This document shows, piece after piece, positions 1 to 64,000 of a DNA stretch of 64,000 nt; position 1 is the stretch's first letter; every line of letters begins with the position of its first letter. The stretch comes from a virus. The stretch is from positions 3,232 to 67,231 of IMG/VR virus record IMGVR_UViG_3300025133_009407. The stretch is one strand, 5' to 3'. The translations under genes were made by a program, and so were the position numbers. The notes under the pieces are model-generated. The model saw only the letters and a program-made list of their open reading frames with translations, searched no databases and was not told where the DNA came from.

Positions 1-10
1 ATCACAGGTT

Positions 11-1072
11 TTGGTAACGGCAGAAACTCAAAAACGCTTGGCTGTTATAATTCCGTATGGCATTTACGGTGGCGGAGAAATTTATCTAAGAAATTTATTC
101 TCTAATTTAGAAAATCCGTTTATTACTGATTTTATTTATTTGGCAAAAAATCCATTGCAATATAGAGTTACAAACCCTAAAATTAACCACCTTCTCGCGA
201 AGAATATATCTCAACTAGAAGCTGTCTTATCTACAAATAATTACGATATAATTGTTTATTACAACAGCAAGAGAGTATACGAATCTTTATCTAATTTGAA
301 AATAAGATCTGAAATTATAGAGATTTATCATAGCAATTTTATTTGGTCAGATGCAGTTGCCAGTCTAAGTAGTCGCAACGGAGTTAACAGGATTTTTAGG
401 ATCTCAGATAGCTTGTGCCATAATATCTCTGGAGTTGATGATATTTGCACAGTTCCAGTCGGAATAGACCCCAGCCTGTTTCAAAGAAAAAACTCAAGAA
501 AGAATCATGACAAAAGAATATGCTTCGGGTTAGTCGCTAGACTATCTCCTGAAAAAAATATTAAATATGCAATCGATTTAATTGCATCAAATTCAGATAT
601 GAAGCTATCCATTATTGGTGACGGACCATTGAGATCCGCTCTTTCTTCATATATTAGAGAAAACAGTATCAAAAATGTTGAGCTAGTTGGGTATGTAGAA
701 AAGCCTGAAGAATATTATAATGAGTTTGACGCATTTATCTTGACTTCAAAGATAGAGGGGACGCCGATATCAATATTGGAAGCCATGTCTTTCGGGCTTC
801 CAATATTCTCAACAGATGTTGGAGAAATAAGATCAAACTTCGGACATTTAGATAATTTTCATTTTCTAACTGGGAATCTAAATGATGACACATCTATTTT
901 GATTAAGAATTCTGATAAAAAATGTTTATTTAATAATCTAAGGGAATATATTATAGAAAATCATAATATACGGTCAAATTCAAATTTGTTCTTTAATTTA
1001 CTATTAAAGAATATGCTATTTACGGTTCTGGCCGATCCTGAAAAAACGACTCTTTCTGGAAGGTTTTATTGA
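11..1072 (+). CDS. GT4 (GT-B) glycosyltransferase, probably 5'-truncated by the window edge
   Basis: Motifs YGGGE, ARLSPEKN and EGTPISILEAM (ExxxxxxxE). The frame is open back to position 2. Confidence 0.85.
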   Translation: MVTAETQKRLAVIIPYGIYGGGEIYLRNLFSNLENPFITDFIYLAKNPLQYRVTNPKINHLLAKNISQLEAVLSTNNYDIIVYYNSKRVYESLSNLKIRSEIIEIYHSNFIWSDAVASLSSRNGVNRIFRISDSLCHNISGVDDICTVPVGIDPSLFQRKNSRKNHDKRICFGLVARLSPEKNIKYAIDLIASNSDMKLSIIGDGPLRSALSSYIRENSIKNVELVGYVEKPEEYYNEFDAFILTSKIEGTPISILEAMSFGLPIFSTDVGEIRSNFGHLDNFHFLTGNLNDDTSILIKNSDKKCLFNNLREYIIENHNIRSNSNLFFNLLLKNMLFTVLADPEKTTLSGRFY

Positions 1073-2199
1073 TGGTTAATAAACTTCCTGCAATTAGACT
1101 TTTTGGAAATCCACAACTGTATACTGGGTATGGAAATGCCACCTATAATCTAAGTATGGCCCTATCTGAATCTTCTGTTGATACAAGGTTTGAGCTTTGG
1201 GGTCCAAACTCATCTTGCAAAAGTGAGTTCAATGATTTCAGCGGAAAGCCTAAGATCGATTTATACATTCAAACTCCGCCTTTTTCTAGGCATAGATCAA
1301 ATAATTATAAAATAGGATATTTCTATTGGGAGGCAGATACGCTCCCTCGGGCCTGGGCCAAAGATATTCGATCCAGTATTGACGAAATTTGGGTTCCGTG
1401 CAAGCTGACGGCTAATGCATGCAGAAAGGCCGGGTTTAATGGCCCAATAGAAATCCTTCCAACGCCGGGGAGGATAGTTGGTGGCTATGAAGAGGTTCAG
1501 TTCCCAAGCGAAGCATCTTCAGAGTTCGTCCTATCTGACACTATTTTTAAGTTTTACTCTATTTTTCAATGGAACAAAAGAAAGGGCTATGATCAGCTTC
1601 TTCGAGGATATTTTAAAGAATTTTCTTCGAAAGATAATGTCATTTTGATTTTAAAAGTCAACCCCATAAAGCACAGTGGTCATGGTCTCTCAAGGATAAA
1701 GACAGATATAATTAGAGCCAAAAATTCTATTAAGAGAAAGCCGGATGATTTTCCAAAAATATTTGTCTGTACCGACAACCTTTCAAGGGCCGCTATCAAT
1801 GGGCTTCACAAGGCCTGTGACGCCTTTGTGCTGCCCCATAGAGGTGAGGGGTGGGGCATGCCGATACATGACGCCATAATGCACGGAAACCATGTCGTTG
1901 TCACAAGGTTTGGTGGAATCACAGAGTACTTAGATGATGAAAATTCTTTTATCATAAATCATGATATCCGACCTGTAAAAAGAATGGATTGGAATCCCTG
2001 GTATGGTACTTATCAGAATTGGGCTCATCCAAGAACTTTTTCTTTAAGAAAGAATATGCGTGCTCTCTATGAGGGCAGAGGCAAATTCTCTAATAAACTA
2101 ATTAATTTAGAAAAATTAAATTCTAAATTTTCTATAAATGCATGTTCGTCAAATATAGAAGCATTGTTATCCAAGAACAGATTTTCGAGATTTAAATAA
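1069..2199 (+). CDS. GT-B glycosyltransferase (GT4-like)
   Basis: TGYG, WEADTLP, FQWNKRKG, PHRGEGWGMP. Confidence 0.85.
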   Translation: MMVNKLPAIRLFGNPQLYTGYGNATYNLSMALSESSVDTRFELWGPNSSCKSEFNDFSGKPKIDLYIQTPPFSRHRSNNYKIGYFYWEADTLPRAWAKDIRSSIDEIWVPCKLTANACRKAGFNGPIEILPTPGRIVGGYEEVQFPSEASSEFVLSDTIFKFYSIFQWNKRKGYDQLLRGYFKEFSSKDNVILILKVNPIKHSGHGLSRIKTDIIRAKNSIKRKPDDFPKIFVCTDNLSRAAINGLHKACDAFVLPHRGEGWGMPIHDAIMHGNHVVVTRFGGITEYLDDENSFIINHDIRPVKRMDWNPWYGTYQNWAHPRTFSLRKNMRALYEGRGKFSNKLINLEKLNSKFSINACSSNIEALLSKNRFSRFK

Positions 2200-3134
2200 T
2201 GAAAAATAATTATAGAATAGCAGACTGGCTGGTCCACGGCGGGCATCAGTATGAGTTTTTTAAGACTGGACATAGATTTTTTTGTTCGTCCCCAAAGGGT
2301 CCTGCTCCAAGCCCCGATAATCTTGGCCGGCCTCGAAATAGAAACGTCATCTACTTAAGTCAAGCAGCTCTCAATCAAAAGAGAGTTGATATAATTATGG
2401 TTAGAAGTGTTGTGAATAAAAATAGATACAAATCTATTAGACATAACACTCCCAATAAGAGACCAGCCGGTATAGCAGTAATTCAAACTCCACATCCCTT
2501 TCCTGTTCCTAGATGGGTAAAGTGTATGGTTTGGAATTCTGAATATTCAATGAAAAAGTACAAAAGCATGTATTCTGGGATAAAGCACTATTATATCCCT
2601 CATGGCTTTGATCCTGGCGAGTTTAAGAATTTAGATCTTCCAAGAAAGAAGATGATGTTAGCTGCAGTAAGCGTTTTTGAGAAAAGAGGACTAGATCTTG
2701 GCTTTAAAGATTGGAAGTGGACCTCAGATCAGCTTGGTGGATCAGCCCTGCTCGGCCATGGCAATGATGGCTTAGAGGAATCAATTGGTTCATTTCCTCT
2801 TAAGAGGTTGGTTAAAGAGTTTAATTCTCACTCTGTCTTCTTAAATACAACGATCAAGAGTGCTATGCCTCGAACTCGCGCAGAATCTATGATGTGTGGT
2901 ACCCCGCTGGTTAGTACTTCAAATTATGGTATAACAAAATACTTGAAACATAATAGAAATTGTATGATTGCTAATACAAAAGAAGATATGTTTAAATTTT
3001 GTAAGAAGATAATTGAATCCCCAGCAATGCAAGAAGATTTTGGTTCAGCCGCAAGAGAGACTGCTATAAAGTATTTTCATATTAAGAAATATTTATCTAG
3101 ATGGGAAGAGGTCTTTTATGAGGCTACGAGATGA
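2199..3134 (+). CDS. GT-B glycosyltransferase
   Basis: IPHGFD; MPRTRAESMMCGTPLVST; C-terminal AARETA..YF; translationally coupled to its neighbours. Confidence 0.7.
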   Translation: MKNNYRIADWLVHGGHQYEFFKTGHRFFCSSPKGPAPSPDNLGRPRNRNVIYLSQAALNQKRVDIIMVRSVVNKNRYKSIRHNTPNKRPAGIAVIQTPHPFPVPRWVKCMVWNSEYSMKKYKSMYSGIKHYYIPHGFDPGEFKNLDLPRKKMMLAAVSVFEKRGLDLGFKDWKWTSDQLGGSALLGHGNDGLEESIGSFPLKRLVKEFNSHSVFLNTTIKSAMPRTRAESMMCGTPLVSTSNYGITKYLKHNRNCMIANTKEDMFKFCKKIIESPAMQEDFGSAARETAIKYFHIKKYLSRWEEVFYEATR

Positions 3135-3817
3135 ATGATTCGATTATTATATGTATAGGAACAATTGACTCACCGACATTTAATAAATGCAAAAAAATAA
3201 TTGACAAACTTGCTTCTACAAACAAGAATGTAATAAAGGTTGCTGTCATTAGAAACAAAAGCCCTCAAGCTGCTTGGTTAAACGCCATGAGAACAGAGTC
3301 GGTTGGAGCGAAATGGTGCCTGCAAATAGACGAAGATATGTATCTGAAAGATAACGCAATTAAAGATCTTTTGAGATTTGCAAAAAAGAAAGAAAAAAGT
3401 GGAATTAAAATTCTAAATGCGTCCTCTCTTTTGTATGATATTTTTTTAAAAAGAAATGTTGGATCCTTAAAACTATGGAACGTTGAAGCTCTGCAGAAGT
3501 TGGAGTTCAGAGATATTCTTGGTGGTGATCGTGATTTTGCAAAAAGAGCTGGAAAATTAGGCTATACAAATGTAGAGACAAAAATGGTTCTTGGTTATCA
3601 CGACTCAGCCCCAACTGCAGATATTGCGTATTCAAAATATTTTGAATATATTCAAAAAATCCGAAAGTTTTCGGGAGATAAGACCGCGAAGGGATTTGTT
3701 ACCGTTTTGAAAAGAAAATGGGAAAAAGACAAAGACTACATCTCCAAAAAAGCATATAATGGTGCTTGCAATGGAATGAAAGTAGCAATAAGAGACAAGA
3801 CAAAATCGGCTAAATAA
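3131..3817 (+). CDS. GT-A (GT2-like) glycosyltransferase
   Basis: DxD-type motif QIDEDMYL; glycan-cluster context. Confidence 0.55.
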   Translation: MNDSIIICIGTIDSPTFNKCKKIIDKLASTNKNVIKVAVIRNKSPQAAWLNAMRTESVGAKWCLQIDEDMYLKDNAIKDLLRFAKKKEKSGIKILNASSLLYDIFLKRNVGSLKLWNVEALQKLEFRDILGGDRDFAKRAGKLGYTNVETKMVLGYHDSAPTADIAYSKYFEYIQKIRKFSGDKTAKGFVTVLKRKWEKDKDYISKKAYNGACNGMKVAIRDKTKSAK

Positions 3818-3818
3818 G

Positions 3819-4607
3819 ATGAGCAACAAAGATATGATATTTGTTTTTGGAACTGGACGATGTGGGACTGTTTCTCTAAGTAAATTTTTTCAAAAAAATA
3901 CAAACTTTACAGCTTTTCATGAAGGCCTTGGTATTGTAGACGGAAAGCCTGTAGATCTTGGGGTTATGACTGAGCTTAACAAGCATATCTACTATACCAA
4001 AAGAACTACGAAAGCATACCATAACTCGATTATTTGTTCTGGGAAAACCTTGAATATTATGAAGTCACTTTTTCATGATCGAGAACAAATATTTTCCAAA
4101 ATAAATGGACCAATTATCGACATCAATCCATATGAATATAGTTTCATAAATTATATTTATAAGTTATATCCTAGTGCAAAATTTGTACATATAGTACGAT
4201 CAGGCAGAGAGGTTGTTACCTCATATTTGGGTAGGCGGTTTACTTACCCAAATAATATTTCTGAAAATAAGTATTCTGGCTTTGCAGCAGGAAAGCCTAG
4301 GCCGTTAAGTGATGATCCCTGGTTTTCAAAGTGGGACGCTCTCAGCCGTCTCGACAAAACTTGTTGGTTCTGGAACTATGTAAATAAAGATATAAAGAAA
4401 AGACTTAGTTTTCTTCCTAAAGAAAATGTTTTAAATATTAAATTTGAAGATTTAATCCATAAGCCTATTTGTGATATTTTTTCAGGACTAAACGTAGATA
4501 TTCTCTCAAAAAATGGTATTGAAACGCACAATGTAGGTAAATATAAAGACGTCGAAAAGATAGCCAATATTGATTTCCGACTTTCTAAAATACAATATAA
4601 ATACTAA
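3819..4607 (+). CDS. Sulfotransferase family protein
   Basis: 5'-PSB-like GTGRCGT; 3'-PB-like FVHIVRSGREVVTS; KFEDL. Confidence 0.75.
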   Translation: MSNKDMIFVFGTGRCGTVSLSKFFQKNTNFTAFHEGLGIVDGKPVDLGVMTELNKHIYYTKRTTKAYHNSIICSGKTLNIMKSLFHDREQIFSKINGPIIDINPYEYSFINYIYKLYPSAKFVHIVRSGREVVTSYLGRRFTYPNNISENKYSGFAAGKPRPLSDDPWFSKWDALSRLDKTCWFWNYVNKDIKKRLSFLPKENVLNIKFEDLIHKPICDIFSGLNVDILSKNGIETHNVGKYKDVEKIANIDFRLSKIQYKY

Positions 4608-4636
4608 TTTTTTTATGATTAATATGGAGTTATAAG

Positions 4637-5587
4637 ATGTTAAAAACAATAACAGTTACCGGATGCCTTGGATTTATTGGCTCTCACTTTGTAGATTTAT
4701 GTTTAGAAAATGACTGGAAGGTTATTGGGATAGATAATCTAACATATGCTGCGAATTGCGATCTGATCGAAACCTATTCTAAGCATGATAATTTTTTATT
4801 TATCAAAGAAGATATAGCAAAGCTGACAAGCCTGCACGATACTGATTTTATTGTTAATTTTGCAGCAGAATCGCACGTTGAAAACAGTATTATTAATTCT
4901 GCTCCATTCTTAAATACAAATATATTTGGTGTTCAAAACTTACTGTCATTAATATCTAATAAGTCAAAAAATTCTGCCCATTGGCCGAAATTTATACACA
5001 TCAGCACTGACGAGGTGTATGGAGATATTGCTGACGGAGAGCACCATGAGGAAAGCCGATTAATTCCAAGTAATCCATATGCTGCGTCTAAAGCTTCAGC
5101 AGATATGTTGATATTTTCATGGGCAAGAACTTTTGGAGTTAAATATCGAATAATAAGGCCAACCAATAATTATGGAAATAGACAATATCATGAGAAACTA
5201 ATTCCGTTATGTGTTAGGAATCTGAAAAGAGGAAGAGTCATAAACCTTCACAATAAGGGTACTCCTGTTAGGAATTGGCTTCACGTTAAAGATACAGTAA
5301 AAGGTGTCATGCGAGTAATAGAGCATGGGAATGATAACGAGGTTTATAATATAGCAGGCGGATTTGAGCAAAAAAATATAGATACCGTTAAGAAGATAAT
5401 AGCTTGCTATGATGATTCTTTAGTTTTCGAAGATTGTGTATCTTTCTCTCATAATCGGGCTGGGCAGGATGTTCGTTATGCTCTTAATGATTCTAAACTA
5501 AGATCTTTAGGCTGGACTCCTGAGTTGACATTCGATGAGGAAATAGAAAATGTTGTCAATCACTTTAAGTATAATTTTAAGTGGTAA
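4637..5587 (+). CDS. rmlB: dTDP-glucose 4,6-dehydratase
   Basis: GCLGFIG, NFAAESHV, HISTDEVYG, PYAASK, NNYG..Q..EKLIP, GQDVRYA. Confidence 0.93.
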   Translation: MLKTITVTGCLGFIGSHFVDLCLENDWKVIGIDNLTYAANCDLIETYSKHDNFLFIKEDIAKLTSLHDTDFIVNFAAESHVENSIINSAPFLNTNIFGVQNLLSLISNKSKNSAHWPKFIHISTDEVYGDIADGEHHEESRLIPSNPYAASKASADMLIFSWARTFGVKYRIIRPTNNYGNRQYHEKLIPLCVRNLKRGRVINLHNKGTPVRNWLHVKDTVKGVMRVIEHGNDNEVYNIAGGFEQKNIDTVKKIIACYDDSLVFEDCVSFSHNRAGQDVRYALNDSKLRSLGWTPELTFDEEIENVVNHFKYNFKW

Positions 5588-5590
5588 AAA

Positions 5591-6289
5591 ATGTCTATAG
5601 CAATCATGCAGCCTTATATATTTCCATATATAGGATACTTTAATCTAATACATTCTGTAGATAAATTTGTATTCTATGATGATGTAAACTTTATAAAAAA
5701 GGGCTGGATTCATAGGAATAAAATATTATCTAGCGATAAAGAGCTTAAGTTTACGATTCCTATACGCAAAATGAGCCAAAATAAGCTTATTAATGAAAGT
5801 TTTATCTCTGAAGCAGATGATTGGAGAAAAAAACTTCTTAAACAAATAACTTACGAATATCATAATGCTCCAAATTTTGAAGAAATCTTTTCGCTTGTAG
5901 AAAAGATTATAACAAAAGATAAGACATCTATTTCTGAATTGGCCGCTTATTCTATCATTGAAATATGCGACTTTCTTAATATTAAGAGGATTTTCCTAAA
6001 GAGCAGCGACCTTGATGTCTCGACAGCTTTAGGTAGAGCCGAGCGGCTTATCGCCATTACAAAAAGCGAAGACTGTGATACTTACCATAACTCAATCGGA
6101 GGGCAGAAATTGTACAGCAAAGGGCTCTTTGGTGAGTTTAATGTTAACTTGAAGTTTGTCGATCCAGTGATTGCAGAGTATAAGCAATTTAAGGACCCAT
6201 TTATCTCTAGATTATCAATAATTGATATTTTAATGTTTAATACAAAAGAAGAGACGCTTGAGCTTATTGGGAGTTATAATTTAATATGA
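5591..6289 (+). CDS. WbqC family protein
   Basis: AIMQPYIFPYIGYF..I...DKFVFYDDV...WIHRN; LSIIDILM. Confidence 0.92.
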   Translation: MSIAIMQPYIFPYIGYFNLIHSVDKFVFYDDVNFIKKGWIHRNKILSSDKELKFTIPIRKMSQNKLINESFISEADDWRKKLLKQITYEYHNAPNFEEIFSLVEKIITKDKTSISELAAYSIIEICDFLNIKRIFLKSSDLDVSTALGRAERLIAITKSEDCDTYHNSIGGQKLYSKGLFGEFNVNLKFVDPVIAEYKQFKDPFISRLSIIDILMFNTKEETLELIGSYNLI

Positions 6290-6936
6290 GTGAATTAAAT
6301 AATTCAGAAGTAGATTATCATAGTATCTTCAAACACTATGAGGCATGTCTTGACAAGCACGGAAATACTGCACTCGGTGTTGATTGGCCAAACATTGAGG
6401 ATCTGAAAACTAGATTTGATGTTATGCTCGATGTCAAGCGAGGAAGTTACCCGGCCAAAGTCCTTGATTTCGGATGCGGGATTGGACTCTTATATGATCA
6501 CATAATTGAGTCTAAACAAAAGGGCGTGAGCTATATTGGTCTAGATATAAGCCCTAAGTTTATAGAGGCATCTAAATGTCGGCATCCAGACACACAATTC
6601 TATTGTGTAGATATACTGAAAGATACATTTTCTGAAGAATTTGATTATGCCATTTGCAATGGCACATTTACTGAGAAGCTAAATTTATCATTTGATGATA
6701 TGTTTGATTTCTTTTCGTCCGCCATAACTAAATTATTTGAAAAAGCTAAAGTCGGAATAGCGTTCAATGTAATGTCCTCTCACGTTGACTATGAGAGAGA
6801 TGATCTTTTTCACCTGCCACATGACACTCTGGCCGACTTTATCATAACAAATTTATCAAGAAATTACATTATCAGAAATGATTATGGATTATACGAATAT
6901 ACTGCGTATGTTTACAAGGAAAGTTATGGTAGATGA
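6286..6936 (+). CDS. Class I SAM-dependent methyltransferase
   Basis: VLDFGCGIG, YIGLDISP, FDYAICNG. Confidence 0.9.
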   Translation: MSELNNSEVDYHSIFKHYEACLDKHGNTALGVDWPNIEDLKTRFDVMLDVKRGSYPAKVLDFGCGIGLLYDHIIESKQKGVSYIGLDISPKFIEASKCRHPDTQFYCVDILKDTFSEEFDYAICNGTFTEKLNLSFDDMFDFFSSAITKLFEKAKVGIAFNVMSSHVDYERDDLFHLPHDTLADFIITNLSRNYIIRNDYGLYEYTAYVYKESYGR

Positions 6937-7576
6937 TGGAAAAATATTCTGCATAGGATCCTCAAAGACTGGAACCTCTTCTATGGGTCATAGCTTAGGC
7001 GCTTTGGGGCTTAATCATTTGCGTGGAGGCTGGAGGGTTGCTAACAGGCTGGTACCATTAATTGTTGACGAGAAATGGGATGAATTTTATTCAAAAATAG
7101 ATGAATATGATTCGTTTGATGATATTCCTTTTTCACACGGAAATCTGTATAAATTATTTAGTGAAAAATATGAGAATTCTAGATTTATTTTAACAGAAAG
7201 GCCAACTGATATATGGCTACGTTCTATAGAGCGTCAACTGACAAATATAACAGAGCCTCAAACTCCATTGGAAAAATGCGAACATTTTCATTGGACAGGG
7301 CTTTATTGGCATATTTTAGAGCAGTATGGGGATATTAGATTTCCTGAAGATGCAGAACATATGATGGAAGTATATGAAGAAAGAAACAATTCTATTAAAG
7401 AATTTTTTGAATCAAGTGATAGACTTTTAGTTCTAGATATAGCAGAGGAAAATAATGAATTAAATGCAAAAAAATTAACAAAGTTTGTAGATACTGGTAT
7501 CACGCTTAAAAGTCTTCACCACGTTAATAAATATAGAGATAGGGAACAGGCTAGAAAAAAGGATAAAAATGAATAA
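6926..7576 (+). CDS. Sulfotransferase family protein
   Basis: IFCIGSSKTGTSS, DIP, FILTER..DIWLRS. Start placed at ATG 6926, overlapping the upstream gene. Confidence 0.75.
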   Translation: MVDDGKIFCIGSSKTGTSSMGHSLGALGLNHLRGGWRVANRLVPLIVDEKWDEFYSKIDEYDSFDDIPFSHGNLYKLFSEKYENSRFILTERPTDIWLRSIERQLTNITEPQTPLEKCEHFHWTGLYWHILEQYGDIRFPEDAEHMMEVYEERNNSIKEFFESSDRLLVLDIAEENNELNAKKLTKFVDTGITLKSLHHVNKYRDREQARKKDKNE

Positions 7577-8234
7577 AATTATTATTTTTGGAAATAAGGA
7601 TTTAGCGCAATTGGCAAAATTCTATATTGATACAGATCCAGGCTATACTGATTATGAAGTTGTAGCGTTTACTGTAGATAGAGAATATATGAGCGAGGAT
7701 TCTTTTCAGGGGCTTCCGATTGTCCCGTTTGACGAGATAAAAGAAGCATATAGTCCGGATGAATATTTGCTATTCGCTCCGATGACAGGCGCCAAAGCCA
7801 GCAAGGTTCGAGAGGATGTCTTTTCTAGGGGGAAAGAGATGGGGTATTCGTTCTTCTCATTCTTAAGTTCTTTTGCAACTATTCTAACGAAAGATATTGG
7901 CGACAACTGCTTTATATTAGAAGATAATACTATTCAGCCATTTGTTTCTGTCGGTGATAATGTTGTTATGTGGAGCGGAAATCACATCGGTCATCACAGT
8001 GTAATCGAAGATAGTGTATTTTTCACATCACATGTGGTTTTGTCGGGGCATTGTGTTGTTAAGAAGTATTCCTGGCTCGGTGTTAATTCGACAATCCGTG
8101 ATGGAATAACTCTGGCCACAGGAACTCTTGTGGCCATGGCAGCGTGCATAACAAAGCCAACAGAGGAGTGGGGTATCTATATGGGTGCGCCGGCCAGTAG
8201 AAAGGGCGAGAAGCGAAGTGACGAGGTACTATAA
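7569..8234 (+). CDS. Sugar acyltransferase with hexapeptide repeats (NeuD/PglD-like)
   Basis: N-terminal Rossmann-like IIIFG; left-handed beta-helix repeats IGDNCF, VGDNVV, IGHHSVIED; GAPA. Confidence 0.88.
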   Translation: MNKIIIFGNKDLAQLAKFYIDTDPGYTDYEVVAFTVDREYMSEDSFQGLPIVPFDEIKEAYSPDEYLLFAPMTGAKASKVREDVFSRGKEMGYSFFSFLSSFATILTKDIGDNCFILEDNTIQPFVSVGDNVVMWSGNHIGHHSVIEDSVFFTSHVVLSGHCVVKKYSWLGVNSTIRDGITLATGTLVAMAACITKPTEEWGIYMGAPASRKGEKRSDEVL

Positions 8235-8235
8235 G

Positions 8236-8868
8236 ATGTCTGCACACGATAAGGAGTATATCTTTAATATAGGATGGAACAGAACCGGGACAAGAACTCT
8301 AAACGATTGCCTAAAGGCTTTGGGAATAAAGGGGTCACACTGGAATCCGACAAAGCATTTGTGCGCGGAGTGGGCTTGGAAAAACTGGAATGAATTTGAA
8401 GAATTTGTTATAACTCATAATTATGAATCATATGCTGATGCTCCGTGGTGCTTTCCGGAGCTGTATAAGCATCTAGATAAATTCTTTCCAAATGCGAAGT
8501 TCATTCTGACCATTAGAGAAGAGGATAAGTGGATAAACTCTTATAAGAATCTGTATGAGAATCATCATAAGGGTCATGAAAAGCTTAAGGAAATTCCAAT
8601 GATTGCTAATAAGGAAGAATATGGCTGGGTACATCCTCTTATTTTTGGTGGTAAGAAAATTATAACTGGAAACGAAGAAGTTTATAGAAAAATATACTCT
8701 ACTCATAATAATCAGGTTAAAAATTATTTTAAAGGAAGAGAAGGTAAGTTGTTCATTATAGATTTTGAAAAGAACAATGCATCTTGGGGCAGAATATGTA
8801 AATTTTTAAATAAGCCAATTCCAAAGACTCCATTTCCATGGAGAAAGGATACAAGGAAAACCTATTAA
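8236..8868 (+). CDS. Sulfotransferase family protein
   Basis: IFNIGWNRTGT, DAPW, FPNAKFILTIR..KWINS, WGRICKFL..PIP..PFP. Start placed at ATG 8236. Confidence 0.78.
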   Translation: MSAHDKEYIFNIGWNRTGTRTLNDCLKALGIKGSHWNPTKHLCAEWAWKNWNEFEEFVITHNYESYADAPWCFPELYKHLDKFFPNAKFILTIREEDKWINSYKNLYENHHKGHEKLKEIPMIANKEEYGWVHPLIFGGKKIITGNEEVYRKIYSTHNNQVKNYFKGREGKLFIIDFEKNNASWGRICKFLNKPIPKTPFPWRKDTRKTY

Positions 8869-9484
8869 ACGCAAACTACATCTTGGATCTGGTAAAACAT
8901 TATATGCCGGATGGAATAACTTAGATAGAAATCTTGATAATTCTTTCGATAGAACTTCAAATATTCGCTGTAGCAAGTGGGAAGCCCCGGAGCTGCCGAT
9001 GGAGAATAATTCTGTTAACTTTATCTTTAATGAACATTTTATTGAACATTTAAGCGAAGCAGACGGTTTTATTCTTCTTCGTGAATCATATCGAGTTTTG
9101 AGAAAGAACGGAGTGCTAAGAGTCTGCACCCCATCTTTGGATAAATATGTTGAATATTTTTTAAAAGAAACGAAGACAGATGTTACTAGTGGGTTCCGAA
9201 ACGGAACTCAATTCCTGAATTATGCAATTTACGGAGAAGGATGGACGCCTGGAGTTAGAGTTGAGTACTTGAAGGAATTATCCAACAAGAAGGTTGGGAC
9301 ATTTTTATCCCCAGGCGTTGATCATCGTTACATCTACAGTTTAAATGATATAATAGAGAAATTAAAGTTTATTGGTTTTAAAAATATAATTAGCGTAGAG
9401 TGGGGCGATAGCAAACACAAAGACCTTTGCAACTTAGAACACCACAAGAATCGCATGGAACTCATTATAGAAGCAACAAAGTAA
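8864..9484 (+). CDS. SAM-dependent methyltransferase (start uncertain; first ATG at 8999)
   Basis: EHFIEHL and YRVLRKNGVLRVCTP. The SAM-binding motif KLHLGSG..AGWNNLD is in frame upstream of ATG 8999. Confidence 0.75.
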   Translation: MKRKLHLGSGKTLYAGWNNLDRNLDNSFDRTSNIRCSKWEAPELPMENNSVNFIFNEHFIEHLSEADGFILLRESYRVLRKNGVLRVCTPSLDKYVEYFLKETKTDVTSGFRNGTQFLNYAIYGEGWTPGVRVEYLKELSNKKVGTFLSPGVDHRYIYSLNDIIEKLKFIGFKNIISVEWGDSKHKDLCNLEHHKNRMELIIEATK

Positions 9485-9488
9485 TATT

Positions 9489-10424
9489 ATGTGGAATAAA
9501 ATTGGAGCCATCTTCAAAGATGCAACAAAAACTCAAACTCCAATTCCATTTAAGGTAAATCCAAACGATACTATTTTTCGAATTTATTATAGCTACAGAA
9601 ACGATAATAATAAAAGTGAAATTAAGTTTTTTGAAATTGACATAGAAAGTCCGAAAAATACTCTATCTAAGTCAAAAGCTCCCATTTTGTCGCCCGGTAA
9701 GCCAGGAGCTTTTGACGAGGCTGGTGCAATGCCATCCTGTATAATGAGATCACCTTCTAATCCGAAAGAAATATGGATGTACTATACCGGTTGGTCGCAA
9801 AGGTTGGATGTTCCTTATCATAATTCTATTGGGCTGGCAATAAGTCGCGATGGCGGAACCACCTTCAAGAGGGCATTTTATGGCCCAATAATTTCATCAT
9901 CTATAACTGACCCATATTTTGTCGGTACGCCAAATATTCTTTTGGATAATAACCTATTCAAGTGTTGGTACTATTCTAGTACTGGTTGGGAAAGGCACAA
10001 TAAAAGAATGGAGCCAAGATACCATATAAAATATGCAGAGTCATATGACGGAATTGCTTGGAATAAGCAAAATAATATTTGTATCGATTATAAGTCCGAA
10101 AACGAAGGAGGAATATGCTCTCCTAGCGTAGTCTTGTTAAACAAAGTGTACAGAATGTGGTTTTGTTATAGGAATAAATTTGATTATAAAGATAATACTG
10201 ATAACTCTTATAAGATTGGATACGCTGAATCATATGATGGATTAAATTGGAAGAGACTTGACGATAAGTCTGGGATAAATCTCAGCGAAGAGGGCTGGGA
10301 TAGTCAGATGTTATGTTATCCTAGTGTTACCTTTTTTGATGAAAAATTATATATGTTTTATAACGGAAATAACTTCGGAGAGAGTGGAATAGGGGTCGCA
10401 ACAATGAGGTTTGATTATGAGTAA
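9489..10424 (+). CDS. Five-bladed beta-propeller glycosidase-like protein
   Basis: Repeated blades: WMYYTGW..IGLAISRDGG, IKYAESYDGIAW, IGYAESYDGLNW, YMFYNGN..IGVA. Confidence 0.8.
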   Translation: MWNKIGAIFKDATKTQTPIPFKVNPNDTIFRIYYSYRNDNNKSEIKFFEIDIESPKNTLSKSKAPILSPGKPGAFDEAGAMPSCIMRSPSNPKEIWMYYTGWSQRLDVPYHNSIGLAISRDGGTTFKRAFYGPIISSSITDPYFVGTPNILLDNNLFKCWYYSSTGWERHNKRMEPRYHIKYAESYDGIAWNKQNNICIDYKSENEGGICSPSVVLLNKVYRMWFCYRNKFDYKDNTDNSYKIGYAESYDGLNWKRLDDKSGINLSEEGWDSQMLCYPSVTFFDEKLYMFYNGNNFGESGIGVATMRFDYE

Positions 10425-11319
10425 GAAGTTCTTCCTAACAGCAACGCTAGTTTTTCGTGATGAAAAAATATATTTAAAAGAGTGGCTCGATTATCATATA
10501 CTCAATGGAGTACAGCACTTTTATCTGTATGATAACAGAAGCAAGGATAATCCGAAAGAAATATTAGATTGGTATTTTGAGCAGGGCCTCATTACATATA
10601 TATTCTTAGATAAGGATTTAAATCGCCAATCGCTAGTTGCCCCGCATAGAAATGAGAATATAGAAAGAGGAATGGGGGTGGCAGAATGGATGCTCTTCAC
10701 AGATATTGATGAGTTTGTTTGCTTAAAAGATCTTGATTCAAATCTACATAGCGAAATAAGAAAGCTGGATGATTTCAGCGCTATTGCTATAAGAAGTATA
10801 AATTATGGATCAAATTATAATAAATATTATAAAGATGATCTTGTTATAAGTCGCTTTACAAGAAGAGAAAAACTCCCTACTTCATATAAATCTTTGGTAA
10901 GGCCGGAAAGTGTTGCTGGTGCTAAAAATGGGCATGCGTTTCATATCACAGATCATAAAACCTATGGACATACAGTTTCTGTAAATAAAAAAATGATTAA
11001 CTTAAATGATATTTCTTGGGTAAAAAAAGGAAGGCATATAAAGAATGATGCTTTCTATATTAATCACTATATATCTAAATCACAAGAAGAATTTTATAGT
11101 TTGAAGTTTAAAAATAATATAGGAATGGAAAAAATCAAAGGTAAGTTTCTCAGGCTAAATGGTCCACATAGTTGTAATGAAATTATAGCTAGGAAAATAT
11201 TATTCTTTGAAGATTATCTTAGAAATGATTTTGTTCAATTACATTATGACAAAATCAAAAATTATTATATGTATGATAATGATATTGGCATTTCCAAGTT
11301 TCTTAAAAATGTAAAATAA
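10417..11319 (+). CDS. Glycosyltransferase family 92 / GT2-like
   Basis: YLKEWLDYH..GVQHFYLYDN.S.D; DIDEF; INHYISKS.EEF. Confidence 0.85.
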   Translation: MSKKFFLTATLVFRDEKIYLKEWLDYHILNGVQHFYLYDNRSKDNPKEILDWYFEQGLITYIFLDKDLNRQSLVAPHRNENIERGMGVAEWMLFTDIDEFVCLKDLDSNLHSEIRKLDDFSAIAIRSINYGSNYNKYYKDDLVISRFTRREKLPTSYKSLVRPESVAGAKNGHAFHITDHKTYGHTVSVNKKMINLNDISWVKKGRHIKNDAFYINHYISKSQEEFYSLKFKNNIGMEKIKGKFLRLNGPHSCNEIIARKILFFEDYLRNDFVQLHYDKIKNYYMYDNDIGISKFLKNVK

Positions 11320-11323
11320 AAAG

Positions 11324-12157
11324 ATGAATTATATTGATGAAAGTGGACAATTATCTTTCTTTTTAAAAAAAATTAAAAGAAAGGAATATTTCTCCTTCAT
11401 TAAGCACAATCATGGATTATGGGACAAGCTTCGTATTTGCGTTCCACATATAGGCTTTTATAACCGAAAGACTATTAATATAAGAAAAATATCAAAAATT
11501 TATTCCGATTACAAACAGCCTGGAGGGCATATTGTTTCTCAGAATATTATTAATGAGTGTTTATATTTTATGGCAAACATGCATAAATTTAGAAACAATA
11601 TATTTTTGGGGTTATCAGCGACCGGAAATACCTCTACTTGCGATAAGAAGAGAACAAGGAAATCTGCAAAAATATGGGAATTATTTTTGCGTGAAAACTC
11701 TACCGTTTATGATGGTCTTATCTGGAAAAGAGCAGCCCTATCTGGAAGGCTATTGGAATTATTTTGTTTAATAAAAGATAAAAAAGTTATAATAGTATCT
11801 CCTTCTCAAGAAGGAAGCGATCCGCGCTACAAAATGTCTTTATTTGGAAAAAGATTTGGAATTTCAGATTTTACACATATAGAAATATCTGAAAAAAATG
11901 CCTCTAAAGACTTTAATATCGTAATCGGAAAATTGGTAAATCTTTGTAAAAATAAAAAAGTAGATAAGGTAATATTATTTAAAGCCGGTCCGGTCGGGTC
12001 TGCGATTATTTCAAGATTACATAATAAGTTAGATAGAACTTATATGATTGACATTGGTAACGCATTGGATGTATTAGATCCGACTATAAAGCGAAACTGG
12101 ACTAAAGGCTATAAAGATACCTTAAGATATCATTATGGACGCTATTATGTTGAATAA
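11324..12157 (+). CDS. Hypothetical protein, possibly a GT-D fold glycosyltransferase
   Basis: C-terminal ILFKAGP....I...L....IDIGNALD resembles GT-D (DUF1792) C-termini; cluster context. Confidence 0.45.
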   Translation: MNYIDESGQLSFFLKKIKRKEYFSFIKHNHGLWDKLRICVPHIGFYNRKTINIRKISKIYSDYKQPGGHIVSQNIINECLYFMANMHKFRNNIFLGLSATGNTSTCDKKRTRKSAKIWELFLRENSTVYDGLIWKRAALSGRLLELFCLIKDKKVIIVSPSQEGSDPRYKMSLFGKRFGISDFTHIEISEKNASKDFNIVIGKLVNLCKNKKVDKVILFKAGPVGSAIISRLHNKLDRTYMIDIGNALDVLDPTIKRNWTKGYKDTLRYHYGRYYVE

Positions 12158-13223
12158 GATTAGATTTTCTAAGCCATTTATACCAAATAAAGAAGAGTTT
12201 CTAAGGCTTATAGGGGGTGCCTTAGATTCTGGGCAATTAACGAATATTGGGCCGATCTCCGAGGAGCTAGAAGAGAAACTTCAGAACCATCTTGGTGTTG
12301 AGAACGTTGTATTGGTTTCCAACGGAACAATCGCATTACAGCTTGCCATTAAGTTATTAGGCTTAAGCGGAATGGCGATAACAACTCCATTTACCTTTAT
12401 AGCTACTACGTCAAGTATGGTTTGGGAAAATATTACTCCGATTTTTTCTGATATAAAATCCCATGATTTCAATTTAGATATTTCGTCTGTAACAGAAAAA
12501 GAACTGGCTGAAGCATCTGCCATAATTGCAACACATGTTTTTGGAAGACCATGTGATTATAGGTTGATAGGCAAATACGCAGATAAATATAATCTGAAAG
12601 TTATTTATGATGCAGCTCACGCATTTGGCGTTAAGGTGGGAGCAGAAAGCTTGTTATCGATTGGAGATGTATCTACGTTAAGCTTTCACGCAACAAAGAT
12701 ATTTCAAACAATTGAAGGTGGAGCGATAATAACTAAAAATAAGCAATTGGCTGATGACGCCAGATTGATTAGGAGCTTTGGAAGGTCAAGCAATGGTCTA
12801 TATGGCATAAACGCAAAATTAAGCGAAATACATGCGGCTATGGGTCTTTCCTCTTTTAACCACATAGAAGAAGGAAGATTTTTAAGACAAAAAATTCACG
12901 AAACTTATACTAAGTGCTTGCCTGAATATTTATCAAATATTCTTGAGAACTCAGACCATAATTATAGTTATTATCCAATAATATTTAAAACTAATCAAGA
13001 GCGAGATGTTGTCTACAACTTCCTTCTTGAAAATAAAGTTGAGTCAAAGAAGTATTTTCAGCCATCATTGGATACATATTTCAATGAAGTTGTTAAGCCT
13101 AATTCAAAAAATATTGTTGAAAAAATATTATGTTTGCCGATATATCCAGATTTGAAAATCCAAGAGGCAGAGTATATAACTAATCTAATTAATTCTATTT
13201 TGGACAAGAAAAATGAAACATAA
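12135..13223 (+). CDS. DegT/DnrJ/EryC1/StrS PLP sugar aminotransferase (VioA-like)
   Basis: SNGTIAL, TTPFTFIAT, IYDAAHAFG, LSFHATK...EGG, LCLPIYP. Confidence 0.93.
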   Translation: MDAIMLNKIRFSKPFIPNKEEFLRLIGGALDSGQLTNIGPISEELEEKLQNHLGVENVVLVSNGTIALQLAIKLLGLSGMAITTPFTFIATTSSMVWENITPIFSDIKSHDFNLDISSVTEKELAEASAIIATHVFGRPCDYRLIGKYADKYNLKVIYDAAHAFGVKVGAESLLSIGDVSTLSFHATKIFQTIEGGAIITKNKQLADDARLIRSFGRSSNGLYGINAKLSEIHAAMGLSSFNHIEEGRFLRQKIHETYTKCLPEYLSNILENSDHNYSYYPIIFKTNQERDVVYNFLLENKVESKKYFQPSLDTYFNEVVKPNSKNIVEKILCLPIYPDLKIQEAEYITNLINSILDKKNET

Positions 13224-14283
13224 AAATATAGGATTTGTATCCTACTGGTTCAACCGAGGACAGGCTGTTGTTACAAGGTATATCAAATCAATTTTTGATG
13301 AAGCTGGATACAACACGTTTGTGCTGGTCAGATCGCCACCGTCAAAGGTTTCTGGGGAAGGCAAGGGGGACTGGGCTAAGGGCAATATTACGATGGGCTC
13401 AGGGACCTACGACATGCCTATACGAACGTATACGGACTGGGCTAAGAAGAACAAGTTGGATATTTGTTTTTTTGACCAAAATTACCAATTCAATGCAATT
13501 AGAGCAATTCGATCATTAGGAATAAAAACGGTAGGAAGATATGTTTGGGAACAGTATGGTGCAGAACATGTTGCTGGATCAGTCAAATCTTTGGACGTCC
13601 TGTACTCTTTAACGAAAGCAGAAAGAAAAAGATACAGCAATAAGTTTGGGATCGATTCGCCGCTTTTGAGGTGGGGCATTCACCCGACCTTAGTAAACCT
13701 TGCGAAAGATAGAAAAAAGAGAAATGATGATTTGGTAACTTTTTATTTTCCTGCCGGCTATTGTAACCAGCGAAAATCAATAAAAAGAACCCTAAAAGCA
13801 TTTAGTTCAGTTAAGAATAAAAATGCAAGATTACTTATTACATCCCAAAAACCAATAAAAGATATAAATGATAACAGAGTGTCTATCATTACGAAGAACA
13901 TAGAATTGCAAAAAGATTTCTTAAAAATAATGGCAGGCTGCGATGTATGCCTTATCCCAAGCAAATGGGAAGGGTTGGGCTTGTCGTTTATGGAGGCTAT
14001 AGCTTTCTCTATGCCCATAATTACTACCGACTTTGCACCGATGAACGAATATGTTGAGCACGGCAAGACTGGCCTGCTAATTCGTGCAACTACGGATAAG
14101 AGACTTCCAAATAATCTTCAAATTGCTGAGGTATCAGTTCAAAACTTTAAAAATCAGATGGAGTGGCTATCTGATCGCAAAAGAGTTACTGAGATGTCTA
14201 ATCGAATCTCAGAAGTAATGCCGAAGAGGTATGATTGGGAGAACACAAGAGGGGATTACCTAAAACTGGTTCGTGGTTTATGA
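13213..14283 (+). CDS. GT4-like glycosyltransferase
   Basis: PSKWEGLGLSFMEA..MPIITTD.APMNE. Confidence 0.85.
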   Translation: MKHKNIGFVSYWFNRGQAVVTRYIKSIFDEAGYNTFVLVRSPPSKVSGEGKGDWAKGNITMGSGTYDMPIRTYTDWAKKNKLDICFFDQNYQFNAIRAIRSLGIKTVGRYVWEQYGAEHVAGSVKSLDVLYSLTKAERKRYSNKFGIDSPLLRWGIHPTLVNLAKDRKKRNDDLVTFYFPAGYCNQRKSIKRTLKAFSSVKNKNARLLITSQKPIKDINDNRVSIITKNIELQKDFLKIMAGCDVCLIPSKWEGLGLSFMEAIAFSMPIITTDFAPMNEYVEHGKTGLLIRATTDKRLPNNLQIAEVSVQNFKNQMEWLSDRKRVTEMSNRISEVMPKRYDWENTRGDYLKLVRGL

Positions 14284-15149
14284 CGGTTTTCATACAGGGC
14301 CTCAGGAGGTCGGGGACGACAATTCTTTTTGACGTTCTAACGACTGACAATGAAATCTTCGGAATTTACGAGCCCTTTTCCGCTGGAAAAAAGACTATCG
14401 GGGGAGGAAGCGGAGCTAGAAAAGAAGACCTAACTAAAACTCTTAGAGAAATTAGGGTTAACTTTTTAAAGGAGAATAAAAACTTTAATCATAAGTCATT
14501 TAATAGAGGCTCTCCTACTCAGTTTCGGAAAGAGGTATTTAATTCTAAGCTAACAAAATTTGAATATGATTATATCAAATCACTGGCAAACGTAAAAAAT
14601 TCCTACCTAAAATTTACCAGAGCATCGTTCATCGTTAAAGAGCTTTATGGCATAGATAGCCATGCAAAATTTATTCATATTATAAAAAATCCAGCACTAT
14701 GGGTAGCTTCACATATGTTAGGAAAGAAGAACAAGTTTCCTAATGCAGATGCATTCTTTAATTGTAAAACTGGATTTGATAATTGGAGTCAAGAGAGAAT
14801 TAGCAATTTTTATATAAAAGAAAAATATCCATGCCACATCAATAAGTCTGCTGTATTTAAGTTATTATTAATCTGGAGAGATTTCAACTTGGAAGCAGAG
14901 GCTGCATGCGTAGCTACGTTCGGAAGTAATTATCTAAAGATATTTAATGATGATCTATGCACGAATACAGAAGCTCATATGAATAAGGTATATAATTTTT
15001 TAGAAGTAAGGCCAAATAAAAAAGCAATACGATGGGCAACCAACAATATTTCTGGGCCAAAAAAGATAATGTTCCAAAATGATCAAAGATGGCGTAAGTA
15101 CTTTGATTATCTTGTTATAAGGAAATCTTTTTTGGATTTATCAAAATGA
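14280..15149 (+). CDS. Sulfotransferase family protein
   Basis: IQGLRRSGTT, YEP, KFIHIIKNP. Start placed at ATG 14280 (ATGA overlap). Confidence 0.75.
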   Translation: MTVFIQGLRRSGTTILFDVLTTDNEIFGIYEPFSAGKKTIGGGSGARKEDLTKTLREIRVNFLKENKNFNHKSFNRGSPTQFRKEVFNSKLTKFEYDYIKSLANVKNSYLKFTRASFIVKELYGIDSHAKFIHIIKNPALWVASHMLGKKNKFPNADAFFNCKTGFDNWSQERISNFYIKEKYPCHINKSAVFKLLLIWRDFNLEAEAACVATFGSNYLKIFNDDLCTNTEAHMNKVYNFLEVRPNKKAIRWATNNISGPKKIMFQNDQRWRKYFDYLVIRKSFLDLSK

Positions 15150-16087
15150 CAAGAGCTATAGTAACTGGATCTGAAGGATTTATAGGCGGGCACCTAACGG
15201 ATAGACTTCTAAAGTTGGGAATAGAGGTTCTTGGCATTGATGATATGTCAAGTGGAGATTATTCTACTAGAGACCTTCACTTGACAAAACATAATTTTAG
15301 ATCAGAGCAAGTCGATATCACAAGTTCTAGCGTCCCTGGCATCTTTAGGGAGTTTCGACCAGAATGTGTTTTTCATTTAGCCGCCAAGCCAGGAGTCACC
15401 CCGTCTGTGGTTCGCCCAACTTTTTCCGACCTCAACAATATAAACGGAACGGTAAACCTCTTAGAGTCAGCGAAGGATAGCGGCGTAAAAAGATTCGTCT
15501 TCTCTTCCTCATCGTCTATATACGGTGGCTCCACGGATTTACCAACGAAAGAGAGCTTACCTCCGAATCCTAAGTCTCCTTATGCTCTGCAGAAGCTTAC
15601 TGGAGAAAGATATTGCAAGCTCTTTTCGGAACTATATGACTTAGACACAGTGTCCCTCAGGTATTTTAATGTATTCGGCCCAAGGCAGAGAGCTGATTCT
15701 GCCTATGCGGCAGTTATAGCAGCCTTTTGTGCTGCGGAAAAGAATAAAAAAGCTCCCACGATCTATGGAGGTGGCGAACAGTTTCGGGATTTTTGTTATG
15801 TCCAAAATGTTGTTGACGCAAACATCAGAGCATCCCTTTTAAGGGAAGAGCCTCTGGGTGGCGCAGTGCTGAATATTGGATGTGGAGGGAGAATAACCGT
15901 AAACGATCTTTGTTCTAAAATATGCTCTATAGATCCAGTTTACGAAGCGGAGCGAGCTGGAGACGTATTTTGCTCTCAGGCAGACATCTCGTTGGCCAAA
16001 AAATATCTCGGGTATCAGGCGACCCACTCTTTCGATGATGGAATCCGAGAAACAATGAAGTGGCATCTTGAATTTGCTGCCGTATAG
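15146..16087 (+). CDS. NAD-dependent UDP-sugar 4-epimerase (WbpP/GalE-like)
   Basis: TGSEGFIG, HLAA, SSSSIYG, PYALQK, LRYFNVFGPRQ, RDFCYV. Confidence 0.92.
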   Translation: MTRAIVTGSEGFIGGHLTDRLLKLGIEVLGIDDMSSGDYSTRDLHLTKHNFRSEQVDITSSSVPGIFREFRPECVFHLAAKPGVTPSVVRPTFSDLNNINGTVNLLESAKDSGVKRFVFSSSSSIYGGSTDLPTKESLPPNPKSPYALQKLTGERYCKLFSELYDLDTVSLRYFNVFGPRQRADSAYAAVIAAFCAAEKNKKAPTIYGGGEQFRDFCYVQNVVDANIRASLLREEPLGGAVLNIGCGGRITVNDLCSKICSIDPVYEAERAGDVFCSQADISLAKKYLGYQATHSFDDGIRETMKWHLEFAAV

Positions 16088-16112
16088 GGTAAAATAGCCT
16101 CATGGAGATATT

Positions 16113-17096
16113 ATGCTAAAAGCAGTAATTACGGGAGTCGCGGGGCAGGATGGAAGTTATCTAGCAGAGCTGCTGTTGGAGAAGGGCTACGAGGTCATTG
16201 GCCTTGCACGCCGTCATGCTTCTGTTAAGGAATATAGTAATATAAAAAATGCGCTTGTCAACAAAAACTTTAAGCTTTTTGAGGGTGACATCACCGACAC
16301 TACATTAATTGCCAGAGTATTGCATGATCACAAGCCTCATGAGTGGTATAATCTTGCGGCAATGAGCCACGTTGGCCAGTCGTTCCGAGAGCCTCTGGCG
16401 ACGTTTGATGTTAACGCAAAAGCCGTGATGGGCCAGTTAGAAATGATAAGGCAAATCTCTCCTTATACAAGATTCTATCAGGCGTCTACATCAGAATTAT
16501 TTGGTGGGCTAACTTGTCCTAAGGCTGGTTATGATGAATCTTCGCCGTTTCATCCTCGCTCTCCATACGGGGTAGCAAAGCTTGCTGCGTATTGGGCTGT
16601 AGTTAACTATAGGGAGGCTTATGGTCTGCATGCATGCAATGGCATACTTCATAATCACAGTAGCCCACGCAGAGGCTATGACTTCGCTACGAGGAAGATT
16701 ACTAGAGGTATCGCGAAAGTTAAGCTTGGAATGGAGACTTCCCTTAAGATGGGAAACCTAGAGGCATTCCGCGATGAAGGACACTCTAAAGATTATTGCA
16801 GAGCAATGTGGATGATGTTACAATCGGATGCTCCAAGAGATTATCTTGTATCCACCGGATCTGGAGCTACCATTAGAGAGATGTTCGAATATGTCTGCAC
16901 TCTTGCCGGATTTACTTTAGAAGGTGTATATGAGATGAACGAGCGTTTTATGCGACCTTCTGATGTTCCATTTTTGCTTGGTAACCCGACAAAAATAAAG
17001 GAAGAGCTGGGCTGGGAGCCAGAATATAATTGGAAGTCATTATTGAAAGAGATGTATGAAAATGATCTTTTAGAATTGGCTAGCTTCAGTATATAG
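16113..17096 (+). CDS. gmd: GDP-mannose 4,6-dehydratase
   Basis: ITGVAGQDGSYLAE, YQASTSELFG, PRSPYGVAK, NHSSPRRG..F.TRKI. Confidence 0.95.
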   Translation: MLKAVITGVAGQDGSYLAELLLEKGYEVIGLARRHASVKEYSNIKNALVNKNFKLFEGDITDTTLIARVLHDHKPHEWYNLAAMSHVGQSFREPLATFDVNAKAVMGQLEMIRQISPYTRFYQASTSELFGGLTCPKAGYDESSPFHPRSPYGVAKLAAYWAVVNYREAYGLHACNGILHNHSSPRRGYDFATRKITRGIAKVKLGMETSLKMGNLEAFRDEGHSKDYCRAMWMMLQSDAPRDYLVSTGSGATIREMFEYVCTLAGFTLEGVYEMNERFMRPSDVPFLLGNPTKIKEELGWEPEYNWKSLLKEMYENDLLELASFSI

Positions 17097-17144
17097 CACA
17101 TTCTAAATGTTTACTAATCATTCCTTCTAAAATAGGAGGCAAAA

Positions 17145-17594
17145 ATGAGGAAAGAAACTTTGGATAATTTAGAAAAAATCGAAAAGCCTTGGGGCTATGA
17201 GGTTATTTGGGGAAGAAGTGCTTCTCAAGATGGATACATCGGAAAGCTTCTCTTTATTGATGCGGGTGAGAGATTGTCGATGCAATATCACGAAGATAAA
17301 GAGGAGACGATTACTGTTAAGACCGGAACTCTTTATCTCCAAACGATAGGCCTTATAACAGAGGATGTTAATAGCAGAGAGTTAATGAAAACTTCTATAA
17401 AAGAAATAAAATTAATTCCTGGGGATGTATATCACATTCCTCCCTTTATGACTCATAGATTTGCTGCTAAAGAAGAAAATGTTGAGATTATAGAGGTTAG
17501 TACGTGCTTTTTAGATGACGTAGTTAGAATTCAAGATGATTATGGAAGGCTAGGTGATGAAGATGAGGGTCTTTGGGGCGACGACGACTGCTAA
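17145..17594 (+). CDS. Cupin (mannose-6-phosphate isomerase type II-like)
   Basis: KPWGYE, LSMQYH..KEET, HIPP..HR, EVST..DDVVR..DDYGR; SD GGAGG. Confidence 0.88.
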   Translation: MRKETLDNLEKIEKPWGYEVIWGRSASQDGYIGKLLFIDAGERLSMQYHEDKEETITVKTGTLYLQTIGLITEDVNSRELMKTSIKEIKLIPGDVYHIPPFMTHRFAAKEENVEIIEVSTCFLDDVVRIQDDYGRLGDEDEGLWGDDDC

Positions 17595-17926
17595 AGAACT
17601 CTTTCTAAATCTTCTACTTTATTACTGGCATCCTTATTTTTTAGATTCTTGTTCAGAGTCTTAAGTCTTTTTCTTACTTTGTCTAAAAAGTCTCCAGTGT
17701 AATCTTCGTTGCTTCTAAAAAATTCTGGCTTTTTGGTCTCTGCCTCTTTAGTGAATGGATGAGGATTATCTTTAATATAGCTAAACATACTCTCTAGCTC
17801 ATCTTTGCTCATTTCATCTAGCAAAGACTTTCCTGTAATTTCTTTACTTATAGACATAAAGACGGGATCATAATCCCATGCGATATTCATATCTTCTGCC
17901 AAATTTATAACGTCGGTTTTTAACAT
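17591..17926 (-). CDS. Hypothetical protein
   Basis: 111-aa ORF filling an otherwise empty gap; convergent stop overlap with the cupin gene. Confidence 0.6.
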   Translation of the reverse strand: MLKTDVINLAEDMNIAWDYDPVFMSISKEITGKSLLDEMSKDELESMFSYIKDNPHPFTKEAETKKPEFFRSNEDYTGDFLDKVRKRLKTLNKNLKNKDASNKVEDLERVL

Positions 17927-18025
17927 AAATTATCCATATCTATTTTAAATAATAATAGTTTGAGCATTGAAATTGTATAATATCATCATCCTACTTTTGG
18001 GTGCGGAGGAGCTTTTTAGAAGACT

Positions 18026-18982
18026 ATGAAAATAACTATTATTGGATTTAACTTTGGTCCCACACGAGCATTTACAAATGGGCCAGGGATGTCTTTGCGA
18101 AACTTTGTACATTCGATACGAAAGAATTGCTTTCCATTTGTAGAGGTTTTTACAGCACTTCCTGTAGAGGAAGAGGTAGATGGAGTAAGATTCTTCTCAA
18201 TAAGGGATCAAAAGAGGCTTCGTCTATCAATTCGTGATGCAGATGTTGTTCACCATTGGAGCGGTATTGACGAAAGATTTGTGAATATTATAAAGTTCGC
18301 CGCAGCACTTGATAAGAAGATAATTTGCGGTCCCAATGTATTAGATACGGTTCAACTTAAAAAGGAAAATACTTATCTGGAAGATTCAAAGATAAGTTTG
18401 TTTTTAACTGTAAACAATAGATTAAAATACCTTATCTCCAAACAGCATGTAATTCCTATTGATAAAATGAAGACTTTTATCGTTGGCCCGAGCCTGGACC
18501 TTTGGGCTCCAGCCGAGGATCAAGGAACCACCGGAATTTTATGGAAGGGGAACTGTAATCACAAGGTAAAGGATATAGAGTTTGCGCTTAAAGTGAGGGA
18601 TGCTCTTCCTCAGTATAAATTTTTATTCTTAGGATATCCTGCCCCATATAAGTACCGCGAACACATTTCTGTTGCCAAAACGGCTAAACTGTATATAAAT
18701 ACTTCGATGTCAGAAACGAAATCCCAAACGCTAATGGAAAGTTGGGCATCTGGAGTTCCCTCTGTAACTCATCCAAAAATTTATATGCATGGCGAGAATT
18801 ACAGAACAGGAATCATAACCACTAAAACTATCGAAAACTATGTTGAAGCGATTTCGGAAATTATGGAAGACAAAACCTTGCGAGAGGGCTTGTCTGCTGG
18901 CGCAGTTTCTTACTGCAAAGAGAACTTCTCCGAAAGAACCATAAGAGATCGATATTTTCGCTTACTAAAAAGGATAAAGTGA
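18026..18982 (+). CDS. GT-B glycosyltransferase
   Basis: GPG, ICGPN, SETKSQTLMESWASGVP. Confidence 0.7.
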   Translation: MKITIIGFNFGPTRAFTNGPGMSLRNFVHSIRKNCFPFVEVFTALPVEEEVDGVRFFSIRDQKRLRLSIRDADVVHHWSGIDERFVNIIKFAAALDKKIICGPNVLDTVQLKKENTYLEDSKISLFLTVNNRLKYLISKQHVIPIDKMKTFIVGPSLDLWAPAEDQGTTGILWKGNCNHKVKDIEFALKVRDALPQYKFLFLGYPAPYKYREHISVAKTAKLYINTSMSETKSQTLMESWASGVPSVTHPKIYMHGENYRTGIITTKTIENYVEAISEIMEDKTLREGLSAGAVSYCKENFSERTIRDRYFRLLKRIK

Positions 18983-19716
18983 TGCTTGTAGATATTATAA
19001 TCCCAGCTTATAATCCCGGAGCCGATTTATTTGAAGCACTAAAGAGCTGTACCCAGCAAAAGTATAAGAAGTATACTGTTACTGTTATAGACGATAATTC
19101 ATCAGAAGATGTAGCCAAGGTTGTTTCTAAATTTCCAGGATATAGATATATTAGAAATGATAAAAATCTTGGGCCATCCGGGGCGAGGAACGTCGGCATC
19201 AACAGTACAAGCGGGGATTTGATCAGCCTGCTAGATGCTGATGACCTAATGCATCCAGATAAGCTTCTTCTTTCGGTTAAGGAGTTTGCGGACGAAGAGG
19301 TTGGCCTTGTTTGCGGGAATTATCAGATTTTAGTAAATAGATCGAGGCTGATGAGGCCTTTTTACAAGAGGCCGATCACGATAAATCACTCAGCGCTGAT
19401 GCGCCAAAACTTTGTAGCCTCCGGGTCAACAACCTTCCGGCGGTCTCTTATAGAAAGGATAGGAGGCTTTGATGAAAGATTTTGGATTTCCGAAGATTAT
19501 GCATGTTGGGTTAGACTTTCAGAAATATGCAATATAAAATATATACATGAAGTATTATATTATTACTCTGTTTCTCCTGGAAATAGCTCTTTAACCCAGA
19601 GGAGTGATATCCAAAAGGATCATGACAAAAATATAAAAATAATCAGAAGAGAATCAAGAGAGAGGATAAAATGCCTAAGCGAAAAGAGAGAGTTGGAGAA
19701 AAACATGGGAGACTAA
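18979..19716 (+). CDS. GT2 glycosyltransferase
   Basis: IIIPAYN, VIDDNS, GPSGARNVG, LDADD, GGFDE..SEDY. Confidence 0.93.
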   Translation: MMLVDIIIPAYNPGADLFEALKSCTQQKYKKYTVTVIDDNSSEDVAKVVSKFPGYRYIRNDKNLGPSGARNVGINSTSGDLISLLDADDLMHPDKLLLSVKEFADEEVGLVCGNYQILVNRSRLMRPFYKRPITINHSALMRQNFVASGSTTFRRSLIERIGGFDERFWISEDYACWVRLSEICNIKYIHEVLYYYSVSPGNSSLTQRSDIQKDHDKNIKIIRRESRERIKCLSEKRELEKNMGD

Positions 19717-20636
19717 CGGTGACTGCCTTATCAGTCAGAACAAAAACTGGCGATGTATGGTGGAAATGTAAGTGTCAATGTGGCACATCAACAGATGTGA
19801 GAGCTGGACTATTGTCTAGAACAAAGTCTTGCGGGTGTGCTAAGCTGAAGCATAATTTATCTAATAAGAAATATGGAAAGTGGTCTATTTTAAATAAAAA
19901 AATAACTAAAGGTAGAGTTATACATTGGTTGGCAAGGTGTGAGTGTGGAAGAGAGAAATATGTTTCCTCATATTCATTAAGAGCAGGAAAGAGTAAAGGC
20001 TGTGGATGTTCTGATATTAATCATTACTATTTCAACGCCATAAATACAGAGACGGCTTACTTGGCGGGATTTATAGGCGCAGATGGAAATCTTGATGATA
20101 AAAGATTGAGGCTTAGAATAAATTTGTCCAATAAGGACTCAGAATATTTGAGAAAAATCAGTATTATTATGGACGCAGAAGGTCTTTATAAATTGGCAAA
20201 AAAAACATGTCATTTGGAAATTTATTCTTCACAAATTTACAAAGATTTAGTTAACAACTTTGGGCTAAAGCCAAGAAAAACTTTTGATTTATTACCACCT
20301 CTTAACTTGAGCAAAGAACAGAGGATAGCTTATATGGCTGGATATATAGACGGTGACGGCTCCATTGTAGACTACCATAATGAAGCGGGGAAGTTGGCGA
20401 TAAGAATAGTTGGAAATAAAAATATTCTTGAGTATTTTAAAAAAGTCTTAGAGTCCGATCTTAAGATGAAAATTGGAAAACTTCATCCTGAGAAAAGAAG
20501 TCCTGGCATTTATACCCTTGTCATAGGTGGCAAAAAATGTATAGATCTATATCACGAAGTACTAAAAGATGTTCCACGCAAAATGTTAATGAAGAGAAAG
20601 TGGTTTAAACTTGATAAATATATGGGCACCAAATGA
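19671..20636 (+). mobile_element. Free-standing LAGLIDADG homing endonuclease with two N-terminal Cys-rich repeats
   Basis: Two LAGLIDADG helices (YLAGFIGADG, YMAGYIDGDG); repeats WKCKCQCG..KSCGC and WLARCECG..KGCGC. Confidence 0.85.
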
Positions 20637-23038
20637 GTCTCAAGTTAAAGAATAAAAATATTCTAATAAAGACCTACCTGTCTGAGTCGGGATTATTTTA
20701 TTTAGGCAAATCTCTAGGAAAACACCTAGAGGCTTCTGGCAATAGGGTTTCGTATATCGCTAAGGAAAAGTACAAGAGAGATGATCGCGGATCATTCCGC
20801 CGTTTTTACCCAAAGCCTTACGATAAAAGTTCTTTGGATGGCCTCCGTATTATTAAGACGAACCAAAGAGATACTATTGAGGCACAAACGCTAAGAGCGG
20901 TTAAGGTTCACAAGATAGATGTTATAATATCTTTAGAAACCTTTATGATGAAAGCGCAATGGATAAAGAAGGTTAGAAAGGCTGGAGTCATCGTTTACGA
21001 CGTTCCGATGCCAGAGTGGACCAATAAGCGATTTGTTGATAATAATTCGTATATTATCTTCAATAAGATTCTTTGCCTGACAGATACTTCGCTGCAAGTA
21101 TTTTCAAAATATAAAGCCGCAGAAAAATGTGAATGGGATTATGTAGACCGGGAACTCTTTGTGAAGAGGGTAGATAAGGCCTCTTTGCCGGAATTAACAT
21201 TTTATCACCCTGGTTCGTTAAATCCGGGGTTTACCCAAAAAAATACAACTCAAGTTTTAAAAGCGTTCTCAGGTTTTATTGAGAAAACCAAAAGTAATTG
21301 TAAATTATTGGTTACAGGAAATCTTGATGCGACTCAATCAAATATAGCTAAAAAATGTAAGAAAATCATACTAATATCCGGAGTATTAGATAGGGAGAAA
21401 GTAGCATCTTTATACGATAAGTCGCATTGTTTGATAATCCCCTCTACGAGAGAAGGGCTTGGCCTTAGTTTCTATGAGGCCGCAGCTATGGACTGCGGGG
21501 TTATAACTACAGATGCTGATCCGATGAACAAACATACGGACTATCTTGCGAAAGTAATCTCGTATAATAAGAATGAAAGTCCTGTTCCATTTGCCATAAC
21601 TTCTCCTGAAAACATTGAGGAACAGATAAGAAAATACTATGAGGATTTTAATATGAAAAAACAAAAAACCCAAGAAGAAATTGAGCGTGAGAACAATAAG
21701 TTGCTAGAAGCCTTTGAGGCTCAAGACGAAGATGATCACGCCAAGCCCAGCGGTATGGACCCAGCGGTATTAGCAAAATTAAAGAATAAAATGGACTCTA
21801 CGGTGGCCAATACGGAGGAAGAAGTGGAAGTTGTTACACAGCGAAAAGTAAGTATAGAGCTTGCTGTAATCGGAGTTGGACAGGCTGGCTCTAGAATAGC
21901 CGAAGTTTTTCATAAAAAAGGATATGACGTAGGTGTAATTAATACCTCGGAGCAGGATCTTGAGTTTATCGATGTTACGCCTGGGCAGAAACTATTGCTC
22001 GACGGAAGCCTCGGTGGCACAGGAAAGGACCTTGATCTTGGAAGAGAAATCTTTGCAGACAGCATTGATCAGATTGCCCCATTCGTAGAAAATGTGATCG
22101 ACGGAAACAATATGGCTTATTTGGCAGTCTCCGGTGGTGGTGGTACGGGCTCAAGCTCCGTAGACACACTGATTCCAATGCTATATGAAACTGGCCTTCC
22201 GGTTGGTGTCATATTTGTTCTGCCAAAAGCAACTGAGGATGCTCAGTCAAAGAGGAACTCAATAGAAACTCTCTCTAGACTTGCAAAGTTAACTACTGAT
22301 AATATGGTTTCGAATCTTATCGTTGTTGATAACGCTAGAATTGAACAGATTTACGCAAACTTAAGTCAGTCTAATTTCTGGGAGGCATCAAATAATGCAA
22401 TCGTAGAACCGCTACATATCTTCAACTCATTAACTTCTACTGCATCTAGGTTTACATCATTAGATCCAAGTGATTTTGGAAGAATTATTTCATGTGGTGA
22501 TTGTTCTATATATGGAGTGATGACTGTTGATGACTATATGGAAGAGACCGCGCTTGCCGAGGCGGTGATTGAAAGCTTAAATTCTAATATGCTAGCATCT
22601 GGTTTCGATATCTCGCAGACACGCGCCGGTGGTGTGATTATAACAGGGCCAAGTGAAGTTCTAAATAGGATTCCTGCATTAAATATTAACTATTGTTTCC
22701 ATATGATTTCGGAACAGACCAATGGAGCATCAATTTATCAGGGCGTTTACGCTGTTGAGTCAGATGAGGATTGTGTAAAGATTTATAGTTGGTTCGCTGG
22801 ATTGGGTCTTCCGAAAGATCGAGTTGATAACCTGAGAAAAGAGAGCCAGCAGCATGCTGCAGTTGCGACAGCCAAGGAAAAGAGTCGAGCATCGGTAATG
22901 ACTCTTGATCTCGGGGATGACAAAGTGAATACCGTTGCGGAAGAGGTTACTAGAAAGATTCAAAAGAAGAAGTCTAGCTTCAGTCGGTTGCAGCGAGGAT
23001 CGAGATCTTCCATTATAGATAAGAGAAGGAAGAAGTAA
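20633..23038 (+). CDS. GT4-like glycosyltransferase fused in frame to a tubulin/FtsZ-family GTPase
   Basis: aa 1-340 carry PSTREGLGLSFYEA..VITTD. aa ~408-730 carry VIGVGQAGSRIA, INT, GGTGKD, GGGGTGSS, VVDN and LDPSD. There is no intervening stop. Confidence 0.88.
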   Translation: MSLKLKNKNILIKTYLSESGLFYLGKSLGKHLEASGNRVSYIAKEKYKRDDRGSFRRFYPKPYDKSSLDGLRIIKTNQRDTIEAQTLRAVKVHKIDVIISLETFMMKAQWIKKVRKAGVIVYDVPMPEWTNKRFVDNNSYIIFNKILCLTDTSLQVFSKYKAAEKCEWDYVDRELFVKRVDKASLPELTFYHPGSLNPGFTQKNTTQVLKAFSGFIEKTKSNCKLLVTGNLDATQSNIAKKCKKIILISGVLDREKVASLYDKSHCLIIPSTREGLGLSFYEAAAMDCGVITTDADPMNKHTDYLAKVISYNKNESPVPFAITSPENIEEQIRKYYEDFNMKKQKTQEEIERENNKLLEAFEAQDEDDHAKPSGMDPAVLAKLKNKMDSTVANTEEEVEVVTQRKVSIELAVIGVGQAGSRIAEVFHKKGYDVGVINTSEQDLEFIDVTPGQKLLLDGSLGGTGKDLDLGREIFADSIDQIAPFVENVIDGNNMAYLAVSGGGGTGSSSVDTLIPMLYETGLPVGVIFVLPKATEDAQSKRNSIETLSRLAKLTTDNMVSNLIVVDNARIEQIYANLSQSNFWEASNNAIVEPLHIFNSLTSTASRFTSLDPSDFGRIISCGDCSIYGVMTVDDYMEETALAEAVIESLNSNMLASGFDISQTRAGGVIITGPSEVLNRIPALNINYCFHMISEQTNGASIYQGVYAVESDEDCVKIYSWFAGLGLPKDRVDNLRKESQQHAAVATAKEKSRASVMTLDLGDDKVNTVAEEVTRKIQKKKSSFSRLQRGSRSSIIDKRRKK

Positions 23039-23039
23039 G

Positions 23040-23963
23040 ATGGCAGTAGATAAGGTCTTCTACAATAAGTCTAGCGCAGACTCTCTTGGCTGGACTCCGG
23101 AGTGGTTTGGTGCAGATCATTTTGATGAGAAGTTAATCTCTAATGTTAAAAGATGGCAGAGAGCAAGAGGACTCCTTGCTGATGGACTTGTTGGTCCAAC
23201 TACTTATAGGAGAATCTGGACTGATCGTGAAGCGGAGATCTCAAAACATAAACCATCAGAGAAATCTTTTGATAAACATAAAATTGAGAATGAAAAGATT
23301 AGTATTGTCCATAATGGAAAATTTATCCCCATAGATTGGGATAAGGTAATCTTGTGGAGCGAGTCTGGCGGCTTAAAAGCTGATGATGGAACTTATTATG
23401 ATTATGCTGGAAAGCCAGACAGGGCTCCGACTTTTTTTGTAAATCATTGGGATGTATGTCTATCATCAGAATCTTGCGAAAAGGTTCTTAATAACAGAGG
23501 TATCTCAGTTCACTTCTCTATTGATAATGACGGAACAATTTATCAGCTCTTAGATACCCAACATGGAGCTTGGCATGCAGGGAACGGAAAGGCTAACAGA
23601 GCCTCAGTCGGTGTTGAAATAAGTAATGCTTATTATCTGAAGCACCAGTCTTGGTATGTGGATAATGGTTTTGGAGAAAGGCCGATACAAAGTGGGGCAG
23701 AAGTCCACGGCGGAACTCTAAAGGATTTTACTTGGTTCTATCCGGAACAGATAGCTGCCCTAAAGGCTCTTTGGGCTGCAATCAGTACTGGGCTAAACAT
23801 ACCTCTAGAATATCCTAAGAACGCCTCTGGAGAGTTGTGTACCACTATTCATGAAGAATGTAGGAAGGCCACCTTTAATGGGTTCTGCAATCATTATAAT
23901 ATAAGCAAGAGAAAGATAGATTGCGCCGGATTACTTCTTGACGAATTAATGGAAGACCTTTAG
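23040..23963 (+). CDS. N-acetylmuramoyl-L-alanine amidase with peptidoglycan-binding domain (putative endolysin)
   Basis: WQ..GLLADGLVGPTT; SVHFSIDNDGTIYQ, AWHAG, SVGVEI, H...KIDC. Confidence 0.88.
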   Translation: MAVDKVFYNKSSADSLGWTPEWFGADHFDEKLISNVKRWQRARGLLADGLVGPTTYRRIWTDREAEISKHKPSEKSFDKHKIENEKISIVHNGKFIPIDWDKVILWSESGGLKADDGTYYDYAGKPDRAPTFFVNHWDVCLSSESCEKVLNNRGISVHFSIDNDGTIYQLLDTQHGAWHAGNGKANRASVGVEISNAYYLKHQSWYVDNGFGERPIQSGAEVHGGTLKDFTWFYPEQIAALKALWAAISTGLNIPLEYPKNASGELCTTIHEECRKATFNGFCNHYNISKRKIDCAGLLLDELMEDL

Positions 23964-24027
23964 CCAAATTTGTTTTTGTGGTCCCAGTCGAAACGGAGTT
24001 TAATATAACTCCTGACGCTGAGGAATT

Positions 24028-26565
24028 ATGATAGAAATTATATTAAATAATGTAAACTGCGAACTCCGGGGACAGCTGGATAGCGAAGTCGTTAAGAGCC
24101 TCGATAAGATCATGAGCTATGATCATCCGGGCTATATGTTTATGACTGGCGCTCGCGGAGGCTATGGTAATGGCGGAGCTTCTGGCGGTTGGGACGGAAA
24201 GGTGAGGCTTCTAACTAAGAACGGAAAGTTTCCGATTGGACTTCTTAGCGTAACAGAATCTTTATTGAAAGAGAAAAAAATTCCATACAAAATTCGGGAT
24301 CAAAGGCCAGAGTTGCACTATGGAAAAGAACTTCCTCTTATCAGCGATAAATTTGAGATAAGGCCTTACCAGTTTGGAGCAGTAAAGAGGGCAACTGAGG
24401 CTGGCAGTGGAATTATGAAGATGGCCACCGGATGTCATGCAAAGGGCGCGGAAATACTCCTGTATGATGGTTCTGTGAAAAAGGCAGAAGACGTAGTCGT
24501 TGGAGATCTCCTAATGGGCCCGGATTCAAAGCCGAGAAGGGTTTTGGAACTTTGTCGAGGAAGAGATAGGATGGTAAAGATAAATCCCACAAAAGGGGAT
24601 TCTTTTACGATTAATCAAGATCACATTTTGTCTCTAAAGAGAACTAAGCGCCGCACTGGCGACAAAAAAGCTGGAAATATTGAAGATGTAAAATTTTCAG
24701 ATTGGGAAAGATTAACTCCTTATGGAAAGCATATAAGAAAACTCTTTAGAGTTGGTGTTGATTTTTCTAAAAAAGAATTATTAATGGATCCATATTTAAT
24801 GGGTCTTTTGCTTGGAGACGGAAGCCTCCATTCGTCAATTGGAATTACCTCTGTAGATAAGGAGATAATTTTTTACTGCAAAAATAAAGCAGAAGACTTA
24901 GGTTTGTATCTTAGAAAAAATGGTTTAACATATTATTTTACAACTGGGTTTAAAAATAAAGGAAAAAATAAACTTATAAACATAGTAAGGAAAGAAGGAC
25001 TGCACCAGACTGGGTCTGGAAATAAGTTTATTCCAAAAAATTATAAAACTTCGAATAGAGCTGATAGGCTTAGCTTACTTGCTGGTATTCTGGATACTGA
25101 TGGATCTTATGACGGTAAGACATATGACTTTATATCTAAATCAAAAAAGCTATCAGAGGATGTTGCCTTCGTATCAAGGAGCCTTGGGCTTGCCGCTTAT
25201 ATTTCAAAGCAATATAAGGTGTGTACAAATAACGGGGTTGGAGGATATTATTATAGGGTTTGTATATCTGGCGAATTAAGCGAAATTCCATGCAAACTCC
25301 CCAGAAAGAAGGCTAATCCAAGGCGTCAGAAGAAAAGCGTTTTAGTAACCGGCTTTAAATATGAGGAAGCAGGAATTCAGGATTATTATGGATTTAAGGT
25401 AGACAAAGATCACAGATACCTAATGGGAGACTTTACTGTTACGCATAATTCTGGAAAAAGCTTTATTATAGCAACCTTGGCGGCAAAATACAATATTCCA
25501 ACCGTTGTTTATGTAATTGGAATTGAGCTTTTATATCAGATGAAAGAAACTATAGAAGCTGCATATGGAATTCCATGCGGCATAGTTGGTGGTGGATTAT
25601 GTGATACCTCAAAGCAGGTAACTATTATGACCATTTGGTCTGCGGCAGCCGCCTTTAACAAGAAGGCTAAGGTGTCAGACAATGACACAACGGGAGATTC
25701 CAAGAAGCATACAGATAAGTTAAATAAGGCTTCTGTAAGAAAGCGAGTTCAAGAAGCTCAGCTGTTTATCTTCGATGAGTGTCAATATGCTGCGTCAGAA
25801 ACTCTTCAGTTTCTACATCGGGCAAGCATATCTGCTAAGCATAGATTTCTTCTCTCTGGAACGCCGTGGAGAGATACGGGTGACGACATCTTAATCGAAG
25901 CGGTGTCTGGTCCAAGGATTTGCGATATCAGTGCAACGAAGCTAATCAAACAAGGGTACTTAGTTCCTCCGGATATTCATTTCTTAGACGTCCCAGTTAT
26001 GAGGGGTGTCGGAAAGACGTATCACGATGTATATAAAGCATATGTTGTAGAGAATGAAGAGAGAAATGATCTTATCTTTAAAGCGGCAAAGAAGCTTGTG
26101 GCTGCTGGAAAGAAAGTCTTAATCTTAGTTGTAAGAGTAAAGCATGGTCAACTTTTATATAAAAAGCTTAAGGATGAATTCTCTGTAAGTTTTCTAGATG
26201 GAGCAAAGAGTAGTAAGGTACGAATGAGTGCTATTCAAGATATGAAAGATGGAAAAACAGAGATCTTAATTGCATCAAAAATCTTTGATCAAGGAATCGA
26301 TATTCCTGAGCTTGATGCTTTGATCTTGGCGGGGTCTGGAAAGTCTTCCGGTAGAGCGTTGCAGAGAATAGGGCGAGCAATAAGAAAGCACAAGGGAAAG
26401 AAGAAAGCAATAATTGTTGAGTTTTTTGACAACTGCAAGTATCTAAGAGATCATTCTGAGGCTAGGATAAAAGTTTATAGAAGTGAGCCTGCGTTTGTCC
26501 TTAAGATCCAAAAGAATAAGGCCTTAAAGACTTATCCCAAGCGGGCTCCAGTGAAGTGGTCTTAA
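24028..26565 (+). CDS. Superfamily II helicase (UvsW/XPB-like), intein-containing
   Basis: RPYQ; Walker A ATG|SGKS split by an intein; DECQ, SGTPWR, GIDIP, QRIGR. Confidence 0.9.
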   Translation: MIEIILNNVNCELRGQLDSEVVKSLDKIMSYDHPGYMFMTGARGGYGNGGASGGWDGKVRLLTKNGKFPIGLLSVTESLLKEKKIPYKIRDQRPELHYGKELPLISDKFEIRPYQFGAVKRATEAGSGIMKMATGCHAKGAEILLYDGSVKKAEDVVVGDLLMGPDSKPRRVLELCRGRDRMVKINPTKGDSFTINQDHILSLKRTKRRTGDKKAGNIEDVKFSDWERLTPYGKHIRKLFRVGVDFSKKELLMDPYLMGLLLGDGSLHSSIGITSVDKEIIFYCKNKAEDLGLYLRKNGLTYYFTTGFKNKGKNKLINIVRKEGLHQTGSGNKFIPKNYKTSNRADRLSLLAGILDTDGSYDGKTYDFISKSKKLSEDVAFVSRSLGLAAYISKQYKVCTNNGVGGYYYRVCISGELSEIPCKLPRKKANPRRQKKSVLVTGFKYEEAGIQDYYGFKVDKDHRYLMGDFTVTHNSGKSFIIATLAAKYNIPTVVYVIGIELLYQMKETIEAAYGIPCGIVGGGLCDTSKQVTIMTIWSAAAAFNKKAKVSDNDTTGDSKKHTDKLNKASVRKRVQEAQLFIFDECQYAASETLQFLHRASISAKHRFLLSGTPWRDTGDDILIEAVSGPRICDISATKLIKQGYLVPPDIHFLDVPVMRGVGKTYHDVYKAYVVENEERNDLIFKAAKKLVAAGKKVLILVVRVKHGQLLYKKLKDEFSVSFLDGAKSSKVRMSAIQDMKDGKTEILIASKIFDQGIDIPELDALILAGSGKSSGRALQRIGRAIRKHKGKKKAIIVEFFDNCKYLRDHSEARIKVYRSEPAFVLKIQKNKALKTYPKRAPVKWS
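24433..25449 (+). mobile_element. Intein (339 aa) with LAGLIDADG endonuclease in the helicase P-loop
   Basis: Starts CHAKGAEIL, ends VTHN followed by Ser; GLLLGDG and LAGILDTDG. Confidence 0.93.
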
Positions 26566-26784
26566 CCTACTAATAACAAATTAATTTATAGTTAAAGCTT
26601 GCAACGGAAGTGTCGAAAGCCTCTATGTTTGAAGAGACATGGAACCGAGAAATAGTTCCCGCATTAAATCGCCTCGCCAATGGCAACGCTTAGTCCTCAT
26701 AGAGAGCTTTGGTGTTAAATTTCTTGATAATTCTATAGGCTTCATCTGATCCTGCTCGTACAATGTACCCAGCAGGAGGGCGCG

Positions 26785-27384
26785 GTGAACCAAGAAGAAT
26801 TCTACGAAAAAATTCCAGAATGGATATCTAAGCCTAAAGAGACGTGGAATCACATAACTCTTATGGCGTACTTTTGTCACAAATATGAAAAGGTACATGG
26901 CGTCCGTTTTAGATTGGTCAAATGGTCATCTAATCCGGGCAGGGGAAAGGAGAGTCGAGACTTCGCTAAGTTATTCAAGACCTTGGCTCCAGAAAACTAC
27001 GCAACCCTTCGTCCCTTGGAGAAAAAGGATGTTAGGACTCGGGTTAATGCGAAAATATATAATTATATAAATTGGATATTCGATTATAAATTTAGACGTG
27101 GTGATAGGTCGGTGACCGGAACTAAGCTTTTTCTGCTGCCAGCAATGATTAATGAGTTCGAACGAATGTATTCCGCTTTTCTTTTGAAAAAGAAGTCGGA
27201 AAATAAGTTCGAAACCTTATTGGACTGGGCCAAGAAAGAAGTGCCTGCAGTATTCGAGCATCATCAGATGGAATACCCAGAGGATGTAAATATGCTGCAA
27301 ACATATGTTGAGAGCTATTCCCTAGGAGAGGAATCCATAGAGGCTTTACTCCTAAGGAAAGCTAAAGAGTTAGGTTTAATATGA
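26785..27384 (+). CDS. Hypothetical protein at the head of the replication gene block
   Basis: GTG start with SD AGGAGG; coupled to downstream genes. Confidence 0.7.
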   Translation: MNQEEFYEKIPEWISKPKETWNHITLMAYFCHKYEKVHGVRFRLVKWSSNPGRGKESRDFAKLFKTLAPENYATLRPLEKKDVRTRVNAKIYNYINWIFDYKFRRGDRSVTGTKLFLLPAMINEFERMYSAFLLKKKSENKFETLLDWAKKEVPAVFEHHQMEYPEDVNMLQTYVESYSLGEESIEALLLRKAKELGLI

Positions 27385-27848
27385 GTAAAAAACAGTCTTT
27401 AAAAGGTAAGACAGTAACCCTCTATATGGATGGTGGATGGGAATTTACCGGAATTATAAAAAACATAGATAATAATAAATTTATCATTGAAAGCAATGGA
27501 AGTTTAACCGTAATTTTTAAGGCAAAAATTTCCTGCATGACTATATCCAAAGAAGAAAGAGCGGTCTATGATTCAGGCGAAGTAGAGGTTCGCACAGAAC
27601 CTCTACAGGCACGAAGGGTAGAGGCTGCAGAGGTTCCTCCTGCTGATTCGCGCTTTCCAATGAATCGATTATCATACGAGGAGACGACTATGTCGATTCC
27701 GGGAGATCTTCTAGGAGAATCCGGACAGAATATGAGTGACGATGATCTATCGGTCTTTTATCCTGGCGGAGCGAAGATAACTGATTATGAGAGTTCGGCC
27801 GGCTCAGGCATGTCTTTTGGAGTGGAAGAAGATGATTCCAAAGAATAA
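27381..27848 (+). CDS. Hypothetical protein with a possible N-terminal Sm/LSm-like domain
   Basis: LKGKTVTLYMDGGWEFTGIIKNID..FIIE fits the Sm1 pattern; acidic tail. Confidence 0.5.
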   Translation: MSKKQSLKGKTVTLYMDGGWEFTGIIKNIDNNKFIIESNGSLTVIFKAKISCMTISKEERAVYDSGEVEVRTEPLQARRVEAAEVPPADSRFPMNRLSYEETTMSIPGDLLGESGQNMSDDDLSVFYPGGAKITDYESSAGSGMSFGVEEDDSKE

Positions 27849-28512
27849 GCTAGACAGGATTAAGGCGAAGCTACTAGAGTCATGCCCTGATTGCTCTAGG
27901 GAGGGATGCCCGAGATGTCTGTCCCGAGCGTCAAGGCTTGACAGATATTATATGGCCGATATTCCAGTGGAATATTGGTCTTTGTCCTTTAAGGATTTTA
28001 ATGGCGATCCAAACTTTAAAGCAATAATAAAAGCGAGGATGAAGGATATTGACTCGCTTTATGATAATGGAAAGTCGTTTATGTTTGCGGGGAACTTGGG
28101 GACCGGCAAAACCTATACTGCATGTTGCATCTTAAAGAGGGCCGTAAGCACCGGATACTCTGGACTTTACACGACAATGGCAGACGTTGTGGCAAACATG
28201 TTATCGCGAGAGATTGATACGTCAAGATATTATGCCGAGCTTACAGGAAAAGACTTCTTGGTAATTGATGAGTTTAGCTCGCATTGGATTTTTCCATCTG
28301 AAAAGGCAGAGCAGCTATTTGGAACGTCAATTGAGTATGTTCTTCGCACTAGATTCCAAAATCAATTACCGACAATATTATGTACTAACGATAGCGATGT
28401 TGATAAAATATTTGGCGGGTTTAACGCCAAGTCCTTTAAATCACTACGAAGTCATCACGTAGACTACTTTGTAGTCGGAGGGAAGGACTTCAGGAGGAAA
28501 AAGAATGCTTGA
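27832..28512 (+). CDS. DnaC/IstB-like AAA+ helicase loader
   Basis: N-terminal CxxC..CxxC; GNLGTGKT; LVIDEF; R....LPTILCTN; G.DFR; adjacent to dnaB. Confidence 0.85.
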   Translation: MIPKNKLDRIKAKLLESCPDCSREGCPRCLSRASRLDRYYMADIPVEYWSLSFKDFNGDPNFKAIIKARMKDIDSLYDNGKSFMFAGNLGTGKTYTACCILKRAVSTGYSGLYTTMADVVANMLSREIDTSRYYAELTGKDFLVIDEFSSHWIFPSEKAEQLFGTSIEYVLRTRFQNQLPTILCTNDSDVDKIFGGFNAKSFKSLRSHHVDYFVVGGKDFRRKKNA

Positions 28513-29872
28513 TGCTAAGATTTTAAATTGGATGATGCAAGGGTCATCTAATTTGAATGATGTGTACAGAGAGGTCCAGTACGATCTTCTTCGGTCTATA
28601 TTTTTTCCAAAATATAAGCCCAGCCTAACATGTCTTCATGAATATTATTCAAGACATAAGGTTCCGCCTTCTTACTCGGTTTTAAAAAAGCTCTTAATAT
28701 TAGAGGATGAAGATCCCGATATCCTTGAGTTTGTCAAGGACAAGGTGTGTAAGGCCAATGAAATAGGATTCTTTGTTGACCAGATTAAGGAGAGATATAA
28801 TAAATTCTTAATATCAAAGCTAACAGAGCAAGCTGAGGACATCGAAGATGGCAAAGAAGCTTTGTCTGACTTTAATGATGAACTCAAGAAGATCTTATCC
28901 AAAACCGAAAGGCTGTATAAGAGTGACGTATTTACTCAGGGTGAGATAAGGGATTCGGTAAATGATCGAAAAGATGATTATAAATATACCGAGGAGCATC
29001 CAGACGAAATCAAAGGCTTTTTATCTGGTTATAAGGAGATAGATGATTACACCTGGGGAATCAAAGATTCTGAGATGCTTGTAATCGCCGGAGCTAGCTC
29101 TTCTGGAAAGTCCATGTTAATGCAGTGTATGGCTATCAATGCATGGTTGGGTAGTAACGTGCCCTCTGAGGGAATCACGGGTCATAAGGATGGGAAAGAT
29201 ATTCTCATGATCACTCTTGAGATGAGCAAAAAACAGTATGAGGCCCGAGTTGATGCGAATACTGCAAAAGTCAGACATAGAGGCGTCGTTAGGGCTCAGC
29301 TAACTGTAGAAGAAAAGCTTCGATGGGATAGCTGCCTTGAATTTCAAAAGAATTATGATAAAAAATTCTACATATTAGACATGCCCCGGGGAACTACTAT
29401 GGGAGAAATCGAAGCTAAGTATGAGACATTACTTGGAGAATTCGATCCTGATGCGGTATTTATAGATTACCTGCAGTTGATGAAACCAACCATTGGACAG
29501 ATTGGCCAAGACTGGTTGGATGTTGGGCGAGTCTCCGAAGAGCTTCACGAATTTTGCAGAAAAAAGAATAAGCCGGTTGTCACTGCTGCTCAGAGAAAGA
29601 CCGCCCAAAAGAAGACTGGAGGAAAAAGAATCGATGACGTGAGCCTTGAGGATTTAGGTAGAAGTAAAATGATTGGAGATAATGCAGCCATTGTGATGAT
29701 TATTGCCAATCGAGAGGATGAGCATCTCAGAGAAGATATGGAGGTACACTTGGTAAAGAATAGAGATGGAGCTAAAGGCAAAGTAACTTTGAGAAAAGAT
29801 TTTGCAAGATCTAACATTGAAACCCTCCCCGATAATTGGGCAGAAGATTTTGGGGAAGAGAATGAACTCTAA
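28505..29872 (+). CDS. dnaB: DnaB-like replicative helicase
   Basis: AGASSSGKS, TLEM, FIDYLQLM, TAAQ, KNRDG. Confidence 0.92.
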   Translation: MLDAKILNWMMQGSSNLNDVYREVQYDLLRSIFFPKYKPSLTCLHEYYSRHKVPPSYSVLKKLLILEDEDPDILEFVKDKVCKANEIGFFVDQIKERYNKFLISKLTEQAEDIEDGKEALSDFNDELKKILSKTERLYKSDVFTQGEIRDSVNDRKDDYKYTEEHPDEIKGFLSGYKEIDDYTWGIKDSEMLVIAGASSSGKSMLMQCMAINAWLGSNVPSEGITGHKDGKDILMITLEMSKKQYEARVDANTAKVRHRGVVRAQLTVEEKLRWDSCLEFQKNYDKKFYILDMPRGTTMGEIEAKYETLLGEFDPDAVFIDYLQLMKPTIGQIGQDWLDVGRVSEELHEFCRKKNKPVVTAAQRKTAQKKTGGKRIDDVSLEDLGRSKMIGDNAAIVMIIANREDEHLREDMEVHLVKNRDGAKGKVTLRKDFARSNIETLPDNWAEDFGEENEL

Positions 29873-30167
29873 TAATAAGATTCTAAAGAAGCTAAGAAAA
29901 AACAATATTGTTGTAATCACAACAATCTTAGAAGAAAACAAAGAGAATCATAGATACTTAATCAGAAGTGTAAATAAAAAAGAAAGATTTTTATCAGTTT
30001 TATCTTTAGAACCTTTTTTTCAAAGCAAAGAACAGGTCGAGGCTCCAGTTCTGTCCCTGCCATTTTCTATGGTAAAAAAGATCAAATTTGGAAATGAAAA
30101 CGATCTTTTATTTTTATTTGATCAGATAAAGAATCCCCATATCCGGGCGGCTCTGGGAGGTTTATAG
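29862..30167 (+). CDS. Hypothetical protein
   Basis: ORF coupled to dnaB; start placed at ATG 29862. Confidence 0.55.
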   Translation: MNSNNKILKKLRKNNIVVITTILEENKENHRYLIRSVNKKERFLSVLSLEPFFQSKEQVEAPVLSLPFSMVKKIKFGNENDLLFLFDQIKNPHIRAALGGL

Positions 30168-30352
30168 TGAAAGAGCGCAAGGTTGGAAAGATTAAAAATA
30201 TTTCATTTAATGACAATACAGATGACATGGAAATAACTCTTATTATTACGGATAACAAGTTCAAAAAAAAGATTTTAAGAGATTTTTCCCTAATGGGCAA
30301 GCTCAAGTTTGAGGGTGACAAAGTTGTTTATGTTACTAATATAAAAGAATAA
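30167..30352 (+). CDS. Small hypothetical protein
   Basis: GTG start with SD GGAGG; operon-like packing. Confidence 0.6.
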   Translation: MKERKVGKIKNISFNDNTDDMEITLIITDNKFKKKILRDFSLMGKLKFEGDKVVYVTNIKE

Positions 30353-30356
30353 ACAG

Positions 30357-30644
30357 ATGGCTATTTACAATTTCAAATGTAATACATGCTCTTCGGTAGT
30401 GATATTAAATATTTCTATAAAGAAGTTTGAGCAGCAAAGCCTGGACTGCGCCTTTGACGAAATGATTTGCGAGAATTGTGAGAATTTGTCTGAATTTACT
30501 CGAATCTTCAACATGTCTTCTAGTAAGATAAAAAGAGATAACGAAGAGATAATGAGACAAATCAAAGAAGATTCTAGAAAAATCGTTCGAAGTATTCAAA
30601 GCGGAAATACAAAAACTATGAGAGATATTTACGGAGAAGAATGA
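30357..30644 (+). CDS. FmdB-like zinc-ribbon protein
   Basis: MAIYNFKCNTC...CENC. Confidence 0.65.
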   Translation: MAIYNFKCNTCSSVVILNISIKKFEQQSLDCAFDEMICENCENLSEFTRIFNMSSSKIKRDNEEIMRQIKEDSRKIVRSIQSGNTKTMRDIYGEE

Positions 30645-32563
30645 TGCCGGGTAAGAAAAAGGTAAGCCTCCTAGAGGCATTAAGCAGCCATGTTGATGCA
30701 GTAAGCGCCCTAGAGTGGGAAGGAACCCTGGCAGACTATGTTGATATAATTACTAAAGCTCCCAGCCTACATCGTGGAGCCCACCAGAGGGTTCTTGATA
30801 TGATTGATGCAGCTGGAGTAGAGCGAGATAGTGACGGAGTGGCCACAAAATATCACTTCTTCGATCAAGATCTATTCGGGATCGAAGAGTCTATCTCTGA
30901 AATAATGTCATACCTAAAGGCTGCAGCGGCTGGAAGTGAAGTATCTAGGCGAATTCTTCTACTCTATGGTCCCACTTCCTCAGGAAAATCTCAGCTTGCT
31001 GTTCTTCTAAAGAAAGGGTTGGAATCTTACTCAAAGACTGAAGCCGGAAAGACTTACTGCTTATCTGAATCCCCTATGTACGAAGATCCTCTTTGTGCCA
31101 TTCCAATGGAGTTACGCCCCAGATTTGAGGAAGAGTATGGAATTAAGATAGATGGCTTATTGAGCCCAATTATGGAGCTTTTGCTGAAAGAGACGTATGG
31201 CGGAGACTTTTTGAAGCTTCCGGTTAAGCGCTTTTTCTTCTCAGAGCAGTCTAGAGTTGGAGTAGGAACCTTTGTTCCGTCTGATAAAAAGAGCCAGGAT
31301 ATCTCTGAGCTAGTTGGATCGATGGACCTTAGCAAGATTGGAGAGTACGGTTCAGAATCTGATCCGAGAGCATATCGATTTGATGGTGAGCTTAACGTTG
31401 CAAATAGAGGCATCATGGAGTTTGTTGAGATGCTCAAAGTAGATCAGAAGTTCCTATACGTTCTTCTTACTTTGGCTCAGGAAAAGAATATTAAGACTGG
31501 CCGCTTCCCGTTTATTTATGCAGATGAGTTCTTGCTGGCACACAGTAATGAAACAGAGTACAAGAGATTCTTGGCGAAAGACGAGATGGAAGCGCTCCAC
31601 GACAGAATTATTGTTGTGAAGGTTCCTTATAATCTAAACGTAGCTGATGAGGTTAAGATCTATGAGAAGTTGATCGGTCAGGCGAGATTTGGGGATACCC
31701 ATATTGCTCCATACACTCTATATTGCGCTGCTATGTTTGCGGTGCTATCACGTCTAAAAGATTCTAAGCACGAGGGGCTTACTAACTTAAGCAAGATGAA
31801 GCTTTATAACGGAGAAGACATCGAAGGATTCTCCAAGGTTGATATGCCAATCTTAAAGAAAGAATTTGAAGAGGAAGGCATGACCGGTGTATCTCCGAGA
31901 TATATCATAAACCGAATATCTTCGATGTTAGCACAGGACAATGCTGATTGTGTTACTCCAATTGATGTAATCAGAGCCATTAGAGATGGCTTCAGCACTA
32001 ATCCAAAGCTAGACAAAAAAGAAATTCATAGGCTTGAAAATATTTTAACCTCAGTTATCGAAGAGTATAGCAAGATTGCTAGGAACGAAGTGCAGAAAGC
32101 ATTCTTCGTTAACTTTGAGCAGGAAGTTCAGAATCTTCTCTCAAACTACATGGATCATGTTGGAGCCTTCCTTGATAATACTAACACTCAGAATGAATGG
32201 GGCGAGCCTAGTGAGCCCAATGAGAGATTGATGCGATCAATTGAAGAAAAGGTTGGTATTTCAGAGACTGGCAAGAAGTCATTCCGTCAGGAAATATATC
32301 GAAAGATGCTCAAGTCTGCTTCTGCAGGCGGCAGAGATTATAATTACAAAGATCACGTCAAACTAAGAGAAGCTCTAGAGAAGCAGCTGTTTGACGAGAG
32401 ACAGGATGTAATTAGACTGACCGTTAGTACCCGAAACCCGGATGAAAATGAACTTAAGAAGGTTAACGTTGTAATTCAGACCTTGTGTGACAAATATGGT
32501 TACAGTGCCAAGAGTGCAAACAAGCTGCTAAGATATGTAAGCTCATTGATGGCCAGAAACTAA
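30641..32563 (+). CDS. prkA: PrkA/YeaG family AAA+ protein (annotated serine protein kinase)
   Basis: RRILLLYGPTSSGKS, DISELVGS.D, SDPRAY.FDGELNVANRG..EFVEMLK, HSNE.EY, EAL.DRI, G.SPRY. Confidence 0.95.
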   Translation: MMPGKKKVSLLEALSSHVDAVSALEWEGTLADYVDIITKAPSLHRGAHQRVLDMIDAAGVERDSDGVATKYHFFDQDLFGIEESISEIMSYLKAAAAGSEVSRRILLLYGPTSSGKSQLAVLLKKGLESYSKTEAGKTYCLSESPMYEDPLCAIPMELRPRFEEEYGIKIDGLLSPIMELLLKETYGGDFLKLPVKRFFFSEQSRVGVGTFVPSDKKSQDISELVGSMDLSKIGEYGSESDPRAYRFDGELNVANRGIMEFVEMLKVDQKFLYVLLTLAQEKNIKTGRFPFIYADEFLLAHSNETEYKRFLAKDEMEALHDRIIVVKVPYNLNVADEVKIYEKLIGQARFGDTHIAPYTLYCAAMFAVLSRLKDSKHEGLTNLSKMKLYNGEDIEGFSKVDMPILKKEFEEEGMTGVSPRYIINRISSMLAQDNADCVTPIDVIRAIRDGFSTNPKLDKKEIHRLENILTSVIEEYSKIARNEVQKAFFVNFEQEVQNLLSNYMDHVGAFLDNTNTQNEWGEPSEPNERLMRSIEEKVGISETGKKSFRQEIYRKMLKSASAGGRDYNYKDHVKLREALEKQLFDERQDVIRLTVSTRNPDENELKKVNVVIQTLCDKYGYSAKSANKLLRYVSSLMARN

Positions 32564-32564
32564 A

Positions 32565-33749
32565 ATGTCTAAGGCATCAAAAGCCGAGCAGAGCCTGTCA
32601 GATATCTGGAAGCTCAAACAGAGGGGCAAGAGAGATTCTGACAGGCAGAAGAAGCTTGTCAATGATGCCATTAGGAAGAATGGAAAGGATTTAATTACAG
32701 AATATAATATCATTCAATCAGATGGTGATAAGAAGATTAAGATCCCGATTCGTTTCTTGGATCGTTATAAATTTAAGTACGGAAAGCTCAAGGATAAGTC
32801 TGGAACAGGCCAGGGACTTGATGTAAAGCCGGGCGATAAATATAAAATAAGAAGCGGAAAGAAAAAGAAAGCCCCAGGGGCTGGAAAAGCAGGCGATGAA
32901 GAAGGCGAGATAGCTTTTGAAGCAGAAGTCTCTATTGATGAGCTTGTAGATATTTTGCTGGATGAGTTGAACCTGCCGTGGATGGAGCCGAATAAAAGCT
33001 CAGCCATCGAGGTAGAGACTGAAGATCTATCCTCTATAGAGAAGAAGGGCATCTATCCTAATTTAGATCTGAAAAAGACATTAATCCAAAATCTTAAAAG
33101 AAATGCTGCAAAAGGCAACGCAAAGATTGGTGGCATTAACGAGAATGACCTAAGGTACAGAACGTGGGAGACTAACAAGGAGTATCATTCTAACGCAGCT
33201 ATATACCTAATGATGGACCGCAGCGGCTCAATGAGTGCGGAGAAGAGATATATAGCTAAGAGTTTCTACTTTTGGATGGTTCAGTTCTTAAAGAGAAGAT
33301 ATAAGAATATCAAATTAGTCTTTATCGCTCATGACACTAAAGCTTATAAGGTTGAGGAGAAGGAGTTCTTTGCTGTCACAAGTGGCGGCGGCACAAAGTG
33401 TAGCTCTGCATTTAAAATGGCATACGAGCACATGGTAGAGCATCATCCGATTGAGACTTGGAATAACTATGTTTTCGAATTTTCAGACGGAGATAATTGG
33501 GGTGACGACAATCTGCTCGTACTAGATTATATAGCTAAAATGCTACCACTAGTCAGGGCAATAGGCTACGGAGAAATTACTCCAGAAAATGAATTCGCAT
33601 GGAATGTTGAGGAGAATCGCCTATCGGCTTTGCTGGAAAAAACTGTTAAGCGAACACGATTTGTCTCTATCAAGATCTCGTCTAGAGATCAAGTTTTTGA
33701 TGCACTAAAAATGTTTTTTAATATTGACGGGAAAGCAGTTAAGGCTTAA
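32565..33749 (+). CDS. yeaH: YeaH/YhbH (DUF444) vWA-domain protein
   Basis: AGDEEG, LNLP, DLRYRTW, MMDRSGSM, FIAHDT, GGGTKCSS, FSDGDNW. Confidence 0.93.
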   Translation: MSKASKAEQSLSDIWKLKQRGKRDSDRQKKLVNDAIRKNGKDLITEYNIIQSDGDKKIKIPIRFLDRYKFKYGKLKDKSGTGQGLDVKPGDKYKIRSGKKKKAPGAGKAGDEEGEIAFEAEVSIDELVDILLDELNLPWMEPNKSSAIEVETEDLSSIEKKGIYPNLDLKKTLIQNLKRNAAKGNAKIGGINENDLRYRTWETNKEYHSNAAIYLMMDRSGSMSAEKRYIAKSFYFWMVQFLKRRYKNIKLVFIAHDTKAYKVEEKEFFAVTSGGGTKCSSAFKMAYEHMVEHHPIETWNNYVFEFSDGDNWGDDNLLVLDYIAKMLPLVRAIGYGEITPENEFAWNVEENRLSALLEKTVKRTRFVSIKISSRDQVFDALKMFFNIDGKAVKA

Positions 33750-33758
33750 AAATAGAAG

Positions 33759-35339
33759 ATGGAGCGCCTAATAAATAAAGAAGAACTCATAAACCTTCTT
33801 GACAAGAAAATATCTGTTCGAGCTATGGCAAAAGAGGTGGGGTGTTCTCATACTACTTTAATCAAGCGTGTCAAAGAGCATGGCCTTTCTAATTATGGAA
33901 GAGAATATAGAGATAAAGATATACTTTCTAAATTATATTTAAAAGAAAATAAAACAATATCTGAAATAGCCTCAATTTATGGCGCATCTCAAATAACTAT
34001 TTCAAAGTATATAAAAAAGTTTGAGTTGAAAAAAACAATAGAGGCAAAGGCAAGTGCCACTCTTACAAAGAGAAAGGCAACATGCCAAGACCTATATGGT
34101 GTTGATAACGTCATGCAGCTTGAGAAGACAAAGCAGGCTGCAAAAAATACTTCGATAGACAGATACGGAGCCGAACATTATTCTAAAACAGAAGAATGGA
34201 GAACAAAGGCGGTAGCTAAAAATTTAAAGAAATATGGTGTCAAATGGACTCTTGACAGGGGAGATGTTAAGGAGAAAATAAGCACAACATTACTAAGGAA
34301 ATATGGGGTTACCAATCCATCATTCATTAAAGGTATTTCGGATAAGAAAAGAGAAACTCTATTAAAAAATCATTCGGGCTCAAAAGGAATCGTTCACAAT
34401 ATTGAGGGATATACTTCAAGACAGATTTCTGATCTGTATAATATTCCTTACTCAAGTGTTAATTACTTTATAAACAAATATCAAGTAGATACCCTGAAGT
34501 CCCTGAAGGAGATAGCAGATAAGTCTTCGTCAGGTCAAAATGGTTTAGAGAAATTTGCGGAAAAAGAGTTTAAACTATCATTTTATGACAAACAAGCACC
34601 TGGGGTCGGTGGATATAGACCCGACTTTCTTGTAAAAGACGGAATATACATGAATGCCGATGGACTATATTGGCATAGTGAACTTAGAAATAATGATAAA
34701 TGGTATCATTTTAATCTTAGAAAGAAATTTGAAGAAAATAATTATAGAATTTTACAATTTCGTGAAAATGAAATTTTGAAAAAAACAGAATTAGTTAAGT
34801 CAATGTTGTCTCATTTATCAGGGAATACTCCTAATAAGATTCATGGAAGAAAAACGGTTTTTGAGAAGCTGAGCATAAAGCAGGCCAGAAGTTTTCTAGA
34901 TAGAAATCATATTAAAGGATTTATGAACTCAAATCATTATGGCCTAATGCTTGGAGGAGCGCCGGTTGCCATTATGTCCGTAAGACTATTTGGATCGACT
35001 ATCAAAGTCGATAGATTTTGTACAAAAATGTCAACCGTAGTTAACGGAGGGTTTTCGAAGCTTCTTAAGAACATATCAGAGCTTTACGAGTTTGACAAGA
35101 TTGATTATTGGGTAGACCTAAGATACGGTTCTGGAAGTTTTCTTAAAAATTATGGTTTTAAAATAAAAAAAGAAACACTTGGGTGGGAGTGGACTGACTT
35201 GAAAAATACATATAATCGCCTCAAGTGTAGGGCAAATATGGACAATAGAATGCTTAGTCAGGCTGATCACGCATCTGAATTAAAACTAGTCAAAATTTAT
35301 GATGCAGGCCAAAGGCTATGGATAAAGGAGCTGAGATGA
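33759..35339 (+). mobile_element. Free-standing putative homing endonuclease (HTH, KYGV repeats, PD-(D/E)xK-like nuclease, Hef-like C-terminus)
   Basis: N-terminal HTHs; repeats LYGVDN/RYGAEH/KYGVKW/KYGVTN; RPDF..NADGLYWHSE; FLDRNHIKG, RFC, GGFSKLL, IYDAGQ. Confidence 0.75.
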
Positions 35340-37933
35340 GCGACATCCTAAGAGAAAGAATACAGATTTTAGAAAAAGAGGCTCTCGATATGGGCCTCGA
35401 CTATTATCCTATAAATTATGAGGTTGTTCCTCAAGAAACTATGCTTGAGGTTATAAGCTATGGCCTTCCGACTAGAGCGAGGCACTGGAGTTACGGTCAG
35501 TCTTACGAGTATCAGAAAATGCAAGGAGAGATGGGCTTTTCTAAAGTTTATGAAGTCGTACTAAACAACGATCCGTCTTATGCATTTTTGCTAGATACAA
35601 ATTCAGATATAGCAAATACGATGGTTGCAGCACATGTAATTGGGCACGTCCATTTCTTTAAAAACAATCACCTGTTCAAGATGACTGATAACAAAATGGT
35701 TTATCACGCGGCAGAAAGAGCGCAGAGGATCGAGGGATATATAGAGAAATATGGCCTAGAGGTAGTTGAGAGGGTCATGGATATAGGCTTCGCCCTCGAT
35801 AAGCATATCGATTGGCATAAGGGAGTTTACAGAAAGCCTTATGCACATGAGGACAAGTACTTCAAAGATATCAAGAAGGATGAGTTTTCAGACGTTCTTG
35901 ATAAGGATTCCATGTCTAAGGTTGAAGTTGTTCCCAAAAACAAGTTCCCTCCACAGCCTGAGTTTGATTTAATTTGGTTCTTAATACATTACTCGAAGTC
36001 ACTAGAGCCCTGGCAGGTTGATGTTCTTGACATTATTAGACAAGAGTCTTATTATTTCTACCCTCAATATATGACAAAGATTATGAACGAAGGATTCGCC
36101 TGTATTACGGGAGATTCAATGGTCTTTACAGAGACCGGAATGATCCCGATGAAAGATGTTGTGTCTGGAGATTCAAAGTTTGTTGATGATAACGAAATGC
36201 CCAGAGGGATCATGGCAAAGCAGATTATTGGGAAGAAGCGCTGCATAGAAATAGAGACAAGCAGGGGATACTCTATTCGTGGGGCAGATAATCACAGATT
36301 ATTATGTGATGGAGATTGGAGTAGATTAGATGAAATGAGCCTTGGCCATAAGGTTGATCTCTCAATTGGAAGCGGCATATGGAATGAAGAATATTACAAA
36401 GTCAATTATGAGCCAAGAGAATTAAAGATTACGTTGAAAGATATGTGCGCCGAGGCCGGAGTATCTGTAACTACTTTATGGAGAAGAAGGCAGGGTAAAA
36501 ATGTTAGAAAGAAAGAGATAATTGATGCTCTTTTGGCGCGTTATAAGTCTGAAAAATCTGACGACACCAAGGTTAGTGCTATTGGCACAAAAAAAAGAAA
36601 GGATATAGTATTTCCAGAAATTGTAAATGAAGATATGGGAAGATTTTTGGGATTGTTAACTGGAGACGGGCATATTTCCCGAAAAGGAAGAAGCTTTGGA
36701 TTTACATCTGGAGATAAAAACCTTGCTGATGAGTTTTCTAATTTAACCAAAGAGTTATTTGGATTATCATGCAAAATACGCAAAGATGAAAAAAGATATC
36801 GTGTGAATTTTTATTCAGAATCCGTATCAGACTTTTTGGTAGATTTCTTCGGATGTACGACTGGAGTTTCGGCAAGGAAAAAGAACATATCTGATGTAAT
36901 CTTGAGATCACCGAAAAGTGTTATAGCAGCCTATATACGGGGCTTATTCGATGCTGATGGATGCGCTCATAAGGGTGGGGTTACTTTTGTAACTGCAAGC
37001 GAGGGGATGGCAAAGAATATTCAAATAATATTATCTAATTTCAATATATTGTGCAGCAGAAGGCTTCGCGGAGACGAAACATATGCTATAACCATTCATG
37101 GATTATCAGCAAAAAGATATAGTGAGGAAATTGGGTTCGGCCTTAAGCGCAAGCAGGATAGGTTAGGTGATTATATTTCTGACAGAAAATGGTGGAAAAA
37201 AGAAAAATATTATGATAAAGTTCTTAAGATTAAGGAGTCATATGAGACTGTATATGACATATCGGTAGAGGAATCGCATAGATATGCTGCTAATGGATTT
37301 ATAAATCATAATAGCTTTATTCACGCCGAACTTATGTACACAACCGACTGTATAGATTACTCTGAGCATTTAGACTTCTGTAAGATTCATGAAAAAGTTG
37401 TTCAGCCCGGTGGAAACAAACTTAAGATCAACCCATATTTCTTAGGATTTTGCATACTTGAAGAGGTTAGAAAGAAATATAACAAGCTAAACGAAGACGG
37501 CGAATCTGAAATCGATGGGTTCCAGAAAATTTATGAAATCGTCAGGGATGAGGATGACATTTCCTTCATCAGAAATTATCTAACAAAAGAGTTGGCGGAA
37601 GAGCTAAAATTGTTTACATATGTTGGGATAAAGATGTCCTCCGGTGATGAGGCGATCCACGTGATCGGAACCGAGTTGGATTTGCTTAAAGAATCTTTAG
37701 TAAAGGATCTTTATAACTATATGGCTCCACTGATCTGTGTTACAGGAATAGAAGATGGAGTCTTACAGTTAGAGCATAGAAGCGGGAATATTGGAACGCT
37801 AGACTATAAGCATCTAGAGATCACATTAGAGTATATGTACGAAGCTTGGGGTGGCCCAGTAAATATAGCGACTGTAGACTCAGAAGGCAAGCCTGTTCAT
37901 TTTACTCATGATGAGTTAGGCTTCAGTGGATAG
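35336..37933 (+). CDS. spoVR: SpoVR/YcgB family protein, intein-containing
   Basis: YGLPTR..HWSYG, YEVVLN.DP.YAFL, AHVIGHVHFFKNN, YFYPQ..TKIMNEGFA|SFIH, NPYFLG. Confidence 0.95.
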   Translation: MSDILRERIQILEKEALDMGLDYYPINYEVVPQETMLEVISYGLPTRARHWSYGQSYEYQKMQGEMGFSKVYEVVLNNDPSYAFLLDTNSDIANTMVAAHVIGHVHFFKNNHLFKMTDNKMVYHAAERAQRIEGYIEKYGLEVVERVMDIGFALDKHIDWHKGVYRKPYAHEDKYFKDIKKDEFSDVLDKDSMSKVEVVPKNKFPPQPEFDLIWFLIHYSKSLEPWQVDVLDIIRQESYYFYPQYMTKIMNEGFACITGDSMVFTETGMIPMKDVVSGDSKFVDDNEMPRGIMAKQIIGKKRCIEIETSRGYSIRGADNHRLLCDGDWSRLDEMSLGHKVDLSIGSGIWNEEYYKVNYEPRELKITLKDMCAEAGVSVTTLWRRRQGKNVRKKEIIDALLARYKSEKSDDTKVSAIGTKKRKDIVFPEIVNEDMGRFLGLLTGDGHISRKGRSFGFTSGDKNLADEFSNLTKELFGLSCKIRKDEKRYRVNFYSESVSDFLVDFFGCTTGVSARKKNISDVILRSPKSVIAAYIRGLFDADGCAHKGGVTFVTASEGMAKNIQIILSNFNILCSRRLRGDETYAITIHGLSAKRYSEEIGFGLKRKQDRLGDYISDRKWWKKEKYYDKVLKIKESYETVYDISVEESHRYAANGFINHNSFIHAELMYTTDCIDYSEHLDFCKIHEKVVQPGGNKLKINPYFLGFCILEEVRKKYNKLNEDGESEIDGFQKIYEIVRDEDDISFIRNYLTKELAEELKLFTYVGIKMSSGDEAIHVIGTELDLLKESLVKDLYNYMAPLICVTGIEDGVLQLEHRSGNIGTLDYKHLEITLEYMYEAWGGPVNIATVDSEGKPVHFTHDELGFSG
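36101..37312 (+). mobile_element. Intein (404 aa) with LAGLIDADG endonuclease and HTH insert
   Basis: Starts CITGDS, ends INHN followed by Ser; GLLTGDG and IRGLFDADG. Confidence 0.93.
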
Positions 37934-38504
37934 TGATAGGAAGAAAGCAATGTCTGATGAAGTAAAGCTAATTACGCTCGATACCCAAAGAAAAGCCTCT
38001 TCGGCTGATTTCTCTTTTCAATTTAATGCAGCCAGAGAGTATTTGAAAGTAGAAAAGAAAATCTTCGGTGTATTATGCACTATCTCTAAGGAAAACAGAA
38101 AGCAAAGCAAACTAGGAATACTAGTTGTTTTAGGAGTCTTTGATAGTGTAAATGATCATGTCATCTCTGGCATGAGGCAGATAGGAATCAATCCTATTCA
38201 AAAGTATATAAATATTTGTGATGAATCTTTTAAAAAAGACATTGCTACGATATTCCGTGAAGGTGCTGATGGCGCAATCATAATAAATAGAAATGGACAG
38301 ATCATAGGAACTAGGGTGTATTTGGTCGTAGACGATTCATCTCTAGACGTTCCTGATGGTTGCGGAACAAGGCATATCAGTGCAGCATCCTTCTCCACAA
38401 GGGACGATGTTATTGCCGCTTTTACTCTGTCAGAAGAAAGCTCAATTGTAAGAAATTGGAAAAATGGAGCATTCGTAGAACAGTATAATCCGGACGACGA
38501 GTAA
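37926..38504 (+). CDS. Diadenylate cyclase (DAC/DisA_N) domain protein
   Basis: DGAIII, GCGTRHISAA and LSEE match the DAC DGA / RHR-type / SEE motifs. Confidence 0.82.
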   Translation: MDSDRKKAMSDEVKLITLDTQRKASSADFSFQFNAAREYLKVEKKIFGVLCTISKENRKQSKLGILVVLGVFDSVNDHVISGMRQIGINPIQKYINICDESFKKDIATIFREGADGAIIINRNGQIIGTRVYLVVDDSSLDVPDGCGTRHISAASFSTRDDVIAAFTLSEESSIVRNWKNGAFVEQYNPDDE

Positions 38505-38818
38505 CATCCGATTTTTCTGTGCAATCTTTTTTGTATTAAATTAAAAGATGAAAAAAATGTTGATATAAAGTTTCGGCGGGGCTAAATTTTGGGCCTGGAA
38601 CACCGTCTGATAATCAAAAGAAAGTTAAGATGGAGTTTAAAAACAGAATAATAAAAATCTATTTACAAAAATATTTATCTTAAAAAATAGGCAGAAATCT
38701 TCTATTAAAAGCAGACTTAGTACTCTTACGCTAAGTCTATTTGAGTTTATAAAAAAATGATATCAAAGCCTATTTCAAAAATGAACACAAATGTATCTGA
38801 TAACCAGGAATTCACAGT

Positions 38819-38846
38819 GCCGCCTTCAATTGGCGGCTTCTTTTTT
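38819..38846 (+). terminator. Intrinsic terminator-like hairpin
   Basis: GCCGCC-ttcaatt-GGCGGC followed by TTCTTTTTT. Confidence 0.7.
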
Positions 38847-38934
38847 ATACAAATAGAATTTTTCGCCATTTTGGCAAGCTAACTTAAAAATATAATCATT
38901 CAGGCTGTATAGCCTATAATAATCGGAGAGAGAA

Positions 38935-41718
38935 ATGGAATTGGCGTCGAAAATTTTATCTGACATAACGGTGCATATGAAGTATGCACGATATCTTGAT
39001 TCTGAAAACAGAAGAGAGAACTGGGACGAGCTTACAACCCGAAACAAAAATATGCACATTAAAAAGTTCCCTCACTTGGTAGATGAAATAGAGAGTGCGT
39101 ATCAATTCGTTTATAACAAACAAGTCCTTCCCTCTATGCGATCTATGCAATTTGGAGGAAAGCCGATAGAGGTTGCTCCAAATAGAATTTTTAATTGCTT
39201 TTCGGAAGATACAAGATTTATTACAACGATGGGCACAAAATCATTTTCTGATTTTAAAGACGGAGATATAGTAGTCGTCCCCACACATATGGGAAGATGC
39301 AAGGAGGCCGTAGTTCGCTCATATGGCAAGCAAGAATTATATGAAATTTCTCTAGCCAGAGGCCGTAGCACAAAAACAGTTTTTGCCACCAAAGATCACA
39401 GGTGGATAAATTTCGATGGGGAGTCAACAACTGAACTGAAAGCCGGGGATATACTCTTTCCAACTGTTAAAAATATAAATTTTGACTATGATAATGCCGA
39501 GCCCTTTGAAAAACTATACTGGTGTTATGGTTATGTGTACGGAGATGGGTCCGTAGTCACCTCTGGTAATAATAAATACAGCATGGCAAGGCTATGCGGA
39601 AAAGATAAGGAAAAGTATTTACACAGATTTGAGGAAATGGGATTTAAAACAAGTACTCCATTATCTTGTAATGGAGATCCGTATGTGTATACTGGCAAGT
39701 ACGCAAAGACTGCTCCAGACCCCACAGTGGACTCCCCTGCTTTGATAAAGGCGTTTTTCGACGGGTATATGGCTGCCGATGCTAGAAAAAATCCAGATTG
39801 GTATGAGAACAATACTTTATCAAAATATAGAAATATTCAGACGTCAGATATGGAGCATGCTAAGTTTATTGAGCTATGCTCAGAAATGTCTGGTTATTAT
39901 ATAACTAATAAAGCTGATTTAACGGGAGAGGTGACAAATTTCGGAACAAGAGGCGAGACATACCAGTATTCACTTGCCAATCATATTGGCAGCAGAAGAA
40001 ACACCGGCTGGGTAGTAAAAGAGGTAAAGCCCTCTGGAAGAATAGAGGGAGCTTGGTGCCTAGAGGTGGAAGATGATCATAGCTTCTTGCTATCCGGAGG
40101 GGTCGTGACCGGCAATTGTGGATACTTACCGGTTGATGATATTCGCGCATTCAGTGAGACCATGTTCCTTCTTCTTGGCGGAACAGGCATTGGGTATTCT
40201 GTTCAGAAGCATCATGTTGAGCGCCTGCCTGAGATTAGAAAGCCGAATCCTAAGAGAACAAGACGATTTTTAGTTGCAGACTCAATCGAGGGCTGGGCAG
40301 ACGCGGTAAAGGCTTTGGTTAACTCTTATTTTAAAGAGACTTCTAAGCTTCGATTTGATTTTTCTGATATTCGACCAAAGGGTGCAAGGCTAGTGACCTC
40401 TGGAGGCAAAGCTCCAGGCCCTCAGCCGCTCAGAGAGTGCTTGGTTAAGCTGGAAGGTATCCTCGACTCAAAAGAGACCGGGGATAGGCTCAGGCCGATA
40501 GAGGTCCATGATATGATGTGTTATATTGCGGATGCAGTTTTGGCCGGAGGCATCAGGCGTGCAGCTCTGATTTCTTTGTTCTCAGCAGATGACGATGAAA
40601 TGATCTCTGCTAAGTCCGGAAAGTGGTTTGAGACAAATCCTCAGCGAGGCAGGGCAAATAATTCTGTTGTCCTAATGAGGCATAGAATAACGAGAGGATA
40701 CTTTATGTCTCTATGGGAGAGGATTAAGGCATCTGGAGCTGGAGAGCCTGGATTCTATTTTACAAATGATAAGGATTGGGGTTGTAATCCATGTTGCGAA
40801 ATCGGCCTAAAGCCTTTCCAGTTTTGTAATTTAGTTGAGATAAACGCGTCGGACTTACTCGATCAGGACGATCTAAACGCTAGAGCTACAGCGGCAGCAT
40901 TCATTGGAACCCTGCAGGCTAGCTACACCGACTTTCACTATCTAAGGCCTATATGGCAGAGAACGACTGAGAAGGACGCTCTATTGGGAGCGAGCTTAAC
41001 TGGTATTGCTAGCGGCAAGGTGCTGGAGTTAAATATGACTCACGCGGCAGGACTGATTGGTGAGGAAAATATTCGAGTGGCCAAGATGATTGGTGTAAAC
41101 CCCGCTGCAAGAACAACTTGTGTTAAGCCAGCCGGAACGACCTCCCTTACTTTGGGTACTTCATCTGGAATTCATGCATGGCACAACGAGTACTACATCC
41201 GTAGACTCCGAGTTGGTAAGAATGAGTCAATATATTCTTACTTGGCAGCCAATCACCCAGAGCTTATCGATGATGAATTCTTCCGACCGCATGATACTGC
41301 TGTGATCTCTGTTCCGCAGAAGGCGCCAGAGGGAGCCATTACAAGGAACGAGAGCGCGCTAGACTTGCTAGAGAGAATTAAGAAGGTTACTAATAATTGG
41401 GTTCGCCCCGGGTATAGAAAGGGCCAAAACACACACAATGTCTCTGCTACGATTACCGTAAAAAATGAAGAGTGGGATATTGTTGCCGATTGGATGTGGG
41501 AGAATAGAGATGTATATAATGGTCTTTCAATCTTGCCACACTCTGAGCACACATATGTTCAGCCTCCATTCGAAGATTGTACAAAAGAAAAATACGTTGA
41601 GATGATGCGATCCTTAACAGATCTTGATATTGAAAACGTATTAGAGGAAGTTGATAATACAAATCTTTCAGGAGAGATTGCCTGCTCCGGAGGGTCTTGT
41701 GCTATCTCTTACTTGTAG
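38935..41718 (+). CDS. nrdJ: Class II (AdoCbl-dependent) ribonucleotide reductase, intein-containing
   Basis: LPSMRSMQFGG, IFN|CGY, GGIRRAALISL, GEPG, NPCCEI, FCNLVE, CVKPAGT; C-terminal CSGGSC. Confidence 0.93.
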   Translation: MELASKILSDITVHMKYARYLDSENRRENWDELTTRNKNMHIKKFPHLVDEIESAYQFVYNKQVLPSMRSMQFGGKPIEVAPNRIFNCFSEDTRFITTMGTKSFSDFKDGDIVVVPTHMGRCKEAVVRSYGKQELYEISLARGRSTKTVFATKDHRWINFDGESTTELKAGDILFPTVKNINFDYDNAEPFEKLYWCYGYVYGDGSVVTSGNNKYSMARLCGKDKEKYLHRFEEMGFKTSTPLSCNGDPYVYTGKYAKTAPDPTVDSPALIKAFFDGYMAADARKNPDWYENNTLSKYRNIQTSDMEHAKFIELCSEMSGYYITNKADLTGEVTNFGTRGETYQYSLANHIGSRRNTGWVVKEVKPSGRIEGAWCLEVEDDHSFLLSGGVVTGNCGYLPVDDIRAFSETMFLLLGGTGIGYSVQKHHVERLPEIRKPNPKRTRRFLVADSIEGWADAVKALVNSYFKETSKLRFDFSDIRPKGARLVTSGGKAPGPQPLRECLVKLEGILDSKETGDRLRPIEVHDMMCYIADAVLAGGIRRAALISLFSADDDEMISAKSGKWFETNPQRGRANNSVVLMRHRITRGYFMSLWERIKASGAGEPGFYFTNDKDWGCNPCCEIGLKPFQFCNLVEINASDLLDQDDLNARATAAAFIGTLQASYTDFHYLRPIWQRTTEKDALLGASLTGIASGKVLELNMTHAAGLIGEENIRVAKMIGVNPAARTTCVKPAGTTSLTLGTSSGIHAWHNEYYIRRLRVGKNESIYSYLAANHPELIDDEFFRPHDTAVISVPQKAPEGAITRNESALDLLERIKKVTNNWVRPGYRKGQNTHNVSATITVKNEEWDIVADWMWENRDVYNGLSILPHSEHTYVQPPFEDCTKEKYVEMMRSLTDLDIENVLEEVDNTNLSGEIACSGGSCAISYL
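39196..40116 (+). mobile_element. Intein (307 aa) in nrdJ
   Basis: Starts CFSEDT, ends VVTGN followed by Cys; GYVYGDG and FFDGYMAADA. Confidence 0.9.
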
Positions 41719-41736
41719 AGTATTATATTAGAGATA

Positions 41737-42093
41737 ATGATAACTAAGATTTTAACAGATCGCGTAAACTTTGATCGAGACGTAAAAGAGATACGTCAGC
41801 AATGGTTACGCGATCTGTTTTTATTTATAGGGCTTGATGCAGATGGCATGCTGGAGATCCCTCGGGATCAGGCTATAGACTACATGCTCGAAAATAATGT
41901 TGAAGTCATAGAGTATAAAGGTATAGAGGCTTTGGAGATTAAGCTTGACGGAGAAACCGTAGGCGAGTGGGCCGGACCTGAATATAAGTTAAAAGAAGAC
42001 CAAGAAGATCGGTCTCTTTATTTTGAAGCAACAATAGAACATTGGTCGATCATAGAAGATGATATGGACATTGATACAGCGGAGACACCTTGA
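41737..42093 (+). CDS. Hypothetical acidic protein
   Basis: 118-aa ORF between nrdJ and phoH with a coupled stop/start. Confidence 0.7.
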   Translation: MITKILTDRVNFDRDVKEIRQQWLRDLFLFIGLDADGMLEIPRDQAIDYMLENNVEVIEYKGIEALEIKLDGETVGEWAGPEYKLKEDQEDRSLYFEATIEHWSIIEDDMDIDTAETP

Positions 42094-45000
42094 AGAACAA
42101 TAAGAAAAATTTTATATTAGATACATCAGTTTTAGTTTACCATGAAGATTCAATTCATGCTTTTCCAAATCAAAATGTAATTATCCCGATGGAAGTTTTA
42201 GAAGAGGTGGATAATCTAAAGATGAGACACGATGCTGTTGGAAATGCTGCGCGCTATATAAATAGGTTTCTTGATGAGCTGAGACAGCATGGCTCTCTAA
42301 AAGATGGCGTTACTCTTGAAAATGGTGAAACGATATCTGTTTATGTCGAATCTGAATATGACGAGCTTCCAAGTTCGATGCTGGATACTAATGATAATAA
42401 AATTATCGCTGTAGCCTTAAAGATGTCTAAGAAGCTAAAGAATGTTGTTCTTATTTCACGAGATATTAATGTGAGAGTAAAGTGTGACTCTTTGGGTATC
42501 GCTTCTGAAAATTATCACAAGGAAAAAGCTGTCATTAGCCGAAAAGGTGCATACACTGGAGTCACAGTAAAGCAATTTGAGCCTGCAGATATTCAGGAAT
42601 TTTATGACTTAGGAGGTATAGACTATAATGGTGGAGATTTATTTACAAACGAATTCTTAGTATTAAAGGGCGGGGCCCAAAGCGCATTAGGCATGTTTAG
42701 AAACGGCAGAATAAAGCCTCTAGCTTTTAATAAGAGAAATAATTTAGTACAAGGAATAACTCCCAGAAACAAGGAGCAGTCTTTTGCTTTAGAGTCCTTG
42801 CTTGACCCGAATATACACCTGGCAACATTATCTGGGATTGCGGGCAGCGGTAAGGCTCAACCTTTAGATAGCAAGATTTTGACACCAACCGGATGGACTA
42901 CAATGGGCGAGGTACAGATTGGCTCAAAGGTTATCGGAAAAGACGGACGTTCAGCAAATGTTATAGGAGTATATCCACAAGGAATCAAAGATATATATCG
43001 TATTAAATTTTCTGATGGCACCTCAACAAGGGCATGTGGAGAGCATCTGTGGCATACAAGAACGCAACTTGATCGTGATACTAAACGAGGCGGCAGCATA
43101 AAAAGCACTTATGAGATGATGGAGTCTCTTCGCTCTGGAAAATGTTCAAAGAAAAATCATTCTATTCCAATAGTCTCTCCTGTAGAGTTTCGGTCACCTG
43201 GCCCGCTTCCAATGCATCCTTATTTGCTTGGCTCCCTTTTGGGTGATGGAGGCATGTCTGTCGGAAACCCCGTCTTCTCATCGGAAGATGAGGAATCTGT
43301 CGAGATTTTAGCAGAGATGCTTTTTGCTATTGATTGTGATATTAAAAAAATTCCGAATAGTAGCTGCGATTATCGTATAACTGGATTTTTAGATGCTTCT
43401 TGCGGCGGGGCAATATCTCGTAGGCTTAGATCTACAAATATCTTCACTGGAGATATAGATATATATGAATCGCCAAAATATATTAAGGAAAAAAGTGATC
43501 TTTGTTACTCATCAATTTCTAGAGCAATATCTAAGGAGAATAGAGTATATAGGGATTGTGAGTGGGAATATCTAGATAAAAATAAGCAGTCCAATAACCC
43601 TCTTAAAAGTTTACTTATGCAAGAGGGACTCTGGGGGTGTCGATCAGGAGATAAGTTTATTCCAGATAGATATAAGTTTACTAGTGTCGAGAATCGTATA
43701 AGCTTATTACGAGGACTAATGGACACAGATGGGACTGTAAGTAAAAGCGGGCATCAGCCGACATTTTGCTCTACCTCTAAGGCTCTTGCGGAAGATACCG
43801 CGTTTCTAGTACGCTCGCTAGGAGGAAAGGCGACTATATCAAGCAGATATACAACATATACGCATAAGAATGAGAAAAAAATAGGAAAGCAAAGTTATCG
43901 TGTTCGAATATCTCTTAAGGAGGGATATAATCCCTTTTTATTAAAGAGAAAAGCGGACCGCTGGATTCCTAATAAATTGGTAAATCTTCGAAAGTATGTT
44001 GATTCCATTGAGTTTGAAGAAAAGACTTATGCACAATGTATTATGATTGATAGTGAGGATCATCTTTATGTTACTGACGATTGTATCGTAACTCATAATA
44101 CGTTGCTCGCAACTGCCGCTGCAGTACATATGCTGAACGAGGGAGTATATGAAAAGATTGTTATATCCAGGCCAATCCAGTCCTTAAGTGGAGAGATGGG
44201 TTTTTTGCCTGGGCCGCAGCCGCTTGATGCAAAGGTTCTGACTCCATCCGGCTGGACTACAATGGGGGAAGTCAAAGTAGGGTCTAGCGTTATCTCCAGA
44301 AATGGAGTGGCAACTAAGGTTCTTGGGACGTATCCAAAGGGGACAAAGGATATTTATAAAATTACAACACGAGATGGAAGAACCACAGAGTGCTGTGAGG
44401 ATCATCTGTGGTTTACTAGAACAGCTGAAGATAAAAAAAGAGGCAGGCCAGGAGGGGTTAAGGCTACAAGAGATATAATTAACTCTTTGTATACGGCGGG
44501 CGGAAAAATAAATCATTTTCTTCCAAGAAATGAACCAATCCAGTTTGAGCCTAAAGAGCTGCCTTTGCCGCCATATTTATTAGGTGCTTTAATCGGAGAC
44601 GGAAGCTTATCTGATAGTATAAGCTTTTTCAACGTAGACAAAGAAGTTATAGAGAGGGTTCGCTTAGAGACGGAGTCTCTCGGGTGTAGCCTTGTTCGTT
44701 CTGGGGAAACTATTCAGTATAACTTAAGAGGAAATGAAAGAAATAAGAAGCCGGCACAGCCAATTCGGATAACTAATATAAAAACTGGAGATATAACTGA
44801 ATACTCAAGAGTCGGCATAGCGTCCGAGGATATGGGCATAGATAAAGGTACTCTGCGATCAAGATGTAATAGCGTTCATCCACATAATGGCATGTCATAC
44901 GAATTTTTAGAAAAGAAGAATAGATGGCAGAACCCAATAAAAGAGGAGTTACATAATTTGGGAATTTTATTTCAAGGATCCAAAAATAAGTCTATTCCAA

Positions 45001-45851
45001 GCATTTATCTGTATAATTCTTCCATAGAAGATAGAATTTCTCTCCTAAGGGGGCTAATGGATACAGATGGAACTATAAAGAAAAATGGCGAAACCGTCTT
45101 TTATACTACGTCTAAGCAATTAAAAGATGACATAACCACTTTGGTAAGATCTTTGGGTGGAAATGTAACTGCTCGAGAAAGAGATAGGGAAAAAGAAGAG
45201 TCCAAAATGCTTGCCGGAAGAGCAATCAAATCTGGAAAAATCTTTGATTGCCAAATAAGTCTTCTAAATAATATTAATCCTTTCTTTCTGAAGCGAAAAG
45301 CAGAACGACGTAATACAAAATTTATATATGATATTTGTATTTCTTCTATAGAATATATTGGAAAGAAAGAAGCAAAATGTATTATGATAGATAATCCAGA
45401 GCACTTGTATGTAACGGATGACTTTATAGTAACTCATAATACCAAGTACGAGAAGATGGAGCCTTGGATTCAGCCAATCATAGATAATTTAAAGTTCATC
45501 TTTAAAAATGGAGAAACATATTTCCAAATGATGATGGAGAAGGGTCAGCTAGAAGTTGAGGCTTTATCATTCATTAGGGGAAGAAGTCTTCCTAATACTA
45601 TCTTTATTTTAGACGAGGCTCAGAACATCACTTACACTGAGGCTAAGGCCGTCATAACAAGAATGGGAGACAATTCAAAGCTTGTTATGCTAGGCGATTT
45701 AGAGCAGATAGATGCTCCACATTTAGATGCGGCAACCTGTGGCCTTGGAGCTATTGTTGAGAGGTTTAAGGATTTTCACCTAGCTTCACATATTACCCTT
45801 CTCAAGGGAGAGCGGAGTCCTCTGGCAGCATACGCTGCTACGATACTATAA
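42090..45851 (+). CDS. phoH: PIN-PhoH (PhoH2-type) protein with two inteins
   Basis: PIN: FILDTSV, EEVD, NDNKI, SRDINVRVK. PhoH: GIAGSGK|T, GFLPG|TK.EKM.PW, RGRSL, DEAQN, GD..QID. Confidence 0.93.
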   Translation: MKNNKKNFILDTSVLVYHEDSIHAFPNQNVIIPMEVLEEVDNLKMRHDAVGNAARYINRFLDELRQHGSLKDGVTLENGETISVYVESEYDELPSSMLDTNDNKIIAVALKMSKKLKNVVLISRDINVRVKCDSLGIASENYHKEKAVISRKGAYTGVTVKQFEPADIQEFYDLGGIDYNGGDLFTNEFLVLKGGAQSALGMFRNGRIKPLAFNKRNNLVQGITPRNKEQSFALESLLDPNIHLATLSGIAGSGKAQPLDSKILTPTGWTTMGEVQIGSKVIGKDGRSANVIGVYPQGIKDIYRIKFSDGTSTRACGEHLWHTRTQLDRDTKRGGSIKSTYEMMESLRSGKCSKKNHSIPIVSPVEFRSPGPLPMHPYLLGSLLGDGGMSVGNPVFSSEDEESVEILAEMLFAIDCDIKKIPNSSCDYRITGFLDASCGGAISRRLRSTNIFTGDIDIYESPKYIKEKSDLCYSSISRAISKENRVYRDCEWEYLDKNKQSNNPLKSLLMQEGLWGCRSGDKFIPDRYKFTSVENRISLLRGLMDTDGTVSKSGHQPTFCSTSKALAEDTAFLVRSLGGKATISSRYTTYTHKNEKKIGKQSYRVRISLKEGYNPFLLKRKADRWIPNKLVNLRKYVDSIEFEEKTYAQCIMIDSEDHLYVTDDCIVTHNTLLATAAAVHMLNEGVYEKIVISRPIQSLSGEMGFLPGPQPLDAKVLTPSGWTTMGEVKVGSSVISRNGVATKVLGTYPKGTKDIYKITTRDGRTTECCEDHLWFTRTAEDKKRGRPGGVKATRDIINSLYTAGGKINHFLPRNEPIQFEPKELPLPPYLLGALIGDGSLSDSISFFNVDKEVIERVRLETESLGCSLVRSGETIQYNLRGNERNKKPAQPIRITNIKTGDITEYSRVGIASEDMGIDKGTLRSRCNSVHPHNGMSYEFLEKKNRWQNPIKEELHNLGILFQGSKNKSIPSIYLYNSSIEDRISLLRGLMDTDGTIKKNGETVFYTTSKQLKDDITTLVRSLGGNVTARERDREKEESKMLAGRAIKSGKIFDCQISLLNNINPFFLKRKAERRNTKFIYDICISSIEYIGKKEAKCIMIDNPEHLYVTDDFIVTHNTKYEKMEPWIQPIIDNLKFIFKNGETYFQMMMEKGQLEVEALSFIRGRSLPNTIFILDEAQNITYTEAKAVITRMGDNSKLVMLGDLEQIDAPHLDAATCGLGAIVERFKDFHLASHITLLKGERSPLAAYAATIL
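42855..44099 (+). mobile_element. Class 3 intein (415 aa, Ala1) in the PhoH P-loop
   Basis: Starts AQPLDSKIL, ends VTHN|T; WCT triad EHLW / AQCI / YVT; LAGLIDADG motifs. Confidence 0.9.
44214..45440 (+). mobile_element. Class 3 intein (409 aa, Pro1) after the PhoH GFLPG motif
   Basis: Starts PQPLDAKVL, ends VTHN|T; WCT triad DHLW / AKCI / YVT; LAGLIDADG motifs. Confidence 0.9.
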
Positions 45852-45855
45852 TCTG

Positions 45856-46026
45856 ATGAAGATTTACGATTTTATTTATGACAAATTAAATCGAAAAAAG
45901 AAGAAAATTGAAAGACAACGGCCTCATGCTCCGCTCCCGAAGCATGAGGTGCCAAGAGAGAAGCCTAAGGATAAAGACAAGGAGGACGCGAAAAGTGATC
46001 GTGGCGTTATTGTTATTCAGCTTTAG
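45856..46026 (+). CDS. Small protein (56 aa), not in the ORF track
   Basis: MKIYDFIYDKLNRKKKKIERQRPHAPLPKHEVPREKPKDKDKEDAKSDRGVIVIQL fills the phoH-LysM gap. Confidence 0.6.
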   Translation: MKIYDFIYDKLNRKKKKIERQRPHAPLPKHEVPREKPKDKDKEDAKSDRGVIVIQL

Positions 46027-46043
46027 AGCGTGGAAAAAAAGAA

Positions 46044-46781
46044 ATGATTAAATCACTAACCCTGCTTGCAAACGCTTTAGATGAGAAAGGTTTCTTTAAA
46101 GAGGCCGACGGTATAGACGAGATATTATCTAATCTGAAAGATAGGCATTTACGCTCTCATATTGTCGCTTCTGGTGAAGTCTTAGGTGTGATAGCTAATA
46201 ATTATAACGTGACTGTAGATGAGATACTTGAGCTGAACAAGTTAGAGTCTCCTGACAAAATTAGTATTGGGCAAGAGCTTATTATCCCTGATGAGACAGG
46301 ATTTTCCAATAAGAATCCTGAGCCTTTGGTGGAATATGACGTTACTGATGATGAGATAGTTGCAGCAACCCTTATGGGAGAGGGTGGTTCGATGTATGAT
46401 CTAAATATTATGAAGAGAGTCTATACCGTTATTTTAAACAGAAGTGAGCATAGTGGAAAGTCTCCAAAAGAAGTAGTTTTGAGTCCAAGGCAATTTTCTT
46501 ACTGGAATGATGGAATAACTGCAGATCATGTTTCTGAAAAAGTAAATGAATGGAAGTTCGGAACACTTCCGGCAACGCAAGAGCGATGGAAAGAAGCAAT
46601 GGCGATTGTGGAGTCCGGATTAACTTCTTCAGAAGTAGGGGCCTCTGCATATTATCTTAATACTCAGCTGGCAGGAAAGGGGTTTATAGGCCCGAATTGG
46701 AAGCTAATATATGAAGGCGATGCTGGTGACCCACACTCTTATGGTTTGAATGGTCCTCCTTGGGACGACCATAAAGCATAA
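46044..46781 (+). CDS. LysM domain plus SleB-like cell wall hydrolase
   Basis: LysM HIVASGEVLGVIANNYNVTVDEILELN..ISIGQELIIP; ATLMGEG, VILNR, VVLSPRQFSYWN. Confidence 0.85.
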   Translation: MIKSLTLLANALDEKGFFKEADGIDEILSNLKDRHLRSHIVASGEVLGVIANNYNVTVDEILELNKLESPDKISIGQELIIPDETGFSNKNPEPLVEYDVTDDEIVAATLMGEGGSMYDLNIMKRVYTVILNRSEHSGKSPKEVVLSPRQFSYWNDGITADHVSEKVNEWKFGTLPATQERWKEAMAIVESGLTSSEVGASAYYLNTQLAGKGFIGPNWKLIYEGDAGDPHSYGLNGPPWDDHKA

Positions 46782-46784
46782 TTT

Positions 46785-47327
46785 ATGAATAAGAAACTAC
46801 AAGTAATTGACTGCCAAAGCTCTTGTAAGATGACAAAACAAACCAGAGAGGGATCTCATTGCAACCAAAAAGCTGCTATTGTAGATGGCCGAGTATTTTT
46901 TGGTTGCAATGAGAGTTTGAAGTTAGAGCCAAAAGAAGTAAGACAATTTTTTTCCTGTGACCTTTGGAATATGGGGCTGGAAGAGAGCTGCCTAACTTGC
47001 GAACTAGAATGTATTAACAATAAAAATGAGAAGATGAAAGATACTCTAGCTGAGAAGAAAAAGCTAGATAATGTTATTGAGAGACTAAGGCCGAATATGG
47101 TTCTTTATGGAGTTTCTGCTGAGCAGGTAACTAAGATAAGCTCTAAATACGCAAAGAGAGGGGCAGATGGAAGTCGAGATAAAATGGGATCTGAAGCAAT
47201 TAAGCATGCAAATTTTGCGAATGAAGCTTTGAAGATGATCCTGAAAGGGAATCCGATTGACGCAGCGTTCTTCTCTCTCTACGCCAAGAAGGCGTCAGGT
47301 AGATTAAAGAAGATTAAAAAGAAATAA
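46785..47327 (+). CDS. Hypothetical Cys-rich protein
   Basis: 180-aa ORF with multiple N-terminal Cys. Confidence 0.65.
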   Translation: MNKKLQVIDCQSSCKMTKQTREGSHCNQKAAIVDGRVFFGCNESLKLEPKEVRQFFSCDLWNMGLEESCLTCELECINNKNEKMKDTLAEKKKLDNVIERLRPNMVLYGVSAEQVTKISSKYAKRGADGSRDKMGSEAIKHANFANEALKMILKGNPIDAAFFSLYAKKASGRLKKIKKK

Positions 47328-48095
47328 TCAGTTATCTAAGAAGAATTTTATATCATCTGCAGACACCGCTATGCCACCGTAATGGGGCAGCGCTCCAAAT
47401 AATATTCCTATAACTTCTCCGTCCAATGTATAGACAGGACTTCCGCTATGTCCCGGAAGTATCTCCTCAGATACCATTATGAACTTATTTCCGTATAAAG
47501 ATAGTGGGGGTATACCTACCTTGTTTCTATCTAGAAACGATGAGATATAAGTATCTAATATTATAGGAAAGTCGCCAGCAGGGGCTCCAATTATATAAAC
47601 TTTTTCAAATATTTGAGGATAGTAAAGATCGTCAATAATCTTTACAGGCTTAATAAATCCGCGAGCCTGAATGATACAGAGATCCAAAGCTGGGCTCGTC
47701 TTCATGACTTTTAAATCACTATCTTCTTCTGACCAATCGATCTGCTCTCTGTTATAATTTTCGATAACCAAAGAAGAGTGCGGGTCTATATCTCTGCAGA
47801 AGTGATCATTGGTTAAGATTAAAGAAGAGTCTGATCTTACGTCGTAAGATATAGAGAAGCCTGTGGCGGAAGTAGAAAACTTTGAACCATCAGCTATTCT
47901 TTCTCCGCGATGAGAAAGTTTTACAACTGGAAGAACCATAGCCTTCACTCTTATTGCTGCGGGCTCGGAATACCTTATTTGCTCAGGCTTCTCCGTAGTA
48001 ACTATCTTGAAAGTCAAAAGAAATATTGTTGTTATCAATAAAGAAATCATCGAGAAAGTGAATATATTTTTGATTCTTTTATTCATACTATACAT
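47328..48095 (-). CDS. Trypsin-like serine protease with N-terminal membrane anchor
   Basis: Triad motifs LTNDHFC, DLCI, PGHSGSPV; hydrophobic N-terminus. Confidence 0.88.
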   Translation of the reverse strand: MYSMNKRIKNIFTFSMISLLITTIFLLTFKIVTTEKPEQIRYSEPAAIRVKAMVLPVVKLSHRGERIADGSKFSTSATGFSISYDVRSDSSLILTNDHFCRDIDPHSSLVIENYNREQIDWSEEDSDLKVMKTSPALDLCIIQARGFIKPVKIIDDLYYPQIFEKVYIIGAPAGDFPIILDTYISSFLDRNKVGIPPLSLYGNKFIMVSEEILPGHSGSPVYTLDGEVIGILFGALPHYGGIAVSADDIKFFLDN

Positions 48096-48168
48096 ATATA
48101 TGCGGTAACATTAATATGTTCAAACGTTTTAGATACTAATAATTCCTAAATAGGTCGAGGGTAAAATT

Positions 48169-48309
48169 ATGGGATGTGGATGTGGAAAAAAGGTTTCTAG
48201 AAGCAAAAAAGCTGTAACCAAAAGGAATCTGAAAACAAAAAAGAAGACTATAATTAGGAAAAAGAGAGTTAATAAGTTAATCTCGATACCCGGAACTGCA
48301 AAGAAATAA
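48169..48309 (+). CDS. Small highly basic protein (46 aa), not in the ORF track
   Basis: MGCGCGKKVSRSKKAVTKRNLKTKKKTIIRKKRVNKLISIPGTAKK; SD GAGG; fills the gap. Confidence 0.65.
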   Translation: MGCGCGKKVSRSKKAVTKRNLKTKKKTIIRKKRVNKLISIPGTAKK

Positions 48310-48324
48310 TTCTTATAACATCAA

Positions 48325-48744
48325 ATGAGAGCGCAAGATCCTCAACTTAGAGAATCTATAGAAGATGTCTGCACTTGGCTGTCTGCGAGAGGATACTCTA
48401 TAGACTTTGAGCGAAATGGAGAAGATGCTGTCTTCTTAGAATCTAAGCTTTTATCTGTTAGAAGCTCAAGGTCTCTTCGGGGCCAACTTTATACTCTTCT
48501 TCATGAGTGTGGGCATATTTTGATTCACGAATCTGATACCTTGGTAAATAGTGAAGAAGAAGTTTTAGAAGTATATAGTTCTAGATCTAAGATTCACAAA
48601 ACCTTTACCGTAATAGAGGAAATTGAGGCGTGGAAGCGGGGCCTTAGTCTCGCTGGAAGACTTGGAATAGAAATTAATAAAGTAAAATGGAATAAAGATG
48701 TTGCTAAAAGTATCATGGCCTATATGAAGTGGGCCGTAGGCTAA
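48325..48744 (+). CDS. HExxH metallopeptidase-like protein
   Basis: TLLHECGH followed by EEIEAW..G. Confidence 0.7.
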   Translation: MRAQDPQLRESIEDVCTWLSARGYSIDFERNGEDAVFLESKLLSVRSSRSLRGQLYTLLHECGHILIHESDTLVNSEEEVLEVYSSRSKIHKTFTVIEEIEAWKRGLSLAGRLGIEINKVKWNKDVAKSIMAYMKWAVG

Positions 48745-48962
48745 TTGTCAGCTTCTAGTTGCGGAGTTAAGATATAGGCTGCAACTAAACCTTCTTCAGA
48801 AACAGAGTTAACACTAGAGGAAAAATGAATAGTCTTTTGGTCTTTTATTAGTTTTTCTATAGCGGAGTTGATCTTTTTTAAAAGCTTCTCTTTGGCTTCA
48901 AGTTCTACTTCTATAACACAATCTAATTGAATTTCTACAAAATACTTATTACTTGTTTCCAT
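48741..48962 (-). CDS. Hypothetical protein
   Basis: 73-aa ORF with SD GGAG; convergent stop overlap. Confidence 0.55.
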   Translation of the reverse strand: METSNKYFVEIQLDCVIEVELEAKEKLLKKINSAIEKLIKDQKTIHFSSSVNSVSEEGLVAAYILTPQLEADN

Positions 48963-49077
48963 ACTAGCTCCAACTAAAGGTCTTTGTTGTACTTAGAATA
49001 TTCATAGAGAAAAAGGTGACAGCTCCAAAACGGAGGCTATCCTAATTGAGAACCCGCAGAGCATAAGGAAAATAAAA

Positions 49078-49596
49078 ATGGCTAACAGAAATGTGAAAAT
49101 AAAGTTACTAGAAGATGGGGCAGAGATCCCTACCAGAGCCCACCCAACAGATACGGGATATGATTTAAAGTTTATAGGAGTTCACAAGTTTGTTAATGAT
49201 GTGATCTATTTTAAGACAGGAATTTCGCTACAGCCTCCAAGCGGGTATTATTTTGAAATTGTGCCAAGAAGCAGCATTTCAAAGCTGCCTTTGGCTATGG
49301 CAAACTCTATTGGGATTATAGATGAATCCTATACCGGAGAAATTATGGCTCCAGTTCGAGTGATTCACTCAATAGAAACACAGGACTTTGCTTACAATAG
49401 TCATCCGAATGGAATAGTTAAGATCTTCGGTATGAGACCGCAAACAATGAAGGCCTTAGCTGATCTGATTATCAAAAATAAGCCAAGTTTATTCCAGGCA
49501 ATCTTGAAAAAGCGAAACAATTGCAACTTTGTGCTAGACGAATTAGAGGAGACTGAAAGGTCAGACGGAGGCTTCGGAAGCACAGATACCGAATAA
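49078..49596 (+). CDS. dut: Trimeric dUTPase
   Basis: TGYDL, PRSS, GIIDESYTGEI, R.DGGFGST. Confidence 0.93.
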   Translation: MANRNVKIKLLEDGAEIPTRAHPTDTGYDLKFIGVHKFVNDVIYFKTGISLQPPSGYYFEIVPRSSISKLPLAMANSIGIIDESYTGEIMAPVRVIHSIETQDFAYNSHPNGIVKIFGMRPQTMKALADLIIKNKPSLFQAILKKRNNCNFVLDELEETERSDGGFGSTDTE

Positions 49597-49656
49597 GCTA
49601 ATAAATATTGCTTTAATAGATGCAATACCTCTGCATAGGTTTGGAGGATCAAGAAA

Positions 49657-49854
49657 ATGGACGCTACTTTCGGTGACGCAATAGCTTACTACAGCTACTC
49701 AGACGATAACGAGTCAAGATTATTTATTGAATATATTTTATTAAAGTATTTTAATACTCAATCATTTTTTATGAAAATGCAAGAGGCCGCTCCTTACTTG
49801 GAAAAGGACGATAAGGAAATGCTTTTCAAAATTGCGAACAAAGTGAAGGCCTAA
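49657..49854 (+). CDS. Small hypothetical protein
   Basis: SD GGAGG; 65-aa ORF. Confidence 0.55.
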   Translation: MDATFGDAIAYYSYSDDNESRLFIEYILLKYFNTQSFFMKMQEAAPYLEKDDKEMLFKIANKVKA

Positions 49855-49879
49855 ACCTCTTTCAATAAACTTTATAATA

Positions 49880-49930
49880 ACCAACGGAAAAAGATCTGAA
49901 AAAAATATGGACAGATCTTTTTCCGTTGGT
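49880..49930. repeat. Perfect 19-bp inverted repeat with a 13-nt spacer upstream of topA
   Basis: ACCAACGGAAAAAGATCTG (49880-49898) / CAGATCTTTTTCCGTTGGT (49912-49930). Confidence 0.9.
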
Positions 49931-49935
49931 ATTAT
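49908..49935 (+). promoter_or_regulatory. Putative sigma70-type promoter of topA
   Basis: TGGACA-16 nt-TATTAT with an extended -10 TG; SD AAGGAG follows. Confidence 0.5.
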
Positions 49936-49956
49936 GTTGTCAACGAAGGAGCACAT

Positions 49957-52029
49957 ATGCCGCTAATTTTAATAGAATCCCCAAATAAAATCTCAAAGCT
50001 GAGAAGCATCTTGGGGCCCAACTATACAGTCATGGCCTCTGTAGGCCACATCATGGATCTTTCCAAAAAGAACATGGGAGTAGATCTCGATACTTTCGAG
50101 GCTACATACAAGGTAAACGTAGACAAAAAAGACATTGCCAAGAACATCAAGGCTGAAGCGAAGAATCACGATGTAATCTACATCGCCACAGACCCTGATA
50201 GAGAGGGCGAAGCCATCGCCTTTCACATAGCCACCCTTCTGCCCAAGCGAGGCGTTACAATCCACCGTGTGAGATTTAACGCCATTACCAAAGAGGCGGT
50301 CAAGAAGGCCATGAAGAACCCCGAGCAATTAGATAAGAATCTATATGATGCACAGCAGGCTAGGCGCATCACCGATAGGTTGGTTGGGTTTCGAGTCAGT
50401 CCCGTTATGTGGAATAAAGGTATGCGCGGAACGAGTGCTGGACGAGTTCAGTCTGTTGCTCTGAAGTTTGTAGCCGATAAGGAAAAAGACATAAAAGCAT
50501 TCGTTCCAAAAGAATATTGGACAATCTATGCAAAAACTTCTTTGGATTTTCCCGCAGACTTTTATGGAATAGACGGGAAAAACTTTGTTCCGTCTAACAA
50601 AGCTGAGTCTGACGATATCACCAAGGAGATGAAGGCTAACAGGGTGGACCTTGTCGTTTCTGAGTATCTGGCAAAACAGAGAAGTCGAAAGCCTTATCCT
50701 CCATTTATAACATCTACCATGCAGCAGTCTGCAAGCAACAGTTTGGGTTGGGGCGCGAAAAAGACGATGAGCGTAGCGCAGAGTCTATTCGGTCATGGGC
50801 TTATAACTTACCACAGAACAGACAGCACGCGAAGTGATCCTCAGAAAATTAAAGATTTGAGAGCAAAGATCACGAAGGATCATGGAAAGAATTATCTAGC
50901 TTCATCCGTACTTACTTACGGAGCTAAAGCTGGCGCACAGGATGCTCACGAAGCGATCCGCCCAACATATGATAAAGCTGTGTCTGTCCTTTCGAGTGAC
51001 GAGAAAAAGCTTTTAACTTTAATCGGTAATAGGTTCATGGCTTCCCAGATGGCTAATGCAAAATTTGATCAGGTTGCTCTAAAGTTGGAGTACAAAGGAA
51101 AGAAGAGAGTATTTAATTTTAAAAAGAATGGAAGTGCTCTAAAGTTTGACGGCTTCTTGAAGGTTTATGGGAATATCAAGGACGATGTGATCCTTCCATC
51201 TCTAACGGTTGGTGATAAAGTTGCCTGGGACGATGTGATCTCAGATCAGCATTTCACCAAGCCGCCTCCAAGATTCTCTGATGCTTCTATAATTAAGCTT
51301 TTGGAAAAAGAAGGCGTTGGACGACCAAGTACTTATGCTTCAATTCTGGATACACTATTAAAGAGGAAGTATATAACCCGAGACAAGAAGGCTTTGTGTG
51401 CATCCGAAATCGGAATCATGGTGTCGGACTATTTGTCGGCTAATTTTTCAAAAATAGTTGATGCGAAGTTTACATCGAGGATGGAATCCAATCTAGACAA
51501 TATAGCCGCAGGAAAGATGCCCTATAAGGATCTTTTAACTGACTTCAACGGTAAGCTTGATGACCAGCTAAAAGCGGCAACTCAGGCAGGCCCTCCTGAC
51601 ACATTTATTTTGGATATCCAATGTCCAAAATGTTCTAGTAAGCAGATGGGTAAAAAGATATCGAAGCATGGAGTCTTCATTTCCTGTGTAACATGGCCAA
51701 AGTGTGATGGAACTTTATCCCTAGATGGAAAAGCGAAAGCAGTTGCGGTTGAGACTGGTCATAAATGTCCTAAGTGCGCGAATATTCTGGTAGAAAGGAA
51801 AAGTAAGACAGGTCTCTTTCTTGGCTGTAAGGCCTATCCGTCATGCAAATATTCTGCATCTATAGATGAGGATGGAAACCCGATTGAGAAAAAGAAATCT
51901 ACAGCCAAAAAGACTGGAGACAAATGTCCCAAGTGTAAGAAGGGCGACATGTTAGAGCGTAAATCGAAATTTGGGAAATTCGCTGGCTGTTCCAGATACC
52001 CAAAGTGTAAGCAAACTATAAAAATCTAG
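49957..52029 (+). CDS. topA: Type IA DNA topoisomerase with C-terminal zinc ribbons
   Basis: IESP.K, ATDPDREGEAIA, SAGRVQS, LITYHRTDS, QDAHEAIRP, GVGRPSTY; three C4 ribbons. Confidence 0.96.
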   Translation: MPLILIESPNKISKLRSILGPNYTVMASVGHIMDLSKKNMGVDLDTFEATYKVNVDKKDIAKNIKAEAKNHDVIYIATDPDREGEAIAFHIATLLPKRGVTIHRVRFNAITKEAVKKAMKNPEQLDKNLYDAQQARRITDRLVGFRVSPVMWNKGMRGTSAGRVQSVALKFVADKEKDIKAFVPKEYWTIYAKTSLDFPADFYGIDGKNFVPSNKAESDDITKEMKANRVDLVVSEYLAKQRSRKPYPPFITSTMQQSASNSLGWGAKKTMSVAQSLFGHGLITYHRTDSTRSDPQKIKDLRAKITKDHGKNYLASSVLTYGAKAGAQDAHEAIRPTYDKAVSVLSSDEKKLLTLIGNRFMASQMANAKFDQVALKLEYKGKKRVFNFKKNGSALKFDGFLKVYGNIKDDVILPSLTVGDKVAWDDVISDQHFTKPPPRFSDASIIKLLEKEGVGRPSTYASILDTLLKRKYITRDKKALCASEIGIMVSDYLSANFSKIVDAKFTSRMESNLDNIAAGKMPYKDLLTDFNGKLDDQLKAATQAGPPDTFILDIQCPKCSSKQMGKKISKHGVFISCVTWPKCDGTLSLDGKAKAVAVETGHKCPKCANILVERKSKTGLFLGCKAYPSCKYSASIDEDGNPIEKKKSTAKKTGDKCPKCKKGDMLERKSKFGKFAGCSRYPKCKQTIKI

Positions 52030-52044
52030 CAATATTATTTCAAT

Positions 52045-52085
52045 GGATAGTATGGTGAAACTTCAATAACATAACCATACTATCC
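52045..52085 (+). promoter_or_regulatory. 12-bp perfect hairpin abutting the RBS of the HNH gene
   Basis: GGATAGTATGGT / ACCATACTATCC, immediately followed by GGAGG. Confidence 0.65.
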
Positions 52086-52094
52086 GGAGGAAAT

Positions 52095-52880
52095 ATGAGT
52101 AAGATTTGTAATAAGTGCAATGTAGAAAAACCAATAACTGAGTTTGCTTTAAGAAAAGAAATCGGAAAGAAGGGAGCATATACAAGGCCTAGAGCTGATT
52201 GCAAAAAGTGTGTGGCGAAGAGATCAAGAGAGTATATTAGAAAAAAGAAAGAAGCAATTATAGCGCGCGGTGGGCATGACTATAATATAATTTATCAAAA
52301 TTATTTTAATTGTCCAAAATGTAATTTGAATAAGTTGGGCAAATTCTTTTATAAAACACAGGAGCATAAAACTGGGCTAAGTGTATACTGTAAGGCATGT
52401 GATAAAAAATATGCCAGAGATAGAACATTCGCTAGGAAGCACGAGTATACAGAGGCGCAATTAGCCTCCATAAAAAGAGAGTGCAAGTCTTGCGAGGAAA
52501 TAAGACCACTAAAAGATTATCATAGGGCTCGAACAAAATTAGGAAGAAAGCTTTGTTGCAAGTTCTGTACGAATAAGGAGAATCAGAAAAGAAGGAATAC
52601 GAAGAAGGGCCGATTGGGCGTTTATAAGGAAGCGGCAAGAGGCAGAAAAATAGAGTGGAAGCTTTCTGATAAGGAATTCTTTTCGTTTTGGCAATCGGAT
52701 TGCTCTTACTGTGGAGATAAGATAGAGACAATCGGGGTTGACCGAGTTGATAACACAAGGTCATACTCTGTAGATAATGTGCGCTCATGCTGTATTATTT
52801 GCAATAGAATGAAAATGGCTATGGGCCTCGATGAGTGGTTTTCTCACATGAAGAAGATTATAAATAAGCAGGATAAATAA
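52095..52880 (+). mobile_element. HNH-type homing endonuclease with three N-terminal CxxC repeats
   Basis: CNKC..EKP..EF repeats; CSYCG..GVDRVDN..YSVDNVRSCCIICNRMK. Confidence 0.82.
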
Positions 52881-52881
52881 T

Positions 52882-53136
52882 ATGAAAGTTAAAGCAAAGT
52901 GCGGCCACAGCGAAGATGTCCCTCCCTATTTTCTTGATGAGCTTGAATCGTGCCGCTCTTGTCACGGAAAAGAGTCGTGGGAGGGAGTAGTACGAGGAGA
53001 GCCTGTAGGTCAGAAAACTCAGCGACTAAGAGTGCCGGGTGGCTGGCTATACAGGACTATAATGGGCAATGCAGGCCGCACTCCTGTCGCGATGGTATTT
53101 GTTCCAGAGCTAGTTGAAGATGAGAAGGAAGAATAA
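52882..53136 (+). CDS. Small hypothetical phage protein
   Basis: Ends RLRVPGGWLYR...MVFVP; part of the tightly packed array. Confidence 0.7.
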   Translation: MKVKAKCGHSEDVPPYFLDELESCRSCHGKESWEGVVRGEPVGQKTQRLRVPGGWLYRTIMGNAGRTPVAMVFVPELVEDEKEE

Positions 53137-53664
53137 ATGGAAGATATTTCAGAAGAGACTAGAAGTAGCATTGCAAGGCGGTCGCGTGAAGATGCCGAAC
53201 GTAGGGCAAATGTTGAGATTAAAAATCTAAGAGCTGATCTCGCTGAAGCTCAAGAGAGGGCGGCTACCCTCAAGAGGGCGCTAGAAGAAGAGTGTGCTCG
53301 CGCAGATGAGTATGCAGAAACTATCAACGCATTAGAGGGGCATCCCCAGGAGGTGTCTGTGCTTATTCAGCGTCTACAGCGCGATCTTGAAGCGGCACAG
53401 GTTAGAGAGCAGGCTAATTTAGAATGGGGAGAGGCTTTAAACGTTCTTCACGATGAAGTTAAATCTCGACTATTAACAACAGAAGCATGGCTTAAGGCCG
53501 ACGCTGAAGATATAGACCATGTTGCTATGCTAGAATCACAGAATAAAAAATTAAGGGATGCTCTTGAAGAGCAACTTTGTCATCAACATGTTCGTCCGCA
53601 TTGTAGCCCATGGAATTGTAAAATTTGTGCCGCTCATGCAAAAGTCCTTAAGGATCCAAAATGA
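53137..53664 (+). CDS. Coiled-coil hypothetical protein with a C-terminal Cys/His cluster
   Basis: Heptad-like composition; CHQH..HC..CKIC. Confidence 0.7.
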   Translation: MEDISEETRSSIARRSREDAERRANVEIKNLRADLAEAQERAATLKRALEEECARADEYAETINALEGHPQEVSVLIQRLQRDLEAAQVREQANLEWGEALNVLHDEVKSRLLTTEAWLKADAEDIDHVAMLESQNKKLRDALEEQLCHQHVRPHCSPWNCKICAAHAKVLKDPK

Positions 53665-53924
53665 GTAACGAAACAATAAAGCCTATTAGTAAATTTGATC
53701 TTATTTTAATTTCAAGTAATGCTAAAGTTCATCTTATTCAGCGAGGATATAGGTGTGATAGAAATAAGGTTGCAGAGTTGCTCAAGCATTTTGATGAGAG
53801 GCTACCGATTGGCTCAGTGATTACTACTACTGATCGCGCATTTAAAGTTACGACCAGACTCGAAGGCGACCTTCTTGCCTTCGTTCCTCACCCTTATGAC
53901 GTGCCAGAGCTTACAGGCACATAA
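53661..53924 (+). CDS. Hypothetical protein
   Basis: ATGA-coupled ORF in the array. Confidence 0.6.
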   Translation: MSNETIKPISKFDLILISSNAKVHLIQRGYRCDRNKVAELLKHFDERLPIGSVITTTDRAFKVTTRLEGDLLAFVPHPYDVPELTGT

Positions 53925-53948
53925 ATACCTAAATAATAAGGAGATATT

Positions 53949-54347
53949 ATGACTCAAATTACTCCAGCAGAAGCGAAACGGTTGCATGCAGAGCACCGAC
54001 CCAAACCCTCATCCCTCCAGGCTCAAGAGGCCGAGGAGATGTGGCTTGCAGAAATTAAAAAGGGGGCAGAGGAGGGTGACGATTCTGCTCATATGCCTTA
54101 TAGTAATGCCGAATGGAGTAGAGCATCAAGGTTTGTAAAAGATGCGACAGCTCGTAGGATTGAGAAGCTGGGATTTCATGTTGCTCATATTGGTAATGGA
54201 AATTTCTTTGTCCGATTTTCCCCTTCATTTGGAGAGCGAATCGGAGAGAGGCTAATTGGAACCACAAAAAGAGCATTAGCAACAACAGCGGTGATTTATA
54301 TAGCCTATGCAGTAATTTTTATTTTAGGATTATGGCCACTATGGTAA
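53949..54347 (+). CDS. Hypothetical protein with a C-terminal TM helix
   Basis: SD AGGAG; hydrophobic C-terminus. Confidence 0.7.
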   Translation: MTQITPAEAKRLHAEHRPKPSSLQAQEAEEMWLAEIKKGAEEGDDSAHMPYSNAEWSRASRFVKDATARRIEKLGFHVAHIGNGNFFVRFSPSFGERIGERLIGTTKRALATTAVIYIAYAVIFILGLWPLW

Positions 54348-54351
54348 TGTC

Positions 54352-54690
54352 ATGAGCACAGAAATGGAGAAGGAAGAGATCCTCTTTGAGTTTGATGGAT
54401 CTCAGGGAGCGGGATGTACCATTGAGAGTTCTGGCCCAGAGATTAAATGTCTTAGGCTGATAGCAAAAAGAATTCCCGACACTCCTTATTCGACAACATC
54501 AATTGCTGGAAGCCTTTATGCCTATAATGAGTATCCGAGTGGAAACGGATTTCATCCATTTAATATCAAAGTAGAATCTTATAAGATTAAACATAAATGC
54601 ATACTCTCATTTGATATATTAGGAGTTAGACTTCATAAGAGTGGCCAATTTATTGCAATGGGACTAACACAACGGAGAAACAGATCATGA
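54352..54690 (+). CDS. Hypothetical protein
   Basis: ORF in the packed array. Confidence 0.6.
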   Translation: MSTEMEKEEILFEFDGSQGAGCTIESSGPEIKCLRLIAKRIPDTPYSTTSIAGSLYAYNEYPSGNGFHPFNIKVESYKIKHKCILSFDILGVRLHKSGQFIAMGLTQRRNRS

Positions 54691-54920
54691 CTGATAATGA
54701 ATTTGATGACTGGTTGCTGCAGGCGCGACAACTCTTATCTAGAGTGGCCAAAGGCCATGACCTTTGGTGCGATACGGGATTTTCTTTTGAGGGTAGCGGA
54801 GCTTGTAATTGCCGCTTGCCATCGGACCATCAGAGAGCAAAGAATTTAGCCTACCTTTTGCTTCCAGAGATGATTAAGAGATTAGATTCTAAGGAGAAAA
54901 CAGATGACTTGGAACCATAG
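54687..54920 (+). CDS. Hypothetical protein
   Basis: ATGA-coupled; H..C...CNC motif. Confidence 0.6.
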   Translation: MTDNEFDDWLLQARQLLSRVAKGHDLWCDTGFSFEGSGACNCRLPSDHQRAKNLAYLLLPEMIKRLDSKEKTDDLEP

Positions 54921-55131
54921 AGTAATCAGCCGAGAAGGACAAGATGAACTCGCTATACACGAGGTTTATTATGATGAGGATGGCGAACCCAATATGGTAA
55001 CGAACGATGCTGTCGGAATTTATGGCGAGACTGTAGAGGAGTTGAGGGAGACTCTAGAACGAATGCTAAAGTCTCTTGAGGCGCCAAAGCTGGCCTTTGA
55101 ATCATTCGGGCAACCGGTAGAGGGAAGATAA
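54904..55131 (+). CDS. Small hypothetical phage protein
   Basis: MTWNHRV..AIHEVYYDEDG.P pattern; SD AGGAG. Confidence 0.75.
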   Translation: MTWNHRVISREGQDELAIHEVYYDEDGEPNMVTNDAVGIYGETVEELRETLERMLKSLEAPKLAFESFGQPVEGR

Positions 55132-55568
55132 TGCATAATTCGGCGCCATGCACTACTTGCAAGGGCCGAGGAATCATAATGGTAGCAAGCTCTTGTGGTT
55201 TGTTTTACAGTCATCATGAAACTCCGATGCCATGCCCTAAGTGCGCGGATTTTATGATATCCGCAGAAAAACCACAAGTAATAAAGGAAGAAATTATGGA
55301 CCAAAGAAAAACAAAGAAGTATGTAAATACAGGTTTTGAAGAAACATTAGAGGCAGTTAAAGAGCGCAGACAGGGAATTCGAAATGCAGCCAGACAGTGG
55401 TCGCTTTTAGTTTGGCTTCTATCTGATGAATCTAGAGCTATAAGCGAAGACGCGTCAGACTTAACCCGACAACTTATCCTTGTGGCTAGATCTAACAATT
55501 ACCAAGAGATAGCCGAAATGATATCATTTGTAAAAGAATCGGCAAAAGAAGAGGATAAGAGATCGTGA
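55131..55568 (+). CDS. Hypothetical protein with N-terminal CxxCxGxG / CPKC zinc finger
   Basis: CTTCKGRG...CPKC; coupled start. Confidence 0.6.
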   Translation: MHNSAPCTTCKGRGIIMVASSCGLFYSHHETPMPCPKCADFMISAEKPQVIKEEIMDQRKTKKYVNTGFEETLEAVKERRQGIRNAARQWSLLVWLLSDESRAISEDASDLTRQLILVARSNNYQEIAEMISFVKESAKEEDKRS

Positions 55569-55966
55569 TGCTAGAGTTTGACGAAAAGGCCTTTGCTCTA
55601 GCAGAAAAAGCTATTGCATGCAAGAATTGGCGCTGGACGCCCGGAATGAAGGCTGGAGTTCCAGATAGTTGGTATCGCGCGTGTGATCAGCCGGAAACTA
55701 TTTACTGGCATGGAGAGACTAATGGCGGTTGGACGACTATAGTTGAGGATAATTGGATCCCAGACTTTAGGGACGCAGCCACTTTAGGCTGTTTGTTGGA
55801 AATAGTTAGAGAAATCTCTGGCGACCCTTGGCTTTATGTTTATGTTAGGTCTAGAGCAGATGGATCGGAGTCAGAGTGGACAGGAACCCTCTGGGATGAT
55901 CGTTTCTCTGCGGACAGCGAAGAAGCTGTCCTTATAAAAATGTTGGAAGCGTTGAATGAGTCGTAA
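55565..55966 (+). CDS. Hypothetical phage protein
   Basis: Trp-rich; PDFRDAATLGCLL..VRE; coupled start. Confidence 0.7.
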   Translation: MMLEFDEKAFALAEKAIACKNWRWTPGMKAGVPDSWYRACDQPETIYWHGETNGGWTTIVEDNWIPDFRDAATLGCLLEIVREISGDPWLYVYVRSRADGSESEWTGTLWDDRFSADSEEAVLIKMLEALNES

Positions 55967-55980
55967 AAAAGGAATATATA

Positions 55981-56451
55981 ATGAGCAGACACACACGTAA
56001 GCCGATATCTCCAACGATGAAAAGAAAGTTTGAACGAGCCGGATGTACATTTAAGGAGCATCCAAAAGAAGAGCATTTCAAGAAAATGAGCGGTCCTGAT
56101 TCGATTGGTCTTGGATCTTGTTGCTTTGGGCCAGATGACGGTTTTGTCGGAGTCGAAAGTCAAGGTGATCACTTTAGGTGGTTAGCTAGAATGGGAATTT
56201 TTGCTCCGCTTAAGTCTGATCCTGAGCATAACTCAGCAAGCATAGGGCTTATTACTAAAGGTGAGAATTTTGGTAAGTGGGCAGGGTGGTCTCATCGAGC
56301 TGTTATGGTGTTTGGAGAGGGAGATCTCTTGTTTGAGGAAAAGTACGTCTTGACGGATGATACTTTGTGGCGTGATGCGGGCAGAGTTGTAATAAAAACA
56401 GAAGAACAGACAAAGCAAGCTGCCATTAATTTTTCAGGATATGTATCCTAG
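55981..56451 (+). CDS. Hypothetical phage protein
   Basis: SD AGGA; SIG..KWAGWSHRA motif. Confidence 0.7.
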   Translation: MSRHTRKPISPTMKRKFERAGCTFKEHPKEEHFKKMSGPDSIGLGSCCFGPDDGFVGVESQGDHFRWLARMGIFAPLKSDPEHNSASIGLITKGENFGKWAGWSHRAVMVFGEGDLLFEEKYVLTDDTLWRDAGRVVIKTEEQTKQAAINFSGYVS

Positions 56452-56459
56452 GATCTAAT

Positions 56460-57128
56460 ATGATGAATGAAAATGATTTATGTGTCCCGCCTTGGGCAGA
56501 CGGATGTACTGAAGATGGACTTGAGTCGAAAAAGTATTATTGTGCATGGGGAATTTGCGAAGAGGTTGGCGAGATTTTTCTGAAGAAAGGGGATTGGGGA
56601 GCTTACTATCGCAAGCCTGATGGTTGGGAGCGCCACGGGAAATGGCTTGTCTGCAAAAAGCATTCTGCCGAAACAAAAAAGTATACAGATGCAGCACAAA
56701 TAGCCCGAAGAGAACAATATAGATTAGAAAGAGAGCGTAAACAAAAAGGAGGAGACGCCCAAGCTTTATTGATGGAGTGGGATAAGAAGAATCCATCACC
56801 CAAACTTCCAAAGTGGGCAAGCGGAAGGTGCCCCAGCGAAAGCGTGATGCACATTCGACGTGTGATATGTCGAGGATGTGGGGTTGTCGCTGAGATTGCT
56901 CGGAAAGAAAATACTCCTCCAAGACATCCATGGGAGAACAGAGCTAACTGCTGGCCTACGTGTCCAGACTGTAAGGATAGATTGGATAAGACCTGGGGAG
57001 TAGAGTACTCTGAGTGGATGAAGTGCAGAGAGCCTTACGTTGATGCAATTCGAAAAGCAATGGGGGAAAAGGTTTCAAAGACATGGTGGAAGGAGTCGTT
57101 AAAGTCCCTCTTCGGAAAGAACAAATGA
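56460..57128 (+). CDS. Hypothetical Cys/Trp-rich protein
   Basis: Multiple CxxC pairs; part of the array. Confidence 0.65.
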   Translation: MMNENDLCVPPWADGCTEDGLESKKYYCAWGICEEVGEIFLKKGDWGAYYRKPDGWERHGKWLVCKKHSAETKKYTDAAQIARREQYRLERERKQKGGDAQALLMEWDKKNPSPKLPKWASGRCPSESVMHIRRVICRGCGVVAEIARKENTPPRHPWENRANCWPTCPDCKDRLDKTWGVEYSEWMKCREPYVDAIRKAMGEKVSKTWWKESLKSLFGKNK

Positions 57129-57448
57129 AAACATTAACAGAAGTACATGAGGAAATGGAAGAGAAGGATCGATTACGCACAGAAAAATTAGAGATGAATA
57201 GAGATATTCTTTTAAAGAAATCAGAAGAAATTCTACCACTTGATGGGAGAGAAAAACACAAAGAAATTTATAGGAGAACTTTAAGCTCTAATGATTTTAA
57301 AAGAACTCCCAATCTGATGCTGCTAGTTGCTTGCGATAATTGCGGAACAGAGCTTATCGATAAAAGTGCTGGTTCCATAAAGGGTTATCCGCCCAAGAAG
57401 CATGTAGTTTGTGTCGGATGCGGTTTTAGTGGTTACCTGAGGGTATAA
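57125..57448 (+). CDS. Hypothetical zinc-ribbon protein
   Basis: CDNCG...CVGCGF; start placed at ATG 57125 (ATGA overlap). Confidence 0.65.
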   Translation: MKTLTEVHEEMEEKDRLRTEKLEMNRDILLKKSEEILPLDGREKHKEIYRRTLSSNDFKRTPNLMLLVACDNCGTELIDKSAGSIKGYPPKKHVVCVGCGFSGYLRV

Positions 57449-57450
57449 TA

Positions 57451-57846
57451 ATGTTTGACAAAGTAGAGTTATGGCGAACAGAAGATGAAACCGGAATCTC
57501 TGGAACAGGAAGAGTTGCTGAAGGCGTAAGGTTTAGTGATGGAAAAATTGTTTTAAGATGGATGACTGATACTAGGTCTACATGCTTCTATGATTCCTTT
57601 TCTGATGTTATGACAATTCATGGTCATGGCGGAAAAACAAAACTAAAGGTTTGCGGAACTCCTTGGGAGCGCGGAAGAAGAGATGCCATACAAGATAACC
57701 TTGAGAACGCTCCGTTCGGATCTGTTCGCGGAACAAGATCGGAGAATCCAGTAAAAAGAAAGGACTGGGTAAAGCCTGATTGGATAGCGATGAGTGAACT
57801 CACAGCATACTTTGCAGGATATGAGGCTCAGTGTAATTCAATTTAA
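57451..57846 (+). CDS. Hypothetical phage protein
   Basis: R.EDETGISGTG.VAEGV.FSDG..VLRW...HGHGG.T pattern. Confidence 0.75.
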   Translation: MFDKVELWRTEDETGISGTGRVAEGVRFSDGKIVLRWMTDTRSTCFYDSFSDVMTIHGHGGKTKLKVCGTPWERGRRDAIQDNLENAPFGSVRGTRSENPVKRKDWVKPDWIAMSELTAYFAGYEAQCNSI

Positions 57847-57872
57847 CTCCCGATAACGTTAGAGCGGTAGTT

Positions 57873-58181
57873 ATGAAACTTCAGGAGCATCAGATAGAAG
57901 AAGCTCATGCTGCCCTTGATCGAGAGAATATTCCTCGTTGTCATCCAGATGATGAAGACACGATGATTGGGTTTACTCTAAAGAAACGAATACAATTACT
58001 GGTGAAACAGAAAGAATTAGAGAATAAAGAGAGTCTTCCCGATCTTACCGCAAAGGCTTGTGCTGAAGCTCTAAGAGAAATTGCTTCAAGATTTGATGGT
58101 GATCATTATCTTTGGCCAACCGCAGAGATCTCAAGGTGGCTGCGTGCCAAAGCAAGCTCACTTAGCCCAATAGGAGAGTAG
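57873..58181 (+). CDS. Hypothetical protein
   Basis: ORF in the packed array. Confidence 0.6.
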   Translation: MKLQEHQIEEAHAALDRENIPRCHPDDEDTMIGFTLKKRIQLLVKQKELENKESLPDLTAKACAEALREIASRFDGDHYLWPTAEISRWLRAKASSLSPIGE

Positions 58182-58182
58182 C

Positions 58183-58548
58183 ATGGCATTATCAGAAAAA
58201 GAGATGAACAGAATTAAGAAGCTACTCTCAAAGCTGAAGTCCAACAATTGGGAGTCGGCAATGGAGCAGCTTTCGGATGATGCCCCAGATATGCTGAAAG
58301 AATTACTTAAGGATATTGAGTACTTACGGAAGGAGAGAGACGCTTGGGTGAAGACTTCTCTGCAGGCGACTAGAAATACAGAATATTACAGAAGACTATG
58401 TGAAGAGGCTTCTGTTTTTCTTGGTCCCGAGGTGTTTATACAGGACGATGGAGGCATAGTTGATAGCCCACTTCTCGCTAAAGTTCCAGAGTTAGTGGAA
58501 GCTTTGGCGGCAAAATTAAAAGCTCTAAATGAGGAGGGAGGTAAGTAA
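58183..58548 (+). CDS. Hypothetical protein
   Basis: SD AGGAG; part of the array. Confidence 0.7.
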   Translation: MALSEKEMNRIKKLLSKLKSNNWESAMEQLSDDAPDMLKELLKDIEYLRKERDAWVKTSLQATRNTEYYRRLCEEASVFLGPEVFIQDDGGIVDSPLLAKVPELVEALAAKLKALNEEGGK

Positions 58549-59426
58549 TGTCTTATACAACAATAGATTCATGCAATATTTGTGGTGCGCCAATTTATGT
58601 ACCAACAATCTGGCATGGAGTAATTCCCCCTCCTAGAACATATAGTTGTTTTTGCAGAACAAGCAGACATCCTACGCAGCAGCCTCCAGCTATAGGGCCA
58701 TTTGAGTGGCCATGGCCCAAGGTTCCATCGACTAATTGGACTTGCCCTAAGTGCAAGAACGTATATAAATACATAGACTCTTGTCTTTGCGATCCAATCT
58801 TTGATGTGGAAGATCCAGATGCGATTAGATTTGATCATGAGTTTGTACATGAAGTTTGTATTCACTGTGATTTAAGTGATGCTTGCGAGGACACAGAGTG
58901 TCCGGTTAGGCTGAGAAAGGAAGTTGCTCGTTTACATGATTATAACGAACGAGGACTAGTCTGCTCTAAGCACTGGGTTCATCCGTCAAAATGTTGCAAC
59001 GGAAAATACACTGCTCACCTCATAAGCGAAAGAAGCAAAAAGAAAATTACTTATTTGGAAAATGAGCTTGCCGATTGGCGAACAGATGTAGAAGAAGTTG
59101 ACGAGATATTAGAGGGAATTGAATTTAATTTTGATTTAGGATCTGACGTTTCTACTGCTGAAAATGTTAAAAGATTAATAAAAAAATATGAGGCTAGACT
59201 AAAAATTTCAAGATTCCTTTTGAGAAAGTATGTTGAACGCTCAAGTGCGGATCAAAAGTTAATCGACAAATACGAAGCTAAGTTCTCTATTGTAAAGACT
59301 CTTGTAAAAGAAATACGCGGAACCTTTAGGCTTATAGAGTTCGGAGCTATAACTTTTACACGCGGATCAGCTATGATTCTTGGGAGTCTAGCAACAGTTG
59401 CTCTATCCGAGATAGATGAAGAATAA
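58548..59426 (+). CDS. Hypothetical Cys-rich / coiled-coil protein
   Basis: SD GGAGG; many CxxC/CxC motifs. Confidence 0.7.
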   Translation: MSYTTIDSCNICGAPIYVPTIWHGVIPPPRTYSCFCRTSRHPTQQPPAIGPFEWPWPKVPSTNWTCPKCKNVYKYIDSCLCDPIFDVEDPDAIRFDHEFVHEVCIHCDLSDACEDTECPVRLRKEVARLHDYNERGLVCSKHWVHPSKCCNGKYTAHLISERSKKKITYLENELADWRTDVEEVDEILEGIEFNFDLGSDVSTAENVKRLIKKYEARLKISRFLLRKYVERSSADQKLIDKYEAKFSIVKTLVKEIRGTFRLIEFGAITFTRGSAMILGSLATVALSEIDEE

Positions 59427-59644
59427 TGAAAACATACAAACACGAGTGGATCGATGAGATTGACCCGGATTGGGGATATACACACGATCATATCTGTAAG
59501 CATTGCAAAGAAGTTAGTGCCAGAAGCTCTTATAAGCCAAGGACAGAATGTGTTGTTCGTTTGCGAGCTGCATTAAATGAAGCGGAAGCGACGATAGATC
59601 TTCTGAAGAAAACCCTAAAATATGAGATTCTAACAAATAGATAA
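59426..59644 (+). CDS. Small hypothetical protein
   Basis: TAATG coupling; shares a module with the upstream ORF. Confidence 0.65.
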   Translation: MKTYKHEWIDEIDPDWGYTHDHICKHCKEVSARSSYKPRTECVVRLRAALNEAEATIDLLKKTLKYEILTNR

Positions 59645-59688
59645 AAGATATTAATATCTTCGCCTATAATATCGGTAAGGAATATAAC

Positions 59689-61956
59689 ATGTTAAAAATT
59701 TCATCTAAAGATCCAGAGCAGGAAAAGGCATATGCCCTCCTTGCCTTCTTAACAACCCTCTCAGAGGCTCAGTCCGGCTTCGCAGGACCTGACGGCCTGA
59801 CAGTCCACCCATCAGACCACATCTATGTGGTCGGTGGGGCGGTGAGAAACTTTCTCCTAAAAAAGCCTGTTAAAGACATTGACATTGTTATTGATGCAGT
59901 CGCCTTGAGTACAGATGGCATCAGGCGCGATGCCGAATGGCTTGCAGATATGATCGTTGCCAACTCTCCAGCAGATGCGCGCATCGAGAAGAGTGATCCG
60001 AATAACTTTGGTGTTGAACTTTTAAACGTTAAGGGCGATTGGATTGTTAACGGAGTAAACCTCAGAGGCGAAGATATTGAGATCGCTTTTGCTCGAACAG
60101 AAACGTATAAAGATGGTGGCTTTAAGCCGGATCATGTAGAGAAGGCTACGATAGAAGAAGATTCATTAAGAAGAGAGTTTACAGTAAATACTTTACTCTG
60201 GAGATTTTCTGATTTGGCAGACAAGGGCCCAAGTGAGGAAATTATCATTGATCCACTTGGAATTGGACTAAGAGATCTTAAGAATAATATCTTAGATACC
60301 CCCATGGATCCGGAGCAGACATTCAAGGACGACTCAACTCGTATGATGCGAGTCATGAAGTTCCAGTTTAAATATGGATTTGATGTAGCTCCACGAGTAA
60401 CGGAAGCCTTAAAGGCTAATCCAGAATATATAAGGAATGCAGAACGCAATGTTTTAGCAGATCTGTTAAAGCACACTATCTTAAACCAAGATAGTTATAT
60501 CGAAGCTTTGAACGAAATGAAAGAGAACTTAATACTCGGAGAGGTAATTAAGCTCTTAAACGAAGAAGAAGTATTCAGAACCTCAATTATGAACTGGGTT
60601 CATAGCAAAAAGGATTTGAATTTCTTATTCGTGCTTTTAGATTATGGATTCCCAATCGGTGATAAGATTTCATTCTTATCGGAAGACGAGAAGCGTACCT
60701 TTAGAGAGAATATTAAAAATCTATCAAAGGTTGATCAATACGAATACTTAAGAGGAATTAAGAGCCCTGGAAACCTCATTAAAGATAGAGGATTCTTCAT
60801 GGCTTTTTATAATTCTGTAAAAGAATTAAACCCAGACTTATCTATAGCGAATTTCAATGCAAATTATTACCAGCCAGTGGCCAAGGAAATAATCTTGTAT
60901 ACTCCGGAGATAGCTTTCACTCCAGAGGCTTTGAAGGAAAGAGTAAGAGATGCAGTTATGACAAAATTAAACATGCTTGCTCCCACGGAGGGCGGATTCA
61001 TTAATGTAAGGTTGAATAAATTGGCAAAATATTTAGAAAATATAAAAGAAGAAAAGTGTGCAAATTCGACCAGACTACTAAAGACATCTGGCTCAAAGTA
61101 TGAAGAGAGACTATCAGCGATGGTTCCTCAGGCTAGTGGAGATGTTTTCATATTTGATTTTGATGATACTTTGTTCTGGACACCAGAATGGTTCAACGAA
61201 GTTTCTCTTGACGAGAATAATGCAGCAGTAGGTGTAACAAGCACATATCCAATGATCTTCGGCAAGGCGATTAGCTTTGTTAATAAGCTAAACTCTTCTC
61301 CAGAGCTTTATGTTAGAAAGACCAAGAAGGGAGAGGTTATCCCTGAGTTGATCGAGAAGGCAAGAACATTCCTTCCTCTTTCATTAAGGAAAAAGATTGT
61401 AGACATTCCAGCTTTAGGAAAAAAGAATCAAGTAGTATTTGTTCTCACCACAGGAAGTGGGGGAGAGATGTCTGTGGTTGATTATAAAGAATTATTTTCC
61501 TCAAAACATCAGAGAATCTTTGATACAAGAGGGAAGTATTATCCGAATGCAGTTATTGTATCTGGTGATCCGAACTTTTATAAAGTTCCGGAAACGCTCG
61601 GAACAGTTCCCAACGATGAGATCGTAGCTGTCTATAAAGAATATGCTTCAAACTCTTATGTTCTCACCGCCAGAGAGACAGCCTTAGGGATGGCAGAGGG
61701 AGTTGTAAACAGATTGGAGTCTGTGGGCCTGCCTGCTCCGCTAAAAGTCTTTACACGGCCCGGTGGGATGTCTGGTAGCGAGTATAAGGGTTATGTCATC
61801 GGAGAATTTGCGCGTCAGCCAAATGTAACGAGCATAACCTTCTACGATGATAACAAGAGATACATAAGTGGTGTCCGAAAAATCTTAGAAGAAAGGTATC
61901 CGGCATTCGCTGAAAAGGTTACATTGAACCATGTGAGCATAGAGGCTAAACCGTAA
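59689..61956 (+). CDS. CCA-adding/poly(A) polymerase-family (class II) nucleotidyltransferase fused to a C-terminal HAD phosphatase
   Basis: NTase: YVVGGAVRN..KDIDIV, ARTETY, EDSLRREFTVN, DP...GLRDL, DDSTRMMR. HAD: IFDFDDTLF, VLTAR, K, FYDDN. Confidence 0.88.
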   Translation: MLKISSKDPEQEKAYALLAFLTTLSEAQSGFAGPDGLTVHPSDHIYVVGGAVRNFLLKKPVKDIDIVIDAVALSTDGIRRDAEWLADMIVANSPADARIEKSDPNNFGVELLNVKGDWIVNGVNLRGEDIEIAFARTETYKDGGFKPDHVEKATIEEDSLRREFTVNTLLWRFSDLADKGPSEEIIIDPLGIGLRDLKNNILDTPMDPEQTFKDDSTRMMRVMKFQFKYGFDVAPRVTEALKANPEYIRNAERNVLADLLKHTILNQDSYIEALNEMKENLILGEVIKLLNEEEVFRTSIMNWVHSKKDLNFLFVLLDYGFPIGDKISFLSEDEKRTFRENIKNLSKVDQYEYLRGIKSPGNLIKDRGFFMAFYNSVKELNPDLSIANFNANYYQPVAKEIILYTPEIAFTPEALKERVRDAVMTKLNMLAPTEGGFINVRLNKLAKYLENIKEEKCANSTRLLKTSGSKYEERLSAMVPQASGDVFIFDFDDTLFWTPEWFNEVSLDENNAAVGVTSTYPMIFGKAISFVNKLNSSPELYVRKTKKGEVIPELIEKARTFLPLSLRKKIVDIPALGKKNQVVFVLTTGSGGEMSVVDYKELFSSKHQRIFDTRGKYYPNAVIVSGDPNFYKVPETLGTVPNDEIVAVYKEYASNSYVLTARETALGMAEGVVNRLESVGLPAPLKVFTRPGGMSGSEYKGYVIGEFARQPNVTSITFYDDNKRYISGVRKILEERYPAFAEKVTLNHVSIEAKP

Positions 61957-62516
61957 TGATAAAACTACTTAAAGAGATTAGGGACCTAATGGTCAAACAA
62001 GCCTCGGGCAATGATATGATCGATAAGATCGATACATTAATAGATATGGCAGCCCCCAAGAAGAAGAAAAAGAAGAAGCGAAAACCTCTTTATACTGCTG
62101 CATTTTTAACGAATGAGGGGCAGAACGATCTAAAAGATTGGTGGGAGTCAAACATAAGAGATGATCTCTTGGCAAGGCGTTTCATGCATCACATGACAAT
62201 TAAGTTTAAGCCTTCAGCAGAAGAGGTTATGGCGACCCCAATTGGACAAGAGGTGGAGTTGGTTATCGCTGGATTTGGAAAAGATTATCAGGGCCAAGCA
62301 GTTGCTGTGGTGACAAATCTTCCGGTTGCTGCAGAAATTCCTCACATTACTGTATCTACCGCCGAAGGAGTGAGCCCGGTTTATTCAAATGAACTTTTAC
62401 AGACAAATTTTAAAGAAATTAGCGGCCCAAGCCTTAAGGCGCGAATAGGATATTGGAATGGGAAAGAAGCTATATATGACTTCCCCGTAAAGGAGATCGA
62501 GGGTGAGCCCACATAG
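61956..62516 (+). CDS. 2H phosphoesterase (cyclic phosphodiesterase, tRNA-ligase CPD-like)
   Basis: Two HxT motifs (HHMTI, PHITVS) followed by GVSPVYSNELL. Confidence 0.8.
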   Translation: MIKLLKEIRDLMVKQASGNDMIDKIDTLIDMAAPKKKKKKKRKPLYTAAFLTNEGQNDLKDWWESNIRDDLLARRFMHHMTIKFKPSAEEVMATPIGQEVELVIAGFGKDYQGQAVAVVTNLPVAAEIPHITVSTAEGVSPVYSNELLQTNFKEISGPSLKARIGYWNGKEAIYDFPVKEIEGEPT

Positions 62517-63045
62517 TAATTCCGTTTTGGAAGAATTTTTCTTTTATTCCTTAGAGAGTTCAGTTCAAGAACAGAGCTTGGTTCTTTCCGACGAAATTAA
62601 GCATTATCTTTTAAATTTATTGTTATCCAGAAGACAAGAGCTTCCTTATGATGGAATGACAACGCTTACAGAACTATATTTGAGCGCCAGAGAAGAGGAA
62701 TATAGATTTCGAAAAATAGATTGTTTCAAAAAGATGGGAGACATCTCTATAACGAAGGTCGGAATATTCCCCGGAAGCTTTAATCGCACGATGAAAAACG
62801 AGTATTATAGAAATATGGGGATTCTAGGATATAAGGAGACTTATCTTTGTTCCAATAATCAAATTTATCATGATCTATCAATAAATTATGATCTATGTGT
62901 TGACGCCATTCATGGGGTCAATATTCTTTCTATGAAGAATGATATTATAAAGCTTTATAACTTTTGGAAGAAGACAGAGAGTAGGGCTGCAAAGAAAAGG
63001 CTTGGAAAGTTAGGATTTTTAGAGATCGGAGAAATATTGGAGTGA
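62503..63045 (+). CDS. Hypothetical helical protein
   Basis: YLLNLL...KKMGD.S...GIF....YY..MG..Y pattern resembles an uncharacterised bacterial family. Confidence 0.6.
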   Translation: MSPHSNSVLEEFFFYSLESSVQEQSLVLSDEIKHYLLNLLLSRRQELPYDGMTTLTELYLSAREEEYRFRKIDCFKKMGDISITKVGIFPGSFNRTMKNEYYRNMGILGYKETYLCSNNQIYHDLSINYDLCVDAIHGVNILSMKNDIIKLYNFWKKTESRAAKKRLGKLGFLEIGEILE

Positions 63046-63260
63046 GAAAAATTAAAGAGCTATTTTCAGAGCATCCAAACAATATTGAAGAATCCTATTT
63101 AATTCATATGGGATATTCTCTTTGTTATGGCTTTAATTTCTTCTGCGCAGGAATCGCTTGCATTATCCACGCTATTTTTCCATTTTTGTTTAAAAAAATT
63201 GCATCCGATATCGCCGGGAATATACTTGACTCGGTAGAATACCGAAGGGATGATGAATGA
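63042..63260 (+). CDS. Small membrane protein (DUF6356-like)
   Basis: LFSEHP...ESY..H...IIHAIFPFLF..AS. Confidence 0.7.
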   Translation: MRKIKELFSEHPNNIEESYLIHMGYSLCYGFNFFCAGIACIIHAIFPFLFKKIASDIAGNILDSVEYRRDDE

Positions 63261-63850
63261 TTATGGACAATTCAGAAGTTAGTGCAAAAGTTAGTGCAAA
63301 TACAGAAATTAAAAGACAACCTACACGACCGAGAGCCTTAGACCTTGTTTATGGCCCTAGTCCTCTTCTTAGAACAAAAAGTCTTCCCGTCGAAGAATCG
63401 GAGTTTGGAGAGGCTTTAGAGAACTTTACAAAAATTATGCTTGAATCAATGATTAACCTAAAAGGCGCAGGCTTGGCGGCAGTTCAAGTTGGCCTCCTTA
63501 AAAGGCTTTTTGTTGCGAATATTAAAGATAGCGATATTGTTATGGTGAATCCAGAGATTGTTGATTCATCAGAAGAGATGCTATCCTCACAAGAGGGCTG
63601 CTTATCGCTGCCATTATATCGCTTTGGAGCCATAAGGCATAAGAGCGTTACCGTTAAATTCCGAGATCCTCTTGGAAATAAATTTGAAGAGACCTACTTT
63701 GATGAAGAAGCTGTTGTTATTCAGCATGAGATAGAGCATTTAGATGGAATAACCCTTCTAAGCAAGGTAAGTCGGCTTAAGCAGGACATCTATAAGAGGA
63801 AGTTCAGAAAGCTTAAGAAAAAGCTTAGCAGAAGTTCTAAGCGTCGATAA
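63257..63850 (+). CDS. def: Peptide deformylase
   Basis: GAGLAAVQVG, EGCLSLP, QHEIEHLDG. Confidence 0.95.
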   Translation: MIMDNSEVSAKVSANTEIKRQPTRPRALDLVYGPSPLLRTKSLPVEESEFGEALENFTKIMLESMINLKGAGLAAVQVGLLKRLFVANIKDSDIVMVNPEIVDSSEEMLSSQEGCLSLPLYRFGAIRHKSVTVKFRDPLGNKFEETYFDEEAVVIQHEIEHLDGITLLSKVSRLKQDIYKRKFRKLKKKLSRSSKRR

Positions 63851-63861
63851 TGTGAGAAGCA

Positions 63862-64000
63862 ATGTCAGTTGACAAATATCATAAAAAACACACTATAAAG
63901 GTTGGTTCGGCCACGTCTACGGCTTCTGCTGCAGACGGAGATTTATTGCTGAATGCAGAAAATGATTTCGTAGCAGAAGGTAATGGTGACGCAAGCATTA
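63862..64000 (+). CDS. Partial ORF running off the window end
   Basis: MSVDKYHKKHTIKVGSATSTASAADGDLLL..., open to the end of the window. Confidence 0.5.
   Translation, partial: MSVDKYHKKHTIKVGSATSTASAADGDLLLNAENDFVAEGNGDASI

Follow-up and report, generated by a model that had tools for sequence, protein, structure and literature searches.

Tubulins encoded by phages are known as spindles and as partition motors, and we know of no phage tubulin that carries an enzyme. PhuZ, the tubulin of nucleus-forming jumbo phages, is not known to be fused to any enzyme. Glycosyltransferases are linked in other ways to polymers of this family: MurG works with MreB/FtsZ complexes, and PDR1, which belongs to a different glycosyltransferase family, is reportedly associated with the plastid FtsZ ring. 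Nested in-frame starts that give rise to co-assembling isoforms are known from T7 gene 4A/4B, lambda C/Nu3 and phiX174 A/A*. For the gene described here, the nearest solved relatives by both sequence and fold are TubZ and RepX of Bacillus plasmids (type III partition; PDB 4ei7, 2xka and 3j4s). The sole match to a cultured phage, in 50,697 records, is the FtsZ/tubulin-like GTPase gp138 of Bacillus phage G (25% identity over aa 409-739, E = 3e-15), which has no glycosyltransferase (GT) half and which, according to PMC12484599, went undetected by proteomics and clusters with bacterial sequences.

A glycosyltransferase joined in frame to a tubulin

The stretch of viral DNA that we analysed (the window) comprises 64,000 nucleotides, and its source record represents about 20% of a genome, with relatives of 316-395 kb. 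On its plus strand, at 20633..23038, lies an open reading frame of 801 aa plus stop that begins with ATG and has no internal stop. A sequence-only reading had proposed that this frame joins a GT to a tubulin/FtsZ-family GTPase, and the uninterrupted frame, the Pfam domains of its two parts and 44 fused loci bear this out. The GT half (aa 1-340, 20633..21652) joins the tubulin half (aa 341-801) directly, with no added linker; all features described below lie on the same strand.

The GT half matches Pfam Glycos_transf_1 at aa 201-339 (50.7 bits, cut-off 26.4) as well as Glyco_trans_1_4. AlphaFold2 predicts the domain with a pLDDT of 93.7 and a pTM of 0.90, and the model and its Foldseek matches display the two Rossmann domains of a GT-B fold. 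Its Foldseek neighbours are retaining GT4 enzymes, namely chlorovirus B736L, MshA, BshA, glycogen synthase and PimA/B (E of about 1e-11 for MshA, BshA, glycogen synthase and PimA), the best viral fold match is an 813-aa Yasminevirus glycosyltransferase, and a profile match was found to BshA (2jjm, E = 2.3e-9). These matches span enzymes that use UDP-, GDP- and ADP-sugars, and the sugar specificity is therefore not readable from them. The E-x7-E motif, which we take to be a hallmark of GT4, occurs as EGLGLSFYE (aa 274-282, 21452..21478), and its residues E274, G275, G277 and E282 are unvarying across 46 GTs, both fused and stand-alone. The open reading frame at 13213, suggested earlier as a paralogue, is indeed of the same GT4 family, but the relationship is a distant one (38% identity over aa 188-304, E = 6e-9).

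In the tubulin half, the GTPase domain is matched by Pfam Tubulin (PF00091) at aa 410-574 (21860..22354; 45.5 bits, cut-off 33, rising to 47.8 when the C-terminal half is scanned alone), followed by TubZ-like_C (PF22453) at aa 598-734 (22424..22834; 31.7 bits, cut-off 26, with the C-terminal half scanned alone). The nucleotide-binding signature of tubulin/FtsZ proteins is of the GGGTG[ST]G type, together with a T1 loop; here, GVGQAG (aa 414-419, 21872-21889) and SGGGGTGSS (aa 500-508, 22130-22156) do not vary in alignments of 25 and 72 sequences. Within the TubZ-like domain, the T7-like SLDPSDF (aa 609-615, 22457-22477) aligns with a D-x-S-E stretch of RepX 4ei7, and its D611 and D614 are invariant. 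The protein ends in a basic, Ser-rich tail of low pLDDT (aa 751-801, 22883..23035) with 15 K+R against 6 D+E and 11 S+T, in which K775, I776, K779, S781, F783, Q787, S793 and D796 are invariant. All of the motifs named in the sequence-only reading, and the basic tail, could thus be located. Judged from the invariant E-x7-E, GTP-binding and T7-like motifs, both halves look active, and both are clearly under purifying selection.

By sequence, this tubulin is closer to TubZ/RepX than to PhuZ. RepX 4ei7 is the best PDB sequence match (E = 1.3e-17 over aa 399-733), and in Foldseek the TubZ structures 3j4s, 2xka and 4ei7 rank highest by fold (E of about 1e-21 to 4e-20, TM 0.73-0.79 normalised by target), whereas the similarity to PhuZ 3zbp is much weaker (E = 0.062). 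The trafficking of capsids described for nucleus-forming phages, which had been invoked for this gene, can therefore serve as an analogy only.

Between the folded domains lies a stretch that had been taken for an acidic linker (aa 341-405, 21653..21847; 16 D+E and 11 K+R). It is instead the tubulin's own N-terminal extension, present in stand-alone relatives, and its residues E353, N354, L357, A360, L380 and L383 are conserved in fused and stand-alone tubulins alike. The predicted pLDDT falls below 50 at residues 344-346, 361-376 and 386-405, and the pTM of the whole-protein model is 0.46, compared with 0.90 for the GT alone. This flexible stretch, about 65 residues long, now serves to tether the folded domains to each other. 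A complex prediction of aa 1-340 with aa 341-801 gave an ipSAE of 0.00 in both runs, which is evidence neither for nor against an interface.

A conserved and probably functional internal start at the junction

The sequence-only reading had pointed to a Shine-Dalgarno (SD)-like GAGGA ahead of an in-frame ATG, from which free tubulin could be made alongside the fusion. The GAGGA (21641..21645) lies within the final codons of the GT (Y-Y-E-D) and ends 7 nt before the ATG at 21653..21655 (Met341). Contigs from three other runs (X2, X3 and X5) bridge the region that had been singled out for a check of read support, 21630-21655, without a single difference or gap. An in-frame ATG is present at the junction of every one of the 44 unique fused loci, as is a purine core (GAGGA in 31, AAGGA in 8, GGAGA in 3 and GAGGT in 2), and the spacing from core to ATG is 7 nt in 43 of the 44. 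The stand-alone tubulins of relatives start at the position aligned with Met341, marking it as the ancestral tubulin start.

Across the 44 fused loci the nested start is conserved at the level of the nucleotides. The residue at the SD position may be E, K or G with the bases unchanged, and the core codon is GAG in 33 of 33 cases or AAG in 8 of 8, never GAA or AAA, against an ORF-wide usage of 48% for GAG and 46% for AAG. The two residues between the SD and the ATG vary freely, yet the spacing is fixed. Over the 42 loci tested, the duplex energy of the internal SD stays between -5.9 and -6.8 (median for the GT start, -3.75), and the internal SD is the stronger of the two in 33 of 42, a rough comparison given that GT starts were chosen mechanically. 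This difference fits with the fusion being the less abundant product, without showing that it is. Because an SD as strong as the one here (duplex -6.1 kcal/mol) precedes 36 of the 344 internal in-frame ATGs in the window, about 10%, the single sequence is not significant, and it is conservation among the relatives that carries the argument.

In 36 of 40 fused ORFs the junction is also a local minimum of mRNA structure and ranks among the 10% of windows that fold most weakly (median -2.85 kcal/mol compared with -9.3 elsewhere in the ORF), but it is rich in Lys and Glu, hence AT-rich and weakly structured, so this weak folding is not independent of protein composition. In the predicted structure, Y-Y-E-D falls within the last helix of the GT (H325-343), so structure may account for some of its conservation. 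A promoter and terminator scan of 17000-24500 returned 31 promoter-like sites, all weak matches, where 20.5 +/- 4.9 were expected, and placed none convincingly before Met341. Since SD and ATG are kept in each of the 44 fused loci, the nested start is very probably functional and would yield both the fusion and free tubulin, a proposal that the comparison of loci supports well.

Fused and split loci in a family of marine huge phages

To place this gene among its relatives, we classified 107 loci, of which 60 were fused, 26 were split and 21 had no GT hit; after removal of duplicates, 82 unique loci remained (44 fused, 19 split and 19 without a GT hit). A stop between the domains is thus not a consistent feature of relatives, as 44 of the 63 unique loci with both halves are fused. 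A further 75 protein clusters at 90% identity carry both Pfam families (51-89% identity, on contigs of up to 348 kb). Most of the 19 split loci have a GT stop that overlaps or abuts the tubulin ATG, and there the GT codons for Y-[YCG]-[EGK]-[DE] form the SD of the separate tubulin gene, and fused and split loci differ by a frame change at the junction. As judged from this comparison, the GT and TubZ-like tubulin genes once overlapped by stop and start and were joined by a small frame change. Some arrangements depart from this pattern: about 100 nt separates the two genes in locus L019, a thioredoxin-like gene lies between them in L102, and more distant tubulins (41-48% identity) follow an epimerase-like gene instead of this GT.

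In the tubulin tree, 42 fused, 13 split and 2 unknown rows group in a clade supported by an SH-aLRT of 99, in which the deepest lineages are fused and three split groups are nested; a topology that places all fused rows in one clade was rejected (p-AU 0.00025). This pattern suggests a single old fusion and, after it, three or more reversions, each through a small frame change. An indel can restore two working genes only where the internal start is already working. In this marine huge-phage family the fused gene is real, old and conserved.

The gene closes a glycan-synthesis cluster of 20 genes and about 20 kb. The surrounding order, GT4b-GT2-[GT+tubulin]-amidase-UvsW-DnaB, is conserved, with a GT2 or LAGLIDADG endonuclease gene upstream and the amidase and then UvsW genes downstream. 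Type III partition loci pair TubZ with a neighbouring TubR adaptor gene and with centromere repeats. No TubR-like gene adjoins the fusion, nor is a small DNA-binding gene adjacent, among the neighbouring genes in the window and in relatives. A search for host contigs returned only three short MAG contigs, assigned to Actinomycetota, Pacearchaeota and Woesearchaeota. As these taxa do not agree with one another and the contigs are probably phage sequences binned in error, we infer no host.

Among the best 150 of 14,031 matches in 1.84 billion representatives, only this family fuses tubulin to a GT. Six long hits whose matches were split, scanned as candidate further fusions (P0159, P0163, P0166, P0203, P0211 and P0240), proved to be intein-bearing tubulins. 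The ESM Atlas yielded only stand-alone clusters of phage tubulins and separate GT clusters, the latter scoring 0.87, under the lead level of 0.9. The sequence-only reading knew of no described GT-tubulin fusion, and a full-text literature search likewise found none, although supplementary tables, which lie beyond its reach, may list it; source databases auto-label members as 'cell division GTPase FtsZ/glycosyltransferase'. The accessible parts of PMC7824862, PMC12619734, 10.64898/2026.10.24.761521 and PMC12484599 contain no account of this architecture.

Weighing the explanations

A sequencing or assembly error, or a stop loss recent and unique to this contig, might be suspected from the short A and T runs at the junction, where indels are common. 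It is refuted by the identical bridging contigs and the fused relatives: the junction is the same in three other runs, 43 other unique loci are fused and purifying selection is clear on both halves, so we give this reading practically no credence. Another reading is that the fusion is the gene's only product, with the junction Met and Y-Y-E-D retained for the sake of the protein and no initiation at Met341. The placement of Y-Y-E-D in the GT's C-terminal helix, and the 36 of 344 internal ATGs in the window with an SD at least as strong, speak for it. Protein function does not, however, explain the synonymous choice of GAG (33/33) and AAG (8/8); the purine core also stays as the residue switches between Glu, Lys and Gly, the 7-nt spacing holds despite freely varying intervening residues, and repeated successful fissions require a working internal start. 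We consider this reading improbable.

More weight attaches to an accidental joining, in which the GT (glycan synthesis) and the tubulin (positioning of DNA or particles) are unrelated, the fusion is a nearly neutral by-product of overlapping stop and start at the border of two modules, and the tether prevents interference. The fused or split state has switched at least 3-5 times, which is equally compatible with a near-neutral link; the tether is flexible and the pTM low; L019, L102 and the outgroup show that the pair is separable or its neighbour replaceable; and gene order is conserved across the whole region, not just for this pair. Against this, 44 unique loci stayed fused even as identity in the GT half fell to 39%, most split forms retain the stop/start overlap typical of co-translated partners, and no other family among the best 150 matches has the tubulin fused to a GT. 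On this evidence we regard accident as unlikely, if well short of negligible. Alternatively, the GT may modify the tubulin itself, for example by O-glycosylation of the Ser-rich basic tail that tunes polymerisation or partner binding, with fusion or coupled translation keeping enzyme and substrate together. Such a role would suit the 11 S+T in 51 tail residues (S781 and S793 invariant), the conserved pairing of GT and tubulin, and the existence of GT4-family protein O-glycosyltransferases, of which Gtf1 (4pqg) is among the profile hits (E = 0.0036). A 1:1 covalent link of enzyme to substrate is rarely needed, though, and a GT that closes a 20-gene glycan pathway suggests a complex glycan over a single sugar; this, too, seems to us a rather improbable account.

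Proposed mechanism and comparison with known systems

We propose that infected cells make two products of one gene, the 801-aa GT-tubulin fusion and, from Met341, a free tubulin of 461 aa. The free tubulin would probably polymerise as TubZ-family proteins do, and fusion subunits would join those filaments through their tubulin half, carrying the GT on its flexible tether. This would place the enzyme that completes the neighbouring 20-kb glycan pathway on a cytoskeletal scaffold, and the filament may position DNA or virions or take part in envelope work; in split-gene relatives, the overlapping, coupled genes would supply both proteins together. Taken as a whole, this reading of an old conserved fusion with dual products, whose fusion subunits enter filaments bearing the tethered GT, seems to us somewhat probable on the comparative evidence. 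A more speculative version, which we put forward only tentatively, is a 'catalytic filament': a TubZ-like polymer of free tubulin doped with GT-tubulin at a dose set by the internal start, whose GT array would organise in space how virions, the cell envelope or the filament itself are glycosylated.

If true, this would be the first known case of an enzyme forming a covalent part of a tubulin polymer from a prokaryote or a virus. The conserved covalent link, together with translational coupling in split relatives, is a 'Rosetta-stone' signal of joint function for a tubulin and the final enzyme of a large glycan pathway in uncultured marine phages of 300-400 kb. The family also offers a clean natural case of overlapping genes that fuse and split again with the internal start retained, and shows how a fusion can keep expressing its downstream half.

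Like TubZ, the fusion tubulin has a TubZ-like C-terminal domain, the GTP-binding signature, a candidate T7-like acidic loop and a basic C-terminal tail, but identity is only about 20% and there is no adjoining TubR-like gene. Unlike TubZ, it carries at its N terminus a conserved 65-residue extension and an entire GT-B enzyme, and its gene is flanked by glycan genes and replication genes in the genome of a huge phage of lytic type, rather than lying on a plasmid. With PhuZ it shares being a phage-encoded tubulin, and it matches PHROG 4733, 'tubulin PhuZ' (E = 5e-6). The resemblance to T7 4A/4B, lambda C/Nu3 and phiX174 A/A* lies in a single ORF with a conserved internal SD and in-frame ATG and an assembly domain in both the long and the short product, each here predicted; in contrast to those cases, the internal start is a relic of a separate gene and the N-terminal extra is a complete enzyme. 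As with MurG and PDR1, a GT is proposed to act in a space set by an FtsZ/tubulin-family polymer, but those associations are non-covalent and cellular, whereas the fusion is a single virus-encoded polypeptide.

A glycosyltransferase and a TubZ-like tubulin share one reading frame

The open reading frame at 20633..23038 (+) runs for 801 open codons, and its ATG start shares bases with the stop codon of the preceding gene (ATGA). Pfam assigned Glycos_transf_1 to aa 201-339 (50.7 bits, cut-off 26.4) and Tubulin to aa 410-574 (45.5 bits, cut-off 33), and scanning the C-terminal half alone added TubZ-like_C at aa 598-734 (31.7 bits, cut-off 26). PHROGs likewise matched a glycosyltransferase (GT; phrog_2170, E 1.3e-12) and 'tubulin PhuZ' (phrog_4733, E 5e-6). 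When compared by sequence with solved structures, the tubulin half was closest to RepX/TubZ (4ei7, E 1.3e-17 over aa 399-733), followed by archaeal FtsZ (~1e-9), with PhuZ (3zbp) reaching just 0.062. Every motif named in the sequence-only reading was recovered in place, and the catalytic and nucleotide-binding motifs of both halves are intact.

The source record is a virus contig of 67,231 bases (CheckV completeness estimate 20%), and the gene is present in ten marine metagenome runs. Contigs from three runs, X2 (21598-22000), X3 (21432-21720) and X5 (21396-22000), which share one year and possibly one campaign, span the junction with 0 differences and 0 gaps, supplying the read support at the point where an assembly error had been a concern. 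The GT-tubulin fusion is real and conserved. The original observation was thus confirmed, and its genetic interpretation, a fusion with a nested start, gained support.

Fused and split relatives

In a search of 5.8 billion proteins, at least 75 proteins besides the query carried both Pfam families among the 120 of 260 matches listed (P0004-P0077 and P0088, 51-89% identity), on contigs reaching 348 kb. The other listed matches were tubulin-only proteins of ~450-550 aa, with 61-76% identity to the C-terminal half. In an alignment of 25 chosen proteins, the position of Met341 coincided with the N terminus of the tubulin-only proteins, which have the same conserved extension there as the fusions (E353, N354, L357, A360, L380 and L383). 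The stretch previously described as a separate acidic linker therefore belongs to the tubulin, as it is also found in stand-alone tubulins.

We classified 106 fetched loci and the window by tblastn and frame. Of all 107 loci, 60 were fused, 26 were split into two genes and 21 had no GT hit; among 82 unique loci the counts were 44, 19 and 19, with upstream sequence too short for judging in about 9 of the last 19. Relatives thus do not consistently have a stop between the halves. In split loci, a full-length GT with its catalytic motif kept lies directly upstream of the tubulin in a different frame; in L065, it lies in the tubulin's frame and is followed by a stop.

A fused-profile search (72 proteins) of 1.84 billion representatives gave 14,031 matches; in the best 150 of these, both halves occurred in one full-length representative (P0030) and one fragment (P0124). 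Ten further long matches among the 150 were scanned with Pfam. Six of them (P0159, P0163, P0166, P0203, P0211 and P0240) were long not through GT fusion but through an intein-interrupted tubulin, the tubulin match restarting at profile positions 496-512, near the GGGTGS nucleotide-binding signature; inteins inside a tubulin-family protein possibly deserve a study of their own. Three (P0146, P0214 and P0236) had N-terminal extensions without Pfam assignment, and P0247 (624 aa) is another unusual tubulin fusion, with an AAA+ lid domain (Pfam AAA-lid) after the tubulin domain. The sole cultured-phage match among 50,697 records was phage G gp138 (25% identity, tubulin half), and the ESM Atlas holds big clusters of stand-alone TubZ-like tubulins from tailed phages. 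Short contigs with the phage gene were also binned in metagenome-assembled genomes labelled Actinomycetota, Pacearchaeota and Woesearchaeota (L108, L109 and L110; compare P0088), and are probably mis-binned phage fragments.

The junction retains an internal start

In split loci, the terminal codons of the GT, Y-[YCG]-[EGK]-[DE], read GAGGA, GGAGA or AAGGA, and the tubulin ATG lies a few bases past this Shine-Dalgarno (SD) element, within or just beyond the end of the GT, which makes the stop of one gene overlap the start of the other. Fused loci have the identical element with both frames joined, and sister pairs differ by a small indel between SD and ATG (split L063 versus fused L094 and L005; the split L009 group versus its fused neighbours). 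These comparisons show that the fusion arose from overlapping neighbour genes.

In the window, the SD-like GAGGA occupies 21641-21645, with the in-frame ATG at 21653 seven bases downstream, as first noted. An in-frame internal ATG is present in all 44 unique fused loci, which are related sequences and not independent trials; the core is GAGGA in 31, AAGGA in 8, GGAGA in 3 and GAGGT in 2, and lies 7 nt from the ATG in 43 loci, the exception having 4 nt. Every Glu at the core codon is encoded by GAG (33/33) and every Lys by AAG (8/8), compared with 48% and 46%, respectively, in the same ORFs overall. The residue encoded there can be any of Glu, Lys and Gly, and the two that separate SD from Met vary freely. 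The internal start is thus kept at the base level, not the amino-acid level.

Predicted duplex and folding energies give softer support. In all 42 loci with a complete GT start, the internal SD has a duplex energy of -5.9 to -6.8 kcal/mol, compared with a median of -3.75 (range +1.7 to -10.2) at the GT starts, which were chosen mechanically; the internal element is the stronger in 33 of 42. Around the junction ATG, the 60-nt window has a median folding energy of -2.85 kcal/mol versus -9.3 elsewhere in the same ORF, and ranks in the weakest tenth of fold windows in 36 of the 40 fused ORFs that are complete, a weakness to which Lys/Glu-rich coding adds. Within the window alone, SD energy has a median of -5.6 at gene starts versus -2.1 at internal in-frame ATGs, with 36 of 344 of the latter at -6 or lower; in this single sequence, the internal SD is on its own not significant.

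Probable repeated fission of an old fusion

A tubulin-domain tree (IQ-TREE quick, LG+G4) included 74 of the 82 unique loci, seven being dropped for an incomplete tubulin match and L095 for a stop codon inside that match. It was rooted on nine distant tubulins (41-48% identity), eight without a GT4 hit upstream and one with too little upstream sequence for a call. A clade supported by an SH-aLRT of 99 contained 42 fused and 13 split rows, plus 2 that were undetermined. Its early branches are fused throughout, and split groups are nested within it (L018/L020/L024/L019/L025/L065, L009/L067/L070/L073/L087, and L063 with L064); outside it fall split L078, L079 and L102 and the GT-less L080 and L093. 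A minimum of five fused-to-split changes is needed, at least three of them forced by well-supported branches. Joining all fused rows cost 104 log-likelihood units (p-AU 0.00025), in a test with groups set by gene structure but run after the tree had been seen. The topology indicates that split genes re-formed repeatedly from the fusion, the simplest reading being one old fusion followed by three or four fissions. An indel immediately before the ATG would split the fusion into two functional genes only where the internal start was already in use, which fits the base-level conservation of that start.

Predicted structure

A whole-protein AlphaFold2 model built from 72 fused sequences (mean pLDDT 76.9, pTM 0.46) predicts two folded domains joined by a flexible tether: pLDDT is ~90 in the GT half and ~70-88 in the tubulin half, falling below 50 at 344-346, 361-376, 386-405 and the C-terminal tail. 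Foldseek placed the tubulin half nearest to TubZ filaments and crystals (3j4s, 2xka and 4ei7; E 2e-21 to 4e-20, TM by target 0.73-0.79), with FtsZ and CetZ ranking next.

A separate model of the GT was built from 46 sequences, some fused and some stand-alone, after removing 9 near-duplicates from 55 references (pLDDT 93.7, pTM 0.90). This model matches retaining GT4 enzymes that use a wide variety of donors (chlorovirus B736L, MshA, BshA, glycogen synthase and PimA/B), and the profile match was to BshA (2jjm, E 2.3e-9). The E-x7-E residues E274, G275, G277 and E282 are unchanged in all 46 GTs. The domain therefore looks like an active GT4, with a predicted fold that points to no particular specificity. 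Its top viral fold match (BFVD A0A5K0UAG6; 21% identity, TM by query 0.79) is a Yasminevirus 'glycosyltransferase' of 813 aa, nearly as long as the fusion protein.

Genomic context

The fusion gene is the final member of a glycan-synthesis cluster. Across the first 20 kb of the window (1-20000), an unbroken series of ~20 + strand genes that serve to make nucleotide sugars and assemble glycans encodes several GT4 and GT2-type transferases, a GT92, two sulfotransferases, GDP-mannose-dehydratase-type and epimerase proteins, a DegT aminotransferase, WbqC, a methyltransferase and a GH130-like protein. Such a set suggests that the phage makes a complex 6-deoxy-amino-sugar glycan, possibly a sulfated one. 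Downstream are an amidase with a peptidoglycan-binding domain, an intein-bearing UvsW-type helicase, a DnaC-like loader and DnaB, then PrkA, DUF444, SpoVR, class II ribonucleotide reductase, PIN-PhoH and topoisomerase IA; no TubR-like gene is adjacent to the fusion gene. Fused and split relatives alike keep the order GT4b-GT2-[GT + tubulin]-(amidase)-UvsW-...-DnaB. The distant tubulins (L098-L106 and L026, 41-48% identity) have an NAD-epimerase/dehydratase-like gene and a GT2 upstream, not a GT4, so the tubulin's position at the edge of sugar genes predates its pairing with this GT.

Between the GT2 and the fusion lies a free-standing LAGLIDADG endonuclease gene (19671-20636), its stop overlapping the fusion ATG. 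Among relatives it was found in just L028-L030 (74% identity), the GT following the GT2 directly elsewhere, and it seems to have been inserted recently. Four genes contain inteins that carry LAGLIDADG homing endonuclease domains, those for the UvsW-type helicase (24028-26565), SpoVR (35318-37933), the ribonucleotide reductase (38935-41718) and PIN-PhoH (42090-45851, with two homing-endonuclease regions). The phage-encoded PrkA-DUF444-SpoVR trio (30641-37933) corresponds to the bacterial yeaG/yeaH/ycgB-type stress operon; these genes have reportedly been mentioned for a 344-kb Ralstonia jumbo phage (PMC8504454).

Possible function and comparison with known tubulins

We consider it probable, from the conserved junction, that one gene yields two products. 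More tentatively, the fusion may co-assemble with free tubulin and carry the GT on the filament, a weaker prospect than the two products themselves. PhuZ and FtsZ polymers tolerate N-terminal tags, which makes an N-terminal enzyme on a 65-residue tether plausible. The sequence-only reading had envisaged glycosylation along capsid tracks; candidate acceptors are virion proteins, envelope glycans and the tail of the tubulin. The main competing explanation is that the link between GT and tubulin is nearly neutral, which fits both the frequent switching between fused and split forms and the loose cases of L019, L102 and the outgroup.

Full-text literature searches, which covered main texts, found no description of a GT-tubulin fusion, nor is one described in passages of PMC7824862, PMC12619734, PMC12484599 and the preprint 10.64898/2026.10.24.761521. 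Source databases assign double labels to family members automatically; the sequences are therefore publicly available, though not discussed as far as searched. Judged by its sequence, the gene encodes a phage tubulin of the TubZ family to which a putative GT4 enzyme is covalently joined, and it retains an internal start.
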